Source: a bacterium (GTDB lineage Bacteria; Patescibacteriota; Minisyncoccia; Moranbacterales; UBA1568). Taken from it: a stretch of DNA of 64,000 nucleotides. Within the stretch, counting starts at the first letter, position 1, and every line of letters begins with the position of its first letter. Under the pieces are notes generated by a model. That model searched no databases. It was not told the origin of the DNA and saw only the letters and a list, made by a program, of their open reading frames with translations. The position numbers and the translations under genes are program-made. The DNA lies in NCBI GenBank assembly GCA_021821305.1, contig JAKACP010000001.1:404349-468348 (forward strand), in the 5' to 3' direction. Below, one piece after another: positions 1 through 64,000 of this stretch.

Positions 1-1
1 C

Positions 2-310
2 GCCCGATCCAAGGCGCGCTCCGCTTCCTTCCAGGCCAGCGTGAACAGCGTGATCCCGGCAGCGGTGCTGTGTGAGGATTCGGGTGTTGCCTTGAACGCG
101 TATGCCGCGGCCGGCCTCGTCTGCGCGGGAAGCACGTCCACATATCCGAACTTCGTGACCTCCGGAGCCTGTAACGCGGCACCTACGGTGACCGTAACAG
201 GTGGTACCGTCGGTGACGGTTTGTTTACAATAACGACCGGAGCTTGTGCGGGCGCTGATGCCGCGAAGGACACGGCCACTTGCGACCAGCAAGGATGCGT
301 CTTCAACTAG
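2..310 (+). CDS. Type IV pilin-like protein, C-terminal part (5' end cut by the window edge)
   Basis: Reading frame is open from the window edge and stops at 308-310. The translation ...ARSKARSASFQ...TGACAGADAAKDTATCDQQGCVFN parallels the C-terminal half of the complete pilin at 411-842. The two C-terminal Cys residues fit a pilin D-region. Confidence 0.6.
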   Translation, partial: ARSKARSASFQASVNSVIPAAVLCEDSGVALNAYAAAGLVCAGSTSTYPNFVTSGACNAAPTVTVTGGTVGDGLFTITTGACAGADAAKDTATCDQQGCVFN

Positions 311-340
311 CACATTCGTTCAGATTTCGACAGACACGAA

Positions 341-370
341 GCCCATCGACATGATGGGCTTTGTTTTTTC
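341..370 (+). terminator. Rho-independent terminator between the two tandem pilin genes
   Basis: Hairpin gcccatc-gaca-tgatgggc followed by tttgttttttc. Confidence 0.6.
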
Positions 371-410
371 GTTCTTTCTGTTAAAATGGAGGAAGAAAGG
401 AGGTGCAACT

Positions 411-842
411 ATGAAAAACACACAAAAAGCCTGCCTGCCGGCGAGGCAGGGATTTACCCTCATCGAGCTTCTCATCGTGATAGCAATCATTGGTATCCTC
501 GCGTCGATCGTCCTCGTGAGCCTGGGAAGTGCCCGATCCAAGGCGCGGTCGGCGTCCTTCCAGGCGACGACGCAGAGCCTCATAACCGGAGCCGGGTTGT
601 GCGACGACAGCGCGTTGACTCTTGATGCTTATGTCATCGGCAATCCGATGTGCACGGGAAGCACCGCCACATGGCCGCCGTTCGACCAGGCCTGCAGCGC
701 CGGTCCCGATATCATCGTGACGGACGCAACGGGAGGTGACGGTGATTATACCATCGAGCTCGGGAGCGTGACGCCATGCGGGGGAGCCGATGCTACGACC
801 GATCATGCTATCTGTACTCCGAACGGCTGTACTTTCGACTAG
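411..842 (+). CDS. Type IV major pilin-like protein (prepilin with class III signal peptide)
   Basis: RBS aaaggaggtg lies 7 nt before the ATG at 411. The N-terminus MKNTQKACLPARQG|FTLIELLIVIAIIGILASIV is a textbook prepilin cleavage and N-methylation motif (G-1, F+1, E+5). The C-terminus has a Cys pair. The ORF-track start at 246 is rejected because it lies upstream of the terminator. Confidence 0.85.
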   Translation: MKNTQKACLPARQGFTLIELLIVIAIIGILASIVLVSLGSARSKARSASFQATTQSLITGAGLCDDSALTLDAYVIGNPMCTGSTATWPPFDQACSAGPDIIVTDATGGDGDYTIELGSVTPCGGADATTDHAICTPNGCTFD

Positions 843-1009
843 TGAAATCCATGGTTTTTCCTGGGAAAAATTTCGGCAGAGCATGATTTTTTCAAAAGGG
901 AAGCGGATCAGGTGTCTTTTCCACAAAAATCAGGTCAATCGCCTGATTTTTGTGTTTCTGTCGGGATCATGCGCTTCGTGACACATGCGGTTCATGCTAG
1001 AATATCCTT

Positions 1010-1801
1010 ATGATTTTCGCGCTCTTCATTCTCGGGCTCCTCGTGGGGAGCTTTCTCAATGTCGTCTTGTTCCGGTTCGAGACCGGAGAGACGGTGGTTT
1101 CGGGACGGTCGCGATGCAACGCGTGCAAGGAGATGATCGCGTGGTATGACAATATCCCGCTTCTCTCGTTCATCTTGCTCCGTGGGAAATGCCGGAGGTG
1201 TGGCATGAGGATCTCCTGGCAGTATCCGGCGGTCGAACTCGCGACTGCCGGACTCTTCGCGCTCGCGGGGTCGACGTTCTACGTGGCCGGAAGCGTCGAT
1301 GCGGCGCTCGGTCTCGCGTTCGCGCTCGGCCTCATCGCGATACTCCTCGTCGTCTTCGTCTATGATCTCACCCACATGGAGATTCCCGTGTCCGCGCTCA
1401 TGGCGGGGATCCTGTGGACCGTGTTCTCGCTCCTTCTTCTCTGGTACTTCGCGGAGCCGAGAGAGGCGTTGTCCGATTCGCGGCTCGCGGAAGGACTGAT
1501 AGGGGGGGTCGTCGCATTCCTGTTTTTTTATGCGTTCGTCTTCTTTTCCCGTGAAACCTGGATGGGGATGGGGGACGCATGGCTCGCGTCCATACTGGGT
1601 CTGGTCGCCGGCTGGAAGCTACTCCTTCCCGCGCTCACGATAGCGTTCGGGTCAGGCGCGATCGTCGGTATCGCGCTTATGGCGTTCGGAAGCAAGGGGA
1701 TGCGAAGCCGCATACCGTTCGGGCCTTTTCTCGTCATATCCGTGCTTTTTATGCTGTTTTTTGGTAGAATGGTGAAAGATATCTGGCTCCTGCCATGGTG
1801 A
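1010..1801 (+). CDS. pilD: Prepilin peptidase (A24 family, PilD-like)
   Basis: Multi-TM protein with the N-terminal CNAC...CRRC zinc-binding tetracysteine motif typical of PilD (RCNACKEMIAWYDNIPLLSFILLRGKCRRCG). The MGMGDAWL and MGDV-like motifs for the two catalytic Asp residues are present. A -10 TAGAAT sits only about 10 nt upstream of the ATG. Confidence 0.9.
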   Translation: MIFALFILGLLVGSFLNVVLFRFETGETVVSGRSRCNACKEMIAWYDNIPLLSFILLRGKCRRCGMRISWQYPAVELATAGLFALAGSTFYVAGSVDAALGLAFALGLIAILLVVFVYDLTHMEIPVSALMAGILWTVFSLLLLWYFAEPREALSDSRLAEGLIGGVVAFLFFYAFVFFSRETWMGMGDAWLASILGLVAGWKLLLPALTIAFGSGAIVGIALMAFGSKGMRSRIPFGPFLVISVLFMLFFGRMVKDIWLLPW

Positions 1802-1871
1802 GCGTGACGTCGATAGGCATGGGGTGCGGCAGATGAAGCGAGACGGCCAAAAAAACAAGATGCATCCGAAC

Positions 1872-2414
1872 ATGAAAAAAACCAGACCCGGTTTCACGCT
1901 CGTCGAGCTCATCGTGACGACGGCGGCCCTCTCCATCATGGCGACCGTTACCATCATGTCCTTGAGCGGGAACAAGACCCGTCATGAAGTCCAAACGGCG
2001 GCACGACTGGTCACCTCCGCCGTCCGCGAGGCGCAGAATTATGCGCTGACGGGCAAGAACATAACGGCGAACCCGGCGAATCGTCCGTGCAAATTCCGAG
2101 TCCGGTCCGTCGGCGGCGGGACCGTGATATTCGTCGAACAGCTCAGCGCCGGGATGGTGTCGTGTCCGTCACCGGGCATCACGGCGGATTCGTGGTCCGG
2201 TGCCACGTACAATCTGACGAATGGCGTCACTTTTTTCGCCACGACCGAAGTCCGCTTCGATGTGCCGCGCGGAGAACCGGCGAATTCTTCGGGAACCGAG
2301 CTGTCCGGCGCCACGCTCGTCGATTTTGCCGTCTCGAAATCCGGGCTGAACGCACATGCTTGCGTCTATCCGCTCGGGAGGGTCGAGGAAAAGCCGGTAG
2401 GAGGAAGTTGTTAG
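1872..2414 (+). CDS. Minor pilin / pseudopilin (prepilin-type N-terminal cleavage/methylation domain protein)
   Basis: N-terminus MKKTRPG|FTLVELIVTTAALSIMATV. Upstream in-frame ATGs at 1824, 1833 and 1860 are possible alternative starts. The short 7-aa leader fits a prepilin. Confidence 0.75.
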   Translation: MKKTRPGFTLVELIVTTAALSIMATVTIMSLSGNKTRHEVQTAARLVTSAVREAQNYALTGKNITANPANRPCKFRVRSVGGGTVIFVEQLSAGMVSCPSPGITADSWSGATYNLTNGVTFFATTEVRFDVPRGEPANSSGTELSGATLVDFAVSKSGLNAHACVYPLGRVEEKPVGGSC

Positions 2415-2459
2415 CGGTCGATGGAGTCTTCCGCGCCGAGTTTCATCGGAAATAAACAT

Positions 2460-3035
2460 ATGGCGATCCGAAAACGGAAAACATTGAAGGGATTCTCGCT
2501 CGGGGAGGTGCTCCTCTCGATCGCCGTGTTGACCGCGGGCATACTTCCGATGCTCGGCGCTCTGGTGGGTGCGCTCAATACGTCGCTCGATAGCCAGGAG
2601 ATCGTGATCGCATCGGGTCTCGCTCAGGAAGGTGCCGAGCTCGTGTTGAACGTGCGGGACAACGGCGTACTCGCCGCGAGTGACGCCTTCGTCGCGTTTC
2701 AGCCCGGCAACCGGACGTGTCGGATAGATTACAACGATGCCGTGCTCTCAAACCCCGCGGTCAACGATATCGATTGCAGTTCGCCGGGAGCCGACGGCAC
2801 GTACTATGATCTCCTCGTCTTAAGCGGACTGTATGCGCACGACAGCAATGCCGGGACCTCGGCGAAATTCAAACGCAGGATCTTCATAAACTATACCGCC
2901 GGTCCGGGCAGGGCGGCGGTCGTCAGCGCGGTGTATTGGGGGTCGTATGTCCCGACAGCGGCGAATGTCAATACGGATTGCACTTCCTTGAACATGTGCG
3001 TCCGGACTTCGGTGACGCTTCTGCCATGGAAATAG
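2460..3035 (+). CDS. Minor pilin / pseudopilin (prepilin-type N-terminal domain)
   Basis: N-terminus MAIRKRKTLKG|FSLGEVLLSIAVLTAGIL has G-1 and E+5. The ORF-track start at 2421 is only 6 nt after the previous stop, so the internal ATG at 2460 gives a typical short leader. Confidence 0.7.
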   Translation: MAIRKRKTLKGFSLGEVLLSIAVLTAGILPMLGALVGALNTSLDSQEIVIASGLAQEGAELVLNVRDNGVLAASDAFVAFQPGNRTCRIDYNDAVLSNPAVNDIDCSSPGADGTYYDLLVLSGLYAHDSNAGTSAKFKRRIFINYTAGPGRAAVVSAVYWGSYVPTAANVNTDCTSLNMCVRTSVTLLPWK

Positions 3036-3043
3036 GAACACCT

Positions 3044-3667
3044 ATGAATATGTCGACAACAAACGTATCGACCGTACGATTCCGCTCGAAGGTGGCGAAG
3101 GGATTCACCCTGATCGAGATGATCATCGCCATCGGGGTGTTTTCCATCATGTCGGTCGCGATCGCGGGCACTTTCACGTCCGGGTTCTCCTCGTACAGCG
3201 ATACGCGCGAGCTTCAGCGTAATGTCGAGACCGCGCAGTATGCGCTCAATACGCTCGAGAAGCTTCTTCGTACCAGCACGGTGGTTTCCGCGGGCGGGGC
3301 CAATGTCCAGACGGTGACCTTTTATGACTACTCTTCCGCGAGATGTTTCCGATACGATATAATTTCCATCGGCTTCGACAGCAATCTTTTCGCGCGGTGG
3401 TTCGCGACGACGGATCCTTTCGGAGCCGATCCCTGCACGACGGGAAGCGCAAGTTTTTCGGCTTCCGCACAGGTTACGAGCGGATATGTCACCGGAGGCT
3501 TCACCGTGGTGCCTTCCGACAAAGATGGTGCCGTCATAGACGGGGATCCGAAGGCGATGGGGAGAGTGACGGTCAACCTGTCGGTGAAGGCGAACTCGAC
3601 CGCGGCCATCGCCTCCCGTATCCAGGCGACATCGTCGCTGCGTGACTATAGCAATGTCGGATTCTGA
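3044..3667 (+). CDS. Minor pilin / pseudopilin (prepilin-type N-terminal domain)
   Basis: RBS aggaa precedes the ATG at 3044. N-terminus MNMSTTNVSTVRFRSKVAKG|FTLIEMIIAIGVFSIM. The ORF-track start at 2936 overlaps the previous gene. Confidence 0.7.
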   Translation: MNMSTTNVSTVRFRSKVAKGFTLIEMIIAIGVFSIMSVAIAGTFTSGFSSYSDTRELQRNVETAQYALNTLEKLLRTSTVVSAGGANVQTVTFYDYSSARCFRYDIISIGFDSNLFARWFATTDPFGADPCTTGSASFSASAQVTSGYVTGGFTVVPSDKDGAVIDGDPKAMGRVTVNLSVKANSTAAIASRIQATSSLRDYSNVGF

Positions 3668-3696
3668 TGTTTTCTAATTGCGGATGTGCCCTCATA

Positions 3697-3722
3697 AAAT
3701 CCGCTTGTAATGCGGATTTTTT
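3697..3722 (+). terminator. Rho-independent terminator after the pilin operon
   Basis: Hairpin aaatccgc-ttgtaat-gcggattt followed by a T-run. Confidence 0.65.
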
Positions 3723-3735
3723 GGTGCTACGATGA

Positions 3736-5853
<2,118 letters not shown>

Positions 5854-5870
5854 CGTATTTTCTATCAAGT

Positions 5871-6158
5871 ATGCTCTCAGTCGAAGAAGTGAAACATATC
5901 GCCCTTTTGGCTCGTATCGGCCTTACCGATACGGAGGTCGAAAAATACCGGAAGGACCTTTCGGGCGTCTTGGATTTTTTCAAGGAACTGGAGTCGTTGG
6001 ACCTGTCCGGGGAATCGCTCGGCACCGCCGTCCCGCGAAAAACGAACGACTACCGCGAGGATCGCGCTGAGGATTTCGGCTCGGCCGGGAAACAGGCGAT
6101 CATGGAAAACGTTCCGGAAACCAAGGACGGGTACGTGAAGGTGAAGTCCGTGTTTTAA
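5871..6158 (+). CDS. gatC: Asp-tRNA(Asn)/Glu-tRNA(Gln) amidotransferase subunit C
   Basis: 95 aa. MLSVEEVKHIALLARIGLTDTEVEKYRKDLSGVLDFFKELESLDLSG is the classic GatC fold signature. It lies directly upstream of gatA. Confidence 0.9.
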   Translation: MLSVEEVKHIALLARIGLTDTEVEKYRKDLSGVLDFFKELESLDLSGESLGTAVPRKTNDYREDRAEDFGSAGKQAIMENVPETKDGYVKVKSVF

Positions 6159-6231
6159 AATGATCCTTAGCCGGTGGACGCTGACCCGCGCTTCCCGGTA
6201 ACCCCCTCCATTATTCATTGTCCGCGTCGAT

Positions 6232-7677
6232 ATGATCCGAGAATTGCATGAAAAACTGAAGAAAGGGGAAGTCACCGCCGTCGCGCTTACGGAGGAGTAT
6301 CTTCGTGTAATCGAGGAGAAGGATGGCGAGCTCGGGGCGTACCTCACGGTGCTCGGAGACGATGCTCGGCGTGCCGCCGCGCTCGTCGACGAGAAGATCG
6401 CCCGCGGCGAGGAGATCGATCTCCTTGAGGGTATTCCCGGCGCGATCAAGGACAACATGTGCATGACGGGCACGCGTACCACCGCCGCCTCTAAGATACT
6501 TGACAATTACATCGCGCCGTATGACGCGTCAGTGATCCGGAAACTCAAAGAGTCCGGCGCTGTCATTCTCGGCAAGACGAACATGGACGAGTTCGCCATG
6601 GGATCATCCACGGAATCGAGCGCGTATCGTCAGACCAAAAACCCGATCGATCCGACGCGCGTCCCGGGAGGGTCGTCCGGCGGATCGGCGGTCGCGGTCG
6701 CGGCCGGCGAGGCGGTATTCGCGCTCGGGAGCGATACCGGCGGATCGATACGACAACCCGCGTCGTTCTGCGGCGTGGTGGGACTCAAACCGACATACGG
6801 CCGCGTATCCCGTTCGGGGCTCCTCGCGATGGCGTCATCGCTCGATCAGATCGGTCCCTTCGCGCGTACGGTCGAGGACGCGGCCATCGTGTTCTCGCGT
6901 ATCTCCGGGTACGATCCGAAGGACGTGACGACCGCGGAGAGCGACGGGAAGCGGTTCGAGGACTGTCTGACAGGGGATATCCGCGGCCTGAAGATAGGTC
7001 TGCCGAAGGAGTATTTTTCCGAGAGTCTCGACCCGCGGGTGCGCGCGATCGCGCAAGAAGCGATCCGCAGATTCGAATCGCTCGGCGCGGAGACCGTCGA
7101 GATATCGCTCCCGCACGCCCGATACGCCTTGCCGACCTACTACATCATCATGCCATCGGAGGTGAGCTCGAATCTCGCCCGCTTCGACGGGATCCGGTAC
7201 GGATTGCACATCGACGATCGGGTGGAGCGGATTCCCGGGAGCGGGACATTGCTTGAGACCTATCTCGACAGCCGGGCCTACGGGTTCGGCGAGGAAGTGA
7301 AGCGGCGCATCATGCTCGGCACGTATGCCCTGTCCGCCGGTTATTACGATGCCTATTACAAGAAGGCGCAGGCGGTGCGCGAGCTCATCAGGAAGGATTT
7401 CGCGGACGCGTGGAAGTCGGTCGATGTCATCTTCTCGCCGACCGCTCCGGAGCCGGCTTTCAAGTTCGGCGCCAAGACGGACGATCCGCTCAAGATGTAC
7501 CTCTCAGACATCTACACCGTGATGGCCAATCTCGCGGGTGTTCCGGCGATATCGTTTCCCATGGGGACGGTCGAGGAGGAGGGGAAGCCGCTCCCGGTCG
7601 GCGGACAGCTCATGGGGAAATGGTTCGACGAGGAGACGATACTCCGCGCGGCCGATGCCTATGAGAGGCGCGCATGA
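6232..7677 (+). CDS. gatA: Glutamyl-tRNA(Gln)/aspartyl-tRNA(Asn) amidotransferase subunit A
   Basis: Amidase signature [36 protein letters not shown] with the catalytic Ser-cisSer-Lys triad context. Length 481 aa. No gatB follows within the window. Confidence 0.95.
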
Positions 7678-7792
7678 TTCCCGGAGCGGACGGCGCGTCC
7701 CTTCAGAAGCGTTGAAGGCGGTTGACAGCGAGCCTGGTATCTGACATAAAGGGATATGGGTTTTGTCCATGTCCGAGAAGGAGGGAAGCATC

Positions 7793-7948
7793 ATGCGTGT
7801 TCGTGAAAAACTGGTTTGTGTCCGTCAGCGTTTCCGTCGCCGGAAATTCCGTTTTACAGAATTTCGGGCCCGTGTCTTTTCGACGAAATTTTCAAGGAGC
7901 ATCATTCCGGAACTGTCGAAACTCGGGCTTCATGTGACGCATTCCTGA
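7793..7948 (+). CDS. Hypothetical small, very basic protein (51 aa)
   Basis: Strong SD gaaggaggg lies 8 nt before the ATG at 7793. Upstream is TTGACA (7721) with 17 nt then CATAAA. A hairpin plus T-run (7970-8000) follows the stop. Composition is lower-GC than the neighbours. Translation: MRVREKLVCVRQRFRRRKFRFTEFRARVFSTKFSRSIIPELSKLGLHVTHS. No recognisable family. Confidence 0.3.
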   Translation: MRVREKLVCVRQRFRRRKFRFTEFRARVFSTKFSRSIIPELSKLGLHVTHS

Positions 7949-8017
7949 ATGTCCGGGGATCGATTTTTTTCCGCAAGAACACTTGCGGATTTTTTGTTTT
8001 TAGAGGAAAGTGGAGGT

Positions 8018-8551
8018 ATGAACATCCCGGTCTGGAAACCGATATATCTTCTTTTCAAGCTTTTCGGCGCGTCCGTCGAGTGGGAGGTCTCCGTGGGCGC
8101 CGCGATATTCCGTGTCGAGAACGGACGACGGCTCTATCTCGTCCTTCGGTATCCGAGCGGACACTATGATTTTCCCAAGGGACATGTCGAGGCCGGTGAA
8201 AGCGAGGAGGACACACTTCGCCGGGAGACGGAGGAAGAGACCGGCATCAGGGAACTCTCCGTTTTTCCTGTCCGCGAAAGCATCCGATATTTCTATGTCG
8301 CCAAGGGCGGAGAACGGACACGGCGGAGACGTGAGGGGCGGGGAATCCGCGTTTTCAAACAGGTGCACTTCTATCCGGCCGAGACGACCGAGAGAACTGT
8401 CCGCATCTCGCACGAGCATACCGGATTCGAATGGCTCCCGTACGGGCAGGCGTATGACAAGCTCACGTTCGCCAACGCGAAGCGGGTGCTCGCGAGGGCG
8501 GAATCGTTCGCCGCGGGGCAGGAGGGAAAGAAAGCCTCTTCACGATTGTAG
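8018..8551 (+). CDS. NUDIX hydrolase
   Basis: RBS ggaggt precedes the ATG at 8018. Nudix box GHVEAGESEEDTLRRETEEETGI (Gx5Ex7REUxEExGU). The ORF-track start at 7949 is upstream of the terminator-like hairpin. Confidence 0.85.
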   Translation: MNIPVWKPIYLLFKLFGASVEWEVSVGAAIFRVENGRRLYLVLRYPSGHYDFPKGHVEAGESEEDTLRRETEEETGIRELSVFPVRESIRYFYVAKGGERTRRRREGRGIRVFKQVHFYPAETTERTVRISHEHTGFEWLPYGQAYDKLTFANAKRVLARAESFAAGQEGKKASSRL

Positions 8552-8574
8552 TAAGGGATGAGTAAGACAATCGT

Positions 8575-8808
8575 ATGACGAGGGAACGACCGAAATTGAG
8601 GGAGGATTCCGTCGAGACGCTGTTTCAGGAGGCGTCACGGCGCGCGCGTGCGGAGGGAATCGGTTCGTATGACGAATATCGCGATCTCGTGGAAGATCTG
8701 ATTCAGGAGAAGCTCAATGACGGCGTGTTCGATATCGGCGAGGATCTGCCGACCATGCAGAAGGATCTCGAGATGATGTGGCCGATACTCGAACCGAGAC
8801 TCCGCTAG
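8575..8808 (+). CDS. Hypothetical small acidic protein (77 aa)
   Basis: Clean ORF with genome-typical codon usage immediately downstream of the NUDIX gene. No motif recognised. Confidence 0.4.
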   Translation: MTRERPKLREDSVETLFQEASRRARAEGIGSYDEYRDLVEDLIQEKLNDGVFDIGEDLPTMQKDLEMMWPILEPRLR

Positions 8809-8898
8809 TTTCCAAATACTATGAACCCCAGCGGACCCCGTTTCGTCGGGACCGCGGGTCGGGTCGGGTGAATGAAAAGGCTCTTTCGGGGGAGAGAG

Positions 8899-9095
8899 CT
8901 TTTTCTTTCTCAATTTATCGGTGTTTGGCACCTCACCCTACCCGGTGTCTCCCGTTTCCGACCGCACCCTCACCGCCCGGTCTTTTCCTTCGAAAAACTT
9001 CCCTCACTCGACGGCATCCCGAGAATATTTTCCGGGAAAACAGGGGCTTGCTCAAACAATGTGCGGTTCCCGGCGAACGGAAGACATCGGGTCGG
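8899..9095 (+). repeat. Copy 1 of the 3-copy conserved intergenic element (core 8956-9073), degenerate copy
   Basis: Near-identical to 52193-52397 across a core of about 120 nt: ttccgaccgcaccctcaccgc...cctcactcgacggcatcccgagaatattttccgggaaaacaggggcttgctcaa...gtgcggttcccgg. It is flanked by the imperfect inverted repeat cccggtgtctcccg / cgggagacatcggg. Copies 1 and 2 share homology over about 55 nt beyond the core. A frameshift relative to the other copies argues against protein coding. Confidence 0.85.
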
Positions 9096-9352
9096 CGATA
9101 CGCGAGCGCTTCCCGGCCGGCATTTCCTTCTTCCGGCCGTTTGGCATCGGAAGCGTGCATGGTTCCGCCGGAGGCGGAGAGCGACGATGGCAAAGAATGA
9201 TTTTCCTCGCAGGGGAAAATCATGTGCCGGAAGAAGGAAATGCCGAGACGTAGAAGCGGCTAGGGAGCGCAGAGACTTGATTTTTTCCCGTATCCGTGTC
9301 ATATTTCTTTCTCCTTTCCGCTCACCACCGACTACCTGCTACGTACTGAAAT

Positions 9353-11050
9353 ATGCTTACTGCCCGCAACATCTTCAAACGCTATGGCCCCGTGAAAGTC
9401 CTTCTCGGAGTCAGTTTTTCGATCGCGCGCGGGCAGAAGATAGCGCTCGTCGGTCCGAACGGGGTCGGCAAGTCGACACTGCTCCGCATCCTCGCCGGAA
9501 TCGAATCGGAAGACCGGGGCAAGATAGAGCGGGATAACGGGATCCGTATCGCGGCCCTTCCGCAGGAAATCGTTCCGGAATCGGAGGATGAGACGGTCTT
9601 CGAGACGCTCCGCGCCCTCTCGGGCATAGCCGAGCTCGAGGCGAAGATGGCCAAGCTCGAAGCCAAGCTCGATGACGAGAAGTCACTCGCCGCCTACGGC
9701 GAGGCTCGCGACCTGTATGAGCGTATGGGCGGATTTTCGTTTTCCCGAAAAGCCCGGCTCGCGCTCGACGGACTCGGACTGCGCCGGATCCCGCTCGACC
9801 GGCCCCTCTCGAAGATAAGCGGCGGGGAGCGGCGGCGGGTGGCGATCGCCGGCACCCTGCTCCGCGAGGCGGATCTGCTCCTTCTCGACGAACCGACGAA
9901 CGATCTCGATCTTCCGTCCATACTCTGGCTCGAATCCTTTCTCCGTGACAGCGCCGCCGCGGTGATCGTCGCTTCGCACGACCGGGCGTTCCTCGACGCG
10001 GTGGTCGGGAAAGTGCTCGAGATCGATTGGCACTTCCGTACGGGCAGGATGTGGACGGGAAACTACTCGACCTATTTCCGGGAGAAATCGGAGATGCTCC
10101 GCCGTGAACGCGAGGCGCATGAGCGGGCCGAGACGGAACGCGAGCGGCTCCGGGATACCGCGCTCGAAAAGAAGGAATGGGCGCGCATCGGCGGTGAGCA
10201 GGTGATGCCGGACCGGGACAAGATGTCCCAGGGGTATCACCGCGACCGCGCGGAGCGCAAGTTCGGCGCGGCCGCCAAGGCGCTCGAGAACCGCGCGGAC
10301 CAGGTGAAGCGCATCGCGCTCCACGCCGAACGCGACCCGCTCGAGATCTATTTCGAACCGGCCGAGGGAGAAGGCCGATCGATCGTCCTTTCCGCGGTGT
10401 CGGCCGGATACGGGGAAGCGTTCCATGTCGGACCCGTCGATATGGAGATCCCGTACGGTACGCGTGTCGGTATCTTCGGACGTAACGGCGCCGGCAAATC
10501 GACCCTTCTGAAACTGATCACGGGAGAACTCGATCCGATCGGGGGAACGGTCGTGCGCGAAGAGTCGGTCCGGTTCGGGTCATTGTCACAGGCGAACGAC
10601 ACGCTTCCCGCGGACAAGAGCGCGGTGCGATGGATCACCGAATCGACGCCGATCACCGAGGAAGCGGATGCGATCCGGTTCTTGGTCCGGTTCCTGCTCG
10701 ATGCGCCGTCGGTCACGTCACCCATGAGCGAACTCTCGCCGGGGGAGCGGATGCGTATCGCGCTCGCGTTCCTCATGGCTTCCCGGGTGAACGTGCTCGT
10801 GCTCGATGAGCCGACGAACCACCTCGATCTCGAGGCGGTGACCGCGCTCGAAACGGCGCTCGACCTCTACAAGGGCACGTTGCTTCTCGTCTCACACGAC
10901 CGCGCGTTTCTCTCGCGACTCACGTTTTCGCAGGTGTGGTCCGTCGAAGCGGGAGCGGTTTCCCGCGAGGAGGACTACGCATCCTATCTCGAACGGGCGA
11001 TGACGGAGGCGGAAAACGAGAAACGCGCATTCCGTCGGGTGTCTTTCTGA
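9353..11050 (+). CDS. ABC-F family ATPase (tandem ABC domains, no TMD; translation-factor type)
   Basis: Two Walker A motifs (GPNGVGKST and GRNGAGKST), two ABC signatures (LSGGERRRV and LSPGERMRI), and a charged inter-domain linker. 565 aa. Fits EttA/Uup-like ABC-F proteins. Confidence 0.9.
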   Translation: MLTARNIFKRYGPVKVLLGVSFSIARGQKIALVGPNGVGKSTLLRILAGIESEDRGKIERDNGIRIAALPQEIVPESEDETVFETLRALSGIAELEAKMAKLEAKLDDEKSLAAYGEARDLYERMGGFSFSRKARLALDGLGLRRIPLDRPLSKISGGERRRVAIAGTLLREADLLLLDEPTNDLDLPSILWLESFLRDSAAAVIVASHDRAFLDAVVGKVLEIDWHFRTGRMWTGNYSTYFREKSEMLRREREAHERAETERERLRDTALEKKEWARIGGEQVMPDRDKMSQGYHRDRAERKFGAAAKALENRADQVKRIALHAERDPLEIYFEPAEGEGRSIVLSAVSAGYGEAFHVGPVDMEIPYGTRVGIFGRNGAGKSTLLKLITGELDPIGGTVVREESVRFGSLSQANDTLPADKSAVRWITESTPITEEADAIRFLVRFLLDAPSVTSPMSELSPGERMRIALAFLMASRVNVLVLDEPTNHLDLEAVTALETALDLYKGTLLLVSHDRAFLSRLTFSQVWSVEAGAVSREEDYASYLERAMTEAENEKRAFRRVSF

Positions 11051-11077
11051 GTCCGTAGGGGATGTGTCCGTCATTAT

Positions 11078-11126
11078 GAAAAAGAAAAAACGGGCGATCA
11101 TTCGATCGTCCGTTCCGCTTTTTTCC
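11078..11126. terminator. Bidirectional rho-independent terminator
   Basis: Hairpin aacgggcgatc-attc-gatcgtccgtt has an A-run on the 5' side and a T-run on the 3' side. It ends the ABC-F gene (+) and the small ORF at 11133-11324 (-). Confidence 0.6.
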
Positions 11127-11132
11127 GGGAGA

Positions 11133-11324
11133 CTACCGGTAGTGAGGCTTACCTCGTATCCCGGTTCGTTGTTGTTCCGGGCAAGACAGCTTACCGTCGG
11201 GAGTATTCGGTCGGGAAGCCGCGAGTTCCGTGATGGTTTGAATCGGAAGCGTCGACTCGACTCCGAGAGGCGTTACCGCGGGTTCATCCGGTTGTTGCTG
11301 CGGGGTACGTTTCTTTTGAAACAT
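11133..11324 (-). CDS. Hypothetical small Gln/Pro-rich protein (63 aa)
   Basis: Excellent SD AAGGAGG lies 9 nt before the ATG on the minus strand (plus-strand cctcctt at 11334-11340, cat at 11322-11324). The bidirectional terminator follows the stop directly. Translation: MFQKKRTPQQQPDEPAVTPLGVESTLPIQTITELAASRPNTPDGKLSCPEQQRTGIRGKPHYR. No homology recognised. Confidence 0.35.
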   Translation of the reverse strand: MFQKKRTPQQQPDEPAVTPLGVESTLPIQTITELAASRPNTPDGKLSCPEQQRTGIRGKPHYR

Positions 11325-11434
11325 GGTGTGGTGCCTCCTTGTATAAAGAACAAAAAAAGTTCTCACTCCCCATGGCGAGAACCACGGAAGTATGGCATGA
11401 ATGTTCCTCGGAGTCAAGGTTCGGCATCCTGCCT

Positions 11435-11463
11435 TGATTTTCCGCGGCTTTTCCGGTTATACT
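11435..11463 (+). promoter_or_regulatory. Sigma70-type promoter of secD (near-leaderless)
   Basis: TTGATT (11435-40), 17-nt spacer, TATACT (11458-63). The ATG at 11471 sits about at the predicted transcription start. Confidence 0.5.
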
Positions 11464-11470
11464 GCCTCGT

Positions 11471-13174
11471 ATGAGACTTCAGGAAAAAATCCGCTGGCAG
11501 TTCGCGTGGGTGCTCGCCCTCGCGCTTTTTTCCGGCGCGATCGCCTATCCGCACGTCTTTTCCTTCATCCCGAAATTTCCCGCCGCGGAAACGATCGAGG
11601 AATCGCTCAAGATCAACCTCGGCCTCGATCTTCAGGGAGGCATACACCTCGAATACGCCGCCGATCTCTCGCAGGTTCCGGAGGGCAAGAAGGGGGAGGC
11701 GCTCGAGGCGGCACTCGCGGTCATCGAGCGGCGCGTGAACGCGTTCGGTGTCGGCGAATCCGTCGTACAGTCGGCAAAATCCGGTACCGAGGACCGCATC
11801 ATCGTCGAGCTTCCCGGCGTCAAGGATGTCGAGGAGGCGAAGTCGATGCTCAAGGAGACGCCGTTCCTCGAATTTCGCGAATCCCAGGACGAGGAATTGC
11901 AACGGGAATTCGACGTCGAGAATGAGGCTTCGAAACGAAAAGCCGCGGAGATCCTCGAGCGGACCAAGAAAGGCGAGGATTTCGCCGCGCTCGCGAAGGA
12001 GTTCAGCCAGGATCCGGGATCCAAGGACCAGGGCGGCGACCTCGATTTCGTGACTAAGGGAACGTTCGTCAACGAATTCGATGAAGTCATTTTCAAGGAT
12101 GATTTCCAGGCAGGAACGGTCCATCCGGATCTCGTCGAGTCGGCGTTCGGCTGGCATATCATAAAGAAACTCGAGGAGCGGGGCGAAGGCGAGGAAAAGG
12201 AGGTCCGTGCCGCGCACATCCTCTTCCCCAAGAGCACGCTCGACATGCTTCCGGATTCGGTCCGTTTCGCATCGACCGGACTTTCCGGCAAGAACCTCGA
12301 GGATGCCTTCGTCGATTATCAGGGGCAGGGATTCGGGGCGCCGCAGGTAGGACTCCAGTTCGACGCGGAGGGAGCCAAGCTCTTCGCGGAACTTACCAGG
12401 CGCAATCTCGGCAAGCCGATCGCCATATTCCTCGATGACGAGGTGATCAGCGCTCCGACCGTGCAGAGCGAGATCACCGACGGTCGGGCCGTCATCACCG
12501 GTAGTTTCACGCTCGAGGAAGTCAAACACCTCGTCGGGCGACTCAACGAGGGTGCGCTCCCGGTGCCGATCACGCTCGTGGGCCAGCAGTCGATCGACGC
12601 CTCGCTCGGCGAGGACGCCCTCCGGACGAGTCTCTTCGCCGGAGCGATCGGCCTCATCGCCGTGTCCATATATATGATCCTCTACTACCGTTTCCTCGGA
12701 TTCGGCGCGGTGTTCGCGCTCCTCATCTATTCCGCGATGCTGCTCGCGATCTTCCGGCTTTCCGGATTCTCGCCGTTCCCGATCACGCTCACGCTCTCGG
12801 GTATCGCCGGATTCATCCTCTCGATCGGTATCGCGGTCGACGCGAACGTGCTCATCTTCGAGCGCACCCGCGAAGAGCTCGCGTACGGGAAATCGGCGCG
12901 CAAATCGATCCAGGAAGGATTCCGGCGCGCATGGCCGAGCATCCGCGACGGACACGTCTCGACGCTCATCACGACCTTCATCCTCATCCTCATGGGGACG
13001 GGATTCGTCAAGGGATTCGCGGTGATCCTCTCGCTCGGCGTGCTCCTCTCGCTCTTCACGGCGGTCGTCCTGGTCCGGGTGTGGCTGCGGTTCGTCGTCG
13101 GGGACTGGGCGGAAAAGCGTCCGTGGCTCCTCGTGGCGCCGAAGAAGCTCCTGGAAGACGAGACAACGAAATAA
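11471..13174 (+). CDS. secD: Protein translocase subunit SecD with an inserted parvulin-type PPIase domain
   Basis: N-terminal SecD periplasmic region (LGLDLQGGIHLEY). The C-terminal 6-TM SecD core (LGVLLSLFTAVVLVRVW etc.) is complete. Between them lies ...AAEILERTKKGEDFAALAKEFSQDPGSKDQGGDLDFVTKGTFVNEFDEVIFKDDFQAGTVHPDLVESAFGWHIIKKL..., a clear PpiC/parvulin rotamase signature. A second HIL-type start (VRAAHILF) follows. Confidence 0.85.
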   Translation: MRLQEKIRWQFAWVLALALFSGAIAYPHVFSFIPKFPAAETIEESLKINLGLDLQGGIHLEYAADLSQVPEGKKGEALEAALAVIERRVNAFGVGESVVQSAKSGTEDRIIVELPGVKDVEEAKSMLKETPFLEFRESQDEELQREFDVENEASKRKAAEILERTKKGEDFAALAKEFSQDPGSKDQGGDLDFVTKGTFVNEFDEVIFKDDFQAGTVHPDLVESAFGWHIIKKLEERGEGEEKEVRAAHILFPKSTLDMLPDSVRFASTGLSGKNLEDAFVDYQGQGFGAPQVGLQFDAEGAKLFAELTRRNLGKPIAIFLDDEVISAPTVQSEITDGRAVITGSFTLEEVKHLVGRLNEGALPVPITLVGQQSIDASLGEDALRTSLFAGAIGLIAVSIYMILYYRFLGFGAVFALLIYSAMLLAIFRLSGFSPFPITLTLSGIAGFILSIGIAVDANVLIFERTREELAYGKSARKSIQEGFRRAWPSIRDGHVSTLITTFILILMGTGFVKGFAVILSLGVLLSLFTAVVLVRVWLRFVVGDWAEKRPWLLVAPKKLLEDETTK

Positions 13175-13177
13175 CCT

Positions 13178-14077
13178 ATGCTAGAGATCATCCAGAAAAG
13201 AAAATTCGCCTATCTGTTCTCCGGGATACTCCTCGGTTTGTCGGTGCTCGCCATCTCCGCCTGGGGGCTCCGTCTGGGATTGGATTTCAAGGGCGGCACG
13301 CTCCTCGAGGTCCGTTTTTCCGTCGATCCGGCGCCGCAGACGCAGGAAATCCAGGCCGCTCTCGAACCGCTCGGACTGCAGAGTCTTTCCGTGCAGGCGA
13401 CGGAGGGGAACGGCGCGCTCATACGTTACCTCGCCTCCGATGAGGCGACGAACGACCGTGCGATGGAGGAGCTGGAGAAGATGGACAGCGAGTTGGAACT
13501 CCTGCGGACGGACTTCATCGGGGCATCGGTGTCCGAACAGATGAAGACGAGCGCGTTTTGGGGGATACTGTTTTCCATACTCGGTATCGCGGCGTACATC
13601 GCGCTCGCGTTCCGCCGGGTGTCGCGGCCGATCTCGTCGTGGGAATACGGCTGGGGGGCGGTCATCGCGCTCGCGCACGATATCGTCGTCACCGTCGGCG
13701 CGTTCGCGGTCTTCGGGAGATTCATGGGCGTCGAGGTCGGCATCCCGTTCGTGGCCGCGCTCCTCACCATTCTCGGCTATTCCGTCAACGACAGCATCGT
13801 CGTCTACGACCGCATCCGCGAGAACCTGCTCCGTTCCAAGACCAAGTCCGATTTCGAGGGACTCGTGAACCGCTCGGTGAACGAGACGATGTCGCGTTCG
13901 ATCAACACCTCGATGACCGTCATGATCGTGCTCGCGTCGATCGCGCTCTTCGGCGGGGAGAGTATACGGTGGTTCGCGATTGCGCTCCTCATCGGTGTCG
14001 GCTTCGGAACCTACTCCTCGGTCTTCGTCGCCTCCGCGCTCCTCGTGACGCGGTATAAGATGAAGACGGGGAAATAG
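13178..14077 (+). CDS. secF: Protein translocase subunit SecF
   Basis: Follows 3 nt after secD. LDFKGGTLLEVRF plus a 6-TM core carrying the conserved YSVNDSIVVYDRIRE motif. Confidence 0.9.
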   Translation: MLEIIQKRKFAYLFSGILLGLSVLAISAWGLRLGLDFKGGTLLEVRFSVDPAPQTQEIQAALEPLGLQSLSVQATEGNGALIRYLASDEATNDRAMEELEKMDSELELLRTDFIGASVSEQMKTSAFWGILFSILGIAAYIALAFRRVSRPISSWEYGWGAVIALAHDIVVTVGAFAVFGRFMGVEVGIPFVAALLTILGYSVNDSIVVYDRIRENLLRSKTKSDFEGLVNRSVNETMSRSINTSMTVMIVLASIALFGGESIRWFAIALLIGVGFGTYSSVFVASALLVTRYKMKTGK

Positions 14078-14167
14078 ATGTATGATGCAGGAGGGGTGAC
14101 GAATGGCAGCCGCCTTCCGGGTCATATCCTCTCATCCCGCATCCCTTATCACTTATCGTGAATCACT

Positions 14168-14479
14168 ATGAAATGGAATCCGTTTTCGAAACAATCGTCC
14201 GGCGCGCAGGAGGATGAGCCGACCCTCGAGGAGAAGATGGCGGCGATGCCGGGAGCGCCCAAGCTCGAGGATATGGGCATGATGGAACGCTTCGCGATGA
14301 AGCGGTTCATGAAGATGAGCCCGGAAGACCAGAAGAAGATGATCGAAAAATCCATGACGCCGAAGAATATCGAGAAGCACAAGGACGAAATTGTCGCGTC
14401 GCTCGAAGAGATGAAGAAGAACCGCATGATCTCCGACGACCAATACCGCCTCATGAAGCGGAAGTTCGGTATCAAATAG
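14168..14479 (+). CDS. Hypothetical small charged helical protein (103 aa, Met/Lys-rich)
   Basis: Clean ORF with no motif recognised. Translation: MKWNPFSKQSSGAQEDEPTLEEKMAAM...RLMKRKFGIK. Confidence 0.4.
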   Translation: MKWNPFSKQSSGAQEDEPTLEEKMAAMPGAPKLEDMGMMERFAMKRFMKMSPEDQKKMIEKSMTPKNIEKHKDEIVASLEEMKKNRMISDDQYRLMKRKFGIK

Positions 14480-14487
14480 TCAATCGT

Positions 14488-15681
14488 ATGGACACGGAAA
14501 AAAAAATCGACGAGATCCTCACCCGCGGTGTAGTGGAGGTCATCGATCGGGAGCATCTGAAGAAGCGCCTGCTCGCCGGCGAGAAGCTCCGGGTCAAGTT
14601 CGGCATCGACCCGACGAGTCCGAATATCCATCTCGGGCGCGCGGTGTCGCTCCTCAAGCTCCGTGATTTCCAGGAGCTCGGATGCGAGGTCGTCTTCATC
14701 GTGGGGGACTTTACCGGGACGATCGGGGACACGAGCGACAAGGAGAGCGAGCGCCCCATGCTCGACGAGGAGACGGTACGGAGGAACATGGAAACCTATA
14801 CGATACAGGCGGCCAAGATCCTCGATTTCGCCGAGGTCGAGGTGCAGTTCAATTCCACGTGGCTCGCCGGCCTCGATTACAAGGAAATCCTCGGGCAGGC
14901 GGAGGCGTTCTCGCTTCATGACTTCATTTCACGGGACAATATCAAAAAGCGGCTCGAATCGGGCAAGCGCGTCTCGCTTCGCGAGCTTCTCTATCCGCTC
15001 ATGCAGGGGCACGATAGCGTCGTCGTGAAATCCGACGTCGAGATCGGCGGAAGCGACCAATGGTTCAATCTGCTCGCGGGGCGGAAGCTCCAGGAGCGCG
15101 CCGGACAGGCGCCGCAGGATATCCTGACGACCGATCTCATCCTCGGGACCGACGGTCGCAAGATGAGCTCGAGTTGGGGAAACACGATCAACCTCCTCGA
15201 CGAGCCGAACGACATGTTCGGCAAGGTCATGAGCATTCCCGACGGACTCATCGAAAGCTATTTCGTCCACTGCACGCGCGTGCCGATGGAGGAGGTGGCG
15301 GAAATCATGAAAGCGGACAATCCGCGCGATGCCAAGGTCCGGCTCGCCCGCGAGATCGTCGCGCTCTATCATGGGGACGACGAGGCCGCGAAGGCGGAGG
15401 AATATTTCGTGAACACGTTCTCCAAAGGCGAGATTCCGGAGAATATTCCGGAACACGCGCCTCAATATGAACCTGCCCTTGAAGGATACGAGAATCTGGA
15501 GTCGTTTATCGCGCGTATCGGTCTTGCGACGAGTAAATCCGACGCGAGACGGAAGATCGAGCAGGGCGGGGTATACATTGACGGGGAAAGGACTGTCGGA
15601 TCACGTATGTTTGATAAGGATTTGGATAACGGCAAAGTCCTTAAAGTCGGCAAGAAGGATTTCGTGAAGATAGTATTTTAG
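14488..15681 (+). CDS. tyrS: Tyrosyl-tRNA synthetase
   Basis: Class I motifs HLG (PTSPNIHLGRA) and KMSSS (the KMSKS variant). The C-terminal S4 RNA-binding domain (RKIEQGGVYIDGERTV...) distinguishes TyrRS from TrpRS. Confidence 0.85.
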   Translation: MDTEKKIDEILTRGVVEVIDREHLKKRLLAGEKLRVKFGIDPTSPNIHLGRAVSLLKLRDFQELGCEVVFIVGDFTGTIGDTSDKESERPMLDEETVRRNMETYTIQAAKILDFAEVEVQFNSTWLAGLDYKEILGQAEAFSLHDFISRDNIKKRLESGKRVSLRELLYPLMQGHDSVVVKSDVEIGGSDQWFNLLAGRKLQERAGQAPQDILTTDLILGTDGRKMSSSWGNTINLLDEPNDMFGKVMSIPDGLIESYFVHCTRVPMEEVAEIMKADNPRDAKVRLAREIVALYHGDDEAAKAEEYFVNTFSKGEIPENIPEHAPQYEPALEGYENLESFIARIGLATSKSDARRKIEQGGVYIDGERTVGSRMFDKDLDNGKVLKVGKKDFVKIVF

Positions 15682-15698
15682 AGCCTGTTGAAAAAGGC

Positions 15699-15726
15699 GA
15701 AGACCCCTTCCGGGGTCTTTTTTTTC
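15699..15726 (+). terminator. Rho-independent terminator after tyrS
   Basis: Hairpin gaagacccc-ttcc-ggggtctt followed by tttttttc. Confidence 0.75.
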
Positions 15727-15954
15727 GAAAAAAAGAAAACCCCCAATGCGGAGGCGCGTATAAGTCCCTGAAAGTATAGTGTAGGAAAAAATATATTTCC
15801 CTGGATACCAGGTGGGTCTTATGCCCCGGCCCTTCAAGAAGGACAGGGTTGTTCAGCGCATCGTTCTGGAGGTCTTCGCTACCAGTATAGCATACCCGTT
15901 TTTGACCGGTATTTCCTTTTCTTGTACACTGAAACAGTATTTGCACAGGATCTT

Positions 15955-16989
15955 ATGCACGGGAAGCGGATAGCGGAGATCATGGAGCGGGGGATGCGCG
16001 CGTTTTCCGAAGCGGAGGACGAGTCGGTTCTTCTCGCGCTCGAGACGGAATATACCGGCCGCAAGAGCGCGCTCGGCGAGATCCTGAAAGGACTCAAGGA
16101 TCTTTCGCCCGAGGAGAAAAAGGAAGTGGGGCCGATCGCCAACGAGGCGCGCCTCGCGCTCGGTCGCGCCGCATCCGCCGCGCGGACGCGTATCGAGACA
16201 AGGAAGCTCGCGGAAGACGAACGGTTCGACGTGACGATTCCTGGTAGCGCCGCGCCGCTCGGACATCTTCATCCGATCACCCGGCTCTCGCACGAGATCG
16301 AGGACATCTTCGCCGGGATGGGGTTTTCGATCGCCGACGGACCGGAGGCGGAGACCGAATTCTACAATTTCGACGCGCTCAACGTTCCCGCCGATCACCC
16401 GGCGCGGGATATGCAGGATACGTTCTGGCTCAAGCAAGACGGACTCGACGAGAAGTACGTTCTGCGCACGCATACGTCCTCGGTGCAGGTTCGGTATATG
16501 GAATCGCATGTGCCGCCGTTCCGGATCGTCATCCCGGGGAGGATCTTCCGCAACGAGGCGACGGACGCCTCACACGAGCATACGTTTCATCAGTTCGAGT
16601 GCCTCATGGTGGATGAGGCAGGCTCGGTCACCGTCGCGCATTTCAAGCATACCGCGGAGACGTTTTTCCGCGAGTTCTTCGGGCGCGACGTGGAGGTCAG
16701 GCTCCGGCCGAGTTTCTTCCCGTTCACCGAGCCGTCCTTCGAGTTCGACATCTCCTGCATCCTCTGCGACGCGAAGGGGTGCCCGGTGTGCAAGAAGTCC
16801 GGCTGGCTCGAGATCGGCGGGGCGGGCATGGTGCATCAGAACGTCTTCACGGCGGCCGGCTACGAGGAAGGAAAATACCAGGGGTTCGCGTGGGGGTTCG
16901 GTCTCACCCGGCTCGCGATGATGAAATACAGGATTCCCGATATCCGCCTTTTCATGGGCGGTGACGTGCGATTCATCCGTCAATTCTAG
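15955..16989 (+). CDS. pheS: Phenylalanyl-tRNA synthetase alpha subunit
   Basis: Class II motifs FRNEATDASHEHTFHQFE, FPFTEPSFEFDI and GWLEIGGAGMVHQNV. The start is uncertain: the ORF-track TTG at 15922 overlaps a -10 element (TTGACC 15902, TACACT 15925). The first ATG is 15955, with alternatives at 15982 and 15994. Confidence 0.85.
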   Translation: MHGKRIAEIMERGMRAFSEAEDESVLLALETEYTGRKSALGEILKGLKDLSPEEKKEVGPIANEARLALGRAASAARTRIETRKLAEDERFDVTIPGSAAPLGHLHPITRLSHEIEDIFAGMGFSIADGPEAETEFYNFDALNVPADHPARDMQDTFWLKQDGLDEKYVLRTHTSSVQVRYMESHVPPFRIVIPGRIFRNEATDASHEHTFHQFECLMVDEAGSVTVAHFKHTAETFFREFFGRDVEVRLRPSFFPFTEPSFEFDISCILCDAKGCPVCKKSGWLEIGGAGMVHQNVFTAAGYEEGKYQGFAWGFGLTRLAMMKYRIPDIRLFMGGDVRFIRQF

Positions 16990-16991
16990 AT

Positions 16992-19391
16992 ATGCTGTTT
17001 TCGTACGAGTGGCTCAAGGAACTGTCAGGAACGAAGAAATCTCCCGAGGAACTCGCGGAGCTCCTCTTGTCGCGCGCGTTCGAAGTGGAAGAGGTGAAAA
17101 AGTATGAACATCCGTTCGACGGTGTCGTCGTAGGGGAGGTGCTCGCGGCGGAGCCGCATCCGGACGCCGAACGGCTCAAGGTGACCGAGGTGAAGGTATC
17201 CGGATCGGTCGTGCGTTCGTTTCTCAATATCGGCGACGGCAAGCCGCTTCGCATCGTCTGCGGCGCGCCCAATGTCGAGGCGGGACAGAGGGTCGCAGTC
17301 GCGCTTCCTGGCACGAAGCTTCCGAACGGGGTGGAAATCGGGGAGGCGGAGATCCGCGGCGTGAAGTCGTCGGGCATGATCTGCGCAAAAGACGAGCTCG
17401 GTCTCGGGACCGATCATGCCGGTATCTGGGTTCTCCCGGATGACGCCGAGGTCGGTGCTCCGCTTTCCGAGGCGATGAGGCTCGACGATACGCTTCTCGA
17501 CGTGAAGATTCTTCCGAATCGCGGGACGGACGCGCTCTCGCATTACGGGCTTGCCCGCGAAATCGCCGCGCTCGAAGGACGACCCTATCCGTCGGAAGGA
17601 ATGTTCTCAAGGCATACCCTGGAGCCGATGGGCGACGGAGGGCTCTCGGTCGATATCGAGGACGAATCGGCGTGCCGCGCGTACTCCGGTCTGTCGTTCG
17701 ACCTCGCGGACGGAGCGAGGAGTCTCCCGCTTCCTACGCTGGGGCGGATGCTCATGCTCGGCCATCATCCGATCCATCCGGCGGCGGATACCGCCAATCA
17801 TCTCTCCCTCCTCTACGGACAGCCGATGCACGCGTTCGACGCGGACAAACTTTCCGGAGAGAAGATTACTGTGCGTTTCGCGAAGCGAGGCGAGAAACTG
17901 CTGCTCCTTGATGACCGCGAGATCGCTCTCACGGAGGAAGACCTCGTCATCGCCGATGCCGACGGTCCGGTCGCGCTCGCCGGCATCATGGGCGGGAAGG
18001 ATTCCGCGGTATCGGCGGATACGAAAGAGGTATTTTTCGAGATCGCGAATTTCGACCCGGCCACGATCCGACGGTCGCGCGTACGGCACGGGCTTTCGAC
18101 GGAGGCGGCCTATCTTTTCGAGCACGGTGTCGACCCCTCGTGGCCGGAGAAACTTCGCGGCGAAGTCGTCGCGGCGTTCACGGACTCGCTCGGGGCACGA
18201 TGCCGATCCCTCGTCTCCGTATCCGCGACAGCTGCTTTGAAGGAGCGGGAGATCGTCTTTCCGTTTTCCCGCATCGAAGGACTGCTCGGCGTCGCCGTTC
18301 CGGAGGAGAAGGCGCTTGCCATCCTGCGGTCGCTCTCGATCGGAGCGGAAGTACGGGGAGACGAGCTTCACGCGGTCGTCCCGTCGTTCCGTCCGGATCT
18401 CGAACGGGAGGCCGATATCATCGAGGAAATCGGCCGCGTGTACGGGTACGAACATATCGCGCCCTCCGCGCCGCTGCTTCCCGTCGTCGCGCGCAAGACG
18501 GATACGGACAGCTCGCTTGCACGTGGACTGGAAGAATATCTCGCATGCGCGGGATTCGACGAGATCATGACCTACTCGTTCTATGGAAAGGATCTCCTCG
18601 AGGAGAGCGGCGTCCCGGAGGACGCGCATCTCCGGCTCGAGAATCCGATGAACCCCGACCAGACATATCTCCGCGCGAAACTTCTTCCGACCGTTCTCGA
18701 CAAAGCGGTCGAGAATATGCCCCGTACGGACGGGTTCCGGATGTTCGAATTCGGACGCGTCCATTTCCGCGAAGGAGGATCCGTCCGTGAGGAAAAGCGG
18801 ATCGCGTCGGCGCTGTCCATGAAGGAATCCGCTCCCGGCGAAGCCTTTCTCGCCCAGAAGGGCGAGATCGAACGCCTGCTCGCTTTCTTCCGTCTACATG
18901 AATCGGTTTCGTTCCGGCCGGCACCGGAGGTCTCGCCGCTCTTCCATCCCGGCCGGACCGCGCATATCATGGCGGGGGAGGAGCTGATCGGCGTGGTCGG
19001 AGAGGCGCACCCCTCGTTCGTCAGGAAGTCTGGCGCCCGCAAGATCGCGATCGCCGAGCTGTCATTTCCGGCGTTGGCCCGTCTGGTCGGATCGCCGATC
19101 GTCGCGAGGCCGATACCGAGATTCCCGTCCGTCTCGCGCGACATCTCGCTCGTCGTCCCGAAGGACGTACCGGTCGGCGAGCTCGCCCGTGTCATACGCG
19201 AATCCGGCGCGCCGCTGCTCCGGGGCGCCGAGTTCTTCGACGTGTACGAGAAGGGCGCGGAGAAGAATGCCGCCTTTCATCTTTCGTTCGGCGCCGATGA
19301 TCGGACCATCGGAAGCGAGGAGGCGGAGACGGCGTTTCAGGGGATCGTCTTGGCCGCGGAAAAGGCGTTCGGGGCCAAGCTTCTCGTTTGA
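16992..19391 (+). CDS. pheT: Phenylalanyl-tRNA synthetase beta subunit
   Basis: 799 aa. N-terminal tRNA-binding OB domain (VVVGEVLAAEPHPDAERLKVTEV), B3/B4 and B5 domains, and a C-terminal FDX-ACB domain. Follows pheS by 2 nt. Confidence 0.9.
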   Translation: MLFSYEWLKELSGTKKSPEELAELLLSRAFEVEEVKKYEHPFDGVVVGEVLAAEPHPDAERLKVTEVKVSGSVVRSFLNIGDGKPLRIVCGAPNVEAGQRVAVALPGTKLPNGVEIGEAEIRGVKSSGMICAKDELGLGTDHAGIWVLPDDAEVGAPLSEAMRLDDTLLDVKILPNRGTDALSHYGLAREIAALEGRPYPSEGMFSRHTLEPMGDGGLSVDIEDESACRAYSGLSFDLADGARSLPLPTLGRMLMLGHHPIHPAADTANHLSLLYGQPMHAFDADKLSGEKITVRFAKRGEKLLLLDDREIALTEEDLVIADADGPVALAGIMGGKDSAVSADTKEVFFEIANFDPATIRRSRVRHGLSTEAAYLFEHGVDPSWPEKLRGEVVAAFTDSLGARCRSLVSVSATAALKEREIVFPFSRIEGLLGVAVPEEKALAILRSLSIGAEVRGDELHAVVPSFRPDLEREADIIEEIGRVYGYEHIAPSAPLLPVVARKTDTDSSLARGLEEYLACAGFDEIMTYSFYGKDLLEESGVPEDAHLRLENPMNPDQTYLRAKLLPTVLDKAVENMPRTDGFRMFEFGRVHFREGGSVREEKRIASALSMKESAPGEAFLAQKGEIERLLAFFRLHESVSFRPAPEVSPLFHPGRTAHIMAGEELIGVVGEAHPSFVRKSGARKIAIAELSFPALARLVGSPIVARPIPRFPSVSRDISLVVPKDVPVGELARVIRESGAPLLRGAEFFDVYEKGAEKNAAFHLSFGADDRTIGSEEAETAFQGIVLAAEKAFGAKLLV

Positions 19392-19412
19392 CAGGCTTGT
19401 TTGAGCCGAGAA

Positions 19413-19441
19413 TTGACATGAAAATAAATATATGATATAAT
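19413..19441 (+). promoter_or_regulatory. Sigma70 consensus promoter for the RNase P RNA
   Basis: TTGACA (19413-18), 17-nt spacer, TATAAT (19436-41), located in an AT-rich stretch. Confidence 0.7.
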
Positions 19442-19485
19442 ATCCGTTCCGCGACGGGTGTTCGCGGAGTATTTTCCCTTGTTCT

Positions 19486-19922
19486 TTGCATTTTTCCGTT
19501 CCCGAAACAGATCGGGTCATCGCGTCCGCTGCAAAGCGGATGAGGAAAGTCCGGACTCCCGCCCGGCGCAAGCCGGTGCAGAAGGGTAATAGGTAACTCC
19601 TATACGCCGCGAGGCGCGAGGTGCGAACAGAAACGGCTTCTTCCGAAAGGAAGGAGACAGCCTGTACCCCTGACCCCGATGAAAATCGGGGAACACTCGT
19701 CAGACCTCAGGCTGTTCTTGGCTCATAAAGGGGTATGAGAAGTCCAAGGTGAAACGGCTAAATCCTTACCCGGGTGCAAGGTCGTGTCCACATCGTTTTT
19801 TCCTCGAGAAAAAGCGGTAGGGAAGAACCGCGCGAACCGGATGGCGACATCCGGTCCAGATAAATGATGACAGAGAAACAGAATCCGGCTTACGAGTCTG
19901 TTTCGGGAGCGGAAGGATGCAA
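19486..19922 (+). ncRNA. rnpB: RNase P RNA (bacterial type A-like)
   Basis: P4 5' strand GGAAAGUCCGG (19536-46) pairs with ACAGAAUCCGGCUUA (19879-92). GGUGAAACGG sits in the P10-P12 region (19749). P1 is a 26-bp helix, ttgcatttttccgttcccgaaacaga / tctgtttcgggagcggaaggatgcaa, including several G.U pairs. Confidence 0.8.
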
Positions 19923-19957
19923 TCGTATCGTGATAACGGATAGGTCGACGTATTCTT

Positions 19958-21385
19958 ATGAAGCGATCAGAAATCTATTTCAGCGCGGTACAGGTGCCGG
20001 TGGACTATGCCATGATCGTCCTCTCGGCGATTTCGGTGTTCCTGCTCCGCGATTTCCTGCCCGAGGTTTCGGACATATTGAGCCCCAAGCTCTATGATCT
20101 CTCCTTCGACCGTTTCGTGGAGCTCGCCTTCCTGGTCGCGCCGCTCTTCCTCGTCGTGTATGCGCTCGAGGGACTCTACGTGATCCGGGCGACCCGTCGG
20201 TTCTGGCAGGAGGCGTTCGACATATTCAAGGCCACTTCGCTCGGTATCGTCATCATCATCATCGCGGTCTTCCTTGAACGGGAGTGGTTCTCGTCCCGCT
20301 TCATCATCCTCGCCGGATGGCTCGTGGCGGTCGTCTATGTCATCGCCGGACGCTATGCCATACAGCGGATACAGAAACACTACCTCGTGAAGAAGGGCGT
20401 CGGGCGGCACCGCGTCCTCCTCGTCGGGGGAAACGGCCGCGTGCGGCGGTTCGCCAAGCTGTTCGCCAAGCGCCCCGAACTCGGATATCGCGTCGTCGAC
20501 ATCATCGAGAGCGCCAGCGCGAGCCTGCGCCGGATCAGCGAGATCCGCGAGATGAAAGGCATCGACGAGATCGTCGTGTGCGACCCGACGATTCCCGATG
20601 ACGAACAGGAAAAGATCCTCGACTACTGCCAGATACACAACATCTCTTTCAAATATTTCCCGACCATGCTCCAGACGTCGCGGTTCGCGCTCCGCATCTT
20701 CAACGGCGAGCCGCTCATCGAGTTCCAGAACACGCCGCTCGAGGGGTGGGGGAGGGTCGCCAAACGGATATTCGACATCCTTGCGAGCACGCTCCTCATC
20801 CTCTTGTTCTCGCCGTTCATGATCGCCATAGCGCTCCTCATCAAGATCGAGGACAAGGGAGGGCCGATCATCTACCGTAACGAGCGTATCGGCGAGGGCG
20901 GGAAGAAATTCTTCGCCTATAAGTTCCGCTACATGAAGTGGCGTTACTGCGTGACCCGTGCCAATCCGGATTTCGAGGAAGCGCTCGCGTTCGAGAAAGA
21001 GCTCATCGCGGAGCGGAGCGTCCGCAAAGGCCCGCTGTACAAGATCAAGGACGACCCCCGCAAGACCCGGATCGGAGCTTTCATCGAGAAATACTCGCTC
21101 GACGAGCTCCCGCAGTTCTTCAACGTGCTCTTCGGGAGCATGAGTCTCGTCGGGCCGCGCCCGCATCAGAAGCGCGAAGTCGAGAAATATCACGAGTACC
21201 ACCGCCGACTCCTCACGATCAAGCCCGGGATCACCGGCATGGCCCAGATATCCGGACGCTCCGATCTCCCGTTCGAGGACGAGTACCGTCTCGACGTGTA
21301 CTATATCGAGAACTGGTCGCTCTGGCTCGATATCCTCATCTGTTTCAAGACCGTGGGAGCGATACTCCGGAGACGGAAGAATTGA
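19958..21385 (+). CDS. Polyprenyl-phosphate glycosyl-1-phosphotransferase (bacterial sugar transferase, WbaP/CpsE-like initiating enzyme)
   Basis: N-terminal TM segments plus the C-terminal PF02397-like catalytic domain: [69 protein letters not shown]. Confidence 0.85.
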
Positions 21386-21486
21386 CGCGACGCACCATGA
21401 ATCGAGGGGCGACGCCGGATAACGGCGTCGCTTTTTCTTTTCCCTGATATGGCCTATAATGAGGGAAATATGTAATCACAAGAACT

Positions 21487-21843
21487 ATGGGTCTCCTGTT
21501 TCGTTGGTTTTCGGTCGCGATCGGATTCATGGCGGCGGCATACTTCGTTCCGGGTATAGTGCTCGAGGGAGGATTCCCGACCGCGATACTGCTCGCGGCG
21601 GTCTGGGGCATCATCGGGATGCTCGTGCGCCCGATACTCGTCATCCTGACCCTGCCGGTGACGATACTGACGTTCGGACTGTTCATCTTCGTCATCAATG
21701 CGGGCCTCTTCTGGTGGATTGGGGACATCCTCGAGAACTTCCATGTCGCCGGTTTCTGGGCGGCGCTTCTCGGTTCGATCGTCCTTTCCGTCGTCTCGTC
21801 GATCATCAACTGGATCCTCGCACGGTTCCGCGACGAGGAGTAG
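21487..21843 (+). CDS. Small 4-TM membrane protein of the phage holin family 4 / DUF360 type
   Basis: 118 aa with 4 TMs. Pattern FVPGIVLEGGF...VRPILVILTLPVTILTFGLFIFVINAGLFWWIGDIL...HVAGFW matches holin-4/DUF360 proteins. A -10 TATAAT lies upstream at 21448. Confidence 0.55.
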   Translation: MGLLFRWFSVAIGFMAAAYFVPGIVLEGGFPTAILLAAVWGIIGMLVRPILVILTLPVTILTFGLFIFVINAGLFWWIGDILENFHVAGFWAALLGSIVLSVVSSIINWILARFRDEE

Positions 21844-21844
21844 A

Positions 21845-22030
21845 AGCCGGTTCAAAATCTCATGTCGAGAGAAAACATTTGGATTTCGAGCGAAAACCAT
21901 GCATCGTGAGAAGGCCTATCGTGATAAGCCGCCGAGCGATAAATGATTTGCAGCCGAAATCCGGATGTTTTCTCCGGCAAGCAGATTGTTTCCACTTTTA
22001 ATTCATCGCGGTGATATTTTGAACCGGCTT
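21845..22030 (+). repeat. Nested inverted-repeat element filling the whole intergenic space between the holin-like gene and the GT4 gene
   Basis: Outer perfect 15-bp inverted repeat aagccggttcaaaat (21844-58) / attttgaaccggctt (22016-30). Inner 20-bp stem gagaaaacatttggatttcg (21869-88) / cgaaatccggatgttttctc (21955-74) pairs perfectly at the RNA level, including two U.G wobbles. The element ends 3 nt before the ATG at 22033. Confidence 0.7.
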
Positions 22031-22032
22031 TT

Positions 22033-23157
22033 ATGAAGATCGCGCTCGTCCATGATTATCTCGTCCAGTACGGAGGAGCGGAACGGGTACTCTCGGCGTT
22101 CACGGAGATTTTTCCGGAAGCGCCGATCTATACGTTGCTCCACGATTCGCGCGCGGTGCATGGCGCGTTCGATGACGCCCGGGTCTATACGTCGTTCCTG
22201 CAGGGCATCCCGTTCATCAGGCGCATGCATCGATGGTTTCCGCCGCTCATGCCGCCGGCCATCGAACAGTTCGATTTTTCGATGTACGACGTGGTCCTCT
22301 CGGACTCATCGAGCTATGCCAAGGGAATCCTGACCCCGCCGGAGACGCTCCATATCTCCTATGTCCATACGCCGATGCGGTACGCGTGGGACGACTGCCA
22401 GAAATACGCGCAGGACTTCGGCTTTCCACGCCTCGTGAAGAAGTTCGTCCCGTTCTTCATGAATCCGATCCGCATCTGGGACAAGGCGAGCGCGGACCGG
22501 GTCGACCGGTTCCTCGCCAACTCCGATTTCGTCGCGCGGCGGATCAGGAAATACTATCGCAAGGAAGCGGAGGTGATCCATCCTCCCGTGGATGTCGATC
22601 GGTTCTTCGTCGCCGACCGCCAAGGGGATTACTTCCTCATGGTCGGCCGGCTGATCGCGTATAAACGGTTCGATATCGCGATCAGGGCGTTCAACCGCCT
22701 CAAGCTGCCGCTCCGGATCATCGGCCGCGGGCCGGAGTACGACCGGCTTCGCAAGATGGCCGGCCCGACGATCGAGTTCCTCGGAAGGGTTCCGGACGAG
22801 GAATTGCCCAGACAGTACGCCGAGTGCCGGGCATTCGTGTTCCCGCAGGAGGAGGATTTCGGCATCGTGGCGATCGAAGCGATGGCTTCGGGACGGCCGG
22901 TGATCGCCTTCCGTGGCGGCGATATCGAGGAGCGGGTCGAAGAGGCTGTTTCCGGGGTCTTTTTCGACGAGCAGACGCCCGACGCCATAGTTGCGGCGGT
23001 ACAGCGGTTCGAGACTCTGGCTTTCGATCCTGGGAAAATCCGCGAAAAAGCCATCCCGTTTGACAAAGCCGTATTTAAGCGCAAAATAAGGGAGTATGTC
23101 GAAAACTCCCTGGCGGAACATCTTCGGAAAATCAAAAGCCCGGATGTCAGCCTTTGA
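22033..23157 (+). CDS. Glycosyltransferase family 4 (GT-B, RfaG-like)
   Basis: GT4 C-terminal motif GRLIAYKRFDIAIRAFN...FVFPQEEDFGIVAIEAMASGRPVIAFRGGDIEERV (EX7E-type). Confidence 0.85.
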   Translation: MKIALVHDYLVQYGGAERVLSAFTEIFPEAPIYTLLHDSRAVHGAFDDARVYTSFLQGIPFIRRMHRWFPPLMPPAIEQFDFSMYDVVLSDSSSYAKGILTPPETLHISYVHTPMRYAWDDCQKYAQDFGFPRLVKKFVPFFMNPIRIWDKASADRVDRFLANSDFVARRIRKYYRKEAEVIHPPVDVDRFFVADRQGDYFLMVGRLIAYKRFDIAIRAFNRLKLPLRIIGRGPEYDRLRKMAGPTIEFLGRVPDEELPRQYAECRAFVFPQEEDFGIVAIEAMASGRPVIAFRGGDIEERVEEAVSGVFFDEQTPDAIVAAVQRFETLAFDPGKIREKAIPFDKAVFKRKIREYVENSLAEHLRKIKSPDVSL

Positions 23158-23167
23158 AACGTGAATC

Positions 23168-23776
23168 TTGATGCATAATGTCATGGAACTCCGTGAATTC
23201 GTCGGTATTTTCATAAAGGACAGGAAGGTATTCTTCGGGATCATCCTCGGCTGTGTCGTCTTGGGAGTGCTCGGGTTCCGGTTCCAGCCGGAAGGGTACC
23301 GGGCGACGGTGTCGCTCAACGTGACGCGCGGAGGAGCCGTCGAGACCTCCGACTACCGGTATGACCAGTTCTATCGCCTTCAGGCGGACGAGCGGTTCGC
23401 GGATACGGTCGTGCGCTGGATCGCCGCGCCCGCCCTCAAGGGGGCTATCGATGCCGAGGCCGGCGTGCAAGGCGGTGTCATCCGGGATCTCGAGGCTGTC
23501 CGGCTCTCCTCGCAAATGATAGAAGTGACGTATACGGCATCGTCTCCGGTCGCCTTCGGGAAATACGCCGAGGCGATCGCCGAAGTGATCAACCGCGAAT
23601 CGGCGTCGCTCAACGAATCCGCGAAGGCGCAGGACTGGTTCATCGTCGTCTCCGGCGACCCGGCGGTCGGAGACGCCCGGATCGGGTTTTGGCCGATGGC
23701 GTCGGGGAGTCTTTTCGCGGGAGTGTTCCTGGCATTCTGGACGGTGCTCGCACGGCGGTATTGGAAGAAAGGGTAA
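23168..23776 (+). CDS. Wzz-like polysaccharide chain-length determinant / co-polymerase family membrane protein (putative)
   Basis: Bitopic-pair topology: N-terminal TM (FFGIILGCVVLGVLGF), a periplasmic domain of about 150 aa, and a C-terminal TM (LFAGVFLAFWTVLARRYWKKG). Sits between two GT4 genes. Confidence 0.5.
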   Translation: MMHNVMELREFVGIFIKDRKVFFGIILGCVVLGVLGFRFQPEGYRATVSLNVTRGGAVETSDYRYDQFYRLQADERFADTVVRWIAAPALKGAIDAEAGVQGGVIRDLEAVRLSSQMIEVTYTASSPVAFGKYAEAIAEVINRESASLNESAKAQDWFIVVSGDPAVGDARIGFWPMASGSLFAGVFLAFWTVLARRYWKKG

Positions 23777-23808
23777 TAATATTTTTTCTACGGCTCCTGG
23801 GAGGGAAG

Positions 23809-24981
23809 ATGGGCGGAATTCGTATGAGGATAGGGATAGATGTGAGGTGTCTGGCGGAGGGACGGCGGAGCGGAGTCGAGGAATACGCGATAGCGCTCCT
23901 GTCGGAGCTGTTCCGGATCGATCGGCAGAACGAGTACGTCCTGTTTTTCAATGCCTGGGGCGGGGAAGCTCCCGACTTTTCCTGGGCGGAAGGGTACGAG
24001 AACGTCTCGGTGCGGCGGTTCCGTATCCCGAACAAATTGCTCAACCTCTCGCTGTGGTATCTCAACCGGCCCCGGCTCGACCGCCTGATCGGCGGGGCGG
24101 ATGTCTTTTTCCTCCCCAACATCAATTTCTGCGCCGTGTCCGATGATACGAAACTCATCGTCACCGCGCACGACCTTTCGTTCGAGGCGTATCCGGAAAC
24201 CTTTTCCTGGAAACAGCGGGTATGGCATTTTTTCGTGAATCCGAAAAAGCTGTTCCGTCGCGCCGACCGGATACTCGCCGTGTCGCGATCGACCAAGGAA
24301 GATCTCGTCGCCCGCTACGGTATCAAGGCGTCTCGGATCGAGGTCGTGCCGAGCGGTATCGACCCGCACTTCCGGGAGTACGACCGCAACGATCCGAAGC
24401 TCCTTGAGATGAAGGCGAAATATCATCTGCCCTACAGCTTCATCCTCTATCTCGGCGCGTTCGAGCCGCGCAAGAACATCGTCTCGATCATTCGTGCGTT
24501 CGGCGCGCTCAAGAAGGCCCGTCACCCGGAACTCGAAAAACTCTCGCTCGTTCTCGCCGGTGTTTCGGGGTGGAAAGAGTCATCGATACTCGAGGAGATA
24601 CGGCGTTCCCCGTGGAGCGGACACATACTCCTGCCCGGTTTCATCGACGCCGAAGACAAGGCGGCGGTCTACAACCTCGCCAGCTGTTTCGCCTACCCGT
24701 CGCTCTACGAAGGGTTCGGCTTCCCGCCGCTCGAAGCGCTCGCCTGCGGCGTACCGGTGGTCACTTCGCACTCGACCTCGCTTCCGGAGATCGTCGGGGA
24801 TGCGGCGGTGCTCGTCGACCCGCACCGACCCGAAGAACTCTTCCGGGCGTTCGAGCAGGTGCTCCTCGACAAGGGGCTCCGCGCGACGCTTCACGAGAAG
24901 GGGTTGGTCCGCGCCAAGCGGTTCCTCTGGGGCGAGACCGCTCGTCGCGTTCTCGCGGAATTCGGGAAAACCGGTTCTTGA
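23809..24981 (+). CDS. Glycosyltransferase family 4
   Basis: RBS gggagggaag precedes the ATG at 23809. GT4 motifs [11 protein letters not shown]...[37 protein letters not shown]. The ORF-track start at 23689 overlaps the previous gene. Confidence 0.85.
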
Positions 24982-25078
24982 CAGGTTCTTCTTTCCTATT
25001 TTTTTTTCTGCTATACTGGAATCGCTTGGCCGTCAGGTCGGACGGACACATGAACATAAAATGGGTAAAGAAGAATCT

Positions 25079-25312
25079 ATGACGTTTCAGAGGAATGTCG
25101 GGGGAGCGGATCGTATCATCCGCATCGTGCTCGGTTTGGTCATCATGGCTGTCGGTGCGTACTTCGGGTCGCCGTGGGGACTGCTCGGTATCGTCGTCCT
25201 CGCGACGGGTATTTTCCGATATTGCCTGCTTTACTCCGTCTGCGGCGCCTCCACCTGCAAAGTGAAGCCGGTGTCCGGCGAGACAAGCGGCGATACGTCG
25301 GTACGGCAATAG
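25079..25312 (+). CDS. DUF2892 (YgaP-like) small membrane protein
   Basis: MTFQRNVGGADRIIRIVLGLVIMAVGAYFGSPWGLLGIVVLATGIFRYCLLYSVCG is the DUF2892 two-TM hairpin signature. Upstream is an extended -10 tgcTATACT at 25009-17. An alternative ATG is at 25061. Confidence 0.6.
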   Translation: MTFQRNVGGADRIIRIVLGLVIMAVGAYFGSPWGLLGIVVLATGIFRYCLLYSVCGASTCKVKPVSGETSGDTSVRQ

Positions 25313-25352
25313 CTCTATCATAAAAAAATAAACATAAGTAAAGAAAAATCAT

Positions 25353-26705
25353 ATGGCACAGGATTCGAAGAAACACCTTTCGCCGTTGTCCGCGATGTTG
25401 GTCGCGATGCTCTCGCTCGGTCTCTTCACCGGCGGGACGGCGCTCATGGTAAAGACAGGCGTGGTATCGGCCGCTCCGTTCGCGTTCGTCCTGGGAGACG
25501 AAGATGAAGATGAAGACGAAGACAAGGATGATGATAAGGACAGCAAGGACGAGGACGACGAGAAGGATGACGACGGCAAGGACGAAGATGATGATAAGGA
25601 CAGCAAGGACGAGGACGACGAGAAGGATGACGACGGAAAGGACGAGGACGACGACCGTGATGATGAATCGGAGAAGCTCTCCGGACGGGGCGGGGATTCC
25701 GAGTCCGATGAGGATGGCAAGGACGAGGATGAAGAAGACGGAATGGAGGATGAAGACGAAAACGAAGATGGTGATGATGGTCTCAAGGACCTCATGGAAA
25801 AGGTAGCGGAATCGGAGAAGGAGATCTTCGAGAAACAGCGAGAGGGCGTGGATGCCACGGCCGCGCTCGCACGGATCGCATCGGCGAAGGGAGTCCTCGA
25901 GGCCTACAAGGCCGCGGTCGCCGCGGGAAATTTCGGGGAAGCCGACCGGTTGGCGAGAGAGATCAAGAAGCTCTCTCATTTCGCGGTGGAAGAGGATCTG
26001 CATGACGCGAAGAAATCGTCGGAGCGACTGAAGCAGGCGCAGGAAAAGATAGCCAAGGCCAAGGCCAAGATAGCCCTCCTTGCCGCCGCGGGCGGATCGA
26101 CAGGAGGCCTCGTGGAACTGCTCGCCGGAGCGGAGGCCAAAGTCGCCGCAGGGAACGCTCTTCTGCCCTCGGGGGACTTCATGAACGCGGAGAGCCTGTT
26201 CAAGGAAGCGAAGAGCATCGCGAACCGCGTGAAGGATATGGCTGAAAACGCACTCTATGCGATCGGCGGGAGCGACGATGATTTCGATGACGATCACGAG
26301 GAGTTCTCGGAAGAAGTGTCGGATGAACTCGACGATATCGCCGAGATCGAGGAAGACGACGACCGGGTGAACGCGATCAAGGCGATCGTGTCGAAGCAGA
26401 AAGCGTCCGGACTCGCGGTCGCGGCGTCCGTCCAGCTCGCGCAGGAGCGGAGCGCGCTTGCGAAGTTCTTCCTCGGATCGGATGACCTGTCGCTCGGATC
26501 GATCCAAGCGAAGATCGCCGAGAACGCCGCGAACGCGGCTGCGCTCCGGGCCCTCGCGCAGTCTTCCGGTGATGCCGATATCCAGGAACTGCTCACCGAG
26601 CAGGCGGAGCGGATCGAATCCGAGAACGTCAAACTCCAGGCATTCGTCGGTGCACAAGCCGATTCCAACGGCCTCTTCGGGTGGCTGGTCGATCTCTTCG
26701 TGTAG
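25353..26705 (+). CDS. Membrane-anchored/secreted highly acidic repeat protein (D/E-rich N-terminal region, Ala-rich coiled-coil C-terminal region)
   Basis: N-terminal hydrophobic segment LSAMLVAMLSLGLFTGGTALMV is followed by about 120 aa of almost pure D/E/K with a DNA-level 2 x 60-bp tandem repeat. Then come Ala/Lys-rich helices and a second acidic stretch (DDDFDDDHEEFSEEVSDELDDIAEIEEDDD). No family recognised. Confidence 0.7.
   Translation: MAQDSKKHLSPLSAMLVAMLSLGLFTGGTALMVKTGVVSAAPFAFVLGDEDEDEDEDKDDDKDSKDEDDEKDDDGKDEDDDKDSKDEDDEKDDDGKDEDDDRDDESEKLSGRGGDSESDEDGKDEDEEDGMEDEDENEDGDDGLKDLMEKVAESEKEIFEKQREGVDATAALARIASAKGVLEAYKAAVAAGNFGEADRLAREIKKLSHFAVEEDLHDAKKSSERLKQAQEKIAKAKAKIALLAAAGGSTGGLVELLAGAEAKVAAGNALLPSGDFMNAESLFKEAKSIANRVKDMAENALYAIGGSDDDFDDDHEEFSEEVSDELDDIAEIEEDDDRVNAIKAIVSKQKASGLAVAASVQLAQERSALAKFFLGSDDLSLGSIQAKIAENAANAAALRALAQSSGDADIQELLTEQAERIESENVKLQAFVGAQADSNGLFGWLVDLFV
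25531..25650 (+). repeat. Tandem direct repeat, 2 x 60 bp, inside the acidic-protein gene
   Basis: 25531-25590 and 25591-25650 are identical except about 4 nt. Both encode DDKDSKDEDDEKDDDGKDED. Confidence 0.9.
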
Positions 26706-26722
26706 GAGGAATGATACGGCTT

Positions 26723-26762
26723 CGAGGATCCTCTCCGACAAGAGAGGATCCTCGTCTTTTTT
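26723..26762 (+). terminator. Rho-independent terminator
   Basis: 13-bp stem cgaggatcctctc-cgacaa-gagaggatcctcg followed by tcttttttg. Confidence 0.8.
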
Positions 26763-26803
26763 GAGAATCGCCCCTGACCCGTAAGTGTCGTAGGCACGGA
26801 TAC

Positions 26804-26832
26804 TTGCATTCGATCAATTTTCGTGTTATAAT
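26804..26832 (+). promoter_or_regulatory. Sigma70 promoter of speH
   Basis: TTGCAT (26804-09), 17-nt spacer, TATAAT (26827-32). The predicted transcription start is about 26839, right at the GTG. Confidence 0.6.
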
Positions 26833-26865
26833 GTTATCGTGAGCCTTTACCAGAGCGATTTTTTT

Positions 26866-27270
26866 ATGTCTGAAGCGAAACAGCCCCATTTCGGGGAACA
26901 TCTGACCATCGATGGGTACGGCGGATCATACGAGAAGCTGAATGATCGGGACCTCATCCTCTCCTGTCTCTCGGAACTCCCGGGGAAACTCGGGATGCAT
27001 CCCCTCGCCGAACCCGTGGTATATGCCGCGGCGGACAATCAGATCAAGGATCCCGGCGGCTGGAGCGGATTCGTCGTCATCGCGGAGAGCCATATCAGTA
27101 TTCACACCTTCCCGAAACGGCGATTCGTCAGCATCGATGCCTACACCTGCAAGAACGGCATCGATCAGTCCGTCATCGAACGATATTTCCAGGAAGCGTT
27201 CTCCCTCGAGGACATGGAAACCAATTTCATCATCCGTGGGAAAAAATATCCGCAGGAAAACCTCGCATAA
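26866..27270 (+). CDS. speH: S-adenosylmethionine decarboxylase proenzyme (pyruvoyl-dependent, SpeH type)
   Basis: Self-processing site motif VIAES|HISIHTFP matches the ESH serinolysis site of class 1 AdoMetDC. The downstream YTCKNGIDQ is conserved. An alternative GTG start at 26839 coincides with the transcription start (leaderless option). Confidence 0.8.
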   Translation: MSEAKQPHFGEHLTIDGYGGSYEKLNDRDLILSCLSELPGKLGMHPLAEPVVYAAADNQIKDPGGWSGFVVIAESHISIHTFPKRRFVSIDAYTCKNGIDQSVIERYFQEAFSLEDMETNFIIRGKKYPQENLA

Positions 27271-27336
27271 AAACACCAACACCTTCTTCTTGTAGTCGAC
27301 TTTCGGTTCTTTTAAAATTTTTCAGAGGAGGCAATC

Positions 27337-27891
27337 ATGCCGAAATGGATCAAGTGGTTCGTGGGAGCGGCATTCGCGCTTGCCGTGGTTCTCGGGTTCG
27401 CGAGTGTCGTCGCCGGGGAGTACTGGTGGATCAGTCTGCTCGTCAACGTGACGACGGTCGTCGCGTGGGCACTCGGAATCGTCATCAGTATCGTTGCGGT
27501 CGCCAAAGGCAGTGCCATGAAAGAGAAGATGGGTGTTTCGCTCCGAGTGTACCTGTCACTCGTGGCGACGACCGAGATCCTCTACACGGTCGGAGCGCTC
27601 ATGATCCTCTCGTCGATGGGGGTCAATGTCATACAACACCTGGCGGATCGCGATTTCTGGAAATTCTACGAGATCATGAGCCAGTTCGACGTGACGACCA
27701 TCGAGATCATCGGGGCGGTCGGCTGGGCCGGGTTCGTCATCAACCGGGGGGTGTCGTTCCTGAGTCCCGGCTATCTCCTGATGGCCGGGGGAACGAAACT
27801 TCATCCGTATTTCCGGGTCTCGGCCTGGACGGAAATCCTGCTCGAGATCGCGACGACGATCCTCATTTTTCTCTCGCTCTGGTTCAAATGA
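27337..27891 (+). CDS. Hypothetical polytopic membrane protein (184 aa, about 6 TM)
   Basis: Strong RBS gaggagg lies 5 nt before the ATG. A terminator follows. No family recognised. Confidence 0.6.
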   Translation: MPKWIKWFVGAAFALAVVLGFASVVAGEYWWISLLVNVTTVVAWALGIVISIVAVAKGSAMKEKMGVSLRVYLSLVATTEILYTVGALMILSSMGVNVIQHLADRDFWKFYEIMSQFDVTTIEIIGAVGWAGFVINRGVSFLSPGYLLMAGGTKLHPYFRVSAWTEILLEIATTILIFLSLWFK

Positions 27892-27892
27892 C

Positions 27893-27940
27893 CGGGCAAA
27901 AAAACACGGGAAAGCGAATTATTCGCTTTCCCGTTTTTGT
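27893..27940. terminator. Bidirectional rho-independent terminator
   Basis: Hairpin gggaaagcgaa-tta-ttcgctttccc is flanked by an A-run (27895-27903) and a T-run (27932-40). It ends the + gene at 27891 and the - gene at 27940. Confidence 0.75.
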
Positions 27941-28665
27941 TAACGAAGCATGACTTTTGCAGTCACGAACTGTGCAAGTTTCGTGAGCATCTTCATGCGG
28001 TGGGCATATCTGTAGAAAGAGCTTTCCCAGAGCATAAGCACTCCGTAATCGAGACTGTCCGGATCCTCCATATACCCGGGGATGATTTTCACGATACGGA
28101 AGCCGTTCGACTGATAGAGTCTGATTTCCGGGTCGCGGGTCTTGCCATCGCGGTTTTTCCCAAGAACATAATCCTCGATACTCATCTTATCGGCGTATTT
28201 ATGGTAGCTCGGAATACGAGAACCAAGGAATACTCCTTTCTTTCCGGCGAGAATTCCCGAGATGAGAAAAGATGTGCTGATGAGTCTTTCCGAGACATTG
28301 TTTCCCTGACTGTCGGGGGAAACCGAGAGGTCTACGCCGAAGGCATATTCGCCACTTTCATCATGTCCCGCCAACGTTCCGTTACTGCTGATTTCATCCC
28401 AGTTTTGGCAGCTCATGATGGAGTCTTCAGTTTTGTAGACAAAGGTCACCGTGCCGATTATTTTTCCCCCCTTGAGCGCACAGTAGAGGAGATCAGGATT
28501 TTTCAATTGCAATTCCATCTTCTCTTCATCCCAGACATATCTCTGTGGAACCGGTGGCGGCCACGCCGCCTTGTTTACATCAACAAAACCCTGGATAAGC
28601 TTTGACCGGGGGTAGCCGGTCGCAAGCAATTCTGAGGCACGAAATATCCTGATTTTTTCGCTCAC
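27940..28665 (-). CDS. GNAT-family N-acyltransferase (putative)
   Basis: C-terminal YQSNGFRIVKIIPGY resembles the GNAT motif B (Y-x-K-x-GF). The central FGVDLSVSPDSQGNNVSERLI resembles the acyl-CoA binding motif A. Local GC is about 45%, well below the window average. Confidence 0.45.
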   Translation of the reverse strand: MSEKIRIFRASELLATGYPRSKLIQGFVDVNKAAWPPPVPQRYVWDEEKMELQLKNPDLLYCALKGGKIIGTVTFVYKTEDSIMSCQNWDEISSNGTLAGHDESGEYAFGVDLSVSPDSQGNNVSERLISTSFLISGILAGKKGVFLGSRIPSYHKYADKMSIEDYVLGKNRDGKTRDPEIRLYQSNGFRIVKIIPGYMEDPDSLDYGVLMLWESSFYRYAHRMKMLTKLAQFVTAKVMLR

Positions 28666-28800
28666 GGGCGACTCCTTTCTTCCATGTTGTAAATGTGCAT
28701 CAGGTTATTCTAACACGAATACAATCAGTTGTCAATAATGAAAGTCATATGGAGTATAGTATAATTTCAAAAACAATCCGTGTAATGTACCAAAAAATAC

Positions 28801-30429
28801 ATGCTCTTCGAAGGTGACTTGATTATGCTGTTCGTTGTAGCTTTTTTGCTTCTTTTTCTTGGCGGATTTGTTGTCTATAAAAATCCGAAAAGTTGGGTAC
28901 ACAGGAGTTATGCCTTGCTATCCTTTTCTCTGCTCGTTTGGATTTTTTCCTCATATTTTGAAGATACTGTCGCCAGTCCCTTCTATGGAGATCTGCTGTT
29001 GCGCGTCGACTTCTCGTCCGCATTGTTCGCTGCTTTCTTCTTGTTGCTCTTCTGCTTTGAGCTTTCCAAAAAGATCATAGACAGATTTTCCTATTTTCGG
29101 TGGGCGATTTTTCTCTTTCCCGTAGTTGGTTCTTTGCTTATATTTTTTTCTGATTACGTCATAAGCGGATTTTATACCGATTCGTTCGGAGTCCTGATTC
29201 CGACTTTTGGCATGTTCGGATTCATGTATAATTTTTTGATCGTAGCGATTTCGCTTATCAGTATCAGCCTGATCGTTTACGAGTATAAGTCCGCCGGCCA
29301 GGCCGAAAAGGCGCAATACATATATCTGCTTATCGGGATCTCCCTGACGGTTACGGTCGCCTTACTTACGAATATTCTTTTGACCGATTACATAAAGAAT
29401 AGTCCGGACTACGGAGTCTATAGCCGTCTGGGCATTTTCAGCTCCGTTTTCATAGCGATATTTCCTGGATACGCGATGTTGAGATATCGCCTGCTCAACA
29501 TGAAAGTCATTGCCACGGAATCCCTTTCTTTCATCATTCTTCTGGTCACGTTCGTACAGATTTTTCTTGCCGAAAACCCCTATCAGCTGCTTATACGAGG
29601 ACTTGTATTCATGGCGATGCTTGTCCTCATCGGCATGCTTCTGAAATCGGTCGAGACTGAAGTCGAGCGCAAGGAGGAACTGCAGGAGATGGCGAACAAA
29701 CTCGCGATAACGAACGAGGAGCTCAAGCGTCTCGACAATTCGAAATCCGAGTTCATCTCGATCGCCTCGCACCAGCTGCGCACCCCGCTCACCGCGATCA
29801 AGGGGTTCCTCTCGCTCATCCTCGAGGGATCGTACGGCAAGATCACTCCGCAGATCGAGGACGTGATCAACAAGGTGTACTCGGCCAACGGCCACCTCGT
29901 CGAGCTTGTGGAGAATCTCCTCAACGTCTCGCGCATCGATTCGGGACGCATCCAGTATCAGTTCGCGCCCGCGGATATCACCGAGGTCATCCGTGAGCTC
30001 GCCGATTCGATGACGATCATCGCCAAAGGCAGGGGCCTCGCGCTCTCGTTCACGTATCCGGAGCGACCGATCGAGCCTTTCGACATGGACGTGCAGAAAA
30101 TCCGCGAAGTCGTCTCCAATCTCATCGACAACGCCATCAAATACACCAAGGAAGGAAGCATCGCGGTTTCCCTCGAGCGGCGGGGCGATACGGCCCGGAT
30201 CACCGTCTCGGATACGGGTATCGGTATCGCGCCGGAGGACATCCATCAGCTGTTCCAGAAGTTCCGTCGCGGCGCCGGCGCGGGCAAGGTGAACGTCTCG
30301 GGGACCGGGCTCGGTCTCTATGTGGCCAAATCCTTCGTCGACGCGCACGGCGGCAGTCTCTCCATCGAGTCGGATGGTGTCGGCAAAGGCTCGCGGTTCA
30401 TCGTCGAACTTCCCCTCCGGAAGAAGTAG
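28801..30429 (+). CDS. Sensor histidine kinase (multi-TM sensor domain + HisKA + HATPase_c)
   Basis: About 8 N-terminal TM helices (low-GC, Phe/Ile-rich), a coiled coil, H-box EFISIASHQLRTPLTAIKGF, N-box NLIDNAIKYT, G-boxes DTGIGI and GTGLGLYVAKSFVDAHGG. An alternative ATG is at 28826. Confidence 0.85.
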   Translation: MLFEGDLIMLFVVAFLLLFLGGFVVYKNPKSWVHRSYALLSFSLLVWIFSSYFEDTVASPFYGDLLLRVDFSSALFAAFFLLLFCFELSKKIIDRFSYFRWAIFLFPVVGSLLIFFSDYVISGFYTDSFGVLIPTFGMFGFMYNFLIVAISLISISLIVYEYKSAGQAEKAQYIYLLIGISLTVTVALLTNILLTDYIKNSPDYGVYSRLGIFSSVFIAIFPGYAMLRYRLLNMKVIATESLSFIILLVTFVQIFLAENPYQLLIRGLVFMAMLVLIGMLLKSVETEVERKEELQEMANKLAITNEELKRLDNSKSEFISIASHQLRTPLTAIKGFLSLILEGSYGKITPQIEDVINKVYSANGHLVELVENLLNVSRIDSGRIQYQFAPADITEVIRELADSMTIIAKGRGLALSFTYPERPIEPFDMDVQKIREVVSNLIDNAIKYTKEGSIAVSLERRGDTARITVSDTGIGIAPEDIHQLFQKFRRGAGAGKVNVSGTGLGLYVAKSFVDAHGGSLSIESDGVGKGSRFIVELPLRKK

Positions 30430-30499
30430 CCCTCCGCGGGGAAGCGTTTGCCTCGGCGGAGACCCTCTGGTATCCTGAAGAACATCCTAATAACACCAT

Positions 30500-31300
30500 A
30501 TGCCGAAAATACTGCTGGTCGAGGACGATCCGCTCATAGCGGAAATCTATGTGAAGAAATTCGAAACGGCCGATTACGAGGTGGTCAACGTGACGACCGG
30601 AAAAGCCGTGCTGAAGGCGGTCGAGGAAGGCCCGTTCGATCTCGTGCTGCTCGATCTCGTCATACCGGAAATGGGCGGGATGGAGGTGCTCAAGGAGCTT
30701 CGGACGAACGCGAAATACCCATCCGATCTCAAGGTCGTCGTCTTCAGCAATCTTTCCGACCCGGAAGACCGGAAAAAGGCCATCGATCTCGGGGCCAACG
30801 GTTTCATCCAGAAAACCGACTACACCCCGTCCAAACTGATCCTCGAAGTGGAGCGACTCCTCCGGCTCTTCGAGGAGCAGGGTAGGAACGAGACGAGATC
30901 CGATGCACCGCCCGCGAAGAACGGCAAGCGGATCCTGTTCATCGAGGATGAGCCGGTATTCGTCGACATGTTCGGACGCCGACTCGCCCAGGACGGTTAC
31001 GAGATCGTCCCGCACGGGCATGGCGTCTCGGCGGTCGAGGCGGCGATGAAGGAGCATTTCGATCTCGTCATCACCGATGCGATGCTCCCGAACATGACGG
31101 GGCAGGAAGTGATCGAACGGCTCAAGTCCGATGACCGGACCAAACATATCCCGATATTCCTCCTGTCCGCCTCGCTCGAGGCGGAGGAGATGGAGAGATT
31201 GTCTCAGTCGGACGACGTCTTCAAGGCGTTTCTCAAGACGCAGATCACGCCCACGGAACTCGCCCGCGAGGTGAGCCTTTTGTTCAAGAATAACGGATAA
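30500..31300 (+). CDS. Response regulator with two tandem receiver (REC) domains and no output domain
   Basis: REC1: ILLVEDDPLIAEIY...DLVLLDLVIPEMGG...KVVVFSN. REC2: RILFIEDEPVFVDM...DLVITDAMLPNMTG...PIFLLSA. Both carry the phospho-acceptor Asp context. Lies 70 nt downstream of the kinase. Confidence 0.85.
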   Translation: MPKILLVEDDPLIAEIYVKKFETADYEVVNVTTGKAVLKAVEEGPFDLVLLDLVIPEMGGMEVLKELRTNAKYPSDLKVVVFSNLSDPEDRKKAIDLGANGFIQKTDYTPSKLILEVERLLRLFEEQGRNETRSDAPPAKNGKRILFIEDEPVFVDMFGRRLAQDGYEIVPHGHGVSAVEAAMKEHFDLVITDAMLPNMTGQEVIERLKSDDRTKHIPIFLLSASLEAEEMERLSQSDDVFKAFLKTQITPTELAREVSLLFKNNG

Positions 31301-31305
31301 GGTAT

Positions 31306-32631
31306 ATGAAGGGGAGACTGCTCATCGCCGAGACGCCGCGGCATATCGGCGAAACCGTGACGATAGCCGGCTGGGTGTCGGTCCGTCGCGATCATGGCAA
31401 GCTCATATTTCTCGATATCCGCGATCGGAGCGGATCGGTGCAGGCGATCGTGCTCCCGTCCGCGGGCCCGGCCTATGAGGCGGCGCAGGAAATCCGGAGC
31501 GAACACGTCGTCGCGATCGAGGGACTCGTGAAGGAACGTCCCGGCGGAGCGGAAAAGGCCGGCTCGGCCCTCGGTGGCATCGAGCTGGAAATCTCCGCGA
31601 TACGGACGATATCCGCTCCGGCGGAGACGCTTCCGTTCGAGATCTCCGTCCCCGAGCTCGACCTCAACCTCGATACGCTGCTCGACCATCGGACGATCGC
31701 GCTCCGGAACGCCAGACTGCAGGCGATCTTCAGGATATATTCCACGATGCTCTCCGCCTATGCCGCGCGGATGCGTGCCGCCGATTTCCTCGAGATCAAG
31801 ACGCCCAAGCTCGTCGGTTCCGCCACCGAAGGCGGCGCCAACTTCTTCACCGTCAACTATTTCGACCGCAAGGCCTATCTCGCGCAGAGCCCGCAATTCT
31901 ACAAGCAGGCGGGCATTTCGATATTCGAGCGGGTATTCGAGGTCGGATCCGTGTTCCGAGCCGAGCCGCACTTCACGACCCGCCATGTCAACGAGTACGT
32001 CGGACTCGACGCCGAACTCGGATTCATCTCGGATTTTTCCGAAGTGATGGACGAGCTCGAGGCGACGATCAAGTACGTGTTCGCGGAAATCGGCAAGGAG
32101 CGAGCCTCGGAACTCGCCCTCTACGGGGCGGCGCTTCCGGCGGATGTGCCGATTCCGCGCCTACGGCTTTCCGAAGCGGTCGATATCCTCAGGGAATCGT
32201 ACGGCAAGGAAATAGAAGGCGGCGACATCGACGCCGAGGGCGAGCGGATGATCGGGGAATACGTGAAGGAGAAATTCGGTTCCGATTTCGTCTTCCTCAC
32301 GCACTATCCGACGGCGCTCCGGCCTTTCTATACCATGCCGAGCGCGGATGACCCGAGCGTGACGGAGAGTTTCGATCTCATCTACCGCGGGCTCGAGATC
32401 GCGAGCGGCGGACAGCGCATCCACGATTACGCACAACTCTCGGAAAGCATCAGGAGCCGCGGCATGAACCCGGACGATTTCGCCTCGTACCTCGACGTGT
32501 TCCGCTACGGGTGCCCGCCGCACGGAGGGTGGGGCCTCGGGTCGGAACGCATCGTCCAGAAGCTCCTCGGCCTCGGAAGCATCAAGGAGGCCATCCTGTA
32601 TCCGCGCGACGTGAAGCGGCTTTCGCCGTAA
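31306..32631 (+). CDS. aspS: Aspartyl-tRNA synthetase, archaeal/eukaryal type (short, no GAD insertion; probably non-discriminating)
   Basis: 441 aa. N-terminal OB anticodon-binding domain. AQSPQFYKQ (AspRS flipping-loop motif). Class II motif 2 FRAEPHFTTRHVNEYVGLD and motif 3 GCPPHGGWGLGSERIVQ. A short AsnRS cannot be excluded from sequence alone, but gatCA presence favours ND-AspRS. Confidence 0.75.
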   Translation: MKGRLLIAETPRHIGETVTIAGWVSVRRDHGKLIFLDIRDRSGSVQAIVLPSAGPAYEAAQEIRSEHVVAIEGLVKERPGGAEKAGSALGGIELEISAIRTISAPAETLPFEISVPELDLNLDTLLDHRTIALRNARLQAIFRIYSTMLSAYAARMRAADFLEIKTPKLVGSATEGGANFFTVNYFDRKAYLAQSPQFYKQAGISIFERVFEVGSVFRAEPHFTTRHVNEYVGLDAELGFISDFSEVMDELEATIKYVFAEIGKERASELALYGAALPADVPIPRLRLSEAVDILRESYGKEIEGGDIDAEGERMIGEYVKEKFGSDFVFLTHYPTALRPFYTMPSADDPSVTESFDLIYRGLEIASGGQRIHDYAQLSESIRSRGMNPDDFASYLDVFRYGCPPHGGWGLGSERIVQKLLGLGSIKEAILYPRDVKRLSP

Positions 32632-32702
32632 AACCTTCCTGGCTGGATATTTTTCCGAAAGCACGGTACAATGGGGCGTACTTCTTTTGACGTGGAAACC
32701 TG

Positions 32703-33788
32703 ATGGCACGCTCTCTCGACACCCTTAAACGAGGCATTTCCGACGGATTTTTCGGCCGTTTTTCGCTGGACATCGGCATCGATCTCGGTACCGCCAATAC
32801 GCTCGTCTACGTGAAGGGGCGGGGTATCATCATCAACGAGCCTTCGATCGTGGCCGTCAATCAGCGGACGGGACAGATCCTCGCGATCGGCAAACAGGCA
32901 CGGAAGATGGTCGGAAAGACCCCGGCGCATATCGTCGTGACCCGGCCGCTCGTCAACGGCGTCATCTCCGATTTCGAGGTGACCCAGCAGATGCTCCGAT
33001 ACTTCATCGGCAAGGTGCATCAGGGGAACATGATGTTCCTTCGTCGTCCGCGCGTGCTCATCGGTATCCCGTCGGGCGTCACGGAAGTGGAGAAACGCGC
33101 GGTGGTGGAAGCGGCGCAGAACGCGGGCGCGCGCGAGGCGTTTCTCATCGACGAGCCGATGGCGGCCGCGATCGGCGCCCGGCTTCCCGTGACGGAAGCG
33201 GCCGGCAACATGGTCGTCGATATCGGCGGCGGGACGACCGAGATCGCGGTGATCTCGCTCGGCGGCGTCGTCCTGTCGCGCAGTCTCCGGATCGCGGGGG
33301 ACAAGATGAACCAGGACATCGTCCGCTATTGCCGCGACGAGTTCAACCTGCTCGTCGGCGAGCGGACGGCGGAAGAGGCCAAGATCGCCATCGGGAGCGC
33401 TTTCCCGCTCCGCGAGAAGCTCACGATGCCGATACGCGGACGGGACCTCGTCTCCGGACTGCCCAAGGAGGTGATCGTCACCGACGAACATATACGCGAG
33501 GCGCTTTCACACTCGATCCGCGTCATCACCAATACCATCAAGACTATCGTCGAGGAGACGCCGCCGGAGCTCATCTCCGACGTCATGGGGCGTGGCATCA
33601 TCCTCGCCGGCGGCGGCAGTCTGATCCGCGGTATCGACAAGCTGTTCGCCAACCAGACGAGTATCCCGGTCCGGCTCATGGAGGATCCGCTCACCGCCGT
33701 CGTGCGCGGCACGGGTATCGTGCTCGATGACATGGACGGCCTCAAGGAAGTGCTTATCGAGACGGAGTCCGCCGGCGCGCTCCGATAA
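32703..33788 (+). CDS. mreB: Rod shape-determining protein MreB (actin homolog)
   Basis: Phosphate-1 motif IGIDLGTANTLVYV. DIGGGTTEIAV and the adenosine motif are present. Conserved gene order: mreC follows. Confidence 0.95.
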   Translation: MARSLDTLKRGISDGFFGRFSLDIGIDLGTANTLVYVKGRGIIINEPSIVAVNQRTGQILAIGKQARKMVGKTPAHIVVTRPLVNGVISDFEVTQQMLRYFIGKVHQGNMMFLRRPRVLIGIPSGVTEVEKRAVVEAAQNAGAREAFLIDEPMAAAIGARLPVTEAAGNMVVDIGGGTTEIAVISLGGVVLSRSLRIAGDKMNQDIVRYCRDEFNLLVGERTAEEAKIAIGSAFPLREKLTMPIRGRDLVSGLPKEVIVTDEHIREALSHSIRVITNTIKTIVEETPPELISDVMGRGIILAGGGSLIRGIDKLFANQTSIPVRLMEDPLTAVVRGTGIVLDDMDGLKEVLIETESAGALR

Positions 33789-33812
33789 GAGTCTGTCCGA
33801 TATCTCACTATT

Positions 33813-34631
33813 ATGACGCACTCAAGGGGGTTTTCTCGATCAAAATTGCTTCGGACCCTGATCGCGCTCTCGATACTGATCGGCATCGCGGTGTGGAATC
33901 CGGATCCCGTATCCTCGCTCGTCCGCGGTGTGTTCCATACCGTGCTGTGGCCGTTCGAGAAATCTTTTTCCTTCGTGGCCTTCGAGCTCCGTGACGCCCG
34001 GGACTTCGTCTCGTCCATAGGGGAGCTGAAACGCGAGAACGAGTCGCTCGCCGACGAGAACCTGAAGCTCCGGGCGGAAAACGCGTCGCTCGCGTTCCTT
34101 CGCGATGAGAACGAGGCGCTCCGGAAATCGGCCGGGGTCGAGATCCGGAAAAGATTCGATCTGTTTCCGGGCGAAGTCATCGGCCAGGGTGGCGAGGCGC
34201 AGTTGGGCGCGCTCATCATCGACCGTGGCGCCGTCCACGGGGTCCGGACCGGCATGCCGGCCGTCGTGGGTGAGGGAGTGCTCGTCGGCGTCGTCGACGA
34301 GGTCTATCCGGCGAGTGCCCGGGTGACGCTCCTTTCCAGCTCGCAGAGCACCATCGGGGCGATGACGGTGGAACATTCGGCCAAGGGCATCGCCCGCGGC
34401 GATCGCGGGCTCGGTATCGCCTATGACATGGTGCTCCAGAGCGATACGCTCCGCTCGGGAGACCGGGTCGTCACCTCCGGTGTCGGGGGTTCGATACCGT
34501 CCGGACTGCTCATCGGCACCGTGGGCCAGGTCCGTGACTCCGAGGACCGACTCTTTCGTCGGGCGAATATCGTCCCTCCTATGGATCTCGAATCGCTCCG
34601 GTTCGTCTTTCTCATCAAGGAAACGAAATAA
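33813..34631 (+). CDS. mreC: Rod shape-determining protein MreC
   Basis: N-terminal TM, coiled coil (LKRENESLADENLKLRAENASLAFLRDENEALRK), and a C-terminal beta domain with G-rich motifs (VTSGVGGSIPSGLLIGTV). Confidence 0.85.
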   Translation: MTHSRGFSRSKLLRTLIALSILIGIAVWNPDPVSSLVRGVFHTVLWPFEKSFSFVAFELRDARDFVSSIGELKRENESLADENLKLRAENASLAFLRDENEALRKSAGVEIRKRFDLFPGEVIGQGGEAQLGALIIDRGAVHGVRTGMPAVVGEGVLVGVVDEVYPASARVTLLSSSQSTIGAMTVEHSAKGIARGDRGLGIAYDMVLQSDTLRSGDRVVTSGVGGSIPSGLLIGTVGQVRDSEDRLFRRANIVPPMDLESLRFVFLIKETK

Positions 34632-34633
34632 GT

Positions 34634-35173
34634 ATGAAAGTCACTTTGGTCCGATTCGTGTCTCTCCTTCTCCTGCTCGCCTTCGGATCGTCGGCGCTTT
34701 CCGTGTTCGCCCCGTCGTTGTCGTCCTTTCCCGTCTTCTTCTTCGCGCTCGCGGTCGCACTCGCGCTGTCCCGAGGATTCTTCGAGGCATTCCCGACCGC
34801 GCTCGTGGCCGGGCTTCTCGTCGACGTCTCGACGCTCGGGCGGATCGGGCTCGGAAGCGCCTTCATCGTCGGACTGGCGTATACGGCGAGTTTTTTCTCG
34901 CGACGGTTCGTCGTCGAGCACGGCGTGATGACCTATCTCTTTTCGGGATTGCTCGTCGGGGCGGTCGCGTTCGTGTATCCTTTTTTCGCCGGAGCCCTCC
35001 TCGACGGCCGCGATTTTTTCGGAGGCGGAGGTGCTTGGGCGCTCTTCTCATGGGGCAACGCGCTCTTCGCGTTCGGAGGCGGCGTCGTCCTCTTTCCGGC
35101 TGCGGCATGGCTCCTCCGCGTGTTCGATGAGCGCACCGCCTACCTCGATTCGCAGAATATCGTCCGCAGATAA
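34634..35173 (+). CDS. mreD: Rod shape-determining protein MreD (putative)
   Basis: Polytopic membrane protein of about 180 aa. It starts 3 nt after mreC and precedes PBP2. The assignment is mainly positional. Confidence 0.55.
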   Translation: MKVTLVRFVSLLLLLAFGSSALSVFAPSLSSFPVFFFALAVALALSRGFFEAFPTALVAGLLVDVSTLGRIGLGSAFIVGLAYTASFFSRRFVVEHGVMTYLFSGLLVGAVAFVYPFFAGALLDGRDFFGGGGAWALFSWGNALFAFGGGVVLFPAAAWLLRVFDERTAYLDSQNIVRR

Positions 35174-35191
35174 CGGATATCCCTTTTCCCC

Positions 35192-37084
35192 ATGTTCGGA
35201 AAAATACCACAAGATATCGGGAGTGAGATCGACGACGCGGTTCTGACCGTGACCGAAAAGGACGCGGCCAAACTGGAGTGGCCCCTCGATCGGCGATGGG
35301 CCTCGACGTATTTTCTCGTGGGAGCGGCGATCGTCCTACTTCTCTTCGGGAGAGCGGTCTATCTCAACGTGTTCCAAGGCGAGAAATACCGCGCGATCGC
35401 GGAACGCAACAGCGTCCGTCTCGTGCCTCTCCCGACGCCGAGAGGCATCGTGTATGACCGGTTCGGCGTCCCACTCGTCCGCAACCTTCCGAGTATCGAC
35501 GCGGTGCTCGTCCCGTTCGACGCACCGAAGGACACCGCCGGCCGGGAGGAGCTGAAGAGCGCGCTCGAGAGCACGCTTTCCATCGCGCCCGAATCGGTCG
35601 ACGCCGTCTTCGCGCTCGCCGTGAAGAATCCGCTCACGCCGGTACTCCTCAAGAAGAAGCTGTCCCAGGAGGAAGTGATCGCGATCCTGTCCCAGGAGGA
35701 GCGTTTCCCCGGGATCAATCTCTTCAAGTCGGCGTACCGGGAATACATGGACAGCGTCATGTTCTCGCATGTCCTCGGGTATGAGGGGAGGATCAGCGAG
35801 GGAGAATACGCCGCAAGCGCCGAGTCGGAGTATCTGCCCACGGATTCCGTCGGCAAGCAGGGGATCGAGAAGAGCTATGAGCGGGAGCTCCGCGGCGAGC
35901 GCGGATTCGAACGGGTGGAAGTCGACGCGTTCGGCCGACCGAAGAAGGTGCTCGGCACGGTCCAGTCGAAGGCGGGGAGCGATCTCCTTCTCTCCATCGA
36001 CGCCGAATTGCAGAAGCGGTCGTTCGACGCGCTCGCGTCGTTCCTGGAATCCAAGGGCCTCGAACGCGGCGCGGTGATCGCGCTCGATCCGCGCGACGGC
36101 GCGGTGCGCGCGCTCGTATCGATTCCGAGTTTCGACAACAACCTGTTCGCGGAGGGAATCTCTTCCGACGCGTACCGATCGCTCATCGAGGACGAGTCCA
36201 AGCCGCTTTTCAACCGGGCCATCGCCGGAGAGTATCCGCCCGGATCCACGTTCAAGCCGGTCATCGCGTCGGCCGCGCTCTCGGAACGCCTCATAAGCGA
36301 GGACACGCGCATCGAGTCCCGCGGCGGCATAGCGGTCGGCAGCTTTTTCTTCGGTGACTGGAAGGCGCACGGATTCACCGATCTGCGCGGCGCGCTCGCG
36401 GTGTCGAGCGACGTCTACTTCTACTCTATCGGCGGCGGATACGGGGGTATTCCGGGCCTCGGGATAGACCGGATGAAATCATACGCCGAGCGGTTCGGCT
36501 ACGGGAGTCCGTCCGGCATCGATATTCCCGGCGAGGGGGACGGATTTCTCCCCGATGGGGAATGGAAGAAGGAGCGCTTCGGCGAACGCTGGTACATAGG
36601 CGACGACTACCATGCGTCTATCGGGCAGGGTTTCGTCACGGCCACCCCGCTTCAGATCGCGAACTCGGTGGCGGCGATCGCCAACGGCGGCACGGTCTAC
36701 GAGCCGCATATCGTATCGCAGGTGCGCACCGTCGACGGCAAGATATCGGTGAAGGAGCCGAAGGCGATACGATCGGTCGGAATCGACCCGTATATCCTGC
36801 AGGTGGTCCGCGAGGGCATGCGCGAAGCGGTCACCGAGGGGACCGCGCAGTCGCTCGCGAGCCTGCCCGTTCCCGTCGCCGGAAAAACGGGAACCGCGCA
36901 GTTCGGGACGGGCAAGAAGACGCACGGATGGTTCGCTTCCTTCGCGCCCTATGACGAACCGGAGCTCGCCATGATCGTGCTCGTCGAGAACCAGGAAACG
37001 GATACGTACAACGCGGTTCCGGTGACCAAGGAAATCTATGAGTGGTATTTCCGGGAGCGGTCAAAACCGAGGACGGATCCCTGA
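35192..37084 (+). CDS. mrdA: Penicillin-binding protein 2 (peptidoglycan D,D-transpeptidase, elongasome)
   Basis: N-terminal TM plus dimerisation domain. Transpeptidase motifs STFKP (SxxK), SSD (SxN variant) and KTGTAQ. 630 aa. Confidence 0.9.
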   Translation: MFGKIPQDIGSEIDDAVLTVTEKDAAKLEWPLDRRWASTYFLVGAAIVLLLFGRAVYLNVFQGEKYRAIAERNSVRLVPLPTPRGIVYDRFGVPLVRNLPSIDAVLVPFDAPKDTAGREELKSALESTLSIAPESVDAVFALAVKNPLTPVLLKKKLSQEEVIAILSQEERFPGINLFKSAYREYMDSVMFSHVLGYEGRISEGEYAASAESEYLPTDSVGKQGIEKSYERELRGERGFERVEVDAFGRPKKVLGTVQSKAGSDLLLSIDAELQKRSFDALASFLESKGLERGAVIALDPRDGAVRALVSIPSFDNNLFAEGISSDAYRSLIEDESKPLFNRAIAGEYPPGSTFKPVIASAALSERLISEDTRIESRGGIAVGSFFFGDWKAHGFTDLRGALAVSSDVYFYSIGGGYGGIPGLGIDRMKSYAERFGYGSPSGIDIPGEGDGFLPDGEWKKERFGERWYIGDDYHASIGQGFVTATPLQIANSVAAIANGGTVYEPHIVSQVRTVDGKISVKEPKAIRSVGIDPYILQVVREGMREAVTEGTAQSLASLPVPVAGKTGTAQFGTGKKTHGWFASFAPYDEPELAMIVLVENQETDTYNAVPVTKEIYEWYFRERSKPRTDP

Positions 37085-37143
37085 TTGCCGCATCCTCTCA
37101 TGATCTCGTCCATGCTTCCGTATCCGTGTCCGTCCGTACGCTT

Positions 37144-37797
37144 TCAATATCCGACGTAGTACCGTATCTGGGCGCTTTCCTTCAGTCCGGATATCCACAG
37201 CTGGGCTTCCCCCTGGAGTTTCTGCTGTTTGAGGTCCTCTCCGATCTGTCTCCTGAATTCCTCCGTCGGTATCCCTTCCGGCGGAGTGACCCCGGAGTTC
37301 TTCATGTAGGCGTCTATTTCGGCATCTGTCGGGACGGCTTTTTCGGCGAGCAGTTTCTCGATCCTTTTCTGGATGGCGATCTGTTCACGGAGCGTTTCAC
37401 GGGTCATGTCCTGTGCCGCGAGCGCTTCGTCGAGCGTTCCGCCTCCCTGCCCGCCGGAGATCTGCCCTTCGATCTTCCGTATCTCGCCGTCGATCTCGTC
37501 TTCCGTCACGGTGACGTTCCGCCGGTCGAGTTCGGCCTCGATGAGCTTCCTGTCGATCATGGATTCGAGTGCTTCTTTCCCGCTCTGTCGTTCGAGCTCC
37601 CGTATGACGGCGAGCCGGCTGACGGGCGAGCCGTTCACCGTTGCCGCCACCAGGAATCCTTCGGTGAAGAGTATGGCCGCGAGCACGAAAAGCGCCGCGA
37701 TCCCGATGGCGACAAAGACCGGTTTCCGCCCGATCCGACGCGATGACTTCTTTTCTTCCTGATCGGTGTCCCGTTTCGGTTCGTTCGTGTCGTTCAT
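37144..37797 (-). CDS. SurA N-terminal-domain periplasmic chaperone-like protein (no PPIase domain)
   Basis: N-terminal TM (VFVAIGIAALFVLAAILF) then a helical domain AATVNGSPVSRLAVIRELERQSG...LIEAELDRRNVTVTEDEID...REQIAIQKRIEKLL, typical of the SurA_N/PpiD N-domain. The protein ends without a parvulin domain. The overlapping + ORF at 37042-37746 is low-complexity and rejected. Confidence 0.55.
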   Translation of the reverse strand: MNDTNEPKRDTDQEEKKSSRRIGRKPVFVAIGIAALFVLAAILFTEGFLVAATVNGSPVSRLAVIRELERQSGKEALESMIDRKLIEAELDRRNVTVTEDEIDGEIRKIEGQISGGQGGGTLDEALAAQDMTRETLREQIAIQKRIEKLLAEKAVPTDAEIDAYMKNSGVTPPEGIPTEEFRRQIGEDLKQQKLQGEAQLWISGLKESAQIRYYVGY

Positions 37798-37849
37798 GAT
37801 GTCGTGTTCTTATACGTGGTTTATGCTTGGCGGATATTCCGCCTCGTGG

Positions 37850-38401
37850 CTACTTCGTTCCTATCTTGCACATGGACGGGTTTTCTATCTGTCGGGCCGC
37901 GGCATATATGGTCGCGGCGAGGAGCAGCGTTCCGATGACACCGAACTCGCCGCCATCGAGCGGAAGGAGCGCTACCGCGCCCGATGCACCGAGAAGCGAC
38001 AGCGTCCCCGGAAGCAGGAACGATCCGCAAGCCGCGCATCCGACTCCCAGGGCGCCGCTTCCTACTCCGAGGAACCCTGTCAGCATTCCGCCCTGACGGG
38101 TTTTTCCGGTCCGACTCCGGAGGACGTAGGCCGTCATGGCGATATAGATTCCGAACAGGATGGCGATCGCGACCGTGTAGGAAGCCGAGAACGGGGTGAA
38201 GTTCGTCGCGATCGATCCCGAGAGACTCGCGAGCAGGCCGATCTTTTCCGAAACGGGGATGTCAGAGGATCCGATCACGCTCGTGATGAGGGAGATATTG
38301 GGAAGCCACGTGGCGAGGAGGAACATGGCCGCGCTCACGCCCGAGGCAAGCACGACGAAGCGGGGATCCCGGAAGACTTTTTTCAATGCGGGAAGAATCA
38401 T
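37850..38401 (-). CDS. Polytopic membrane protein with an intramembrane CxxC (GVGCAACGSF); putative thiol-disulfide partner of the adjacent DsbA-like protein
   Basis: Start chosen at Met77 of the ORF-track frame (plus-strand cat 38399-38401), 10 nt downstream of the DsbA-like stop. The upstream part of the track ORF overlaps that gene. 4-5 TMs. Not a good match to VKOR or DsbB by motif, so family unassigned. Confidence 0.45.
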   Translation of the reverse strand: MILPALKKVFRDPRFVVLASGVSAAMFLLATWLPNISLITSVIGSSDIPVSEKIGLLASLSGSIATNFTPFSASYTVAIAILFGIYIAMTAYVLRSRTGKTRQGGMLTGFLGVGSGALGVGCAACGSFLLPGTLSLLGASGAVALLPLDGGEFGVIGTLLLAATIYAAARQIENPSMCKIGTK

Positions 38402-38411
38402 ACGGTTCGCG

Positions 38412-39203
38412 TTACTTTTCTTCCGAGGCGAGTCCGATGAGCCGCTCGATCGCTGTAGCGGTCTGTGCTCCCGAAAGCGGATACTTCTTTCCGTCGGCTC
38501 CCATGACGATGCTCCACGGCGTCCCGTTGCCTCCCGTGGCGACCGCGTCCTGCACATGGCCCTCGATTTTTTCCGCGTATTTTCCGCTCGCGAGACATTC
38601 ATCGAATTTCCCGGTATCAAGCCCGACATATTTTGCGATCTTCGGAAGTTCGGCCGGGTCGAGTCCGTCGTTCGCCGGCGTCACCTCCATGAGGCGGTCG
38701 AGGTACGCCCAAAATGCGTCGTTCCCGCCCAGTTCGGCGGCGCATTCCGTGGCTTCGGCTTCCTTGCGCGCCTTTTGATGTAGCTGGTCTATAGGGAAAT
38801 GCCGGTACACCCATGCGACTTTTCCGTCCTCGGCGTACTTCTCCGTCACCTGTTTCATGGTGAGATGGAACTTCTTGCAGAACGGACACTCGGTGTCCGA
38901 ATATTCGACGATCTTGATGGGTGCGTTCGGATTGCCGCGGATATGGTCCGTCTCCGAGACGGGGGCCATCCGATCGAGCGATGTACCGTCTTCTCCGACA
39001 AGGTCCCGCTCCGCGGCCGCTTCCGTGTCGCCCGCGGTCGTCGGCGCGTTCTTTCCGGACGAATAGACGATCGCTCCGGCGATGAGGATGCCCGAGGCGA
39101 CGATGGCCAGAGGGGACATCAGGTTCTGTCGGTGCGACGCCGCCGGTCGGCTCCGCTCCGCTTCGTGATTTCGGTCCTGATCATTCATAGGTTTTTCTTT
39201 CAT
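38412..39203 (-). CDS. DsbA-like thioredoxin-fold protein, membrane-anchored
   Basis: N-terminal TM (LAIVASGILIAGAIVY). Active site CPFC (YSDTECPFCKKFH). A C-terminal cis-Pro region (GTPWSIV). Internal alternative starts are possible. Confidence 0.8.
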   Translation of the reverse strand: MKEKPMNDQDRNHEAERSRPAASHRQNLMSPLAIVASGILIAGAIVYSSGKNAPTTAGDTEAAAERDLVGEDGTSLDRMAPVSETDHIRGNPNAPIKIVEYSDTECPFCKKFHLTMKQVTEKYAEDGKVAWVYRHFPIDQLHQKARKEAEATECAAELGGNDAFWAYLDRLMEVTPANDGLDPAELPKIAKYVGLDTGKFDECLASGKYAEKIEGHVQDAVATGGNGTPWSIVMGADGKKYPLSGAQTATAIERLIGLASEEK

Positions 39204-39267
39204 GGTTATATGGTCTTCGTCGCCGTTCCGGCGGACATATGGGAAAGATGTTCCGTCGGTAGCGGGT

Positions 39268-39693
39268 TCAACCGCACGGATGAATCTTCGGATTGAGGAT
39301 GCCGCGCGCGAAGGCCAGCTTCAACCGATCGAAAAGGAACGATTCGGGATCTCGGAAGAGCGCGCGTCCGACCGTCGAGGCATGTCGGTCGTACGACCCG
39401 ACCGGAAGGTGCGTGCCGATGGCTACGGAGGCGGCGGTCGCGGACAGGACGAGGAGGATCGAAAGGATCGGATCGGTTTCCGGAAGGGACGAGGTGAACA
39501 GATCTTGTATGGAATATATCCGCTCTGACGACATCGGACAGTCCGCCCGCGTGTCGGAATGGAGCGAGAACCCGGGTTGTTCCTGAGTATGATACGCCGT
39601 CGCGGGCGCCTTCCGTGAGCAGGATACGCTGAAAGTGAGCGCGGAAAGCGCCAGGAAGACCGCCAGGAATCTCATGGGGGAATGGGTGTTCAT
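39268..39693 (-). CDS. Hypothetical secreted protein / lipoprotein candidate
   Basis: Signal-like N-terminus MNTHSPMRFLAVFLALSALTFSVSCSRK. A -10 TAGAAT sits 9 nt upstream of this ATG on the minus strand. The longer track ORF (to 39768) starts upstream of that promoter. Confidence 0.4.
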   Translation of the reverse strand: MNTHSPMRFLAVFLALSALTFSVSCSRKAPATAYHTQEQPGFSLHSDTRADCPMSSERIYSIQDLFTSSLPETDPILSILLVLSATAASVAIGTHLPVGSYDRHASTVGRALFRDPESFLFDRLKLAFARGILNPKIHPCG

Positions 39694-39821
39694 GGGTCCG
39701 GACATTCTAGCACGATTCGGCGGTATGGGCGAGTGCCCATGATCCGTCGGCAGGGGAGCGCGAGCCATGACGGCCGTGAAAGATGCCTTGCCCCGGGCTT
39801 TCCCCGTATGTCAGGTCATCC

Positions 39822-39850
39822 GCTTGACAGGGGCTCCGATTCTGAATATC
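39822..39850 (+). promoter_or_regulatory. Sigma70 promoter of greA
   Basis: TTGACA (39822-27), 17-nt spacer, TATCAT (39845-50). Confidence 0.55.
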
Positions 39851-39871
39851 ATTGAGACGATTTTCATCCGA

Positions 39872-39900
39872 TCGTGGCTCGTGCCACGATTTTTACCACC
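39872..39900 (+). promoter_or_regulatory. Promoter-proximal terminator-like hairpin in the greA leader (possible attenuator)
   Basis: atcgtggc-tcgt-gccacgat followed by ttttacc, about 25 nt downstream of the predicted transcription start and 27 nt upstream of the ATG. Confidence 0.4.
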
Positions 39901-39924
39901 ATAACACCCTAGTAAAACGACATC

Positions 39925-40380
39925 ATGTCCAGAATTCTCACGCAGGAAGGGATCAAGAAACTCGAAGATGAGCTCGACGATCGCAAGGGTCGAATCCGTC
40001 AGGAGATATCCCAGGCCATCAAGGAGGCGAAGGAACAGGGGGACCTTTCCGAGAACGCCGAGTACAGCGAAGCCAAGCATCAGCAGAACGAGAACGAGAC
40101 GCGCATCCTCGAACTCGAGGCCATGCTCAAGGGCGCGGTGATCGCCGAACCCGCCAAGGGATCGTCACTGGTGCAGATCGGGTCGAACGTCGTCATCGAT
40201 TGCGCCGGCAAGGAGATGAAGTTCGTCATCGTCGGGACGAACGAAGTCGATCCCGCACAGGGAAAGATCTCGGGCGAATCGCCGATCGGCAAGGCGCTCA
40301 TGGGGAAATCGAAGGGCGAGGGCGTCGAGATCGACATCCCGGCCGGAAAGATGAAATGCACGGTCGTTTCCATCGGATAG
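39925..40380 (+). CDS. greA: Transcription elongation factor GreA
   Basis: N-terminal coiled coil with the acidic tip (EAKEQGDLSENAEYSEAK) and a C-terminal FKBP-like domain. 151 aa. Confidence 0.95.
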   Translation: MSRILTQEGIKKLEDELDDRKGRIRQEISQAIKEAKEQGDLSENAEYSEAKHQQNENETRILELEAMLKGAVIAEPAKGSSLVQIGSNVVIDCAGKEMKFVIVGTNEVDPAQGKISGESPIGKALMGKSKGEGVEIDIPAGKMKCTVVSIG

Positions 40381-40390
40381 ATATCCTACG

Positions 40391-40418
40391 AAAAACCCCC
40401 GGAAGGGGGTTTTCTCTT
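40391..40418 (+). terminator. Rho-independent terminator after greA
   Basis: aaccccc-ggaa-gggggtt followed by ttctcttg. Confidence 0.75.
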
Positions 40419-40619
40419 GTACTCCGCCCGAGAAACGGCTAGAATGGTCTAAGAGCCTGCTGAAAAAGTCCGTATTCTGCTGCAATCCCGGAATTCCGGC
40501 TGCAAAATCCGTGCATCTCGTCGGGTTATATTCCATATAGCCCTCCTCCATCCACGAATTTTTCGCTCGGAATTCCACGATTTCGCGACGAAAGAGACTT
40601 TCTCAACAGGCTCTGGGTA

Positions 40620-42098
40620 ATGCCTGTATCAAAACCGATGCGCGAAGATATCGTCACCGCGAAAGAAGAGAAACTGAACCGGCTCGAGGAGGCGGTCGGT
40701 TCCGCCTATCCGGAGAAAACGCCGCGGACCCATACGAACCAAGAGGCGCTCGACGCGTTCGACGCGCTTTCGGCTGACGGCGGCGAGGTTTCGCTCGTCG
40801 GGCGCGTGCGCTCGCTCCGCGTCATGGGCAAGATCGCCTTCGCCCATATCGAGGACGGGAGCGGAAAGATCCAGGTCTTCCTTTCCGAGGGCGAGATCGG
40901 CCATGACGCGTTCGCGCTTTTCTCCGACAATATCGAGAGCGGCGACTTCATCGCGGCGACCGGGACGATGTTTCTCACGAAGAAGGGCGAGAAGACGCTG
41001 TCCGCGAAATCCTGGAGCATCCTTTCCAAATCCATGCGCCCGATCCCGACCGAGTTCTACGGGCTCAAGGACGAGGAGGAGCTCCTGCGTCGGCGCTACC
41101 TCGACTTGCTCTCGAATACGGAGACTCGCGACCTGTTCCGAAAGAAGAACCGCTTCTGGCAGACGATCCGGCAGTTTCTCGCGGAACGGGATTTCCTCGA
41201 GGTGCAGACGCCGGTGCTCGAACATATCCCCGGCGGCGCCGAAGCGGAACCGTTCACGACGCATCACAACGCGCTCGATCAGGATTTCTATCTTCGCATC
41301 TCGCTCGAGCTCTCGCTCAAGCGTCTTCTCGTCGGCGGGTATGAGCGCGTATTCGAGATCGGTCGCGTGTTCCGCAACGAAGGCATCGACCGGGAGCACC
41401 TCCAGGAATTCGATCACATGGAGTTCTATTCGGCCTATACGGACCTCGGACAGGGGATGGCGATGGTCGAGGAGCTCTACCGCGCCGTCGCGGGAGCCGT
41501 GACGGATGGCGGCATGAAGACCTCGCACGAGGGCGACGTCGAGATCGATTGGGGGAAGCCGTTTCCGCGTGTCGACTATTTCACGGAATTCAGGAAGGAA
41601 ACGGACATCGACCTGTCGGCGGAGGTGACCGCCCTGGAGCTCAGGAAGAAGGCGGACGAGCTCGGCATCCGGTACGAGGCGTCCTACGGTCTCGGCAGGA
41701 TGATCGACACCCTCTACAAGAAAACGGTCCGACAGAAACTGATCGAGCCGTGTTTCCTCGTGGGGCATCCGATCGCCGTCTCGCCCCTGGCGAAGATCGA
41801 TCCCTCGGATCCGAAGAAGGCGCTCCGCATGCAGCCGGTCGCGCTCAAGAGCGAGCTCGGCAACGGCTTCGCGGAATTGAACGATCCGGCCGACCAGCGC
41901 CGCCGGTTCGAGGAACAGATGAAGCTCCGCGCCGCGGGCGACAAGGAAGGCATGATGCTCGACGAGGACTTCCTCGAAGCGCTCGAATACGGGATGCCGC
42001 CGGCGTTCGGGTTCGGTATGAGCGAGCGGCTCTTCGCCGTCCTCATGAACCGATCCGTCCGTGAGACGGTCATCTTTCCCCCGATGAAGGAACGGTAG
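40620..42098 (+). CDS. lysS: Lysyl-tRNA synthetase (class II)
   Basis: N-terminal OB domain (GRVRSLRVMGKIAFAHIEDGSGKIQVF). Motif 2 FRNEGIDREHLQEFDHMEFY. Motif 3 GFGMSERLFAVLMN. Confidence 0.95.
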   Translation: MPVSKPMREDIVTAKEEKLNRLEEAVGSAYPEKTPRTHTNQEALDAFDALSADGGEVSLVGRVRSLRVMGKIAFAHIEDGSGKIQVFLSEGEIGHDAFALFSDNIESGDFIAATGTMFLTKKGEKTLSAKSWSILSKSMRPIPTEFYGLKDEEELLRRRYLDLLSNTETRDLFRKKNRFWQTIRQFLAERDFLEVQTPVLEHIPGGAEAEPFTTHHNALDQDFYLRISLELSLKRLLVGGYERVFEIGRVFRNEGIDREHLQEFDHMEFYSAYTDLGQGMAMVEELYRAVAGAVTDGGMKTSHEGDVEIDWGKPFPRVDYFTEFRKETDIDLSAEVTALELRKKADELGIRYEASYGLGRMIDTLYKKTVRQKLIEPCFLVGHPIAVSPLAKIDPSDPKKALRMQPVALKSELGNGFAELNDPADQRRRFEEQMKLRAAGDKEGMMLDEDFLEALEYGMPPAFGFGMSERLFAVLMNRSVRETVIFPPMKER

Positions 42099-42167
42099 AT
42101 AGGAGAATCTGGACAAAGGGCGTATTTCAGGTAAGATGACTGTTAGCTGTTCCTTGGCAGTCGATTC

Positions 42168-42241
42168 GGTCGCATAGTTCAGTTGGTTAGAACGTTCGAT
42201 TCACATTCGAAAGGTCCCTGGTTCGAGTCCAGGTGCGACCA
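42168..42241 (+). tRNA. tRNA-Val (anticodon CAC)
   Basis: Manual fold: acceptor GGUCGCA/UGCGACC, U8, D-stem GUUC/GAAC, anticodon stem UUCGA/UCGAA with loop UUCACAU (CAC), T-arm CCUGG-UUCGAGU-CCAGG. No encoded CCA. Upstream promoter TGGACA-17-TAAGAT (42117-42146). Confidence 0.85.
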
Positions 42242-42349
42242 CAAAAAAGAGGGTCAGTGGTTCCCCGCCCGACCAGAATGACTTCGGTCATTCGGGCGGG
42301 GAGTCCACTATCATCCACCATATTCTCCGTTTCGGTTGTAGTAACGGGC

Positions 42350-43534
42350 ATGGAGAGACATATCCTCGATTCCACGAAAAAAATCGCCATTTTCGCGCTC
42401 ATAATTCTCGGAGCACTCGGTTTCGTGCTGTGGGAACGATCGGGAGATATCGAGGAACGGGTCGCTGCTCCAGCCGACATTCCGGTCAGCATCGGAGAGG
42501 AAGCGGCGCGCGAGGACGGAGCGGATGCCATGCAGGAGGCGGTTTCCGTCGTCGCCGAGAACCTCTCCGTTCCGTGGGAGGTCGCGTTCCTTCCCGATGG
42601 CGGCATGCTCGTCACCGAACGGCCGGGTACGATCAAGCGCATCGGGACGGACGGCGTCACGATCCCGATAGATGGAGTACGGCACACGGGCGAGGGCGGA
42701 CTCCTCGGGATGGCGCTTCACCCGCGCTTCGGGGAGAACGGATGGATCTATCTGTATCTCACGACCGCCGCGGATGGCGGCCTCACGAATCGCGTCGAGC
42801 GGTATCGGCTCGAGGGGAACGAGCTGAAAGAGCGCGCGCTCATCCTGGGCGGTATTCCGGGCGCCATGTACCACGACGGCGGACGGATCGCTTTCGGACC
42901 GGACGGGTATCTCTATATCGCGACGGGCGATGCGACACGGGAAAGTCTCGCGCAGGACAGGGCATCGCTTGCCGGGAAAATCCTGCGCATCCGTGACGAC
43001 GGCTCCGTTCCCGATGACAATCCCTTCGGTACGGCGGTGTATTCGTACGGGCATCGCAACGTCCAAGGACTCGCCTGGGACGAGTCCGGGAACCTCTGGG
43101 CGACGGAACATGGCCGCTCGGGTCTCCGCTCCGGCTACGATGAGCTGAACCGCATCGAAAAAGGCGGCAACTACGGGTGGCCGGACATCGAGGGCGACGA
43201 ACGGCGAGACGGCATGACGACGCCCGTCATCCATTCCGGAGCGACGACGACATGGGCACCTTCCGGCGCGGCGTACCTGAATGGAAGTATCTTCTTCTCG
43301 AGTCTCCGCGGCGAATCCCTCTATGAGGCGAGACTCGACGCCGATCGGAACGGTGTCCGGGAGCTTCGTGTCCATTTCAAGGGTGAGTACGGACGGATCC
43401 GCGCGGTCGTTGTCGGTCCGGACGGATATCTCTTCCTCTCGACCTCGAATACCGACGGGCGGGGAAACCCCGGGACTGGAGACGACAGGATCCTGAAGGT
43501 GAACCCGGAAGAGGTATCGTCGCTTCAGCGGTGA
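42350..43534 (+). CDS. PQQ-dependent sugar dehydrogenase (soluble glucose/sorbosone dehydrogenase family), N-terminally membrane-anchored
   Basis: N-terminal TM (IAIFALIILGALGFVLW) then a 6-bladed propeller with GSDH-family motifs (LLGMALHP, SYGHRNVQGLAWDESGNLWATEHG, GGNYGWP). The ORF-track start at 42233 overlaps the tRNA and is rejected. Confidence 0.8.
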   Translation: MERHILDSTKKIAIFALIILGALGFVLWERSGDIEERVAAPADIPVSIGEEAAREDGADAMQEAVSVVAENLSVPWEVAFLPDGGMLVTERPGTIKRIGTDGVTIPIDGVRHTGEGGLLGMALHPRFGENGWIYLYLTTAADGGLTNRVERYRLEGNELKERALILGGIPGAMYHDGGRIAFGPDGYLYIATGDATRESLAQDRASLAGKILRIRDDGSVPDDNPFGTAVYSYGHRNVQGLAWDESGNLWATEHGRSGLRSGYDELNRIEKGGNYGWPDIEGDERRDGMTTPVIHSGATTTWAPSGAAYLNGSIFFSSLRGESLYEARLDADRNGVRELRVHFKGEYGRIRAVVVGPDGYLFLSTSNTDGRGNPGTGDDRILKVNPEEVSSLQR

Positions 43535-43617
43535 TGCTTTTTGCTTTTTTCAGGCGGAAGTTATAAGCTAAGAGCTGTATTCCGTATCTAAAAGCTCTAA
43601 GCCAGCCAGCTACCCTT

Positions 43618-44943
43618 ATGCTCGATATCCGATTCATCCGCGAGAATGAAGATGCCGTGAGAGAGGCGATCAGGAACAAGAACCTTGCTCTCGATCTCGA
43701 CCGACTGTTCGCCGCCGACCAGGATCGCCTGACGCTTTCCCGCGAGCTTGAGGACCTCCGATCGGAAAAGAACGGTATCAATACCTTGATCCAGAACGCG
43801 AAGGACGACGCCGAGCGCGCCTCCGCGATCGCGAAAGGCAAGGACATCAAGGCGAGCATCGACACGCTCGAACCGCGGGTCCGCGAAGCCAAGCTTGCCT
43901 TCGAAGAGCTGATGGCCGAGGTGCCGAACATCGTCTCGCCGGATACGCCGGTCGGGAAGAGCGATGCGGACAATGTCGAAGTAGCGCGCGTTGGTAAATT
44001 GCCTGACTTTTCCTTTGTACCAAAGAATCATATCGAGCTCGGCACATCGCTCGACATTCTCGATCTCGAGCGCGGCGCCAAGGTCGGGGGGTTCCGCGGC
44101 TACTACCTCAAGAACGAGGGCGCGCTCCTCGCGCTCGGCGCCATGATGTACGCTCTGCACAAGCTGACGGACCGGGGCTATATCCCGATGATTCCGCCGA
44201 CCCTGGTCAAGGCATTCCCGCTTTTCGGGAGCGGATATTTCAAGGGGCTCGAATACGACGGGTCCGTCGACGAGATCTATCAGGTGGCGACCTCCGACAA
44301 GGAAGCCGACGGCAGCGCGTCGAAGGAGCAGAAATTCCTTGTCGGGACCGCGGAGCCGTCGCTCCTCGCGTATCATGCCGACGAGGTGCTCGACGGCAAC
44401 ACGCTTCCCTTGCGCTATGCCGGATTCAGCCAGTGCTATCGGAGCGAGATCGGTTCCTACGGCAAGGACACCAAGGGGATCTACCGCGTACACGAGTTCA
44501 TGAAGGTGGAGCAGGTCGTGCTCGTCCCGGCCGATATCGAGGCGGCGAACGCCGTCCAAGATGACATGATCGCGATCTCCGAGGAACTGCACCGCGATCT
44601 CGGGTTGCCGTACCGCAAGCTCCGGATCTCGACGGGGGACATGAGCGCCGGGAAGTATCGCGCGTTCGATCTCGAGGCGTGGATGCCGGGGCTCGGCCGC
44701 TACGGGGAGACCGGATCCGCGTCCAATTTCCTCGACTGGCAGGCGCGCCGGCTCAACGTGAAGTATACCGACGCGGAAACGGGGGAGAAACGGCATGTCT
44801 ATATGGTGAACAACACCGCGCTCGCCTCCGCGCGTACCGTCATCGCGATCCTCGAGAACCATCAAGAGGAGGATGGCTCGGTCGTCGTCCCGGAAGTCCT
44901 CCGTCCGTATGTCGGCAAGGAGCGGATCATACCGAAAGGGTAG
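43618..44943 (+). CDS. serS: Seryl-tRNA synthetase
   Basis: N-terminal coiled-coil tRNA-binding arm. Class II motifs FRGYYLKNEGALL, YRSEIGSYGKDTKGIYRVHEF and NNTALASARTVIAILENHQ. Confidence 0.95.
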   Translation: MLDIRFIRENEDAVREAIRNKNLALDLDRLFAADQDRLTLSRELEDLRSEKNGINTLIQNAKDDAERASAIAKGKDIKASIDTLEPRVREAKLAFEELMAEVPNIVSPDTPVGKSDADNVEVARVGKLPDFSFVPKNHIELGTSLDILDLERGAKVGGFRGYYLKNEGALLALGAMMYALHKLTDRGYIPMIPPTLVKAFPLFGSGYFKGLEYDGSVDEIYQVATSDKEADGSASKEQKFLVGTAEPSLLAYHADEVLDGNTLPLRYAGFSQCYRSEIGSYGKDTKGIYRVHEFMKVEQVVLVPADIEAANAVQDDMIAISEELHRDLGLPYRKLRISTGDMSAGKYRAFDLEAWMPGLGRYGETGSASNFLDWQARRLNVKYTDAETGEKRHVYMVNNTALASARTVIAILENHQEEDGSVVVPEVLRPYVGKERIIPKG

Positions 44944-45026
44944 GGGATAGGAATTCCACGGGAGGAAGGGATTGATTTTCTTTCCTTTCTGTTGTTTACT
45001 GTTAAATACTGTCTGTTATCGCGAAT

Positions 45027-45099
45027 GGGTGCGTAGCTCAGTTGGTAGAGCAGTGGCCTTTTAAGCCAACGGTCGAGGGTTCGAGCCCCCCCGCACCCA
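45027..45099 (+). tRNA. tRNA-Lys (anticodon UUU)
   Basis: Manual fold: acceptor GGGUGCG/CGCACCC, D-stem GCUC/GAGC, anticodon loop CUUUUAA (UUU), T-loop UUCGAGC. One A-C mismatch in the T-stem and G27-A43. No encoded CCA. A terminator follows at 45106-45135. Confidence 0.75.
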
Positions 45100-45105
45100 C
45101 ACATG

Positions 45106-45135
45106 GACCCGCCTCAGGCGGGTTTTTTGTTTTTC
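45106..45135 (+). terminator. Rho-independent terminator after tRNA-Lys
   Basis: cccgcc-tcag-ggcggg followed by ttttttgttttt. Confidence 0.75.
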
Positions 45136-45145
45136 CCGGGGCTTT

Positions 45146-45154
45146 TTGCTATAC
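45146..45154 (+). promoter_or_regulatory. Extended -10 promoter (TGcTATACT) of the BNR-lipoprotein gene
   Basis: ttttTGcTATACT. The same motif recurs at 25009, 48371 and 59470. The ATG at 45168 is about 7-10 nt from the predicted transcription start. Confidence 0.45.
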
Positions 45155-45167
45155 TCGGGGAAAATAG

Positions 45168-46383
45168 TATGCCTATGAAAAAACTCCTCGTGCTCGTGCC
45201 GATGGCCGCCGTCTTCCTGTCAGGGTGTTCGCTTCCGACGGCGCAGAAGCCGAAAGACGCTCCTGCGGGACCGGAGGTTCCCGGCGGATTCTCCGCCAAG
45301 ATAGAGAAGGGAAGCCTGTGGAAAACGAGCGATAGCGGGCAGACCTTCGAGGTGAAGTCGCAGGTCAATGAGACGACCCGCATCGAACAGGCGGATATCC
45401 TCTCCATCGCGTACCATCCGAAGAAACCGGCTACGATATATGTCAGTACCGTCGACCACGGCATACTGAAGACGGAGGACGGAGGCGAGCGATGGGAACA
45501 GATCCCGTTCCCGCCGAAGCGTATCTACAGTTTCATCCTCGATCGTAACGATCCGGACAACCGCATGTTCGCGTCCGGTGTGCTCGGCGAGTGGAGCAAG
45601 ATATTCCGAACGGAGGACGGGGGCAAGAATTGGAGCGAGGTCTACACCGAACCGGGACAGAAAACCGTCATCACCGCGCTCTCCCAGCATTTCCGCGACA
45701 TGAACATCATCTTCGCGGGGACCTCGGCCGGCACCATCATCAAAAGCGTCGACGGTGGCGAGACCTGGAAGAACATCGGGAACAAGGTGGACGGGGCCGC
45801 CACGGACATCGTCTTCGATTCGACGAGACCGCTCGTGACTTATCTCCTCATGACCGGGCGGAAGCTCTACTATTCGCCGGACGGCGGCAAGAGCTGGCTC
45901 GACTGGGAAGAGGAGAAGAAAAAGGAAGTGCAGGTGCTCCAGGACAGGGCATCGCAACTCACGAAGGACGGGAACAAGGATCGCTCGGATGCTGTCCGCA
46001 AGCAGGCCCAGGACCTGAGCAAGCGGAACCAGGAAAACCGGGTGCCGAGCGGTATCATATCCATCGCGGCCGACCCGACCCGATCCGGAACCATATACGC
46101 CGGGACGAGCAGAGGGCTCTACCGGAGCCCTGATTACGGGAAATACTGGTACGAGCTCAATATCATCGAGAGCGCGAAGAAGTTCCCGATCCGCTCGATC
46201 GCCATCGATCCGAAGAACTCCCAGGAAATCGTCTTCGTCGCCGGCAAGGCGTTCTATCGATCGGTGAACGGCGGCGATACCTGGGCGGTTACGGGTCTCA
46301 ATGTCGATCGCGACGCGTCGTTCGTCTCGTACGACCCGTTCGACTCCAAATACCTCTTCCTCGGACTCCGGAATTTCAAGTGA
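45168..46383 (+). CDS. BNR/Asp-box repeat beta-propeller lipoprotein (sialidase-like / Ycf48-like fold)
   Basis: Lipoprotein signal MPMKKLLVLVPMAAVFLSGC|S. At least 5 BNR motifs (TSDSGQTF, TEDGGERW, TEDGGKNW, SVDGGETW, SPDGGKSW, SVNGGDTW). The ORF-track start at 45103 overlaps the terminator. Confidence 0.8.
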
Positions 46384-46403
46384 CAACCATTTATCGAACG
46401 AAT

Positions 46404-46964
46404 ATGAGCATACAGGAAATACTTTCATCCAAGACGGGCGCTTTTCGTGCCGCTCTCGAACACTTCGAGACGGAGGCGGCCAAGATCCGGACCGGACGGG
46501 CGAACCCGTCCATCGTCGAGGATCTCCTTGTCGACTACTACGGTTCCAAGACGCCGCTCAAGCAGATGGCGAGCATCACGGTGCCCGAGGCCCGCATGCT
46601 TGTCATACAGCCCTGGGACCAGGGAAGCCTGCCGGCCGTGGCGGACGCCATACGGAGTTCGGATCTCGGATTGAATCCGGCGGACGACGGACACGTCATA
46701 CGTCTCTCGCTTCCGATGCTCACCGAGGATCGCCGGAAGGAACTCGCCAAGGTACTCAATGCCCGGGCCGAAGAAGCGCGCGTATCGATCCGGACCGTCC
46801 GTGAGGACGCCTGGAAGGATATCCAGGAACTCGAGAAGGAGGGCCTGATCGGGGAGGACGAGAAATTCCGGGGCAAGGACGATCTCCAGAAGGAAGTCGA
46901 TGGCTGGAACGCCAAGCTCGACGCGGCTCGAAAGAGGAAAGAAGAAGAGATTCTAACTGTCTAG
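46404..46964 (+). CDS. frr: Ribosome recycling factor
   Basis: 186 aa. MSIQEIL...KIRTGRANPSIVEDLLVDYYGSKTPLKQMASITVPEARMLVIQPWD is the RRF signature. The start at 46404 follows the previous stop (46381-83). Confidence 0.95.
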   Translation: MSIQEILSSKTGAFRAALEHFETEAAKIRTGRANPSIVEDLLVDYYGSKTPLKQMASITVPEARMLVIQPWDQGSLPAVADAIRSSDLGLNPADDGHVIRLSLPMLTEDRRKELAKVLNARAEEARVSIRTVREDAWKDIQELEKEGLIGEDEKFRGKDDLQKEVDGWNAKLDAARKRKEEEILTV

Positions 46965-46978
46965 GCATACACTCATCT

Positions 46979-48133
46979 ATGACACTCCTGACGATTCTCC
47001 TGTTTTTCCTTCTGCTCGGACTGCTCGTGTTCGTGCATGAGATGGGTCATTTCCTGACCGCGATCCGAAACGGCATCAAGGCCGAGGAGTTCGGTTTCGG
47101 TTTTCCGCCGCGTCTCGTGGGGGCCGTGAAGGATGATACGAGCGGAAAGTGGAAGGTGGTCTGGGGGAACAGGCACGTCCACGGCAAGAACACGGTCTAC
47201 TCCTTCAACTGGATCCCGTTCGGCGGGTTCGTCCGGATCAAAGGAGAGGACAGTAACTCGATCACCGCGCCGGACAGCTTCGCGGGCAAGCCGGCCTGGA
47301 CGCGCATCAAGGTGCTCGGCGCCGGCGTATTCATGAACTTCGCGCTCGCCTGGGTACTCCTTTCCATCGTGCTCATGCTCGGATTCCCACAGCCGGTGAC
47401 GGACGAGAACCGCGCCTTGGTCGACCGGGTGGATATCCAGATACTCTCGGTCGCCAAGGATTCTCCCGCGGAGACCATGGGTATCAAACCCGGCGACCGG
47501 GTATTGTCCGTTGACGGTGTCGCCATGACGGATCTGGAGCAGGTCCAAGCGGCGATCCAGGACAAACGGGGGACCGAAATCTCGATGACGATCGACCGTT
47601 TCGGCGAGATGCTCACGCTCTCCGGCACGCCCCGCCTCGCCACTCCCGAAAACGAGGGAGCACTCGGTATTTCCTTCGCGGAAACGGCCATCATCGGTTA
47701 TGCCTGGTACGAGGCGCCGATACGCGGAGCGCAGGCGACCTATCATACGACCGGTGCGATTCTCGGCGCGCTCGGCAACATCGTGAAAAACGTCTTCATC
47801 GGCGAGAAGGCGGGAGTCGACGTGACCGGTCCGGTCGGCATCGTCGTCATGACCAAACAGATGAGCGATCTCGGCATCCCGTATCTCCTCCAGTTCGCCG
47901 CCATCCTCTCCATCAACCTCGGTATCTTCAATATCCTTCCGTTTCCGGGACTCGACGGCGGCCGTATCCTCTTCATCCTCATCGAGAAGATCAAGGGCTC
48001 TCCGGTCAAGGAAACGGTGGAACAGTGGGCGCATACGGTGGGGTTCTTGCTTCTCCTCCTTCTCATGATCTTCGTGACGATCAAGGACGTGGCCGACCTC
48101 AAGCTTCTCGAGAAGATCGGCAATCTGTTCTAA
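46979..48133 (+). CDS. rseP: RIP metalloprotease RseP (site-2 protease, M50 family)
   Basis: HEMGH zinc motif in TM1, a PDZ domain (GIKPGDRVLSVDGVAM), and the LDGG motif (NILPFPGLDGGRILF). Confidence 0.95.
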   Translation: MTLLTILLFFLLLGLLVFVHEMGHFLTAIRNGIKAEEFGFGFPPRLVGAVKDDTSGKWKVVWGNRHVHGKNTVYSFNWIPFGGFVRIKGEDSNSITAPDSFAGKPAWTRIKVLGAGVFMNFALAWVLLSIVLMLGFPQPVTDENRALVDRVDIQILSVAKDSPAETMGIKPGDRVLSVDGVAMTDLEQVQAAIQDKRGTEISMTIDRFGEMLTLSGTPRLATPENEGALGISFAETAIIGYAWYEAPIRGAQATYHTTGAILGALGNIVKNVFIGEKAGVDVTGPVGIVVMTKQMSDLGIPYLLQFAAILSINLGIFNILPFPGLDGGRILFILIEKIKGSPVKETVEQWAHTVGFLLLLLLMIFVTIKDVADLKLLEKIGNLF

Positions 48134-48350
48134 GGCTCATTCAGCTTATCTTTTTCCGATTCGTCCCGGATCTTCCTTTTCGCGGTACGCGGTTTTCCTG
48201 CTGAAAAATCTCTCGATGATGCCGCCGGCCGCGGCATCAGTGCCCGCGAAAAGAAAATCCGAGCCGAATATCGGAGCGGGAGCTCTTTTTGTCGAGCCCT
48301 TCAGCTGTTTGTTCAAAAACTCCTTTTATCGGGGGTTTTCTTTCGTACTC

Positions 48351-48379
48351 TTGACAATTCTTGATTTTTTTGCTATGAT
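48351..48379 (+). promoter_or_regulatory. Sigma70 promoter of the Wzz-like gene at 48428
   Basis: TTGACA (48351-56), 17-nt spacer, TATGAT (48374-79), with an extended TGc just upstream. Confidence 0.6.
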
Positions 48380-48427
48380 ATCGGGTCGAAATGGTGGCAT
48401 GTCATTAATCGAGGGAATCTCATTCTT

Positions 48428-49069
48428 ATGGCAAACGTCTCTTTTTTCAGCGTTCTTCGGCGGAATGCCGGCAGTATCGCTTTTATCGGTATTTTGGCGA
48501 GCGCGCTCGGGATGGCATTCGTGTTTTTGTCAGGCGCCGATTACGAGGTCAGGACGGACTACCTCGTGAGTCAGGAGGGCGTCGAATCGAAAGACTACTA
48601 CACGGTGGCCCGCTCCGCCGAATACATGGGCAAAATCCTCGGCGAGGTCATGTACAGCGAGAAATTCATGAATGCCTCGCTCGAGACCGGCAAGATGAGC
48701 CAGGATTTCTTTCCGGCGGGAAAACAGGATCGGCTGAGGGCATGGAGCTCCGCCGTGAAGGTGGAGAAGCAGCTCGACTTGGGTATCCTCTCCGTCACCG
48801 TTCTGCATGACAATGACCGCGAAGCGATGCGGGTCTCCCAGGCGGTCTCCCAGGTGCTGATCGAGAAGAACAATCTCTTCCTCGGCACGGGTGAGAAGCC
48901 GGTGCCCGTCTCGATCCTCTCCGGTCCGATCGTGGAGCGGAACCCGAGCATGAAGGAAGTGCTCGCGGCGGTCTTCGGAGGGTTTTTCTTCGGAGTACTG
49001 ATCGCTTCGGTCCTGTTCTTCCTCAAGCAGGAGGTGTTCCGAAAGGAATTGAAACCATACGGAGTCTGA
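48428..49069 (+). CDS. Wzz-like polysaccharide chain-length determinant family membrane protein (putative)
   Basis: N-terminal TM (IAFIGILASALGMAFVFL), a periplasmic domain of about 150 aa, and a C-terminal TM (VFGGFFFGVLIASVLFFL). Same architecture as 23168-23776. Confidence 0.5.
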   Translation: MANVSFFSVLRRNAGSIAFIGILASALGMAFVFLSGADYEVRTDYLVSQEGVESKDYYTVARSAEYMGKILGEVMYSEKFMNASLETGKMSQDFFPAGKQDRLRAWSSAVKVEKQLDLGILSVTVLHDNDREAMRVSQAVSQVLIEKNNLFLGTGEKPVPVSILSGPIVERNPSMKEVLAAVFGGFFFGVLIASVLFFLKQEVFRKELKPYGV

Positions 49070-49190
49070 CCGATCTTCCTCATCCGGAGGAACGTGATTC
49101 TTCCGGAAAAGGAGAACCGGTCGGCATGACGAAGGTCATGCGCGGTCTCTCGCACATTTACAATTTTTTGCTATCAAAAGGAGATCTACC

Positions 49191-50087
49191 ATGTCGAAAA
49201 TCGGATGGAACGTATTGTTCGTCGCACTGCTCGTTACGGGCTGCGCGACGGCGCCGAATGCCATCCGGTTGACGGATGGTGAAGGCAAAGAGGCGAAGGT
49301 GGTCCGCTCCATGGGTATCGATCCGGTGATGTTCTCCGGATTGCCGTGGACGGATGCCCTCAAGAACGGGAACTTCGTGACCGTGCTCGGAGTGTTCCCC
49401 GGGACTCCCGAAAGCTACGCCGAATGGGATCCGCTTCGGATCCGCTACCAGGCGCATGCAGTCGGGGCTTCCGGACGGGAATATGCCGCCTACGCGGTGT
49501 TCGCCGGCTTCATCAACTGTGTCCCGCGCTACTTCGTCGTCGTCGAAGGCTTGCAAGAGCCCTTGGCGGATGTGAAGGCGATCACGCTTTCCACGCTTCT
49601 CACCCGCGCATACGATCTGCAGGGGAAAGAGGTGAAAGTCGATGCCGCGAAGCTGCAAAACAGCGCCGCGTATCGGAGGGAACTGATCGAGCGTGAAGGA
49701 ACGTCGCTTGCGGCGGTCCGCCCGATACAGGGGATGCAGCGTGCGTTCGACGGCTGGAGCGTGTATGACACGAAATCCGGTCGGATCGCGACGCCGCTCG
49801 ACGAGGCCAAGGTCAAGTACCTGTCCGGCATCAATCCCCAGTATTCGTATTGGGAAAAAGTGACCGGATCCGCCAGAGCATCGGTGAGTCCCGATTACGT
49901 GTCGACCTCGGTCGGTATCGTATTCGATCTCATCGCCGCCACGAAGGTGAAGGCGCAGGGATTCGACTATGAATCCGTGATGTCCCGCAGCCAGCAAGGG
50001 TACAACCTGGCAGTCTTGGAAGCCCTGCGTCAAGCGGGGGAGAAGAGCTGTCGCATCGCTGAAATGAAGGAGAGGAGTCGACCATGA
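49191..50087 (+). CDS. Hypothetical lipoprotein
   Basis: RBS aaggag. Lipobox LLVTGC|A. 298 aa. No family recognised. 4-nt overlap with the next gene. Confidence 0.65.
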   Translation: MSKIGWNVLFVALLVTGCATAPNAIRLTDGEGKEAKVVRSMGIDPVMFSGLPWTDALKNGNFVTVLGVFPGTPESYAEWDPLRIRYQAHAVGASGREYAAYAVFAGFINCVPRYFVVVEGLQEPLADVKAITLSTLLTRAYDLQGKEVKVDAAKLQNSAAYRRELIEREGTSLAAVRPIQGMQRAFDGWSVYDTKSGRIATPLDEAKVKYLSGINPQYSYWEKVTGSARASVSPDYVSTSVGIVFDLIAATKVKAQGFDYESVMSRSQQGYNLAVLEALRQAGEKSCRIAEMKERSRP

Positions 50088-52072
50088 CACACCCAAACGA
50101 ACCGGGCTTCGGTCCGGATCCCACGGGATCGTCTTCGGGCGATTCCACCCACACCGCAACTCTCGCCGAAAGGAGAAGGGCAGTGAGATCCCATAAAGCG
50201 AAACGGGATCTCAAGCGTCTCGCTTGGATCCTGCTCGGCCTGGTGGCACTCATCGCGTTCCTCGTGTTTTTCGCGAAGCGTGATGACGTGGAGCCGCTTG
50301 TCTCGAAACCCATAACCCCTCCGGCCGCTACCCAAATGGCACCGGAAAAGGTCACGCCCGCCGAGGCCAAGCCCGCAAAGGCCGAACCCGAAGCGAAGCC
50401 GGAAGGAACGTACTACACGTTCCGCGACGGCGATCGGATGTTCCAATTGTTCGGAAAATCCGGGGCGTTGAAAGTTCAACAGGCCAACCCCGAACTGATC
50501 AAGGATATCAACAGGATCAGGAAGGGTGACACCGTCCTCGTGCCGGCAGACGTGAAGATTCACAAGATGCCGGCATTCCGTATCGTGGATTGCTCCAGGA
50601 CCAGAAAAGGGTTCTGCGAGTACAGGAATCCCGGCGGCGACAAGATGTGCGGTGTGCGGAGCCACGAGAAAGCTCTCACGAGTCCTCAGGAATACGGTCT
50701 TACCGCCGAACAAGCGGCGACCGTCATGGGTGACAAGGGCGAGCGCGTACTCCTCCCATCCGGGACGAGACTTTCCGCGCTTTCGTTCGGTCATGGCCAC
50801 TGGCAGGGCCCCGTCGTCCTCATGAAGGACATGTTGGCTCATCGCAAAGCGGTTATCGGCGGCAAAACGTACCTTGAGTTCGATGCCTGCTGTAACTTGG
50901 CCACCATGGAAGTTCCCCCGGAACCCGTACCGCTTGAACCCGAACCGATCCCAGAACCGCCTCCGGCTCCGGTCGAGGAACCACCACCCGTGATTCCGGA
51001 ACCTCCTCAAGAGCCGAAAGAGCCCGAGGAAGGACCGCCGCCCGTACCGCCGCTGTCCGCTTTCCCTGTCGAGAACGAACTCGAGTGGGAAGCGATCGTC
51101 GGTGCCGGTGTGTGGAACAACGGCCTCGCGAATGGCAAGTGGTGGTATGGTGAAGGACTGCTCTCGGTGAAGCTCGGAGACGGGTATTCGCTGGGCATCG
51201 GTCCTTTCTATGCCGCGGGCAAAGGCGAAAGCGAAACTTCCGCGTATACGTGGAGGGAGAGCACCGGTTGGGGCCCACAGGTCGGCTTGAAGCGGAACTA
51301 CCGCGCCGAGCAGACCGATGAGTTCGGACAGACCGTCCTCCTCCCGGCCGGCTGGCAGCTGAAAGCACGCTTCCTCTCGCATGACAAAGTGTCCGGCGGG
51401 AACCCCGAGTCCGGGTATCACAATACCCAGTGGGGCAAGAAGATCGGTGTCTACGGCGAGTACTTCGAGCGCAAGAGTCTTGATTGGCTCTATGGCGTGT
51501 CCGGAGAAATCTGGCACTACTATGACGGACGCATCCGGTCGACGTGGTCCGGGGACAAACCCCAGGATCGCGGCAGCTGGAACGCCAACGTCTATGCCCA
51601 GTATCGTATCAACGACGACTGGCAGGCACGGGGAATCGCAGGCGTGGCCCATCAGAATTGGGACCGCCTGAACTACCTCAACCTGACGGCCGAGATGCGG
51701 TATCGGGAAACCCTCATGTTCGGTCCTCGCCTGTCGCTCGCTCTCAACAAGCCCGACACGTACCGCGACATCGGTCGCGGCGACCTCACGACACTCGGCG
51801 CATTCGTGCGTCTCGAACTCGGCGGAATCATCCGCCAGAAAGATCGCGAAGTTCGCGAAGAGAGCGTGGTGTTCGTAGGACCGACGACCGATCCGGTGGA
51901 CGAGGGAGCAGTCGCTCCCGCCCCCATGAGCGCTTCTCCGGAAGCCGAAGGGGGGTACCTGCCTGTCGCCTATGAGGCTCCGCCCGTCGGAGCCGAGCAG
52001 GCGGTCGTCCCTGCTACGGAGAATCCGGAAGTGACGTCCTCTTGGGGACCGAGCTCGGACTCCGGGCCGTAA
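50084..52072 (+). CDS. Large membrane-anchored protein with LysM-like domain, Pro-rich linker and a C-terminal Trp/Tyr-rich beta domain
   Basis: Single N-terminal TM (LAWILLGLVALIAFLVFF). LysM-like segment GTYYTFRDGDRMFQLFGKSG...INRIRKGDTVLVP. A (PEP)n linker. The C-terminal 330 aa is rich in W/Y/G (GKWWYGEGLLSVKLGDGYSLGIGPFY...). The antisense 681-aa ORF (50030-52075) is rejected as a mirror ORF. Confidence 0.7.
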   Translation: MTHPNEPGFGPDPTGSSSGDSTHTATLAERRRAVRSHKAKRDLKRLAWILLGLVALIAFLVFFAKRDDVEPLVSKPITPPAATQMAPEKVTPAEAKPAKAEPEAKPEGTYYTFRDGDRMFQLFGKSGALKVQQANPELIKDINRIRKGDTVLVPADVKIHKMPAFRIVDCSRTRKGFCEYRNPGGDKMCGVRSHEKALTSPQEYGLTAEQAATVMGDKGERVLLPSGTRLSALSFGHGHWQGPVVLMKDMLAHRKAVIGGKTYLEFDACCNLATMEVPPEPVPLEPEPIPEPPPAPVEEPPPVIPEPPQEPKEPEEGPPPVPPLSAFPVENELEWEAIVGAGVWNNGLANGKWWYGEGLLSVKLGDGYSLGIGPFYAAGKGESETSAYTWRESTGWGPQVGLKRNYRAEQTDEFGQTVLLPAGWQLKARFLSHDKVSGGNPESGYHNTQWGKKIGVYGEYFERKSLDWLYGVSGEIWHYYDGRIRSTWSGDKPQDRGSWNANVYAQYRINDDWQARGIAGVAHQNWDRLNYLNLTAEMRYRETLMFGPRLSLALNKPDTYRDIGRGDLTTLGAFVRLELGGIIRQKDREVREESVVFVGPTTDPVDEGAVAPAPMSASPEAEGGYLPVAYEAPPVGAEQAVVPATENPEVTSSWGPSSDSGP

Positions 52073-52162
52073 CAAGATCTCCTCTTGGGATATGCTCTAA
52101 CCGTTGTGTTTTCGACGTAGATATAATCGTCGGACGGTGAGAATCCCTGGAAAGCAATACCG

Positions 52163-52200
52163 AAGACCTGCGTTTGAGCTCATCGCAGGTCTTTTCTTTT
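52163..52200 (+). terminator. Rho-independent terminator
   Basis: aagacctgcg-tttgagctcat-cgcaggtctt followed by ttctttttctc. Confidence 0.75.
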
Positions 52201-52221
52201 TCTCAATTTCTCGGTATTTTG

Positions 52222-52397
52222 CACATCACCTTACCCGGTGTCTCCCGTTTCCGACCGCACCCTCACCGCTCCCTGTTTTCTTTCCGGAAAATATTCCTCA
52301 CTCGACGGCATCCCGAGAATATTTTCCGGGAAAACAGGGGCTTGCTCAAGCAACGTGCGGTTCCCGGTGAACGGGAGACACCGGGTTGGTGATGGTG
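52222..52397 (+). repeat. Copy 2 of the 3-copy conserved intergenic element (core 52249-52367), best-preserved copy
   Basis: 28-bp near-perfect terminal inverted repeat cacatcaccttacccggtgtctcccgtt (52222-49) / aacgggagacaccgggttggtgatggtg (52370-97). Internal perfect 13-bp hairpin ccggaaaatattc (52284-96) / gaatattttccgg (52317-29). Core is about 95% identical to copy 3. Confidence 0.9.
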
Positions 52398-52438
52398 TGG
52401 CACCGGTCGGGAGGCGGTCGTGGAAAGGTCACGGAGGC

Positions 52439-52467
52439 TTGACAAAAATAACAAAAAGGTGTATGAT
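52439..52467 (+). promoter_or_regulatory. Sigma70 promoter of secreted protein gene A
   Basis: TTGACA (52439-44), 17-nt spacer aaaataacaaaaaggtg, TATGAT (52462-67). Nearly identical to the promoter at 53071. Confidence 0.65.
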
Positions 52468-52546
52468 TGGATGTTCCTGAAGTTTGGAGTTCCTCCAAGC
52501 AGGGGAACGTCGTACGTTTCCAACCAGAGCCCAAGGAGGGTTTATC

Positions 52547-52954
52547 ATGAAGAAATTGTTCGTACTTGTCGCCCTGGCTGCCGCGTTCAGCGCTCAGGCC
52601 GCGACCCAGCAGTTCAACCCCAGTGTCGTCGTTTCGGCGACCATGGATGGAAAGGGCAATGCGGTTATTGCCTGGACCGACCCCATGCAGGTCAAGGCCA
52701 TCGAGCACTATGTCGGTCATGGAAAAAAAGGCGGGTTCGTCAACACGATCCCCGTCGGCTCGGCCAAACAGGTTGTCCTCAAGGACATCGCCAAGAACGG
52801 TGGGCGCTTCAATCTCGTCGGTACCAACGGCAAGTATCTGCACCTCGAGTGCGGCGGCAACCCGAATACCGTCATGCCTACCTTCAAAGGCCTGGGGAAC
52901 GACTGCTCGTTCGAAGTGAACGGCCAAAAAGTCGGCGCCCTGGTCGTCCAGTAA
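52547..52954 (+). CDS. Small secreted Cys-containing protein, paralog A (135 aa)
   Basis: RBS aaggaggg lies 7 nt before the ATG. Signal peptide MKKLFVLVALAAAFSAQA|AT. The mature domain aligns with paralog B (GKGNAVIAWT/GDGSYTVSWT; IEHYVGHG/IEHFHGVK; GGRFNLVGTNGKYLHLECGG/GNPRFNGLHKGLWMLWECSA). Terminator at 52976-53010. Confidence 0.75.
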   Translation: MKKLFVLVALAAAFSAQAATQQFNPSVVVSATMDGKGNAVIAWTDPMQVKAIEHYVGHGKKGGFVNTIPVGSAKQVVLKDIAKNGGRFNLVGTNGKYLHLECGGNPNTVMPTFKGLGNDCSFEVNGQKVGALVVQ

Positions 52955-52975
52955 CTCTGGCAACTACGCGGCCAA

Positions 52976-53010
52976 CCCTGATTCCGAACGGAGTCAGGGT
53001 TTTTGTTTTC
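52976..53010 (+). terminator. Rho-independent terminator
   Basis: ccctgattc-cgaacg-gagtcaggg followed by tttttgttttc. Confidence 0.75.
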
Positions 53011-53070
53011 TCGTTTTTTTGTCGCGCAGATCCGGAGAGGTCTCCGATATGGCGCAGAATTTTCCCTCTT

Positions 53071-53099
53071 GACAAAAATCGAAAAAAGGCGTATGGTGA
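53071..53099 (+). promoter_or_regulatory. Sigma70 promoter of secreted protein gene B
   Basis: TTGACA (53071-76), 17-nt spacer aaaatcgaaaaaaggcg, TATGGT (53094-99). Confidence 0.65.
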
Positions 53100-53185
53100 A
53101 GCGTCCACCTCATGGGCCCTATAGAAAAGCCATGGGTGTGGACACACGCCCCTGTCCATTAACATTCTTCTATAGGAGGTCAATC

Positions 53186-53623
53186 ATGACCAAACTTTTT
53201 TCTTTTCTCCTCTCCGCGTTCGTGGCTTCCGCCGCATTCGCATTCGCCGCTCCCGCGAGCGCCGATACCTTCGATGTTCCATCGAGCGCACGTCTTTCGT
53301 GCAAAGCGAACGGTGACGGAAGCTACACGGTTTCCTGGACCGGCGTCACGCTCGACACCATCGAGCACTTCCACGGCGTCAAAACCGCCGGGTGGAAGAC
53401 CCCGATCGTCCTCAATGGTGCCAAAGTGGCTCATTTCAAAGGTGGCAACCCGCGTTTCAACGGGCTGCATAAGGGCCTGTGGATGCTGTGGGAGTGCAGC
53501 GCGCAGACCCCGAAAGGCGTCTTGGCAAAAGGCGACCCCCGCCTCAAAGGCATCGGTATCGCCTGCGACTGGCTCGACCCGGCCGACGGGCAGCCCAAAG
53601 CTGCTCTGGAGTGCGTTCGTTAA
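53186..53623 (+). CDS. Small secreted Cys-containing protein, paralog B (145 aa)
   Basis: RBS aggaggt lies 6 nt before the ATG. Signal peptide MTKLFSFLLSAFVASAAFAFAAPASA|DT. Four Cys. Paralogous to 52547-52954. Confidence 0.75.
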   Translation: MTKLFSFLLSAFVASAAFAFAAPASADTFDVPSSARLSCKANGDGSYTVSWTGVTLDTIEHFHGVKTAGWKTPIVLNGAKVAHFKGGNPRFNGLHKGLWMLWECSAQTPKGVLAKGDPRLKGIGIACDWLDPADGQPKAALECVR

Positions 53624-53642
53624 GAACGCTTTTCCCTCCACG

Positions 53643-53683
53643 ACCCCTCGTTCGCATAATGCGTCGAGGGGTTGATTTTTTTG
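53643..53683 (+). terminator. Rho-independent terminator
   Basis: acccctcg-ttcgcataatgcgt-cgaggggt followed by tgatttttttg. Overlaps the -35 of the next promoter (TTGATT 53672, TATGGT 53694). Confidence 0.7.
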
Positions 53684-53734
53684 TATGAATATGGTATGGT
53701 ATACTGTCCTATAAATGACATCGCACGGCAGCCT

Positions 53735-55204
53735 ATGAACATGTTTTCCAGCGCCGACAAGGAATCGGAGATGCGGGCGTTCGTTCTCCTCGCGTTGCTC
53801 CTCGGCGGCTATTCGCTCGCCAACGTGCTCGTCGGTCCGTTTTGGCCGGCTTTCTTCGGGCTCGTCGTTCCCGCGGCCGTCCTCGCGTTCCTCTATCCGC
53901 GCGCGGGACTGTTCGTATCCGTCGCGATGACGGTGTTCTTCGAGCGGTTCTACACTCTCTCGCCGCTTGTCATCGGTGAAGCGCAGTACAAGGTCTACGC
54001 CCTCGATGCGGTGCTTGCGGCGTCGTTCGTCTCGGCATTGCTCCTGTGGATGCGGGAAGGGAAACGGTTTTCCCGGTTCCGCTCGTCCGATTGGCTACTC
54101 CTCTCGTTTTTTGGCATCGTGACGGCCATCTTTCTTTTCGAACTTCTCGTGCCTTCGGAGACGAACGTCGCGACGGCGTTTTCCACGTGGAAGAACTACG
54201 TATTCTACGGAGCGCTCTTTTTCCTCGTATCATACGGTCTGCGGACGCGGGATGATATCTTTTTCTTCGCACGGCTCTTCCTGTGGAGCATCGCGGCCGC
54301 CGGTATCTTTCTCCTTATCGGTATCGCGCGCGGTGGGGGATTGTGGACCGAATACACACCGCTCTCGACCGCGGGGACGCGGTTCCTCGCGTTTCCGCAC
54401 GCGTTCTACTTCTCGCTCGGCTTCCTCTCCATATTCTTCTCGTCGCCGTTCTGGCTTGTCGATCCGCGACGGAGCCGTCTTCTCTTCTGGCTCTCGGCCG
54501 TGCTCATCGCCGGCATACTCGGATCGCTCATGCGGCACCTGTGGCTCGGCATCGGCGGAGCCATGGTCTTCGGCTTCCTCTTCTTTCCGTCGGAATACAG
54601 AAGGGCGTTCATCCGTACGGCCCTGCCGTTTCTCGCCGTGGCCGCATCGTCCCTGCTCATTTTCTGGAGCGCGCTCGCGCTTTTTCCGCAGAGCGATATC
54701 CGCGGCGATACGCGATACGTCGCGGACATCCTTTCGGAGCGGATCTTCTCGATCGGCAACCGATACGATGAGAGCCTGGCCTGGCGCGAAGGCGTATGGA
54801 CGAGCGCGATGGCGGAGTTCCGACGGAGCCCGATTTTCGGTATCGGGTTCGGCGCGCAGGTCCCCGTCGAGCTCGGCGACTACCGGTCCTACGTCGAGGT
54901 CCGCAACATGCACAACTCCTGGCTCGCGATGCTCATACAGACCGGCCTCGTGGGTGCGGCGGTCTTTCTCGGATTCCTCGTATCGCTTTGTCTCACGTTG
55001 TTCCGGGCCCACTCCGGCGACCGGTTCTTCGGTGCCATGAAATACGGACTTATGGGGCTCATCGTCTTCCAGTGCCTCGTCTTCTTTTCCCAGCCGTATC
55101 TCGAGACGAATCTTCTCGGCATCTTCTTCTGGATCACGCTCGGAGTGGCGCGGGCGGTGACCGATATGCCGAAAAGTAAGCCGGCCCAGCGAATTGGAAA
55201 TTAG
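53735..55204 (+). CDS. O-antigen ligase family protein (Wzy_C / RfaL-like polytopic membrane protein)
   Basis: About 12 TMs plus a large external loop carrying NMHNSWLAMLIQTGLVGAAVFLGFL (O-antigen ligase signature, H within the loop). The start is uncertain (53735, 53741 or 53771). The ORF-track start at 53672 lies inside the terminator/promoter. Confidence 0.75.
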   Translation: MNMFSSADKESEMRAFVLLALLLGGYSLANVLVGPFWPAFFGLVVPAAVLAFLYPRAGLFVSVAMTVFFERFYTLSPLVIGEAQYKVYALDAVLAASFVSALLLWMREGKRFSRFRSSDWLLLSFFGIVTAIFLFELLVPSETNVATAFSTWKNYVFYGALFFLVSYGLRTRDDIFFFARLFLWSIAAAGIFLLIGIARGGGLWTEYTPLSTAGTRFLAFPHAFYFSLGFLSIFFSSPFWLVDPRRSRLLFWLSAVLIAGILGSLMRHLWLGIGGAMVFGFLFFPSEYRRAFIRTALPFLAVAASSLLIFWSALALFPQSDIRGDTRYVADILSERIFSIGNRYDESLAWREGVWTSAMAEFRRSPIFGIGFGAQVPVELGDYRSYVEVRNMHNSWLAMLIQTGLVGAAVFLGFLVSLCLTLFRAHSGDRFFGAMKYGLMGLIVFQCLVFFSQPYLETNLLGIFFWITLGVARAVTDMPKSKPAQRIGN

Positions 55205-55215
55205 AGATTAGCGTC

Positions 55216-56394
55216 ATGCGCATACTCGAAGTCAACAAATTCTATTATCCGAGGCGGGGAGCCGAACGGCATTTCCTCGATCTCATCGCGCTCCTCGAAT
55301 CGCACGGCCACGAGGTGGCCGTCTTCGCCATGGACGATCCGCGGAATGTTTCCGGGAAGTATGCGAAATACGCCGTGAGCGCCGTCGGATACAACCGGGA
55401 CGATTCGACACGGTGGCAACGGATCGTCGGGATAGGGCGGCTCTTCTGGTCGTTCGAGGCCCGGGCGAAGATGCGGGCCCTGCTCGACGAGTTCCGCCCG
55501 GACATCGTCCATATCCACAACGCCTACCACCAGCTCTCGCTCTCGTTCCTGCCCGTCATCCGCAGGCGCGGGGTTCCGATCATGCAGACCGTCCATGACT
55601 ATCACCTGATCTCGCCCGACAAGGACGAGTACCATTCGTCCGTCGGCCGCGCGTACTGGAAGTTTCTCTTCGTGCCGAAATACGGCTTCGGCAAGCGTCT
55701 CCTCCTCGTGCTCAAATCCTATTGGGAGCGGCTCTGGGGATTCCGGGACATGGTGGACGTCTATATTGCGCCGAGCCGGTTCGTCGAAGAGACGCTCGTG
55801 CGAGGCGGCATCCCCGGATCGAAGATCACCGTCATTCCGCATTTCATCTCCTCTTCGCCGGCCGTCGTTTCCGAAGCGGAACCATCGGAACCGTACGCGC
55901 TCTACTTCGGCGGCATCACCGAGGAAAAGAATATCCGCGAGCTCGCGGCGATCTTCGAGAAACTCAGATTCCGACTCGTGCTCGCGGGTAGCCGCCGCAT
56001 GGATATTCCCCAAGGACCGTACGTGGACTCTGTCGGCGAAAAGACGGAGGACGAACTCAAGGCGCTCATCGCCGGGTCGTCGTTCGTCGTGTCCGCTTCG
56101 CGACTACCGGAAACGTTCGGGCTCATCGTGCTCGAGGCGAATATCCAGGGGAAGCCGTTTCTCGGGTATCGGACCGGCGCGTTCCCCGAGCTTGTCGACA
56201 ATGACAGGAACGGTTGGCTTGCGGTAAACAAGGGAGAGTTCGAGCTTTTTGTGACTCGGTTCGTGAAAGGAGAAATGAGGGCGATGGAACCGGAGGCGAT
56301 ACGGCGCGCGGCTTTGGAAAAATACGGGGCCGATACCTATCTCGGGAAGTTTTCTTCCATAGTCCGGTCGATACGGCGGAGTGAGTCTGCCTAA
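55216..56394 (+). CDS. Glycosyltransferase family 4
   Basis: N-terminal MRILEVNKFYYPRRGAERHFLDLI. C-terminal ETFGLIVLEANIQGKPFLGYRTGAFPELVDN (EX7E). Confidence 0.85.
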   Translation: MRILEVNKFYYPRRGAERHFLDLIALLESHGHEVAVFAMDDPRNVSGKYAKYAVSAVGYNRDDSTRWQRIVGIGRLFWSFEARAKMRALLDEFRPDIVHIHNAYHQLSLSFLPVIRRRGVPIMQTVHDYHLISPDKDEYHSSVGRAYWKFLFVPKYGFGKRLLLVLKSYWERLWGFRDMVDVYIAPSRFVEETLVRGGIPGSKITVIPHFISSSPAVVSEAEPSEPYALYFGGITEEKNIRELAAIFEKLRFRLVLAGSRRMDIPQGPYVDSVGEKTEDELKALIAGSSFVVSASRLPETFGLIVLEANIQGKPFLGYRTGAFPELVDNDRNGWLAVNKGEFELFVTRFVKGEMRAMEPEAIRRAALEKYGADTYLGKFSSIVRSIRRSESA

Positions 56395-56471
56395 GGCCGT
56401 TTGCCAGAAATTCGCTCTCGCGTTGTAATACGGGGTAGAAGCGGTTCTTTCACATTCATGGAGGGTTTGTC

Positions 56472-56705
56472 ATGACTTCGATGACTTCGCGTGGGGCCCT
56501 CCCGATCAGGGGCCTGATGAAACTGATCGTCTTCCTGGTGTTGCTCGCCGCGCTTATCTGGCACTTCGTTCTGGAATACGAACGATACGCGGAAGGCGAG
56601 TTCCTCAAGAAAATCTATCAGGAATCGGTCCAGAGGATGAAATTTCTCGACGACTGTGATTGTGTCAAACGATTGAAGCCCTCACCGACGGACACGATAG
56701 GGTGA
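56472..56705 (+). CDS. Hypothetical small single-TM protein (77 aa) with a C-terminal DDCDC motif
   Basis: RBS ggaggg lies 7 nt before the ATG. TM LMKLIVFLVLLAALIWHFV. Confidence 0.45.
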   Translation: MTSMTSRGALPIRGLMKLIVFLVLLAALIWHFVLEYERYAEGEFLKKIYQESVQRMKFLDDCDCVKRLKPSPTDTIG

Positions 56706-56769
56706 AGGAGTTCGATCAAGTCAGGCGGGTGCATGGAAATATGCCCCGCCTTTCTCTTCGTTCAGGGTC

Positions 56770-56798
56770 TTGACATGATCCATCTTTCGGTATATATT
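56770..56798 (+). promoter_or_regulatory. Sigma70 promoter
   Basis: TTGACA (56770-75), 17-nt spacer, TATATT (56793-98), upstream of the small gene at 56836. Confidence 0.55.
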
Positions 56799-56835
56799 GT
56801 GGCCATCGATGTTCTTTTCTTGAAGGGAGACTCTC

Positions 56836-57045
56836 ATGGCTACACAGCTCAAACGGAAGGGAATCTTCCTTCTCGGGGTTCTCGTCGGTGCGGCACTCTC
56901 GGTTTCGGCCGGAATCGTCGATATGGAACGGACGCCCCAGGCTCCGGACGTGATCATCTACGGACCGATACCGTCGGACATCACGCCGACCCTCAAATAC
57001 GATTACGTTCCCATCCACGCTGAGAACGATCACGTGTTCACCTGA
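56836..57045 (+). CDS. Hypothetical small secreted protein (69 aa)
   Basis: RBS gggag. Signal-like MATQLKRKGIFLLGVLVGAALSVSAG. Terminator at 57061-57096. Confidence 0.45.
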   Translation: MATQLKRKGIFLLGVLVGAALSVSAGIVDMERTPQAPDVIIYGPIPSDITPTLKYDYVPIHAENDHVFT

Positions 57046-57060
57046 AAGGTGGAAAACCGA

Positions 57061-57096
57061 AAGCGGAAAGGACAAATCCTTTCCGCTTTTTCTTTG
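57061..57096 (+). terminator. Rho-independent terminator
   Basis: agcggaaagga-caaa-tcctttccgct followed by ttttctttg. Confidence 0.75.
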
Positions 57097-57104
57097 TTCC
57101 ACTT

Positions 57105-57260
57105 CGAACGGTGCATCACATGTGCCGGGAACCGCGCATTGTTTGAACAAGCCCCTGTTTTCCCGGAAAATATTCTCGGGATGCCGTCGAGTGAGGAATA
57201 TTTTCCGGAAAGAAAACAGGGAGCGGTGAGGGTGCGGTCGGAAATGGGATGCACCGTTCG
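57105..57260 (-). repeat. Copy 3 of the 3-copy conserved intergenic element (core 57125-57243), inverted orientation
   Basis: The reverse complement matches the core of copy 2 at about 95%. It is flanked by a different perfect 13-bp inverted repeat, cgaacggtgcatc (57105-17) / gatgcaccgttcg (57248-60). The internal 13-bp hairpin is conserved. The small hairpin uugcu-ca-agcaa of copy 2 reads uuguu-ca-aacaa here (C-G to U-A compensatory change). Confidence 0.9.
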
Positions 57261-57287
57261 GTCAATGGATGATCCTTCGGCTTGAGG

Positions 57288-59402
57288 TCACTTGCCGATC
57301 GCGATGCGCGCGTCGATGACGCGGAAATTGTCCGCGTCGGGAAAGACGTTGACCGGATTGATGTCGAGTTCCCGTATTTCCGGGAAATCCTCGACAAGCC
57401 GTGAGAGACGTTCGAGCAATTCGACGATGTGGTCGGTATCGATCCTGGCTTCGCCACGGGCGCCGTCGAGGATCGAGGCGCTCCGCAGTTCCGAGAGCAT
57501 CTCGAGGGCGTCCTCGCGGACGATCGGCGCGAAGCGGAACGATGCGTCGTTCAGCACTTCGGTGTAGATGCCGCCCATGCCGACGACGAGCACGGTGCCG
57601 AGCCCCGGTTCCTGCTTCGCTCCGAAGATGAGCTCCTTGCCTCCGGACATCGCCATCTCGACGATCATCGCGCCTTCGAGGCGCGCCTCGGGGGCCTTCA
57701 TGCGCACCCGGTGGAGGAGCTCTCCGAATTTCTGTCCCGCTTCCTCGGGTGCGACGTTGAGCATGACGCCGCCCAATTCCGTCTTATGTATGATGTCCGG
57801 GGAAACGATCTTGAGGACGACCGGCCGGCCGATCTCCCGCGCCGCCTTGTCCGCTTCCTCGGGACTGCGGACATAGGTGCTCCGGAGGATCGGAAATCCG
57901 TACGCGCGGAGGACCTCGTAGGCCTCGCGCTCGTAGAGCATGGTGCGCTCCTCGGCGAAGACGCGCGCGAAGATTTCCTTCGCCCGGTCACGGTCGATAT
58001 CGGGGAATTCACGCTTCGCGGAGAAACCGCCCGACCGCCACTTCGCCACCTGTGCCATGGAACCGAGCGCCTTCGCTCCCTCTTCGGGATAGGCGAAGAC
58101 GGATACTCCCGCTTCCCTGAGTATTTCCGCTCCCGCCTCGAGGAGCGACGATCCGGCGAAGACCGCGACGACGGGCTTGCCGCAGGATCGTTTGGTTTCC
58201 ACGATGGCGCGTGCCGTCTCTTCGGCTTCCGTCATGGACTGCGGCGTGAGGATCACGAGCAGGCTGTCCACACCCTCTTCCGCCGACACGAGTTCGAGCG
58301 CCGCGCGGTATCGGTCGCTCTTGGCGTCTCCGAGGACGTCCACCGGATTCTCGACGCTCGCCGCCTGGGGGAGCGCCCGGTGGAGCGCGGCCTTGGTGTC
58401 GTCGGAGAGGGCGGCCAATGTGAGGCCGGCCCGGCTCGCCGCGTCGGTCGCGAGCACGCCGGGTCCGCCGGCGTTGGTGATGATGGCGACGGAACTCCCG
58501 CGGGGGAGGGGATTCTTGGAAAAGATCGACACGGCGTCGAGCAGTTCGCGGAGCGTGTCGGCGCGGAGCATGCGCGATTGCCGGAAGATCGACTCATACG
58601 CGGCCTCGGAACCGGCGAGCGCGCCGGTATGCGAGCTCGTCGCCTTTATCCCGCTCTCGCTCCGTCCCGACTTGAGGCCGATGATGGGCTTGGGTTCGGC
58701 GCGGGAGATCGCGCTCCGGCCGATTTCGACGATCGCGGCCGCATCGGTGAGGTTTTCGGAATAAAACGACACTACCTTGGTCGAGTCATCCTCGGCGAAG
58801 AAGGTAAGGAGCGCCTTCTCGTCGATCACCGCCTTGTTGCCGGTGCTCACGAACTTGGAGAAGCCGACTTCCCCTCGGGCGAGGTCGAGCATGGCGGTGC
58901 AGAGCGCACCTGACTGCGAGAAGAACGCGACCGGGCCGTCGTCAGGCAGTACGGGTGCGAACGAGGCGTTGAGACCGATCTTCGGGTGCAGGAACCCGAG
59001 ACAGTTCGGTCCGAGGAGCGCGATGCCGTATTGTCCGGCGATCGTCGCGACCGTGTCTTCGAGCACCTTGCCGTCCGGCCCGGTTTCCTTGAATCCGGCC
59101 GAGATGATGGCGGCCGCCCTGATACCTTTTTCTCCGGATTGCCGGAGCACTTCCGGGACGATGGCGGCCGGGACGATGATGATGGCGAGCTCCGGCGTGC
59201 CGGGGACGCTCGCGAGGTCTGGGTAGCAGGGGACGCCGAAGAGTTCGGTGGTTTTCGGATTGACGAGGAAGGTCTCTCCCGCGAATTCGCCTTGGGTGAG
59301 ATTTTTCGCGATGTCGTTCCCGACGCTTCCCGGAGTGGTCGAGGCCCCGATGACGGCGATCGACTTCGGCGAGAACAATATATTGAGATCGGAGGTCTGC
59401 AT
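57288..59402 (-). CDS. Acetate--CoA ligase (ADP-forming), fused alpha/beta subunits (acetyl-CoA synthetase, NDP-forming)
   Basis: N-terminal CoA-binding Rossmann domain (KSIAVIGASTTPGSVG), succinyl-CoA-synthetase-like domains with a phosphohistidine loop region, and a C-terminal ATP-grasp domain. The start at 59402 (cat 59400-02) lies downstream of a minus-strand promoter. The ORF-track start at 59480 would lie upstream of that promoter. Confidence 0.8.
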   Translation of the reverse strand: MQTSDLNILFSPKSIAVIGASTTPGSVGNDIAKNLTQGEFAGETFLVNPKTTELFGVPCYPDLASVPGTPELAIIIVPAAIVPEVLRQSGEKGIRAAAIISAGFKETGPDGKVLEDTVATIAGQYGIALLGPNCLGFLHPKIGLNASFAPVLPDDGPVAFFSQSGALCTAMLDLARGEVGFSKFVSTGNKAVIDEKALLTFFAEDDSTKVVSFYSENLTDAAAIVEIGRSAISRAEPKPIIGLKSGRSESGIKATSSHTGALAGSEAAYESIFRQSRMLRADTLRELLDAVSIFSKNPLPRGSSVAIITNAGGPGVLATDAASRAGLTLAALSDDTKAALHRALPQAASVENPVDVLGDAKSDRYRAALELVSAEEGVDSLLVILTPQSMTEAEETARAIVETKRSCGKPVVAVFAGSSLLEAGAEILREAGVSVFAYPEEGAKALGSMAQVAKWRSGGFSAKREFPDIDRDRAKEIFARVFAEERTMLYEREAYEVLRAYGFPILRSTYVRSPEEADKAAREIGRPVVLKIVSPDIIHKTELGGVMLNVAPEEAGQKFGELLHRVRMKAPEARLEGAMIVEMAMSGGKELIFGAKQEPGLGTVLVVGMGGIYTEVLNDASFRFAPIVREDALEMLSELRSASILDGARGEARIDTDHIVELLERLSRLVEDFPEIRELDINPVNVFPDADNFRVIDARIAIGK

Positions 59403-59423
59403 AGCGGAAAAAAAGAGATTACG

Positions 59424-59480
59424 GTACCAGTATAGCGGATGACCCCATCTCTTGACAAAAGAGCCATTTTTTGCTATCAT
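59424..59480. promoter_or_regulatory. Overlapping divergent promoters sharing a palindromic -35 (TTGACAA/TTGTCAA)
   Basis: Plus strand: TTGACA (59452-57), 17-nt spacer, TATCAT (59475-80), driving 59508. Minus strand: TTGTCA (reverse complement of 59453-58), 18-nt spacer, TATACT (reverse complement of 59429-34), driving the acs gene. Confidence 0.55.
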
Positions 59481-59507
59481 ATAGCGTTAAAAATTAGGGG
59501 AAGAATT

Positions 59508-60449
59508 ATGTCGTATTTCGGTTTGAAAGAAGCGAAAATCGCGGGTATTTTCGTAGGGGCCGCTCTCGCGGTGTTCCTGCCGATTTTCGCTTTCGGTGAC
59601 AACGATGTCATCTTCGTGGACGATGACGCGAGCGGATCCCAGACGGGCTCCTACGATCATCCGTATCGCACGATAGGGAAAGCGCTCGATCATGCGGACA
59701 GCGGGACGGAAGTCCGTGTGAAAAAGGGCACCTACAAGGAAAACATCGAGATCCCGAAAGGCGTGAAGGTGGTGAGCGACGGCGAGGACCGTTCGGATGT
59801 CACCATCGACGGCAGTTCCAAGAAGCCGACGGTCACGATGAAGCACAAGTCCACCCTGAGCCACGTCACGGTCAAGGAAGGCCGGAACGGAATCCGTATA
59901 AACGACGACTCCAAGGCGCACATCTTCGATGTGCTCGTGAAGGATGCGGAACGGGACGGCATCTTCATCGAATCGTCTCCGCGCGACAAGAAGTACCGCG
60001 CCTACATCGACAAGGTCGAGATCAAGGACAGCGGCAAGACGGGTATCTACGCGAAGAAGCGTCTCGTCGTCATCGTCAACAGCAAGATCCATAACAATGA
60101 TTCCGAAGGAATCGATTTCCAGGCCGGTGTCGACGCGTGGCTCGAAGGGAACAAGGTGTACGACAACAAGGGAACCGGATGGAAGGTCGTCATGGACGGT
60201 TCGGAGATCTGGACCACCAAGAACGATTTTCGCCGCAACGGACGGGAAGGCATCCAGGTCGAGAGCTTCGGCGCTCCCAGCAAGTTCGGGGTGAAGAAGT
60301 CGAAGGCGGTCGACAACGGCCGGTACGGCATAGCGATCGTCGCCCGCAACGACGCGGCGCTCGGCATGTGGAAGAGCATCTTCCTCGAGAACAATTCCGT
60401 CTTCGGAAACGTGCTCGGGCAGGTTTCGAAAGTCATTCTGGTCAGGTAG
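59508..60449 (+). CDS. Secreted/membrane-anchored right-handed parallel beta-helix repeat protein (pectin-lyase fold, DUF1565-like)
   Basis: RBS aggggaag. N-terminal hydrophobic segment IAGIFVGAALAVFLPIFAFG. Repeated beta-helix rungs (NGIRINDDSKAHIFDV, DGIFIESSP, TGIYAKKRLVVIVNSKIHNNDSEGIDF, NKGTGWKV, NGREGIQVE, GRYGIAIV). Confidence 0.65.
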   Translation: MSYFGLKEAKIAGIFVGAALAVFLPIFAFGDNDVIFVDDDASGSQTGSYDHPYRTIGKALDHADSGTEVRVKKGTYKENIEIPKGVKVVSDGEDRSDVTIDGSSKKPTVTMKHKSTLSHVTVKEGRNGIRINDDSKAHIFDVLVKDAERDGIFIESSPRDKKYRAYIDKVEIKDSGKTGIYAKKRLVVIVNSKIHNNDSEGIDFQAGVDAWLEGNKVYDNKGTGWKVVMDGSEIWTTKNDFRRNGREGIQVESFGAPSKFGVKKSKAVDNGRYGIAIVARNDAALGMWKSIFLENNSVFGNVLGQVSKVILVR

Positions 60450-60532
60450 ATCGGTTGTCATATATTTCGGGTTAAACGGTATTAATGTCGGACGAGGCAG
60501 AGAGCGGCTTTGTTTGATCAATAGAGACGATT

Positions 60533-61702
60533 ATGAAAATCGCACTCATCGGACAAAAAGGCATTCCCGCGAAATCGGGCGGCGTGGAGAAGCACGTCGA
60601 AAAGCTCGCTGAACGGCTCGCGACGCTCGGTCACGAGGTGACCGTGTATACGCGGCCGCACTACACGGACAAGGCCCTGCGCGAGTGGCAGGGGGTACGT
60701 CTCGTGTCTTTGCCGAGCATCCGCACGAAGCATCTCGACGCGATCACGCACACCTTCGTGGCGACCATGCACGCGTTGTTCCAGGACTACGACGTGATCC
60801 ACTATCAGTCGATCGGGCCGTCGACGCTCGCGTTCATCCCGCGGATCTTCAAGCGCGGGGCGCTCGTCATCGCGACCTTCCACAGCCGGGACTACTTCCA
60901 TAAGAAGTGGGGATCGTTCGCCAAATGGTTCCTTCATCGGGCGGAGAATCTGACGTGCACGGTGCCCGAGAAGACCATCGCGATCAGTCGCGGCATCGTC
61001 GAGTACGCGCGTGAGCGGTACGGCACCGACATTCTCTACATCCCGAACGGTGCGGAAGGAGAACCGGTGAGGACCACCGAATTCCTCTCCGCGTTCGGAC
61101 TCCGGGAGAAACGCTATGTCCTCGCGGTATCGCGGCTCGTCGAGCACAAGGGTATCCACTATCTCGTGAAGGCGTTCCAGGATCTCGAAGATACGGGAAA
61201 ACTTCCGAACAATCTCAAACTGGTGATCGTCGGCACGCACGCCGAGACGCCGGAGTACGAGGCGTACCTCAAGACCATGAGCGCCGGCCGGGACAACATC
61301 CTGTTCCTCGGCGAACAGACGGGGACCGCGCTCGCGGAACTCTTCTCGCACGCGGCCGTCTTCGTACAGCCGTCCGAGGACGAGGGTCTCTCGATCGCGC
61401 TCCTCGAGGCGATGAGCTACGGACTGCCCATCGTCGCGAGCGACATCTCGGGCAACGAGGAGGCGCTCGGCGGTGCCGGTGTCTACTTCCGGACCAAGGA
61501 TGTCGAATCGCTCAAGAACGAACTCGCCGCGCTCATCAATCGGCCGGAGGAGATGGACGTGTTCGGGAAACTGGCCCGCGGACGGGCGCAGAACGTGTAC
61601 GGATGGGAATCGATCGCGCGGCAGACCGTCGAAGCCTACGAGGACGCCCTGCGGGACCGCGCTCACACAACCTATGGATTACGGAGTAAGAAAAATGCGT
61701 AA
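60533..61702 (+). CDS. Glycosyltransferase family 4
   Basis: MKIALIGQKGIPAKSGGVEKHVEKLAERLATLGHEV. C-terminal EGLSIALLEAMSYGLPIVASDISGNEEAL. Confidence 0.85.
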   Translation: MKIALIGQKGIPAKSGGVEKHVEKLAERLATLGHEVTVYTRPHYTDKALREWQGVRLVSLPSIRTKHLDAITHTFVATMHALFQDYDVIHYQSIGPSTLAFIPRIFKRGALVIATFHSRDYFHKKWGSFAKWFLHRAENLTCTVPEKTIAISRGIVEYARERYGTDILYIPNGAEGEPVRTTEFLSAFGLREKRYVLAVSRLVEHKGIHYLVKAFQDLEDTGKLPNNLKLVIVGTHAETPEYEAYLKTMSAGRDNILFLGEQTGTALAELFSHAAVFVQPSEDEGLSIALLEAMSYGLPIVASDISGNEEALGGAGVYFRTKDVESLKNELAALINRPEEMDVFGKLARGRAQNVYGWESIARQTVEAYEDALRDRAHTTYGLRSKKNA

Positions 61703-62726
61703 ACCGGTTCTCGGATCGAAAGGGCGGTACTACCTCTTGGCCGCTCTTTTCGCGTCGTTCGCGTCGGCCTTGGTGCTCGCGGACTCGTTTCGGACGTACG
61801 AATCGGAGACGACGGCTATCATGCTCGCCAAGAGCGATCGGGCCGCCGTCCTCCTTCGATCGACGGTCGAGAATGCCGATCTCCTCGCCGATACGGATCC
61901 GTACCGGACGCGGTTCTTCGAGGAGCTCTCCGCGAAGAGCGGGAAATTCGACGAATTGTCCACATCCTCCCGTCGGGAGACGTTCGACGCGATGGTCGAC
62001 GTCGCCGCGGACGAGCGGGGAAGCGTGCTTCGCATACGCGGATACGCCGACGATCCCGACGATGCGAAGGAGATATCGCGCGTCGCGACCCTGTCGCTGT
62101 TCCGTTTCCTGGGACAGTATTATAATGTGAAGGAAGATGTCGACTTCCGTATCGCCGGCGGACCCACGACGGTCTCGGGCATTTCCCACATGCCGTCGTT
62201 CGTTCTCTCGAGCGTCGCGCTCGGTGTCCTCTCGACGTCGATCCTGTTCCTCGCCCTCTGGGCGCTCCCGCGGGTGTTCGCGCTTTCCGGCGGCCGTGCC
62301 GTTTCCCGGAAGCCGCTCCTCGATGCCGGGGTATTCGAGCCGAGCCGCCCGATGTCGCCGTATTTCGACCAGGCGCCCATGGAAACGTCCGTGTCACCGC
62401 GCGAACCGTTTCCGTCCGCTCCTCCGATGCCGACGAGCATGGAGGAACCCCTGCCGATGCCGCCCGTGCCGGCGGAACCGGCTCCGGCGCATATCAAGAG
62501 CGCGTCCGCTCCGGTGAACCTTCCCTCGCTTTCCGAAGCCGAGGAGCAGTTTCTGCGGGAGTTCTCCTTCGAAGGATCGCTCGAGGAAGAAGGCACTGAC
62601 GAGGCTCGCGAAGCCGTCCGAACCGGGGCCGAGTCCGTCGTACCAGCACCGGAACCCGAAGCGCCCCGCGATGAACCGACGGAAGCGGAATACAAACGGC
62701 GCCTCAACGAACTGCTCAGAGGGTAA
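61695..62726 (+). CDS. Wzz-like chain-length-determinant family membrane protein with a long Pro/acidic C-terminal tail (putative)
   Basis: RBS ggag lies 8 nt before the ATG at 61695, with an 8-nt overlap with the previous gene. N-terminal TM (YYLLAALFASFASALVLA), a periplasmic domain of about 170 aa, a second TM (VLSSVALGVLSTSILFLALWAL), then a tail of about 150 aa rich in P/E/A. The track ORF from 61473 is out-of-context upstream extension. Confidence 0.5.
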   Translation: MRKPVLGSKGRYYLLAALFASFASALVLADSFRTYESETTAIMLAKSDRAAVLLRSTVENADLLADTDPYRTRFFEELSAKSGKFDELSTSSRRETFDAMVDVAADERGSVLRIRGYADDPDDAKEISRVATLSLFRFLGQYYNVKEDVDFRIAGGPTTVSGISHMPSFVLSSVALGVLSTSILFLALWALPRVFALSGGRAVSRKPLLDAGVFEPSRPMSPYFDQAPMETSVSPREPFPSAPPMPTSMEEPLPMPPVPAEPAPAHIKSASAPVNLPSLSEAEEQFLREFSFEGSLEEEGTDEAREAVRTGAESVVPAPEPEAPRDEPTEAEYKRRLNELLRG

Positions 62727-62746
62727 GACTTCATCTATCGATACGC

Positions 62747-64000
62747 TATGCAATCCAAGCACTCGGCCTCTTTCTGGATCACGTTCGCGGTTTTGGCCGG
62801 TCTTTTTCTCTTCGGTTGGTTCGTCTTCTGGGAAGTGAAGCACCAGGGGCTCGGCTCGCTGTCCGGTATCATGGACAAGCTTCCGGTTTCGAGTGGCCTG
62901 AAGGGGAATGCGACGGCCGTCGGATTCCTCGCCGATGCGGTGATGGACACCGACGGGGAAGAGCGGGTCTATCTCATACTGCTCCAGAACAATCTCGAGC
63001 TCCGTCCCGGTGGCGGCTTCATCGGATCCTTCGGTATCCTCAAGGTGAAAGACGGCCACGTCACGGACTTCTCGATCCACGATTCCGGCGTCTTCGACGG
63101 GCGTATCCCCGACACCGTGGAGCCGCCGTATCCGATGAAGGAGACGCTGGGTATCCCGTCGTGGAAACTGCGCGACTCCAACTGGGAACCGGACTTTCCG
63201 ACCAACGCGAAAAAGGCGGTCGAATTTTACGAGCTCGGACAAGGAGGGGAGAAATTCGACGGCATCGTGGGCATCACCACGGATGTCCTGTCCTCGTTCC
63301 TCCGCGTGACCGGACCGGTGGAGGTCCCCGGATATCCGGGAACGTACTCGGCGGAGAATGCCGTGATCGACCTCGAATACCAGGTGGAAAAGGGCTATGC
63401 CGAACAGGGTATCGAAACCGGTGAGCGGAAGTCGGTGATGGGCATCCTCGGCGATCAGATCCTCGTGAAAGTGCGGGAACTGCCCCCGCAGGATCTGTTC
63501 AAGCTGTTCCAGGTCATACTCACCGATCTCGACCAGAAGGACATACAGCTCAATTTCGCCGACGCGGATCTCCAGCGTCAGGTGGTATCGGCCGGGTGGG
63601 CCGGAAGCTTCGACGGTGGCTGGCCGGACGATTTCGTCATGGCCGTCGACGCGAACCTCAATTCCTGGAAGAGCGACGCGGTCGTGAAGCGGTCGCTCGA
63701 CTACGAGATCGACCTCTCGGGCGAGACTCCGAAGGCGAGAACCACCATCCATTATGAGCATACCGGCAAGGTCAAGGATTTCATGACCAAGGATTACCAG
63801 ACGTTTCTCCGGCTCTACGTGCCGGAAGACAGCTGGCTCCGATCCGTTTCCGGAAATGCGAAGGAGCCGGTGTTCGGCGATTTCATGGGAAAGAAATACT
63901 TCGGCGTGCTCGTGCATGTCCCCCTGGGCACGTCGAAGGACGTTTCTTTCGAGTATGATCTCCCCAAGGATCTCGAACGGACCCTCTATGATCTCAAGAT
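62747..64000 (+). CDS. DUF4012-like membrane-anchored protein (3' end beyond the window)
   Basis: Reading frame open from the ATG at 62747 to the window end, so absent from the stop-delimited ORF track. N-terminal TM (FWITFAVLAGLFLFGWFVFW). LQNNLELRPGGGFIGSFG is the hallmark motif of DUF4012 proteins found in polysaccharide loci. Domain assignment is from memory. Confidence 0.65.

What the first reader, a model, noticed from the sequence alone, without database searches (positions are those of the whole stretch)
11471..13174. SecD carries an inserted parvulin (PpiC-type) PPIase domain, while a SurA/PpiD-like N-domain protein nearby lacks one
Between the SecD periplasmic head and its 6-TM core lies an unmistakable parvulin rotamase signature: DFAALAKEFSQDPGSKDQGGDLDFV...FDEVIF...AFGWHIIKKL, followed by a second HIL-type motif.

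PpiD and PrsA foldases with parvulin domains are known to dock on the Sec translocon. A covalent SecD-parvulin fusion would be a Rosetta-stone confirmation of that link.

Complementarily, the gene at 37144-37797 (-) encodes a membrane-anchored SurA_N/PpiD-like chaperone domain that ends without any parvulin domain, as if the PPIase moiety had been relocated into SecD. I am not aware of this SecD architecture being described.
Basis: partly seen in the sequence, partly recalled or inferred. Interest (0 to 1): 0.6.

Follow-up and report, generated by a model that had tools for sequence, protein, structure and literature searches.

The report
SecD with a built-in parvulin foldase
The protein-export subunit SecD of this candidate-phyla-radiation bacterium carries a conserved, apparently active and circularly rearranged prolyl-isomerase (parvulin) domain in its outward-facing part, a covalent version of the loose translocon-chaperone contacts known in model bacteria.

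Summary
The 567-aa SecD (11471-13174, +) has a parvulin domain at aa 140-262 (Pfam Rotamase_3, E 1.2e-22).

It is not an assembly artefact. The identical protein occurs on at least 8 contigs from independent samples. All 120 closest homologues (Moranbacteria) share the architecture. So do 91 of the 150 best 50%-identity cluster representatives, as single, tandem or larger inserts and in fused SecDF. Named genomes include Uhr-, Parcu-, Gracili- and Peri/Peregrinibacteria.

New here: the domain appears circularly permuted. The canonical first strand, with the first catalytic His, follows the last strand (GWHIIKK-loop-VRAAHILF). The D181/S224/H229/H249 set is kept in 117 of 121 close homologues. 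The other four lost both His together.

The 217-aa protein (37144-37797, -) is a membrane-anchored SurA/PrsA-type chaperone module with no parvulin. That the PPIase "moved" from it into SecD is untested.

Most likely function: a foldase or holdase tethered at the translocon exit (inferred). No paper describing this was found. Verdict: new variant of a known kind, interest about 0.6.

The parts
11471..13174 (+). secD ORF, 567 aa plus stop: TM1, P1 base, parvulin, P1 head, TM2-6
   Evidence: ORF. Pfam and NCBIfam (TIGR01129 375.6 bits against cutoff 244.4). PDB sequence match to T. thermophilus SecDF 3aqp, E 5e-69. Foldseek top hits are SecDF 5xan, 5xap, 5yhf and 3aqp. The identical protein is on at least 8 independent contigs.
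11495..11563 (+). TM1 of SecD (aa ~9-31)
   Evidence: The AF2 model has a helix at 3-25. The segment WQFAWVLALALFSGAIAYP is hydrophobic.
11609..11887 (+). P1 base, N-terminal part (aa 47-139; Sec_GG motif and SecD_1st)
   Evidence: Pfam Sec_GG at 47-65 and SecD_1st at 79-139, E 5.4e-18. Aligns to TtSecDF residues 28-118.
11888..12256 (+). Inserted parvulin (PpiC/PrsA-type PPIase) domain, aa 140-262, circularly permuted. Order: alpha1, alpha2, beta2, alpha4, beta3, beta4, hairpin, beta1'. Putative active-site residues D181, S224, H229 and H249; proline-pocket residues L191, F199 and F203.
   Evidence: Pfam Rotamase_3 E 1.2e-22, matching only profile positions 31-114 of 116. Best PDB matches are PrsA 6vj6 and SurA P2. 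AF2 pLDDT is 87-92 over aa 150-250. In unfused relatives, residues equivalent to 136 and 265 are only about 6 aa apart. Residue conservation.
12197..12232 (+). beta1' strand KEVRAAHILFPK (aa 243-254): the parvulin's first strand, carrying the first His of the dual-His motif, displaced to follow beta4
   Evidence: AF2 predicts strand 244-253 directly after strand 227-237. The strand aligns to beta1 of SurA parvulin 2, TEVHARHILL. Moving it in front of the core extends Pfam Rotamase coverage to positions 1-94 of 97 and raises the scores. A PSSM built from canonical beta1 strands scores it 14.7 bits, the best of 93,310 12-mers in the six-frame window, and 0 of 500 shuffles reach that. H229 and H249 are kept together in 117 of 121 sequences and lost together in the other 4.
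12257..12580 (+). P1 head subdomain (aa 263-370)
   Evidence: Pfam SecDF_P1_head at 269-365, E 4.3e-30. Aligns to TtSecDF from residue 160 onward.
12581..13105 (+). TM2-TM6 core of SecD (aa 371-545), including D457, which aligns with TtSecDF D340
   Evidence: Pfam SecD_SecF_C at 372-532. Alignment to 3aqp. AF2 helices at 378-433, 442-471, 476-508 and 511-542. D457 is invariant in alignment A1.
13178..14077 (+). secF, 299 aa, starting 4 nt after secD
   Evidence: TIGR00966 276.7 bits against cutoff 160; Pfam SecD_SecF_C E 1.1e-58. The same gene order is seen on the independent contigs.
37144..37797 (-). 217-aa membrane-anchored SurA/PrsA-type N+C chaperone module without a parvulin. It is a possible but unproven partner.
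   Evidence: Pfam SurA_N_3 E 3.8e-10, no Rotamase hit. AF2 pLDDT 87, with TM helix 25-44, an N-terminal hairpin, and a long C-terminal helix 177-207 followed by strand 210-212. Foldseek top hits are SurA-like chaperones: Cj1289/PEB4 3rgc, the SurA core 8pzv_F (TMt 0.59), YacD, PrsA and PpiD. None of the 120 listed homologues has a Rotamase domain.

Best explanation
This is a genuine secD gene of a Moranbacteria-type (CPR/Patescibacteria) bacterium. A PrsA/SurA-like parvulin domain of about 123 aa is inserted at the junction between the P1 base and the mobile P1 head.

The domain is circularly permuted. It starts at helix alpha1 and ends with the strand that is normally first (beta1, carrying the first His), which now forms a hairpin with beta4. 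It keeps the parvulin Asp/His/His/Ser-Thr network and the hydrophobic proline pocket, and it is under purifying selection.

The most likely function is inferred, not shown. The domain would be a peptidyl-prolyl isomerase or holdase held permanently at the extracytoplasmic exit of SecYEG, on the element of SecDF thought to grip and pull the emerging chain. Secreted proteins would then meet a foldase as they leave the channel. In E. coli, B. subtilis and Mycoplasma this coupling is achieved by non-covalent docking of PpiD, SurA, or PrsA-like proteins. The separate parvulin-less N+C chaperone protein may supply the holdase half.
For: Architecture (shown):
- Pfam and NCBIfam hits.
- PDB sequence matches to SecDF and to PrsA/SurA parvulins.
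- The AF2 model has a confident insert, pLDDT 87-92.
- The Foldseek top hits for the whole model are SecDF.

Not an artefact (shown):
- The identical protein is on at least 8 contigs from independent samples.
- All 120 best homologues have Rotamase plus SecD domains.
- 91 of the 150 best cluster representatives carry one or two parvulins between base and head. Unfused relatives have only 6-100 aa there.
- Fused loci occur in genomes named Uhrbacteria, Parcubacteria, Gracilibacteria, Peribacteria and Peregrinibacteria.

Permutation (strongly indicated):
- Pfam profiles match only from position 14/31 onward.
- The strand after beta4 aligns to beta1 of SurA P2.
- An un-permuted construct gains full N-terminal profile coverage, +4 bits (Rotamase) and +7 bits (Rotamase_3) over the native-order insert.
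- The beta1 PSSM ranks the strand first of 93,310 windows.
- AF2 predicts strand 244-253 directly after strand 227-237.

Active-site integrity:
- D181 is invariant.
- The D-[S/T]-H-H combination is present in 117 of 121 sequences. The four exceptions replaced both His by hydrophobic residues together.
- From my own knowledge, this is the coupling reported for Pin1 H59/H157.
- Similar concerted losses are seen in more distant single-insert representatives.
- Column conservation is 0.70 for the insert core and 0.78 for beta1', against 0.82-0.85 for the SecD base, head and TM regions.

Functional context from papers:
- AlphaFold models place the SurA parvulin domains on the SecDF P1 head (PMC9987972).
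- PpiD-YfgM docks on SecYEG (PMC9643414).
- PrsA-like Mdp/Mpn444 proteins form a complex with Sec and crosslink to SecD in Mycoplasma.
Against: - There is no biochemical evidence for PPIase activity.
- The model has pTM 0.43, so the position of the parvulin relative to head, base and SecYEG is not defined.
- I could not inspect coordinates, so beta4-beta1' pairing rests on secondary structure, homology and covariation.
- One offline control did not show a significant gain from un-permuting (z 1.8; 13 of 200 shuffles reached the score), because the alignment skipped beta1.
- In tandem-insert relatives the first parvulin is usually degenerate. That shows non-catalytic parvulins are tolerated at this site.
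- The coupled His losses among close homologues may be only one to three evolutionary events.
- I could not check whether the genome has another parvulin. Only this 64-kb window was scanned, and it has none.
Confidence: 0.7

Rival explanations
1. The inserted parvulin is catalytically silent. It would serve only as a substrate-binding or holdase surface, or as a structural strut that modulates the swing of the P1 head, like the inactive parvulin domains of PpiD and SurA P1.
For: Tandem-insert relatives keep a first parvulin that has lost the beta4 His and often the Asp, so non-catalytic parvulins persist at this site. Four close homologues replaced both His by hydrophobic residues and still keep the domain. 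The permuted topology is untested for activity.
Against: In the window protein and 117 of 121 close homologues the D/[S,T]/H/H set is intact, and the L191/F199/F203 pocket is conserved. The closest solved relatives are PrsA and SurA P2, which from my own knowledge are the active types.
Confidence: 0.2
2. Split PrsA. An ancestral membrane-anchored PrsA-like foldase lost its parvulin to SecD. The 217-aa N+C chaperone now docks on SecD and rebuilds a complete foldase at the translocon.
For: The domain contents are complementary: an N+C module without a parvulin and a parvulin without an N+C module. The loop at aa 168-176 lies where PrsA carries its parvulin, since NCBIfam PrsA profile positions 3-131 match aa 24-157. 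The SecD parvulin is most similar to PrsA. The chaperone gene sits in a DsbA-containing cluster, which points to a role in extracytoplasmic folding.
Against: The genes are 24 kb apart and not co-transcribed. There is no interaction or co-evolution evidence. Every detectable homologue of the N+C protein already lacks a parvulin, so no intermediate is seen. The genome-wide parvulin count and the phyletic correlation were not testable here.
Confidence: 0.3
3. The strand VRAAHILF is only a vestige of a deleted second parvulin, left over from a tandem ancestor. It would play no structural role, leaving a three-stranded, truncated parvulin.
For: Tandem relatives have a canonical second parvulin that starts with a very similar strand.
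Against: The strand is more conserved (0.78) than the parvulin core (0.70). H249 is kept or lost strictly together with H229. AF2 predicts it as a confident strand adjacent in sequence to beta4. From my own knowledge, a parvulin sheet without beta1 would lack its central strand.
Confidence: 0.07
4. The fusion is an assembly or gene-calling artefact that joins a separate parvulin gene to secD.
For: None found.
Against: The ORF is uninterrupted. The identical protein is assembled independently at least 8 times. All 120 closest homologues and many distant ones have the same architecture. The insert sits inside the P1 domain rather than at a terminus.
Confidence: 0.01

Closest known systems
Canonical SecD/SecDF (T. 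thermophilus SecDF, PDB 3AQP, 5XAN, 5YHF; E. coli SecD)
   Same: It has TM1, a P1 base, a P1 head and a TM2-6 core with the conserved Asp (D457, aligned to Tt D340). An adjacent secF follows. It passes the TIGR01129 cutoff.
   Different: It carries a 123-aa parvulin domain at the base-to-head junction. Unfused relatives have as few as 6 residues there.
PrsA (Bacillus and Listeria lipoprotein foldase; PDB 6VJ6, 4WO7, 5HTF)
   Same: It is the closest parvulin sequence type, with the SxDPGS...GGDL...FG[YW]HII motifs and Asp in place of the Pin1 Cys. It acts on the outer face of the membrane.
   Different: In PrsA a canonical-order parvulin is inserted into its own N+C chaperone domain, and the protein is a separate lipoprotein. 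Here the parvulin is permuted, sits inside SecD, and has no N+C domain in the same chain.
SurA (E. coli; tandem parvulins P1 and P2) and its reported contact with SecDF
   Same: The end of the insert aligns across the SurA P1-to-P2 junction. AlphaFold models in PMC9987972 place the SurA parvulin domains on the SecDF P1 head. That is the contact made covalent here.
   Different: SurA is soluble, periplasmic and specific to diderms. It has canonical parvulin topology, and its interaction with SecDF is transient.
PpiD-YfgM at SecYEG (E. coli)
   Same: It is a membrane-anchored SurA_N-plus-parvulin chaperone positioned at the translocon exit (PMC9643414). The 217-aa protein here shares its N-terminal anchor and SurA_N-like fold.
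   Different: The PpiD parvulin is inactive (from my own knowledge) and lies in the same chain as the chaperone domain. PpiD docks non-covalently on SecY, not within SecD.
Mycoplasma pneumoniae Sec-translocon 'dome' of PrsA-like lipoproteins (Mdp/Mpn444, Mpn436)
   Same: A genome-reduced bacterium couples parvulin-type foldases near-obligately to the Sec machinery, with crosslinks to SecD.
   Different: The proteins are separate, very large lipoproteins forming a dome. There is no covalent fusion and no permutation.

Membership tests
SecD (TIGR01129; Pfam SecD_1st, SecDF_P1_head, SecD_SecF_C) | Score above the curated family cutoffs | tested here: met
   TIGR01129 375.6 bits against cutoff 244.4. 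SecD_1st 64.6, P1_head 104.4 and SecD_SecF_C 47.3 bits are all above their cutoffs.
SecD (TIGR01129; Pfam SecD_1st, SecDF_P1_head, SecD_SecF_C) | TM1, a large extracytoplasmic P1 domain, then five TM helices with the conserved TM4 Asp | tested here: met
   AF2 helices and strands. D457 aligns to TtSecDF D340 and is invariant in alignment A1. Foldseek top hits are SecDF.
SecD (TIGR01129; Pfam SecD_1st, SecDF_P1_head, SecD_SecF_C) | A partner secF gene | tested here: met
   secF at 13178-14077, TIGR00966 276.7 bits against cutoff 160. The same order is seen on independent contigs.
SecD (TIGR01129; Pfam SecD_1st, SecDF_P1_head, SecD_SecF_C) | PMF-dependent stimulation of protein export | not testable with these tools
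   This needs genetics or biochemistry.
Parvulin PPIase domain (Pfam PF00639 and PF13616) | Profile score above the gathering cutoff | tested here: met
   Rotamase_3 81.1 bits against 22.5; Rotamase 71.3 against 21.7.
Parvulin PPIase domain (Pfam PF00639 and PF13616) | Canonical element order: beta1, alpha1-3, beta2, alpha4, beta3, beta4 | tested here: not met
   Profile coverage starts at position 14/31. The beta1 homologue lies after beta4. All the elements are present, but in circularly permuted order.
Parvulin PPIase domain (Pfam PF00639 and PF13616) | Active-site network (Pin1 C113/H59/H157/T152 equivalents) and the hydrophobic proline pocket | tested here: met
   D181, H249, H229 and S224, plus L191, F199 and F203. 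The D-[ST]-H-H set is present in 117 of 121 homologues. The residue equivalences come from my own knowledge of Pin1 and Par14.
Parvulin PPIase domain (Pfam PF00639 and PF13616) | Measured cis/trans prolyl isomerase activity | not testable with these tools
   This needs an enzyme assay.
PrsA/SurA/PpiD-type foldases (N+C chaperone domain with parvulin(s) inserted in one chain) | A SurA_N-type N+C chaperone domain in the same polypeptide as the parvulin | tested here: not met
   SecD has no SurA_N hit. The 217-aa protein has SurA_N_3 but no Rotamase. Neither protein is a member on its own.
PrsA/SurA/PpiD-type foldases (N+C chaperone domain with parvulin(s) inserted in one chain) | For the 217-aa protein: the N+C chaperone fold (N-terminal strands and helices clasped by a long C-terminal helix and a final strand) | tested here: met
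   AF2 pLDDT 87. Foldseek hits to Cj1289/PEB4, the SurA core (TMt 0.57-0.59), YacD, PrsA and PpiD.

The most novel reading that the evidence does not exclude
CPR bacteria have built a one-piece 'pull-and-fold' machine. A circularly permuted but catalytically active parvulin rides on the PMF-driven hinge of the SecD P1 domain, so each head swing presents the emerging chain to the isomerase. The separately anchored, parvulin-less PrsA-like N+C chaperone docks on it, reconstituting a split foldase at the translocon. The tandem-insert relatives would then contain a canonical parvulin nested inside the permuted one. As far as my searches show, neither the permutation nor the nesting has been described for this fold.
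Probability: 0.25. Interest if true: 0.75.

Novelty: new variant of a known kind. Interest (0 to 1): 0.6.

Why it matters
How SecDF works, and how extracytoplasmic chaperones are recruited to the translocon exit, are still argued from low-resolution maps, crosslinks and AlphaFold models.

A conserved covalent fusion of a parvulin to the SecD P1 domain across many CPR lineages is independent evolutionary evidence that a parvulin foldase belongs next to the P1 head. It also offers a compact, single-chain system for testing translocation-coupled folding.

It adds what appears to be the first natural circular permutation of the parvulin fold. It also shows how genome-reduced bacteria consolidate envelope-biogenesis functions.

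Practically, these proteins are annotated simply as 'SecD', so the feature is invisible in current annotation.

Tried and rejected
- **Assembly chimera.** Rejected.
- **Motif as a generic feature of the SecD head.** Rejected. Unfused relatives have only 6-100 aa between base and head, with no parvulin signal, and TtSecDF does not align over the insert.
- **Offline un-permutation control.** I used an HMM built from the canonical second parvulin of tandem relatives. The result was inconclusive: 76.4 bits against shuffles at 75.0 +/- 0.8, with 13 of 200 reaching it. The local alignment skipped beta1 because of a long beta1-alpha1 loop in that HMM. I replaced it with the Pfam test and a 12-mer PSSM scan.
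- **Genome-contig scan.** It was flooded by free parvulins (PpiD-like and others).
- **Fused loci labelled Gammaproteobacteria or Binatia.** I do not count them as evidence for spread outside CPR. Their SecD is 48-54% identical to Uhrbacteria and Parcubacteria proteins.
- **The listing of cluster members.** It returned few organism names.
- **Sequence search of the 217-aa protein against the PDB.** It gave only marginal PrsA hits. The fold search was needed.
- **NJ tree of SecD without the insert.** It is crude and has no support values. I use it only to say that fused and unfused forms are interleaved.
Full report
**1. The observation**

- Pfam finds, in order:
  - Sec_GG at aa 47-65;
  - SecD_1st at 79-139;
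  - Rotamase_3 and Rotamase at 149-235 (E 1.2e-22 and 1.4e-19, both far above the gathering cutoffs);
  - SecDF_P1_head at 269-365;
  - SecD_SecF_C at 372-532.
- NCBIfam TIGR01129 (secD) scores 375.6 against a cutoff of 244.4.
- The parvulin part is most like PrsA-type isomerases.
- secF follows 4 nt downstream, at 13178-14077.
The parvulin, however, lies between the N-terminal part of the P1 base and the P1 head, not between the head and the TM core.

**2. The insertion point**

- Against T. thermophilus SecDF (3AQP), query residues 43-138 align to Tt 28-118, and residues 271-557 align to Tt 160-440.
- In the closest unfused SecD relatives, the residues equivalent to window positions 136 and 265 are only about 6 aa apart. 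The base-to-head gap in unfused proteins ranges from 6 to about 100 aa.
- The insert is therefore aa ~140-262 (nt 11888-12256). It is tethered by a 2-residue link on the N side and a link of about 10 residues on the C side.
- The AF2 model has mean pLDDT 76.8 and pTM 0.43. The insert is predicted with pLDDT 87-92, but the low pTM means the relative placement of the domains is not reliable.
- Foldseek against the PDB returns SecDF structures first.
- D457 aligns with TtSecDF D340 and is invariant among homologues. From my own knowledge, D340 is the TM4 proton-pathway Asp.

**3. Not an artefact, and not unique to this genome**

- The identical 567-aa protein is encoded on at least 8 contigs from independent samples, with the same neighbours (ABC-F ATPase, secD, secF, small ORF, tyrS). 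The samples include ENA ERZ534008, two Logan runs and NCBI GCA_021835755.1.
- All 120 best homologues (65-92% identity) carry the same Pfam combination. Those that are named are Candidatus Moranbacteria/Moraniibacteriota.
- A whole-library search with the P1 region found 293 clusters (50% identity) at E <= 1e-30.
- Of the best 150 representatives, 91 carry a parvulin between base and head:
  - single inserts, with a base-to-head gap of 123-185 aa;
  - tandem inserts, 228-267 aa;
  - larger inserts, 295-474 aa;
  - fused SecDF proteins of about 1015-1099 aa.
- A scan of GTDB species genomes recovered fused loci titled Uhrbacteria, Parcubacteria, 'Patescibacteria group', Gracilibacteria, Peribacteria and Peregrinibacteria.
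- Four fused loci are labelled Gammaproteobacteria or Binatia. Their proteins are 48-54% identical to Uhrbacteria and Parcubacteria SecD, so I treat those labels as doubtful.
- Unfused SecD also exists within Patescibacteria.
- In a crude NJ tree, fused and unfused forms are interleaved (at least 9 parsimony changes among 75 sequences), while the window-type single-insert proteins form one clade.

**4. The parvulin appears to be circularly permuted**

*What is missing at the N-terminus, and what follows beta4.* The Pfam profiles match only from position 14 (Rotamase) or 31 (Rotamase_3). The N-terminal beta1 strand, which carries the first His of the dual-His motif, is therefore absent from its usual place. 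Directly after the last strand (GWHIIKKLEER, aa 227-237) comes a short loop and then KEVRAAHILFPK (aa 243-254).

*Evidence that this second strand is the displaced beta1:*
- phmmer aligns it to beta1 of SurA parvulin 2 (TEVHARHILLKPS), across the SurA P1-to-P2 junction.
- AF2 predicts strand 244-253 with pLDDT of about 89, right after strand 227-237.
- Placing aa 241-257 in front of the core extends Pfam Rotamase coverage to positions 1-94 of 97. Scores rise from 74.1 to 78.4 bits (Rotamase) and from 86.2 to 93.4 bits (Rotamase_3).
- A PSSM built from the canonical beta1 strands of 35 relatives scores the segment 14.7 bits. That is the best of all 93,310 12-mers in the six-frame translation of the window, and 0 of 500 shuffles of SecD reach it.

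*One control was inconclusive.* An offline test with a different HMM did not align beta1 at all, so it neither supports nor contradicts the result.

*Geometry.* From my own knowledge of the fold, beta1 and beta4 are adjacent antiparallel strands that carry the two histidines. A beta4-to-beta1 hairpin is therefore geometrically simple. I found no paper on a circularly permuted parvulin.

**5. Is the domain likely to be active?**

- By alignment with Pin1 and Par14 (equivalences from my own knowledge), D181, H249, H229 and S224 correspond to Pin1 C113, H59, H157 and T152. L191, F199 and F203 correspond to the proline pocket.
- D181 is invariant.
- Among 121 close homologues, 117 have D-[S/T]-H-H. 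The other four replaced both histidines by hydrophobic residues (I/I, F/V, F/F). No sequence lost only one.
- Similar concerted changes occur in distant single-insert representatives: Y/Y in P0277, F/P in P0245 and G/R in P0366.
- This coupling is what would be expected if H249 packs against H229, as H59 does against H157 in Pin1.
- Column conservation is 0.70 for the core and 0.78 for beta1'. The flanking linker is 0.54, and the SecD base, head and TM regions are 0.82-0.85.
- In tandem-insert relatives:
  - the first core usually lacks the His;
  - the middle strand and the second core always keep it, and Pfam reads these two as a complete canonical parvulin (positions 1-97 of 97);
  - a further beta1-like strand follows, usually without His.
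- My best guess is that a canonical parvulin is nested in the hairpin of a permuted one. I could not test this.

**6. The second gene**

- The ORF at 37144-37797 (-) encodes 217 aa with a TM helix at 25-44. It matches SurA_N_3 (E 3.8e-10) and has no Rotamase hit.
- The AF2 model (pLDDT 87) shows an N-terminal hairpin, a helical body, a long C-terminal helix (177-207) and a final strand.
- Foldseek hits are SurA-like chaperones: Cj1289/PEB4, the SurA N+C core (TMt 0.57-0.59), YacD, PrsA and PpiD-YfgM.
- None of the 120 listed homologues has a parvulin.
- It is therefore a PrsA/SurA-type chaperone module without the PPIase. The loop at 168-176 lies roughly where PrsA carries its parvulin.
- The gene lies directly downstream of a DsbA-like thioredoxin and a Cys-containing membrane ORF. 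That arrangement recurs in one related genome but not in a more distant one. This fits a role in extracytoplasmic folding.
- No other parvulin is encoded in the 64-kb window. The rest of the genome could not be examined.

**7. Mechanism**

*Shown:* a conserved, selected, PrsA-like parvulin is part of the extracytoplasmic P1 domain of SecD, at the base-head hinge.

*Inferred:* it acts on chains emerging from SecYEG, as an isomerase or holdase, next to the P1 head. From my own knowledge of the Tsukazaki and Furukawa models, the P1 head is thought to bind and pull substrates.

*Published context makes this plausible:*
- SurA binds the holo-translocon, and AlphaFold places its parvulin domains on the SecDF P1 head (PMC9987972).
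- PpiD-YfgM sits at SecYEG (PMC9643414).
- In Mycoplasma pneumoniae, PrsA-like lipoproteins form a near-obligate complex with the Sec translocon and crosslink to SecD.

*Not shown:* whether the 217-aa chaperone cooperates physically with the SecD parvulin.

**8. Comparison and novelty**

- The protein is a bona fide SecD.
- The insert is a bona fide parvulin by sequence and residues, but it fails the canonical-topology criterion.
- It is not a PrsA, SurA or PpiD, because it has no N+C domain in the same chain.
- The functional link (parvulin foldases at the Sec exit) is known.
- The covalent SecD-parvulin architecture, its breadth in CPR and the permutation were not found in the searchable literature. 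The proteins are in public databases, annotated only as 'SecD'.
- I rate it a new variant of a known kind, with interest about 0.6.

Noticed in passing
window 37850-39203 (-): A DsbA-like thioredoxin (38412-39203; Thioredoxin_4 E 5.8e-24, CPFC motif) and a Cys-containing polytopic membrane ORF (37850-38629; no Pfam hit; 'GVGCAACGS') lie directly upstream of the parvulin-less chaperone gene, on the same strand. The two ORFs overlap as listed, so the true start of the membrane ORF is probably internal. A dsbA, small ORF, dsbA, SurA_N_3 order recurs in a related genome (L086) but not in a more distant one (L085). This may be an extracytoplasmic folding cluster with a DsbB substitute.
   Followed up: partly
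window 14168-14479 (+): A 103-aa Lys/Glu/Met-rich ORF between secF and tyrS has no Pfam hit. It is also called as a gene at the same position on an independent contig (L081).
   Followed up: no
L001, L002, L003, L011 (genome contigs): These GTDB-representative MAGs are titled Gammaproteobacteria or Candidatus Binatia. They carry tandem-parvulin SecD genes 48-54% identical to Uhrbacteria and Parcubacteria SecD, and 66% identical to each other for L001 and L002. The taxonomic labels are probably wrong, or the contigs are mis-binned.
   Followed up: partly
relatives P0247, P0259, P0276, P0310 and others (not in the window): The SecD relatives carry two parvulin units, or larger inserts of up to about 470 aa between P1 base and head, and some are fused SecDF proteins. 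The first unit is usually degenerate and the second is canonical. An extra beta1-like strand follows the second unit, which suggests a parvulin nested inside a permuted parvulin.
   Followed up: partly
window 19504-19908 (+); 42168-42241 (+); 45027-45099 (+): Bacterial class A RNase P RNA (117 bits) and two tRNA genes. These are ordinary features.
   Followed up: no
window 35192-37084 (+) and 9353-11050 (+): A class B penicillin-binding protein (PBP_dimer plus Transpeptidase) converges on the chaperone gene, so this CPR organism makes peptidoglycan. An ABC-F type double ATPase lies upstream of secD.
   Followed up: no

What the first reader, a model, noticed from the sequence alone, without database searches (positions are those of the whole stretch)
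52193..52400. Previously unrecognised ~150-nt conserved non-coding element family, three copies in 64 kb, each nested inside a long inverted repeat
Three intergenic loci share a core of about 120-150 nt, seen directly at 8956-9073, 52249-52367 and 57125-57243 (inverted). Copies 2 and 3 are about 95% identical.

- Every copy contains an internal hairpin, ccggaaaatattc / gaatattttccgg. It is perfect over 13 bp in copies 2 and 3 and degenerate in copy 1.
- A second small hairpin shows a compensatory change between copies 2 and 3: uugCu..aGcaa versus uugUu..aAcaa.
- Each core sits in the loop of a long outer inverted repeat: 28 bp near-perfect in copy 2, a different 13-bp perfect repeat in copy 3, and a decayed version in copy 1.
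- Indels shift the reading frame between copies, so it is not a protein gene.

The features fit either a structured small-RNA family with a variable closing helix, or a MITE-like mobile element that carries or targets palindromes. I do not recognise it as any Rfam family. No transposase or reverse transcriptase is nearby.
Basis: seen in the sequence. Interest (0 to 1): 0.85.

Follow-up and report, generated by a model that had tools for sequence, protein, structure and literature searches.

The report
Palindromic intergenic repeat family in CPR bacterium
A real, undescribed ~190-base non-coding repeat that folds into a long nested hairpin occurs at several gene ends in a small-genome candidate-phyla-radiation (Moranbacteria-like) bacterium and its relatives, and it behaves mainly like a mobile or recombining palindromic DNA element of the ERIC/REPIN/MITE kind, with no direct evidence so far that it is a small-RNA gene.

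Summary
Three intact copies lie at 8909-9100(+), 52202-52395(+) and 57099-57286(-), each about 190 nt. A fourth, decayed copy lies at about 48150-48300(-).

What supports a mobile or recombining DNA palindrome:
- No Rfam, plasmid, phage or E. coli match, and no conserved ORF.
- The host is a high-GC, Moranbacteria-like CPR bacterium. Relatives with 72-88% identical flanking protein carry the element, or a remnant, or nothing at the same sites.
- A strain with 99.5% identical flanks carries a diverged copy at the copy-2 site in the opposite orientation.
- Short-read contigs break inside the element.
- The nested hairpin is kept through many double (compensatory) changes. G-U and A-C mismatches are equally frequent, so there is no strand-specific RNA signal.
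- The element occurs in both orientations relative to transcription and has no promoter or terminator of its own.

What keeps a functional reading open:
- It is more conserved (76-81%) than synonymous sites (51-68%).
- Its unpaired loops are the most conserved parts.

Best reading: a non-autonomous palindromic repeat family, homogenised by gene conversion and lost by hairpin deletion. It forms a 3'-UTR hairpin when transcribed. A functional structured RNA is not excluded. It does not meet the MITE or REPIN definitions.

The parts
52202..52395 (+). Copy 2, the best-preserved full-length element. It has a left extension (52202-52232), a mid stem (52233-52249 / 52370-52386), an internal loop with CCCTCACCG, an inner hairpin (52271-52296 / 52317-52339 with a TTT bulge and a 20-nt loop at 52297-52316) and a small hairpin (52342-52353).
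   Evidence: 60 of 62 pairs are Watson-Crick. The left breakpoint of the strain polymorphism falls exactly at 52202.
8909..9100 (+). Copy 1, full length. The left arm of its inner hairpin carries a different (L028/L010-like) variant, so the hairpin is partly broken. This is a mosaic or gene-conversion pattern.
   Evidence: The site has no element in relatives L020 and L023.
57099..57286 (-). Copy 3. It starts 1 nt after the stop codon of the ADP-forming acetyl-CoA synthetase gene and ends before that gene's bidirectional terminator. Its core is identical to copy 2, and its mid stem differs by compensatory changes.
   Evidence: The same site and orientation are occupied in L019. It is identical in strain L028.
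48150..48300 (-). Decayed fourth copy between the Peptidase_M50 stop codon and its terminator, antisense to the gene. It is orthologous in position and orientation to the intact copy in relative L010.
   Evidence: Local alignment to the reverse complement of copy 2 gives z 5.8, with 0 of 500 shuffles as high. There is a weak covariance-model hit at 48166-48262 minus.
52162..52201 (+). Host intrinsic terminator of the upstream 662-aa gene. The element begins directly after its T-tail. The terminator is conserved in relatives that lack the element.
52396..52437 (+). The rest of the strain-polymorphic segment (52202-52437) between the element and the downstream promoter. It is replaced by different sequence in strain L028.
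52439..52467 (+). Host promoter (TTGACA-17-TATGAT) of the small secreted-protein gene downstream of copy 2. It is not part of the element.
   Evidence: It is conserved in L010, L011 and L028.
8880..8908 (+). Host terminator-like hairpin and T-tail directly upstream of copy 1, conserved in L020.
57053..57093 (-). Host bidirectional terminator downstream of copy 3.

Best explanation
This is a family of about 190-nt non-coding, nested-palindromic interspersed repeats. It is specific to a narrow clade of high-GC Moranbacteria-like CPR bacteria.

Shown:
- It spread to several intergenic sites next to gene 3' ends and terminators.
- It is inherited at some of those sites.
- In relatives it is replaced, inverted, reduced to remnants or absent at those sites.

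Inferred:
- Copies within a genome are homogenised by gene conversion.
- Absences and remnants arise by deletion of the hairpin interior.
- Spread and maintenance act on DNA. Either an enzyme supplied in trans recognises the conserved single-stranded loops of a DNA hairpin (a RAYT/HUH-like logic), or replication template switching re-copies one arm from the other, or both. The second process would also explain the perfectly matched, fast-changing stems and the outer repeats partly built from host flank.
- When the host gene is transcribed through the element, the RNA carries a very stable hairpin of about -100 kcal/mol in its 3' UTR. That may protect or process the transcript, as proposed for ERIC and REP elements.
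For: Multiple dispersed copies:
- Three intact copies and one decayed copy in 64 kb.

Orthologous sites vary:
- The copy-2 site has no element in L010. L011 has only the 12-bp palindrome CTCACCGGTGAG there, which matches the outer stem.
- The copy-3 site is occupied in L019, but L010, L011 and L015 have no full element there.
- L026 and L027 lack exactly 151 nt of the interior but keep the left extension and the outer stem.
- The copy-1 site has no element in L020 and L023.

Strain-level change:
- Strain L028 has flanks 99.5% identical to the window. Its copy-2 site carries the element in the opposite orientation, 89% identical over the central core and 81-83% including the mid stems, with different stems.
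- That insert is flanked by a 6-bp direct repeat CATACT relative to the L011-like spacer.
- L015 also has the inverted orientation at this site.

Other support:
- Logan contigs end inside the element.
- G-U and A-C mismatch types number 14 each.
- The element is sense to the neighbouring genes at four sites and antisense at two.
- The consensus scans find no promoter or terminator belonging to the element.
- Identity between copies is mosaic, which indicates gene conversion.
- Three different perfectly paired versions of the apical stem exist.
- Template switching is a published mechanism that makes and repairs perfect stems (PMC8794818).
- REPINs are a precedent for hairpin-forming non-autonomous repeats (PMC3116915).
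Against: - No transposase, integrase, HUH enzyme or RT was found in 64 kb. No autonomous partner is known.
- No consistent target-site duplication is seen, and the inverted repeats are subterminal.
- Several occupied sites are shared between distant relatives: the ACS 3' site in the window and L019, and the M50 site in the window and L010. That fits old vertical inheritance better than recent hopping.
- Element identity between species (76-81%) exceeds identity at fourfold sites (51-68%), and the unpaired loops are the most conserved parts. Both suggest purifying selection, which a purely selfish decaying repeat would not show.
- Only seven full or partial copies from five genomes could be examined.
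Confidence: 0.6

Rival explanations
1. It is a functional structured RNA. It would be either a cis-acting element at gene 3' ends (for stabilisation, processing or RNase III targeting) or a multi-copy small RNA. Its conserved C-rich unpaired motifs (CCCUCACCG in the internal loop, CCUCACUCG in the apical loop) would bind a protein or pair with GAGG-like ribosome-binding sites. Duplication would be secondary.
For: - 90.8% of cells are paired, against 39-50% when partners are slid. 14 pairs show double changes, and the covariation score is reached by 0 of 500 shuffles. With six sequences, 15 pairs show double changes.
- The core is more conserved than fourfold-degenerate sites of the neighbouring gene.
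- The unpaired loops are the most conserved segments.
- Three copies lie between a stop codon and the terminator (copy 3, L019, L010), and the same ACS 3' site is occupied in lineages sharing only 71% ACS amino-acid identity.
Against: - G-U does not exceed A-C.
- The M50-site copies are antisense to the gene.
- Copies 1 and 2 lie after a terminator and before the next promoter.
- The consensus scans find no promoter or terminator belonging to the element.
- Copy 1 has a broken hairpin, the 48150-48300 copy has decayed, and close relatives have deleted the element.
- The stems change faster than the loops.
- No Rfam family matches.
Confidence: 0.25
2. It is a DNA-level recombination or regulatory site. 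It could be an invertible switch (inverton), an attC-like hairpin recombination site, or a protein-bound palindromic operator upstream of cell-surface genes.
For: - Orientation at the copy-2 site, just upstream of the promoter of a secreted-protein / O-antigen-ligase / glycosyltransferase block, differs between strains with 99.5% identical flanks.
- Copies 2 and 3 are inverted repeats, identical over 80 alignment columns, that bracket this 4.8-kb block.
- A conserved 2-3 nt bulge in the inner stem recalls the extrahelical bases of attC sites (my own knowledge).
Against: - The two orientation alleles are only 81-89% identical and have different stems and flanks, so this is not a simple flip.
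- No recombinase gene is present in 64 kb.
- There is no cassette array and no R-box consensus (read from the sequence).
- Gene order of the 4.8-kb block is the same in all relatives that span it.
Confidence: 0.07
3. It is a small protein-coding gene or a gene fragment.
For: Several reading frames are open across the element.
Against: - An indel shifts the frame between copies 1 and 2.
- No start codon or frame is shared among the window copies, L010 and L019.
- A six-frame translation query found no called protein among 5.8 billion.
Confidence: 0.01

Closest known systems
ERIC / IRU elements of enterobacteria (about 127-bp imperfect palindromes; from my own knowledge of the literature)
   Same: Both are long imperfect palindromes of 100-200 nt, non-coding, and found in intergenic regions next to gene ends. 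Both are present or absent at orthologous sites between relatives, occur as length variants, lack a transposase and a clear target-site duplication, and have been suggested to act as an mRNA hairpin.
   Different: There is no sequence similarity (no match in 5,426 E. coli genomes). The phylum is different (CPR). This element has a nested three-stem architecture with a small side hairpin and an unpaired left extension.
REPINs (REP doublets forming hairpins) mobilised by RAYT transposases (PMC3116915)
   Same: Both are non-autonomous, hairpin-forming, extragenic repeats predicted to fold in ssDNA or mRNA. Doublet or intact forms are better conserved than decayed ones, and the family persists within a lineage.
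   Different: Each arm contains no recognisable REP unit. There is no conserved GTAG or CGTC tag (the tag definition is from PMC3733652). No RAYT gene was seen in the window. Copy number is unknown and appears low.
MITEs such as Correia, RUP and Nezha (from my own knowledge)
   Same: Both are short, non-coding and multi-copy, contain inverted repeats, lie in intergenic positions and cause assembly breaks.
   Different: The inverted repeats are subterminal. The window copies have no target-site duplication; only a possible 6-bp CATACT repeat is seen in one allele of a related strain. No cognate transposase is known.
Hairpins created and maintained by replication template switching (PMC8794818)
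   Same: Both show multi-base compensatory changes, perfect stems that differ between copies, and an outer repeat arm that is a reverse-complement copy of host flank (GAGAGTGTGCCG / CGGCATACTCTC in L028).
   Different: Template switching is a mutational process, not an element family. It does not explain dispersal to several loci or the conserved loops.

Membership tests
MITE | Short (<500 bp), non-coding, several copies per genome | tested here: met
   About 190 nt. Three intact copies and one decayed copy in 64 kb. No conserved ORF.
MITE | Terminal inverted repeats at the very ends of the element | tested here: not met
   The left 25-30 nt (CTCAATTTCTCGGTATTTTGCAC...) has no inverted partner at the right end. 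The repeats are internal.
MITE | Target-site duplication of fixed length flanking each copy | tested here: inconclusive
   None is visible at copies 1-3 or at L019 vs L026. A 6-bp CATACT direct repeat flanks the L028 allele relative to the L011 spacer.
MITE | Autonomous partner element with the same ends encoding a transposase | not testable with these tools
   No transposase in the window. The end sequences occur only in the copies themselves. The rest of the genome could not be read.
REP / REPIN | Two REP units (20-40 bp palindromes) in inverted orientation around a spacer, forming a hairpin | tested here: inconclusive
   The overall hairpin architecture is similar. The arms contain no separate short palindromic unit, as read from the sequence.
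REP / REPIN | Conserved GTAG or CGTC tetranucleotide tag at the REP 5' end (PMC3733652) | tested here: not met
   No conserved GTAG or CGTC at the arm ends in the alignments. A CGTC on the minus strand of the apical loop is present only in the window copies.
REP / REPIN | Associated RAYT (Y1 HUH transposase) gene flanked by the repeats | not testable with these tools
   None among 52 window ORFs scanned against Pfam.
ERIC / IRU | Sequence match to the enterobacterial ERIC consensus | tested here: not met
   No blastn match of the element in 5,426 E. coli genomes, which carry ERIC copies.
Any Rfam 15 RNA family | Covariance-model score at or above the family's gathering threshold | tested here: not met
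   Only RNase P and two tRNAs pass in the window. On the elements, the best hits are miRNA-precursor models at 16-20 bits against thresholds of 50-73.
Independent sRNA gene | Own promoter and intrinsic terminator delimiting a transcript | tested here: not met
   Consensus scans find only the host promoter (52439-52467) and host terminators outside the element. There is no T-run after the hairpin on either strand. Transcription data are not available.
Integron attC site | R''/R' boxes (RYYYAAC / GTTRRRY), arrays of cassettes, integrase nearby | tested here: not met
   The right ends (GGTTGGTGAT, GGTCGGCGAT, GATTGGCGAC) do not share GTTRRRY. The copies are 5-43 kb apart among housekeeping genes, and there is no integrase. 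The consensus is from my own knowledge.
Inverton (invertible promoter switch) | The same segment found in both orientations between fixed inverted repeats, with an invertase gene | tested here: not met
   Orientation differs between the window and L028, but the interiors are only 81-89% identical and the flanking stems differ. There is no recombinase in the window.

The most novel reading that the evidence does not exclude
The element may be a CPR-specific functional hairpin module held under purifying selection. It is more conserved than synonymous sites across lineages that share only 71% amino-acid identity in a neighbouring enzyme. Its loops would be read sequence-specifically by an unknown protein, for example a hairpin-recognising single-strand DNA or RNA enzyme. 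Its stems would be kept perfectly complementary by self-templated copying. That would make it either a new kind of hairpin-based mobile element without transposase-type ends, or a new 3'-UTR RNA regulator family in reduced genomes.
Probability: 0.2. Interest if true: 0.7.

Novelty: new variant of a known kind. Interest (0 to 1): 0.45.

Why it matters
CPR (Patescibacteria) genomes are very small and are usually described as poor in repeats and mobile DNA. I found no paper describing a palindromic repeat family in them.

A dispersed, structure-preserving repeat has several practical and biological consequences:
- It fragments short-read assemblies of these organisms.
- It varies between near-identical strains, so it is a useful marker.
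- It could drive rearrangement. Copies 2 and 3 are identical inverted repeats around a cell-surface gene block.

The family also offers a compact natural case for studying how long perfect hairpins are maintained: by selection, by gene conversion or by template switching. If the conserved loops prove to be a recognition site, it would point to an unknown hairpin-binding enzyme or RNA regulator in an uncultured lineage.

Tried and rejected
Searches that found nothing useful:
- Two metagenome-contig scans and one viral-contig scan, with a two-anchor pattern and then a degenerate loop pattern, gave 0 hits.
- A concatenated six-frame translation of the element was searched against 5.8 billion proteins, hoping for spurious ORF calls that would reveal more copies. 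It gave 0 hits.
- Plasmid, phage and E. coli collections gave no match.
- nhmmer and a covariance model (R1) over all fetched DNA found no further intact copies. They gave only the decayed 48166-48262 hit and a weak hit to a different palindrome in L011.

Explanations rejected:
- Small ORF.
- Retron msr/msd: no RT gene in the window.
- Group II intron or TnpB/IscB omega-RNA remnants: no Rfam signal.
- IS200/IS605-type insertion 3' of a fixed tetranucleotide: the left flanks CTTT, TTTT, TGAC, AAGG and GCTG share nothing.
- attC sites and simple invertons (see the membership tests).

Revised view:
- My early reading that the relatives' sites were clean 'empty sites' proving recent insertion was weakened.
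- L026 keeps the left extension and outer stem.
- L011 keeps the outer-stem palindrome.
- The window keeps a decayed copy where L010 has an intact one.
- Many absences are therefore probably deletions or decay.

Full report
**1. Observation.**
- Reading the three loci and aligning them confirms the shared core, the inner 13-bp hairpin, the small hairpin with its C-G to U-A change, and the outer inverted repeats.
- A 36-nt probe occurs exactly three times against zero expected.
- BLASTN gives 88% identity over 201 nt for copies 1 and 2, and 94.7% over 132 nt for copies 2 and 3.
- Copy 2 folds to -103 kcal/mol on either strand, z about -10.
- This is the only interspersed repeat family found in the window.

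**2. True extent.**
- Copies 1 and 2 are homologous from a CTCAA pentamer that directly follows the T-tail of the upstream terminator (8909, 52202) to ...GGYGAT (9100, 52395).
- Copy 3 begins with CTCAAGCC one base after the stop codon of the acetyl-CoA synthetase (ACS) gene (57286, minus strand) and ends near 57099.
- Each unit is therefore about 190 nt. In order it contains an unpaired left extension, an outer stem (TCRCC/GGYGA), a mid stem of about 17 bp, an internal loop containing CTCACCG, a 23-bp inner stem with a 2-3 nt bulge and a 20-nt loop (CTCACTCGACGGCATCCCGA), and a small side hairpin.

**3. Organism and context.**
- Neighbouring genes are housekeeping: GatA, NUDIX, ABC-F, SecDF, aminoacyl-tRNA synthetases, MreBC, PBP2, RRF, an M50 protease and glycosyltransferases.
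- 52 ORFs scanned against Pfam showed no transposase, integrase, HUH enzyme or reverse transcriptase.
- The named homologues of the ACS and ABC-F proteins are mostly Candidatus Moranbacteria / Moraniibacteriota at 53-67% identity. The longest contig carrying the exact proteins is 826 kb. GC content is 59%.
- This is a CPR bacterium with a small genome.

**4. Known families.**
- Rfam at gathering thresholds finds only RNase P RNA and two tRNAs.
- Permissive scans of all three copies give only sub-threshold miRNA-hairpin noise.
- Plasmid, phage and E. coli collections give no match.
- No ORF or frame is conserved.
- A six-frame protein query found nothing.
- Literature searches found no description of such repeats in CPR.

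**5. Copies elsewhere.** Scans of the three contig collections failed. I therefore fetched syntenic loci of relatives through the flanking proteins and searched them with BLASTN, nhmmer and a covariance model.
- Intact copies are L010 20975-21129 (ACS 88% identical), L019 7973-8140 (71-72%) and L028 5719-5858.
- Truncated copies sit at contig ends in L009, L015/L016, L029, L030 and L031. The element therefore breaks short-read assemblies, as multi-copy repeats do.
- No copy was found in L011, L017, L020-L027.

**6. Orthologous sites.**
- *Copy-2 site.* L010 has an unrelated 47-nt spacer. L011 has a 27-nt spacer containing the perfect palindrome CTCACCGGTGAG, which equals the element's outer stem. 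L015 has a copy in the opposite orientation.
- *ACS 3' site.* L019 has a full copy in the same position and orientation as copy 3. L026 and L027 are 84% ACS-identical to L019. They align cleanly on both flanks but lack exactly 151 nt of the interior, while keeping the left extension and outer stem. L010, L011 and L015 have short spacers.
- *Copy-1 site.* L020 (92% identical ABC-F) goes from the same terminator straight to the promoter, and L023 also lacks the element.
- *M50 site.* L010's intact copy, antisense to the gene, corresponds in the window to a 150-nt palindrome at 48150-48300. That palindrome retains significant similarity to the reverse complement of copy 2 (z 5.8).
- Sites are thus a mixture of shared, decayed, internally deleted and empty.

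**7. Strain-level polymorphism.**
- L028 (ENA ERZ534008, a 198-kb contig) is 99.5% identical to the window on both sides. L028 483-5693 equals window 46991-52201, and L028 5892-12408 equals window 52438-58955.
- The 236 nt at 52202-52437 are replaced by 198 nt carrying the element on the other strand. That copy is 89% identical to copy 2 over the central 116 nt and 81-83% including the mid stems, and it has a different mid stem and apical stem.
- The left breakpoint is exactly the inferred CTCAA end.
- Relative to the L011 spacer, the L028 allele reads TCATACT[insert...CATACT]CTCACCTGTGAGCG. This gives a possible 6-bp duplication.
- Its outer repeat GAGAGTGTGCCG / CGGCATACTCTC has a right arm that overlaps host sequence.
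- Copy 3 is identical in both strains.
- Whether this arose by a new insertion or by import of a divergent allele through recombination cannot be decided. L028 also differs from the window at the RRF-M50 spacer.

**8. Structure and its evolution.**
- On five full copies, 90.8% of cells pair against 39-50% when partners are slid. 14 pairs carry double changes (reached by 5 of 500 shuffles), and the covariation score is reached by 0 of 500 shuffles. With L028 added, 15 pairs carry double changes.
- Three perfectly paired versions of the apical stem exist: CCGGAAAATATTC/GAATATTTTCCGG in the window, TCAAAAAATATCC/GGATATTTTTTGA in L010 and L019, and CGAAAAATTCTC/GAGAATTTTTCG in L028.
- The 20-nt loop and the CTCACCG internal loop change little.
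- G-U and A-C mismatch types are equal, 14 each (19 vs 16 cells). Nothing therefore points to selection on one RNA strand.
- Identity between copies is mosaic. Copies 2 and 3 are identical over 80 central columns but only about 50-70% identical in the flanking stems. Copy 1 has a foreign left arm and a window-type right arm. This indicates gene conversion with tract ends inside the element.
- Between species the core is 76-81% identical. Fourfold-degenerate sites of the ACS gene are 68% (window-L010), 51% (window-L019) and 53% (L010-L019) identical.

**9. Interpretation.**
- The balance of evidence favours a non-autonomous palindromic repeat family acting at the DNA level. The supporting points are dispersal, orientation in both senses, strain polymorphism, decay and hairpin deletion, gene conversion, no strand bias and no transcription signals of its own.
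- It does not meet the MITE criteria (terminal repeats, consistent duplication) or the REPIN criteria (REP units, GTAG/CGTC tag; PMC3116915, PMC3733652). It is unrelated in sequence to ERIC.
- The fast but always compensated stem changes, and the outer repeat made from host flank, fit replication template switching (PMC8794818).
- The conserved loops would fit recognition of a DNA hairpin by an enzyme supplied in trans. That step is inference.
- Conservation above the synonymous rate and shared 3'-UTR sites keep a functional-RNA reading alive at about one in four.

**10. Limits.**
- Only about 64 kb of the source genome and about 300 kb of relatives' DNA could be examined.
- Seven copies from five genomes are too few for firm covariation statistics or for defining the ends.
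- No expression data exist.

Noticed in passing
window 9100-9285: A second, unrelated nested palindrome sits directly next to copy 1. It has a 20-bp perfect inverted repeat (9118-9137 / 9226-9245), an outer GCGCTTCCCGGCC/GGCTAGGGAGCGC repeat and an inner GATTTTCC hairpin. The RNA fold is -93.5 kcal/mol (z -5.9). It is single-copy in all the data and absent from the orthologous spacer of L020.
   Followed up: partly
window 21841-22033: An intergenic spacer of about 190 nt in a glycosyltransferase cluster, bounded by 22-nt inverted repeats (91% complementary) that start at the upstream stop codon and end at the next ATG. It also has an inner 20-bp inverted repeat. This may be another family of long palindromic spacers.
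   Followed up: no
L011 13681-13819 (the window equivalent, 55205-55215, is an 11-nt spacer): The relative has a palindromic insert of about 150 nt between the Wzy_C and GT4 genes, with a 17-bp perfect repeat CCGCCCAATCGTTCTTT/AAAGAACGATTGGGCGG. It gives a weak hit to the covariance model (15 bits). The window has almost no spacer there.
   Followed up: partly
window 52249-52344 and 57148-57243: Copies 2 and 3 are inverted repeats with a core identical over 80 alignment columns. They bracket a 4.8-kb block of cell-surface genes: two small secreted paralogues, a Wzy_C O-antigen-ligase-like gene, a GT4 glycosyltransferase and two small ORFs. Recombination between them would invert the block. No inverted arrangement was seen in relatives.
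   Followed up: partly
window 52438-52546: The promoter (TTGACA-17-TATGAT) and the roughly 80-nt 5' leader of the small secreted-protein gene are strikingly conserved in L010, L011 and L028, although the adjacent spacer is not. This may be a cis-regulatory leader. No Rfam match.
   Followed up: no
L028 320-480 vs window 46965-46978: In a strain otherwise 99.5% identical, the RRF-M50 spacer is 155 nt and AT-rich instead of 14 nt, and the adjacent 320 nt are only 96% identical. This suggests recombination with a divergent lineage.
   Followed up: no
window 19504-19908: RNase P RNA class A scores only 117 bits against a gathering threshold of 100, so it is a divergent version. tRNA-Val (42168-42242) and tRNA-Lys (45027-45100) are also present.
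   Followed up: no
window 25497-25805: A run of degenerate GAC/GAA/GAT-rich repeats (Asp/Glu codons on the plus strand) lies inside a region where the longest ORF (25143-26741) is on the minus strand and has no Pfam match. The gene call and strand here need checking.
   Followed up: no

Follow-up and report, generated by a model that had tools for sequence, protein, structure and literature searches.

Copy 3 and the other members of the repeat family

The element studied here lies in a 64,000-nt stretch of bacterial DNA, which was analysed as a whole and is called the window below. On the plus strand, a 69-aa ORF is followed by a terminator (57059–57090), then by the element and then, at 57288, by the stop codon of a minus-strand gene encoding an ADP-forming acetyl-CoA synthetase (ACS), which is the arrangement given in the initial annotation. 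The element is one of three copies in the window of a hairpin repeat, designated family A. Its parts and the neighbouring terminator are:

57059–57090, plus strand: bidirectional intrinsic terminator common to the 69-aa gene and the ACS gene, kept in relatives that do not have the element
57105–57260, minus strand: copy 3 (W3), a family A hairpin repeat in its short form, closing helix included (163.7 bits with the covariance model, minus strand)
57105–57117, strand not assigned: arm CGAACGGTGCATC of the outer stem; in element orientation it is the 3′ arm, read as complement
57248–57260, strand not assigned: arm GATGCACCGTTCG of the outer stem; in element orientation it is the 5′ arm, read as complement
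57153–57221, minus strand: long inner hairpin, with arms at ~57153–57175 and 57196–57221 and a 20-nt apical loop at 57176–57195

As previously described, CGAACGGTGCATC and GATGCACCGTTCG form a perfect 13-bp inverted repeat that brackets the core. Perfect inverted repeats of at least 13 nt with a spacer of 100–140 nt were absent from 20 shuffles of the window. The near-identity of the core to that of copy 2 was also borne out (94.7% over 132 nt; copy 2 at 52236–52367); identity to copy 1 (8943–9074) was 88.7%. Two invariant blocks, TTTCCGACCGCACCCTCACCGC and CTCGACGGCATCCCGAGAATATTTTCCGG, each occurred exactly three times in the window and not at all in shuffles. The initial annotation had proposed examining whether the outer stem co-folds with the core. 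It does so, forming one nearly continuous helix; the predicted RNA fold had an energy of −77.3 kcal/mol (z −7.3), and the fold with DNA parameters −47.4 kcal/mol (z −7.7).

Copies 1 and 2 are long forms located at unrelated loci:

8880–8909, plus strand: terminator that precedes copy 1 (GCTCTTTCGGGGGAGAGAGCTTTTTCTTTC); the empty-site relative L032 has the same sequence
8912–9112, plus strand: copy 1 (W1), long form, a chimera (159.8 bits)
9277–9305, plus strand: promoter-like TTGATT-17-CATATT of an ABC-F gene, read from the sequence; ~365 nt from the terminator in the window, ~10 nt in L032
52163–52203, plus strand: hairpin and T-tract of the terminator that directly precedes copy 2, read from the sequence and the alignment; kept in L017 and L018
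52205–52406, plus strand: copy 2 (W2), long form, consisting of the core, a 14-bp helix and a further palindromic layer (179.2 bits; −111 kcal/mol, z −9.3)
52439–52467, plus strand: promoter-like TTGACA-17-TATGAT just downstream of copy 2, kept in L017 and L018; right edge of the variable slot

Mutual identity among the three window copies was 88–95%. The 14-bp closing helix of copy 2, CCCGGTGTCTCCCG/CGGGAGACACCGGG (52234–52247 and 52372–52385), is surrounded by the layer GCACATCACC/GGTGATGGTGTGGC. Copy 1 has the same 5′ arm as copy 2 and a degenerate 3′ arm, CGGAAGACATCGGG. The 14-bp helix and the extra palindromic layers (~30 nt on the 5′ side, ~20 nt on the 3′ side) are common to these two copies; because the loci are unrelated, the outer layers can evidently travel with the element. 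The 5′ arm of the long hairpin in copy 1 is of the type seen in the relative L017, and this leaves the long hairpin and the 3′ outer arm partly broken. The folding z of the long hairpin was only −1.27. Broken chimera though it is, copy 1 is retained identically in two strains.

Judging by the proteins encoded around the element, the window belongs to a CPR/Patescibacteria genome with affinity to Candidatus Moranbacteria. Sequences for comparison were retrieved by exact-protein look-ups. They comprised the same genome as fragmented Logan contigs (L012/L019 and L037), a sister strain (ENA ERZ534008 NODE_6; L018 and L021) with 99.6–99.7% DNA identity to the window, and more distant relatives with ACS identities of 91% (L036), 88% (L013/L017) and 85% (L014) or ABC-F identities of 92% (L032–34) and 83% (L035). 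A fourth copy, E2, occupies the copy-2 slot of the sister strain (L018 550–744; 195 nt) with a core that is inverted and has ~88% identity; the stem that closes it, CTTCCATCCC/GGGATGGAAG, represents a third type and is enclosed in a further layer, GAGAGTGTGCCG/CGGCATACTCTC. A fifth copy, R17 (L017 20979–21129), is 82% identical to copy 1, with a 5′ arm of the copy-1/2 type and a decayed 3′ arm. The count of five distinct copies refers to ~105 kb of the 826-kb source genome plus the fetched loci of relatives. The covariance model R1, built from the five copies and run over the window and ten loci (~212 kb), recovered the known copies only; the best extra match scored 15 bits (E 1.4). The initial annotation had considered that further copies might all have one outer stem, and this was not so: three stem types occur among the five copies.

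All five copies lie within a few nucleotides of an intrinsic terminator. Copies 1, 2 and E2 are located between a terminator and the next promoter, and copy 3 and R17 between a stop codon and a terminator. The remaining gene content of the window is housekeeping: pilus proteins, DNA ligase, GatCA, SecDF, aminoacyl-tRNA synthetases and MreBC/PBP2, besides glycosyltransferases, RNase P RNA and tRNAs. Searches of the window and the fetched flanks (~105 kb of the source genome plus the relatives' loci) turned up no domain of a transposase, recombinase or reverse transcriptase, and no RAYT gene was present in the window or the fetched loci.

Compensatory changes and mosaic structure

The consensus fold of the five copies had 55 pairs, with 92.1% of cells paired. 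Compensatory double changes were found at 15 of the 55 pairs, compared with 6.1 ± 1.7 in shuffles, none of which (0/500) reached 15; slid controls, with partners shifted by 1–3 columns, gave 0–4 double-changed pairs. Six of the 15 pairs were in the outer helix, one in the second helix and eight in the long inner hairpin. Between copies 1 and 3, differences affected 24 of 110 paired positions and none of 41 unpaired positions. The 15 apical-loop columns of the alignment (69–83) were identical in the four copies of the window species. These findings demonstrate that all helices, outer and inner, keep their complementarity through paired changes, and that the loops are nearly invariant and more conserved than the stems.

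The outer hairpin of copy 3 had been called completely different from those of copies 1 and 2. Its arms do differ in their letters; however, the five-copy alignment revealed homology between its helix and the one in copies 1 and 2. Several pairs, CGGTG/CACCG among them, have stayed the same. In five to six pairs both partners have been exchanged (T-A to C-G, C-G to A-T, G-C to A-T and, outermost, CC/GG to AA/TT), pairing is lost at two, and a wobble pair has turned into a Watson-Crick pair. Judging from this alignment, copy 3 carries the family's own stem in a compensated form and not an older hairpin used as a landing site.

Loops that are more conserved than stems are typical of functional structured RNAs. 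Family A could accordingly consist of paralogous structured non-coding RNAs (sRNAs or cis-acting 3′-UTR elements) with functional loops and with helices under RNA structural selection, a possibility that we take seriously but consider unlikely. Covariation in every helix is in line with it, as are the 20-nt apical loop (57176–57195 in copy 3), invariant in 4/4 copies of the window species, and the very stable folds (z −5.7 to −9.3 across the copies); by their position between stop codon and terminator, copy 3 and R17 are probably transcribed. However, the element has no conserved promoter or terminator of its own, and copies 1 and 2 sit in a terminator-to-promoter spacer. Orientation relative to the flanking transcription unit is inconsistent, copy 3 being sense and R17 and E2 antisense. 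The strand signal argues in the same direction: both strands of the element fold about equally well, and 18 G-U versus 11 A-C cells, counted on the copy-1/2 strand, amount to a weak asymmetry with no clear strand preference. A functional RNA would also have to accommodate the identical retention of the broken copy 1 in two strains and the presence/absence turnover at orthologous sites of relatives that are 83–92% identical. A scan of the window with Rfam 15 at the gathering threshold returned RNase P RNA and two tRNAs only, permissive scans over copies 1 and 2 gave chance-level matches (E ≥ 0.25), and no complementary target of at least 12 nt for the loops was present elsewhere in the window.

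The initial annotation had also noted that a structured RNA whose closing helix is under purely structural selection would look the same as an inserted element. The pattern itself was supported, with compensation in all helices, but it does not establish RNA as the molecule involved, because mobile DNA hairpins (REPINs) display the same pattern and the orientation of the copies is not constant. For REPINs, it is reported that the two arms of the hairpin commonly carry compensatory changes (PMC3116915).

Divergence between copies is distributed in patches. In the long hairpin, copies 1 and 2 differed at 10/32 positions of the 5′ arm and at 0/31 of the 3′ arm. Copies 2 and 3 did not differ at all over alignment columns 17–83 and had 13/32 differences in the outer helix, so that divergence in copy 3 jumps abruptly from 0% in the interior to ~40% in the outer helix. 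Such abrupt changes point to patch-wise recombination or gene conversion between subfamilies. As read from the alignment, the copies evidently exchange patches: copy 1 is a chimera, and copy 3 combines a copy-2-type interior with a divergent outer helix. The suggestion that copy 3 is a recombinant, which the initial annotation had named as an alternative, fits this mosaic pattern.

The same jump would be expected if the outer layers were built locally, that is, if fold-back or template-switch synthesis copied the flank in inverted form after arrival or truncation of the core. Locus-specific outer stems, with many "compensatory" changes per single event, would then result. The outermost layer is indeed unique to each copy (GCACATCACC/GGTGATGG.. 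in copy 2, GAGAGTGTGCCG/CGGCATACTCTC in E2, GGAAAAGCG/CGCTTTTC in R17 and TCCATT/AAGTGGA in copy 3), and the distal 3′ arm and flank of copy 3, CACCGTTCGAAGTGG, resemble the native spacer of relatives (CCCGTTCTTCAGTGCGG in L014 and CCCGTTCAG in L036). The mechanism is documented for hairpins in general: template-switch (quasi-palindrome) mutation creates and maintains them (PMC8794818). It accounts for perfect stems and for several "compensatory" changes at once without RNA selection. However, it describes how sequences mutate, not a family of elements, and it leaves the spread of the same core to several loci unexplained. The flank similarity of copy 3 amounts to a 6-mer and a 4-mer only, and copies 1 and 2 have common outer layers at two unrelated loci. 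Local building of the outer layers therefore appears improbable to us.

Orthologous sites of the three window copies

Empty orthologous sites exist for all three window copies, in relatives with ACS identities of 85–91% and ABC-F identities of 83–92%. At the copy-3 site, the ACS stop codon and the terminator are both retained in L036, L017/L013 and L014, where 79–85 nt separate the two genes versus 242 nt in the window. At the copy-2 slot, the flanks align almost base for base with those of L017, which has 45 unrelated nucleotides versus 232 nt in the window between the T-tract GGTCTTTTCTTTT and the −35 box of TTGACA-17-TATGAT. At the copy-1 slot, L032 has an identical terminator, GCTCTTTCGGGGGAGAGAGCTTTTTCTTT, followed ~10 nt further on by a TTGATT...CATACT promoter; the ~365 nt of the window slot consist of copy 1 and a separate Y-shaped hairpin. 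This Y-shaped structure, at 9118–9245, has a 20-bp perfect stem. These findings show that the whole unit, with its closing helix, is gained or lost as a block in short terminator-adjacent spacers, in either orientation.

The empty sites bear directly on the model put forward in the initial annotation, in which a mobile core integrates into the loop of pre-existing, locus-specific hairpins. Such behaviour has precedents. IS1397 and ISKpn1 insert into REP loops, and REP or terminator hairpins serve as targets for IS1397 and members of the IS110 family. For elements of this kind (IS1397/ISKpn1, IS110/IS621), a conserved insert within a locus-specific palindrome is expected, and family A is alike in that its five copies have three outer-stem types, differing between loci, and all adjoin terminators. 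It differs in that its insert is non-coding, the bracketing helix is homologous between loci, and the empty sites are without the hairpin. The bare hairpin cgaacggtgcatc...gatgcaccgttcg, which the initial annotation had proposed looking for, was absent from the empty ACS site in L036, L017/L013 and L014, and the spacers there contained no palindrome at all. No target palindrome was found at the empty sites of L017 (copy 2) or of L032 and L035 (copy 1). Thus, no hairpin of that sequence or position was present at any of the three loci, and the three stem sequences did not occur elsewhere in ~270 kb of fetched DNA. Since no relative has the bare hairpin, insertion into pre-existing hairpins is unsupported. 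The homology of the copy-3 stem to that of copies 1 and 2, the occurrence of the same outer layers at two unrelated loci, and inner helices that vary with the same compensation also argue against the model. It is already contradicted at the resolution at hand, and we give it very little credence.

The copy-2 slot was informative at the level of strains. In the sister strain, its flanks are 99.6% identical to those of the window, yet it holds a different allele in the opposite orientation (E2). The core thus lies in opposite orientations in nearly identical strains, as would be expected of an invertible DNA switch in which the core flips between flanking inverted repeats; however, this is hardly credible, since the two alleles have unrelated flanking repeats and outer layers, 12% of the core differs, three other samples have the window allele unchanged, and no recombinase gene is nearby. 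The cores are only ~88% identical and the lengths are 232 and 195 nt, so the change is a replacement and not a flip. The allele could have been imported via homologous recombination instead of transposition: flank divergence at the copy-2 slot rises to 1.6%, and the replacement between gatC and gatA (see below) takes in coding bases.

Family A among bacterial palindromic repeats

Family A is multi-copy, has empty orthologous sites, undergoes allele replacement, shows covariation and mosaicism, and is positioned beside terminators. We consider it probable that this element of ~135–200 nt is a lineage-restricted, non-coding, non-autonomous palindromic repeat, similar to MITEs or REPINs, that carries its stem along with it. 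The element would spread as DNA, mobilised in trans by an enzyme encoded outside the window. Its spread or persistence may need a single-strand hairpin or a cruciform, a requirement also argued for REPINs, in which case only copies with intact stems would multiply; alternatively, one arm may be re-templated from the other via template switching. The stem of copy 3 would be the element's own, in a subfamily or recombinant version, rather than a captured target hairpin. Any effect on the host would presumably be independent of orientation, such as that of a 3′ hairpin near terminators. Against the reading as a mobile repeat, family A is least conserved at its termini, whereas classical MITEs and REPINs show the reverse.

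Bacterial MITEs such as the Correia elements of Neisseria are ~100–200 bp long, non-autonomous and intergenic, have inverted termini, occur in either orientation and are polymorphic between strains. Family A can be likened to them, by the description of Correia features, in size, site, orientation and polymorphism: it is 135–200 nt long and non-coding, with five distinct copies and empty sites for 3/3 window copies. It differs in that its whole body is a nested hairpin and that no conserved terminal inverted repeat, clear target-site duplication or cognate IS was seen in the loci read. Every copy does have inverted termini, but these are of three types and are the most divergent part of the element (6/16 to 13/16 differences between types). 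Possible target-site duplications were a 4-bp CGAA at copy 3 and a 6-bp TGAGCG at E2, with junctions placed within a few nucleotides; none was evident at copies 1 and 2.

REPINs, which are hairpin-forming REP doublets mobilised by RAYT transposases, resemble family A in being short, non-coding, extragenic palindromes that form long ssDNA or RNA hairpins and are multi-copy, polymorphic and compensated (PMC3116915). The hairpin and the compensation are present in family A; however, conservation is reversed. The ends of REPINs are their most conserved part and the spacer is variable, whereas family A has variable ends and conserved loops. REPINs also occur in tens to hundreds of copies, compared with the handful known for family A, for which no RAYT/Y1 gene was seen in the loci read.

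ERIC/IRU sequences of enterobacteria are ~127-bp imperfect palindromes that are intergenic, often transcribed and found in both orientations. Their presence varies at orthologous sites, and longer forms have extra internal or outer segments; we know of no enzyme that mobilises them. Family A has no sequence relationship to ERIC/IRU, belongs to a different host phylum, sits specifically beside intrinsic terminators and shows whole-allele replacement between strains. In view of these differences, family A is likened to REPINs, MITEs and ERIC but is placed in no named family.

An integron attC site was considered and rejected. The core sites of attC, R″/R′, have the form RYYYAAC ... GTTRRRY around an imperfect palindrome downstream of a cassette ORF. 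When the five termini were inspected, TTCGAAC/GTTCGGT of copy 3 was off this consensus and the other copies had no AAC/GTT ends. No attC-like ends and no sigma-70-like promoter were found inside the element. No ORF is conserved across the copies, and a search of concatenated ORFs through the element against 5.8 billion proteins gave 0 matches. The motif CCGGATCTTCC, which apparently recurred near several elements, was not enriched.

Searches for copies outside the lineage gave only spurious matches. An exact 20-mer of the 5′ conserved block had nine single matches in the genome collection, in unrelated phyla and none with the loop motif, and these were attributed to chance. The exact apical-loop 20-mer matched two metagenome contigs, both in coding sequence and not in the element. 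A degenerate loop motif had six matches in IMG/VR, all in one homologous phage coding gene and not palindromic. Blastn of copy 2 against plasmids and phages gave no match. Family A thus looks restricted to the source lineage, within the limit that the collection scans used exact words of ~20 bases and would miss diverged copies.

At least two unrelated families of hairpin repeats behave like family A in these genomes. Family B, an unrelated nested hairpin, is present in the window at 21840–22035 (−83.9 kcal/mol, z −8.2) and has relatives in L032 (9815–9974 and 8554–8704) and L017 (7548–7736). Family C consists of an A/C-rich arm followed by a G/T-rich arm. It lies between gatC and gatA in the sister strain (L021 7443–7656) and is absent there in the window (6133–6230), a strain-level polymorphism; further copies are at L018 13227–13351 and L017 4126–4250. 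The window counterpart of the L017 slot that holds R17 contains a different nested hairpin, at 48154–48276.

Over the ~30 kb in which the window and the sister strain could be aligned, there were only two large differences, both at hairpin slots. Because these are the only large differences between strains that are 99.6% identical there, the hairpin repeats appear to change faster than any other part of the genome. Short-read assemblies also break at them: the Logan contigs of the same genome stop inside the repeat.

The very small genomes of CPR/Patescibacteria are usually said to contain few repeats and little mobile DNA, and we found no report of small palindromic repeats in this group in the literature searched. 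The source lineage nevertheless has at least three families of 130–200-nt nested-hairpin repeats. For the detection of RNAs, the probable mobile palindromic repeat described here serves as a caution. Family A has conserved loops, covarying stems and mosaic copies, and covariation alone therefore cannot separate a functional RNA from a selfish DNA hairpin, which matters for covariation-based RNA discovery in metagenomes.

A more speculative reading, to which we assign a low probability, is that family A is hairpin-shaped mobile DNA (or a functional structured nucleic acid) whose loops are recognised and whose outer layers are rebuilt at each site from flanking DNA by fold-back or template-switch synthesis. 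If so, each insertion would make its own locus-specific palindrome, and integration would proceed without fixed ends or target duplications. To our knowledge, no such mode of integration has been described for bacterial repeats. Should the outer layers prove to be built from the flanks, family A would represent an undescribed way of integrating hairpin DNA.

Hairpins beside family A copies and in their slots

Two structures in the window concern family A, the hairpin-shaped intergenic repeat:
9113-9250, Y-shaped structure directly after copy 1 and separate from it
48154-48276, nested hairpin between the M50 peptidase gene and that gene's terminator

The Y-shaped structure is closed by a perfect 20-bp stem (CGGCATTTCCTTCTTCCGGC / GCCGGAAGAAGGAAATGCCG) that encloses two hairpins, and its fold gave -75.4 kcal/mol (z -6.4). 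The sister strain carries the same structure unchanged. At the empty site of the relative L032, the structure and copy 1 were missing together. The fetched DNA yielded no further copy of it. The nested hairpin, in which CTTTTCGCGG...CCGCGAAAAG encloses GATGCCGC/GCGGCATC, lies in the same slot as R17, the family A copy of the relative L017; the flanks of the two slots align, but their occupants do not.

Families B and C

Family B is a nested hairpin. The window copy ends directly at the glycosyltransferase gene ATG (22033), and its fold gave -83.9 kcal/mol (z -8.2). Three other copies, 72-73% identical, were found and are listed here after the window copy:
Window 21840-22035, 195 nt, 19-bp closing stem
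L032 9815-9974, within the ABC-F 5' UTR (no copy at this place in the window)
L032 8554-8704
L017 7548-7736

The gatC-gatA spacer is wholly different between the window and the sister strain (98 nt at 6133-6230 vs 214 nt at L021 7443-7656), despite 99.6% identity of the strains. The sister-strain spacer contains a long hairpin, A/C-rich and then G/T-rich (family C). Other occurrences of this hairpin are:
L018 13227-13351
L018 12502-12555
L017 4126-4250

The replaced segment takes in the last gatC codons, and this suggests that it was imported by homologous recombination.

Coding regions

Two ORFs in the window are notable:
57288-59480, minus strand, ADP-forming acetyl-CoA synthetase (ACS), 730 aa
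25353-26705, 450 aa, containing an extended tract of degenerate repeats of 9-60 nt (family D1 at 25497-25805)

Most ACS homologues have 704-706 aa. The 25 extra N-terminal residues, common only to the closest relatives (P0171, 731 aa), may be either an artefact of start-codon calling or an extension specific to the lineage. The degenerate repeats of the 450-aa ORF encode an extremely acidic D/E/K-rich stretch, and the ORF had no Pfam match.

The 22-nt apical-loop motif of family A, CCTCAYTCGAMGGMATCCSGWG, matched six viral contigs (L026-L031, IMG/VR) in one homologous phage coding gene. These matches were rejected as family A relatives and treated as coincidence, because their surroundings are not palindromic and are unrelated to the element.

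Family A and assembly breaks

The family A repeat is a recurrent break point of the short-read contigs of this organism (Logan, ENA). The following contig ends lie inside it:
L012/L019, start
L022, end
L037, end
L039/L040, start

These repeats thus break up assemblies, and MAGs will contain too few of them.
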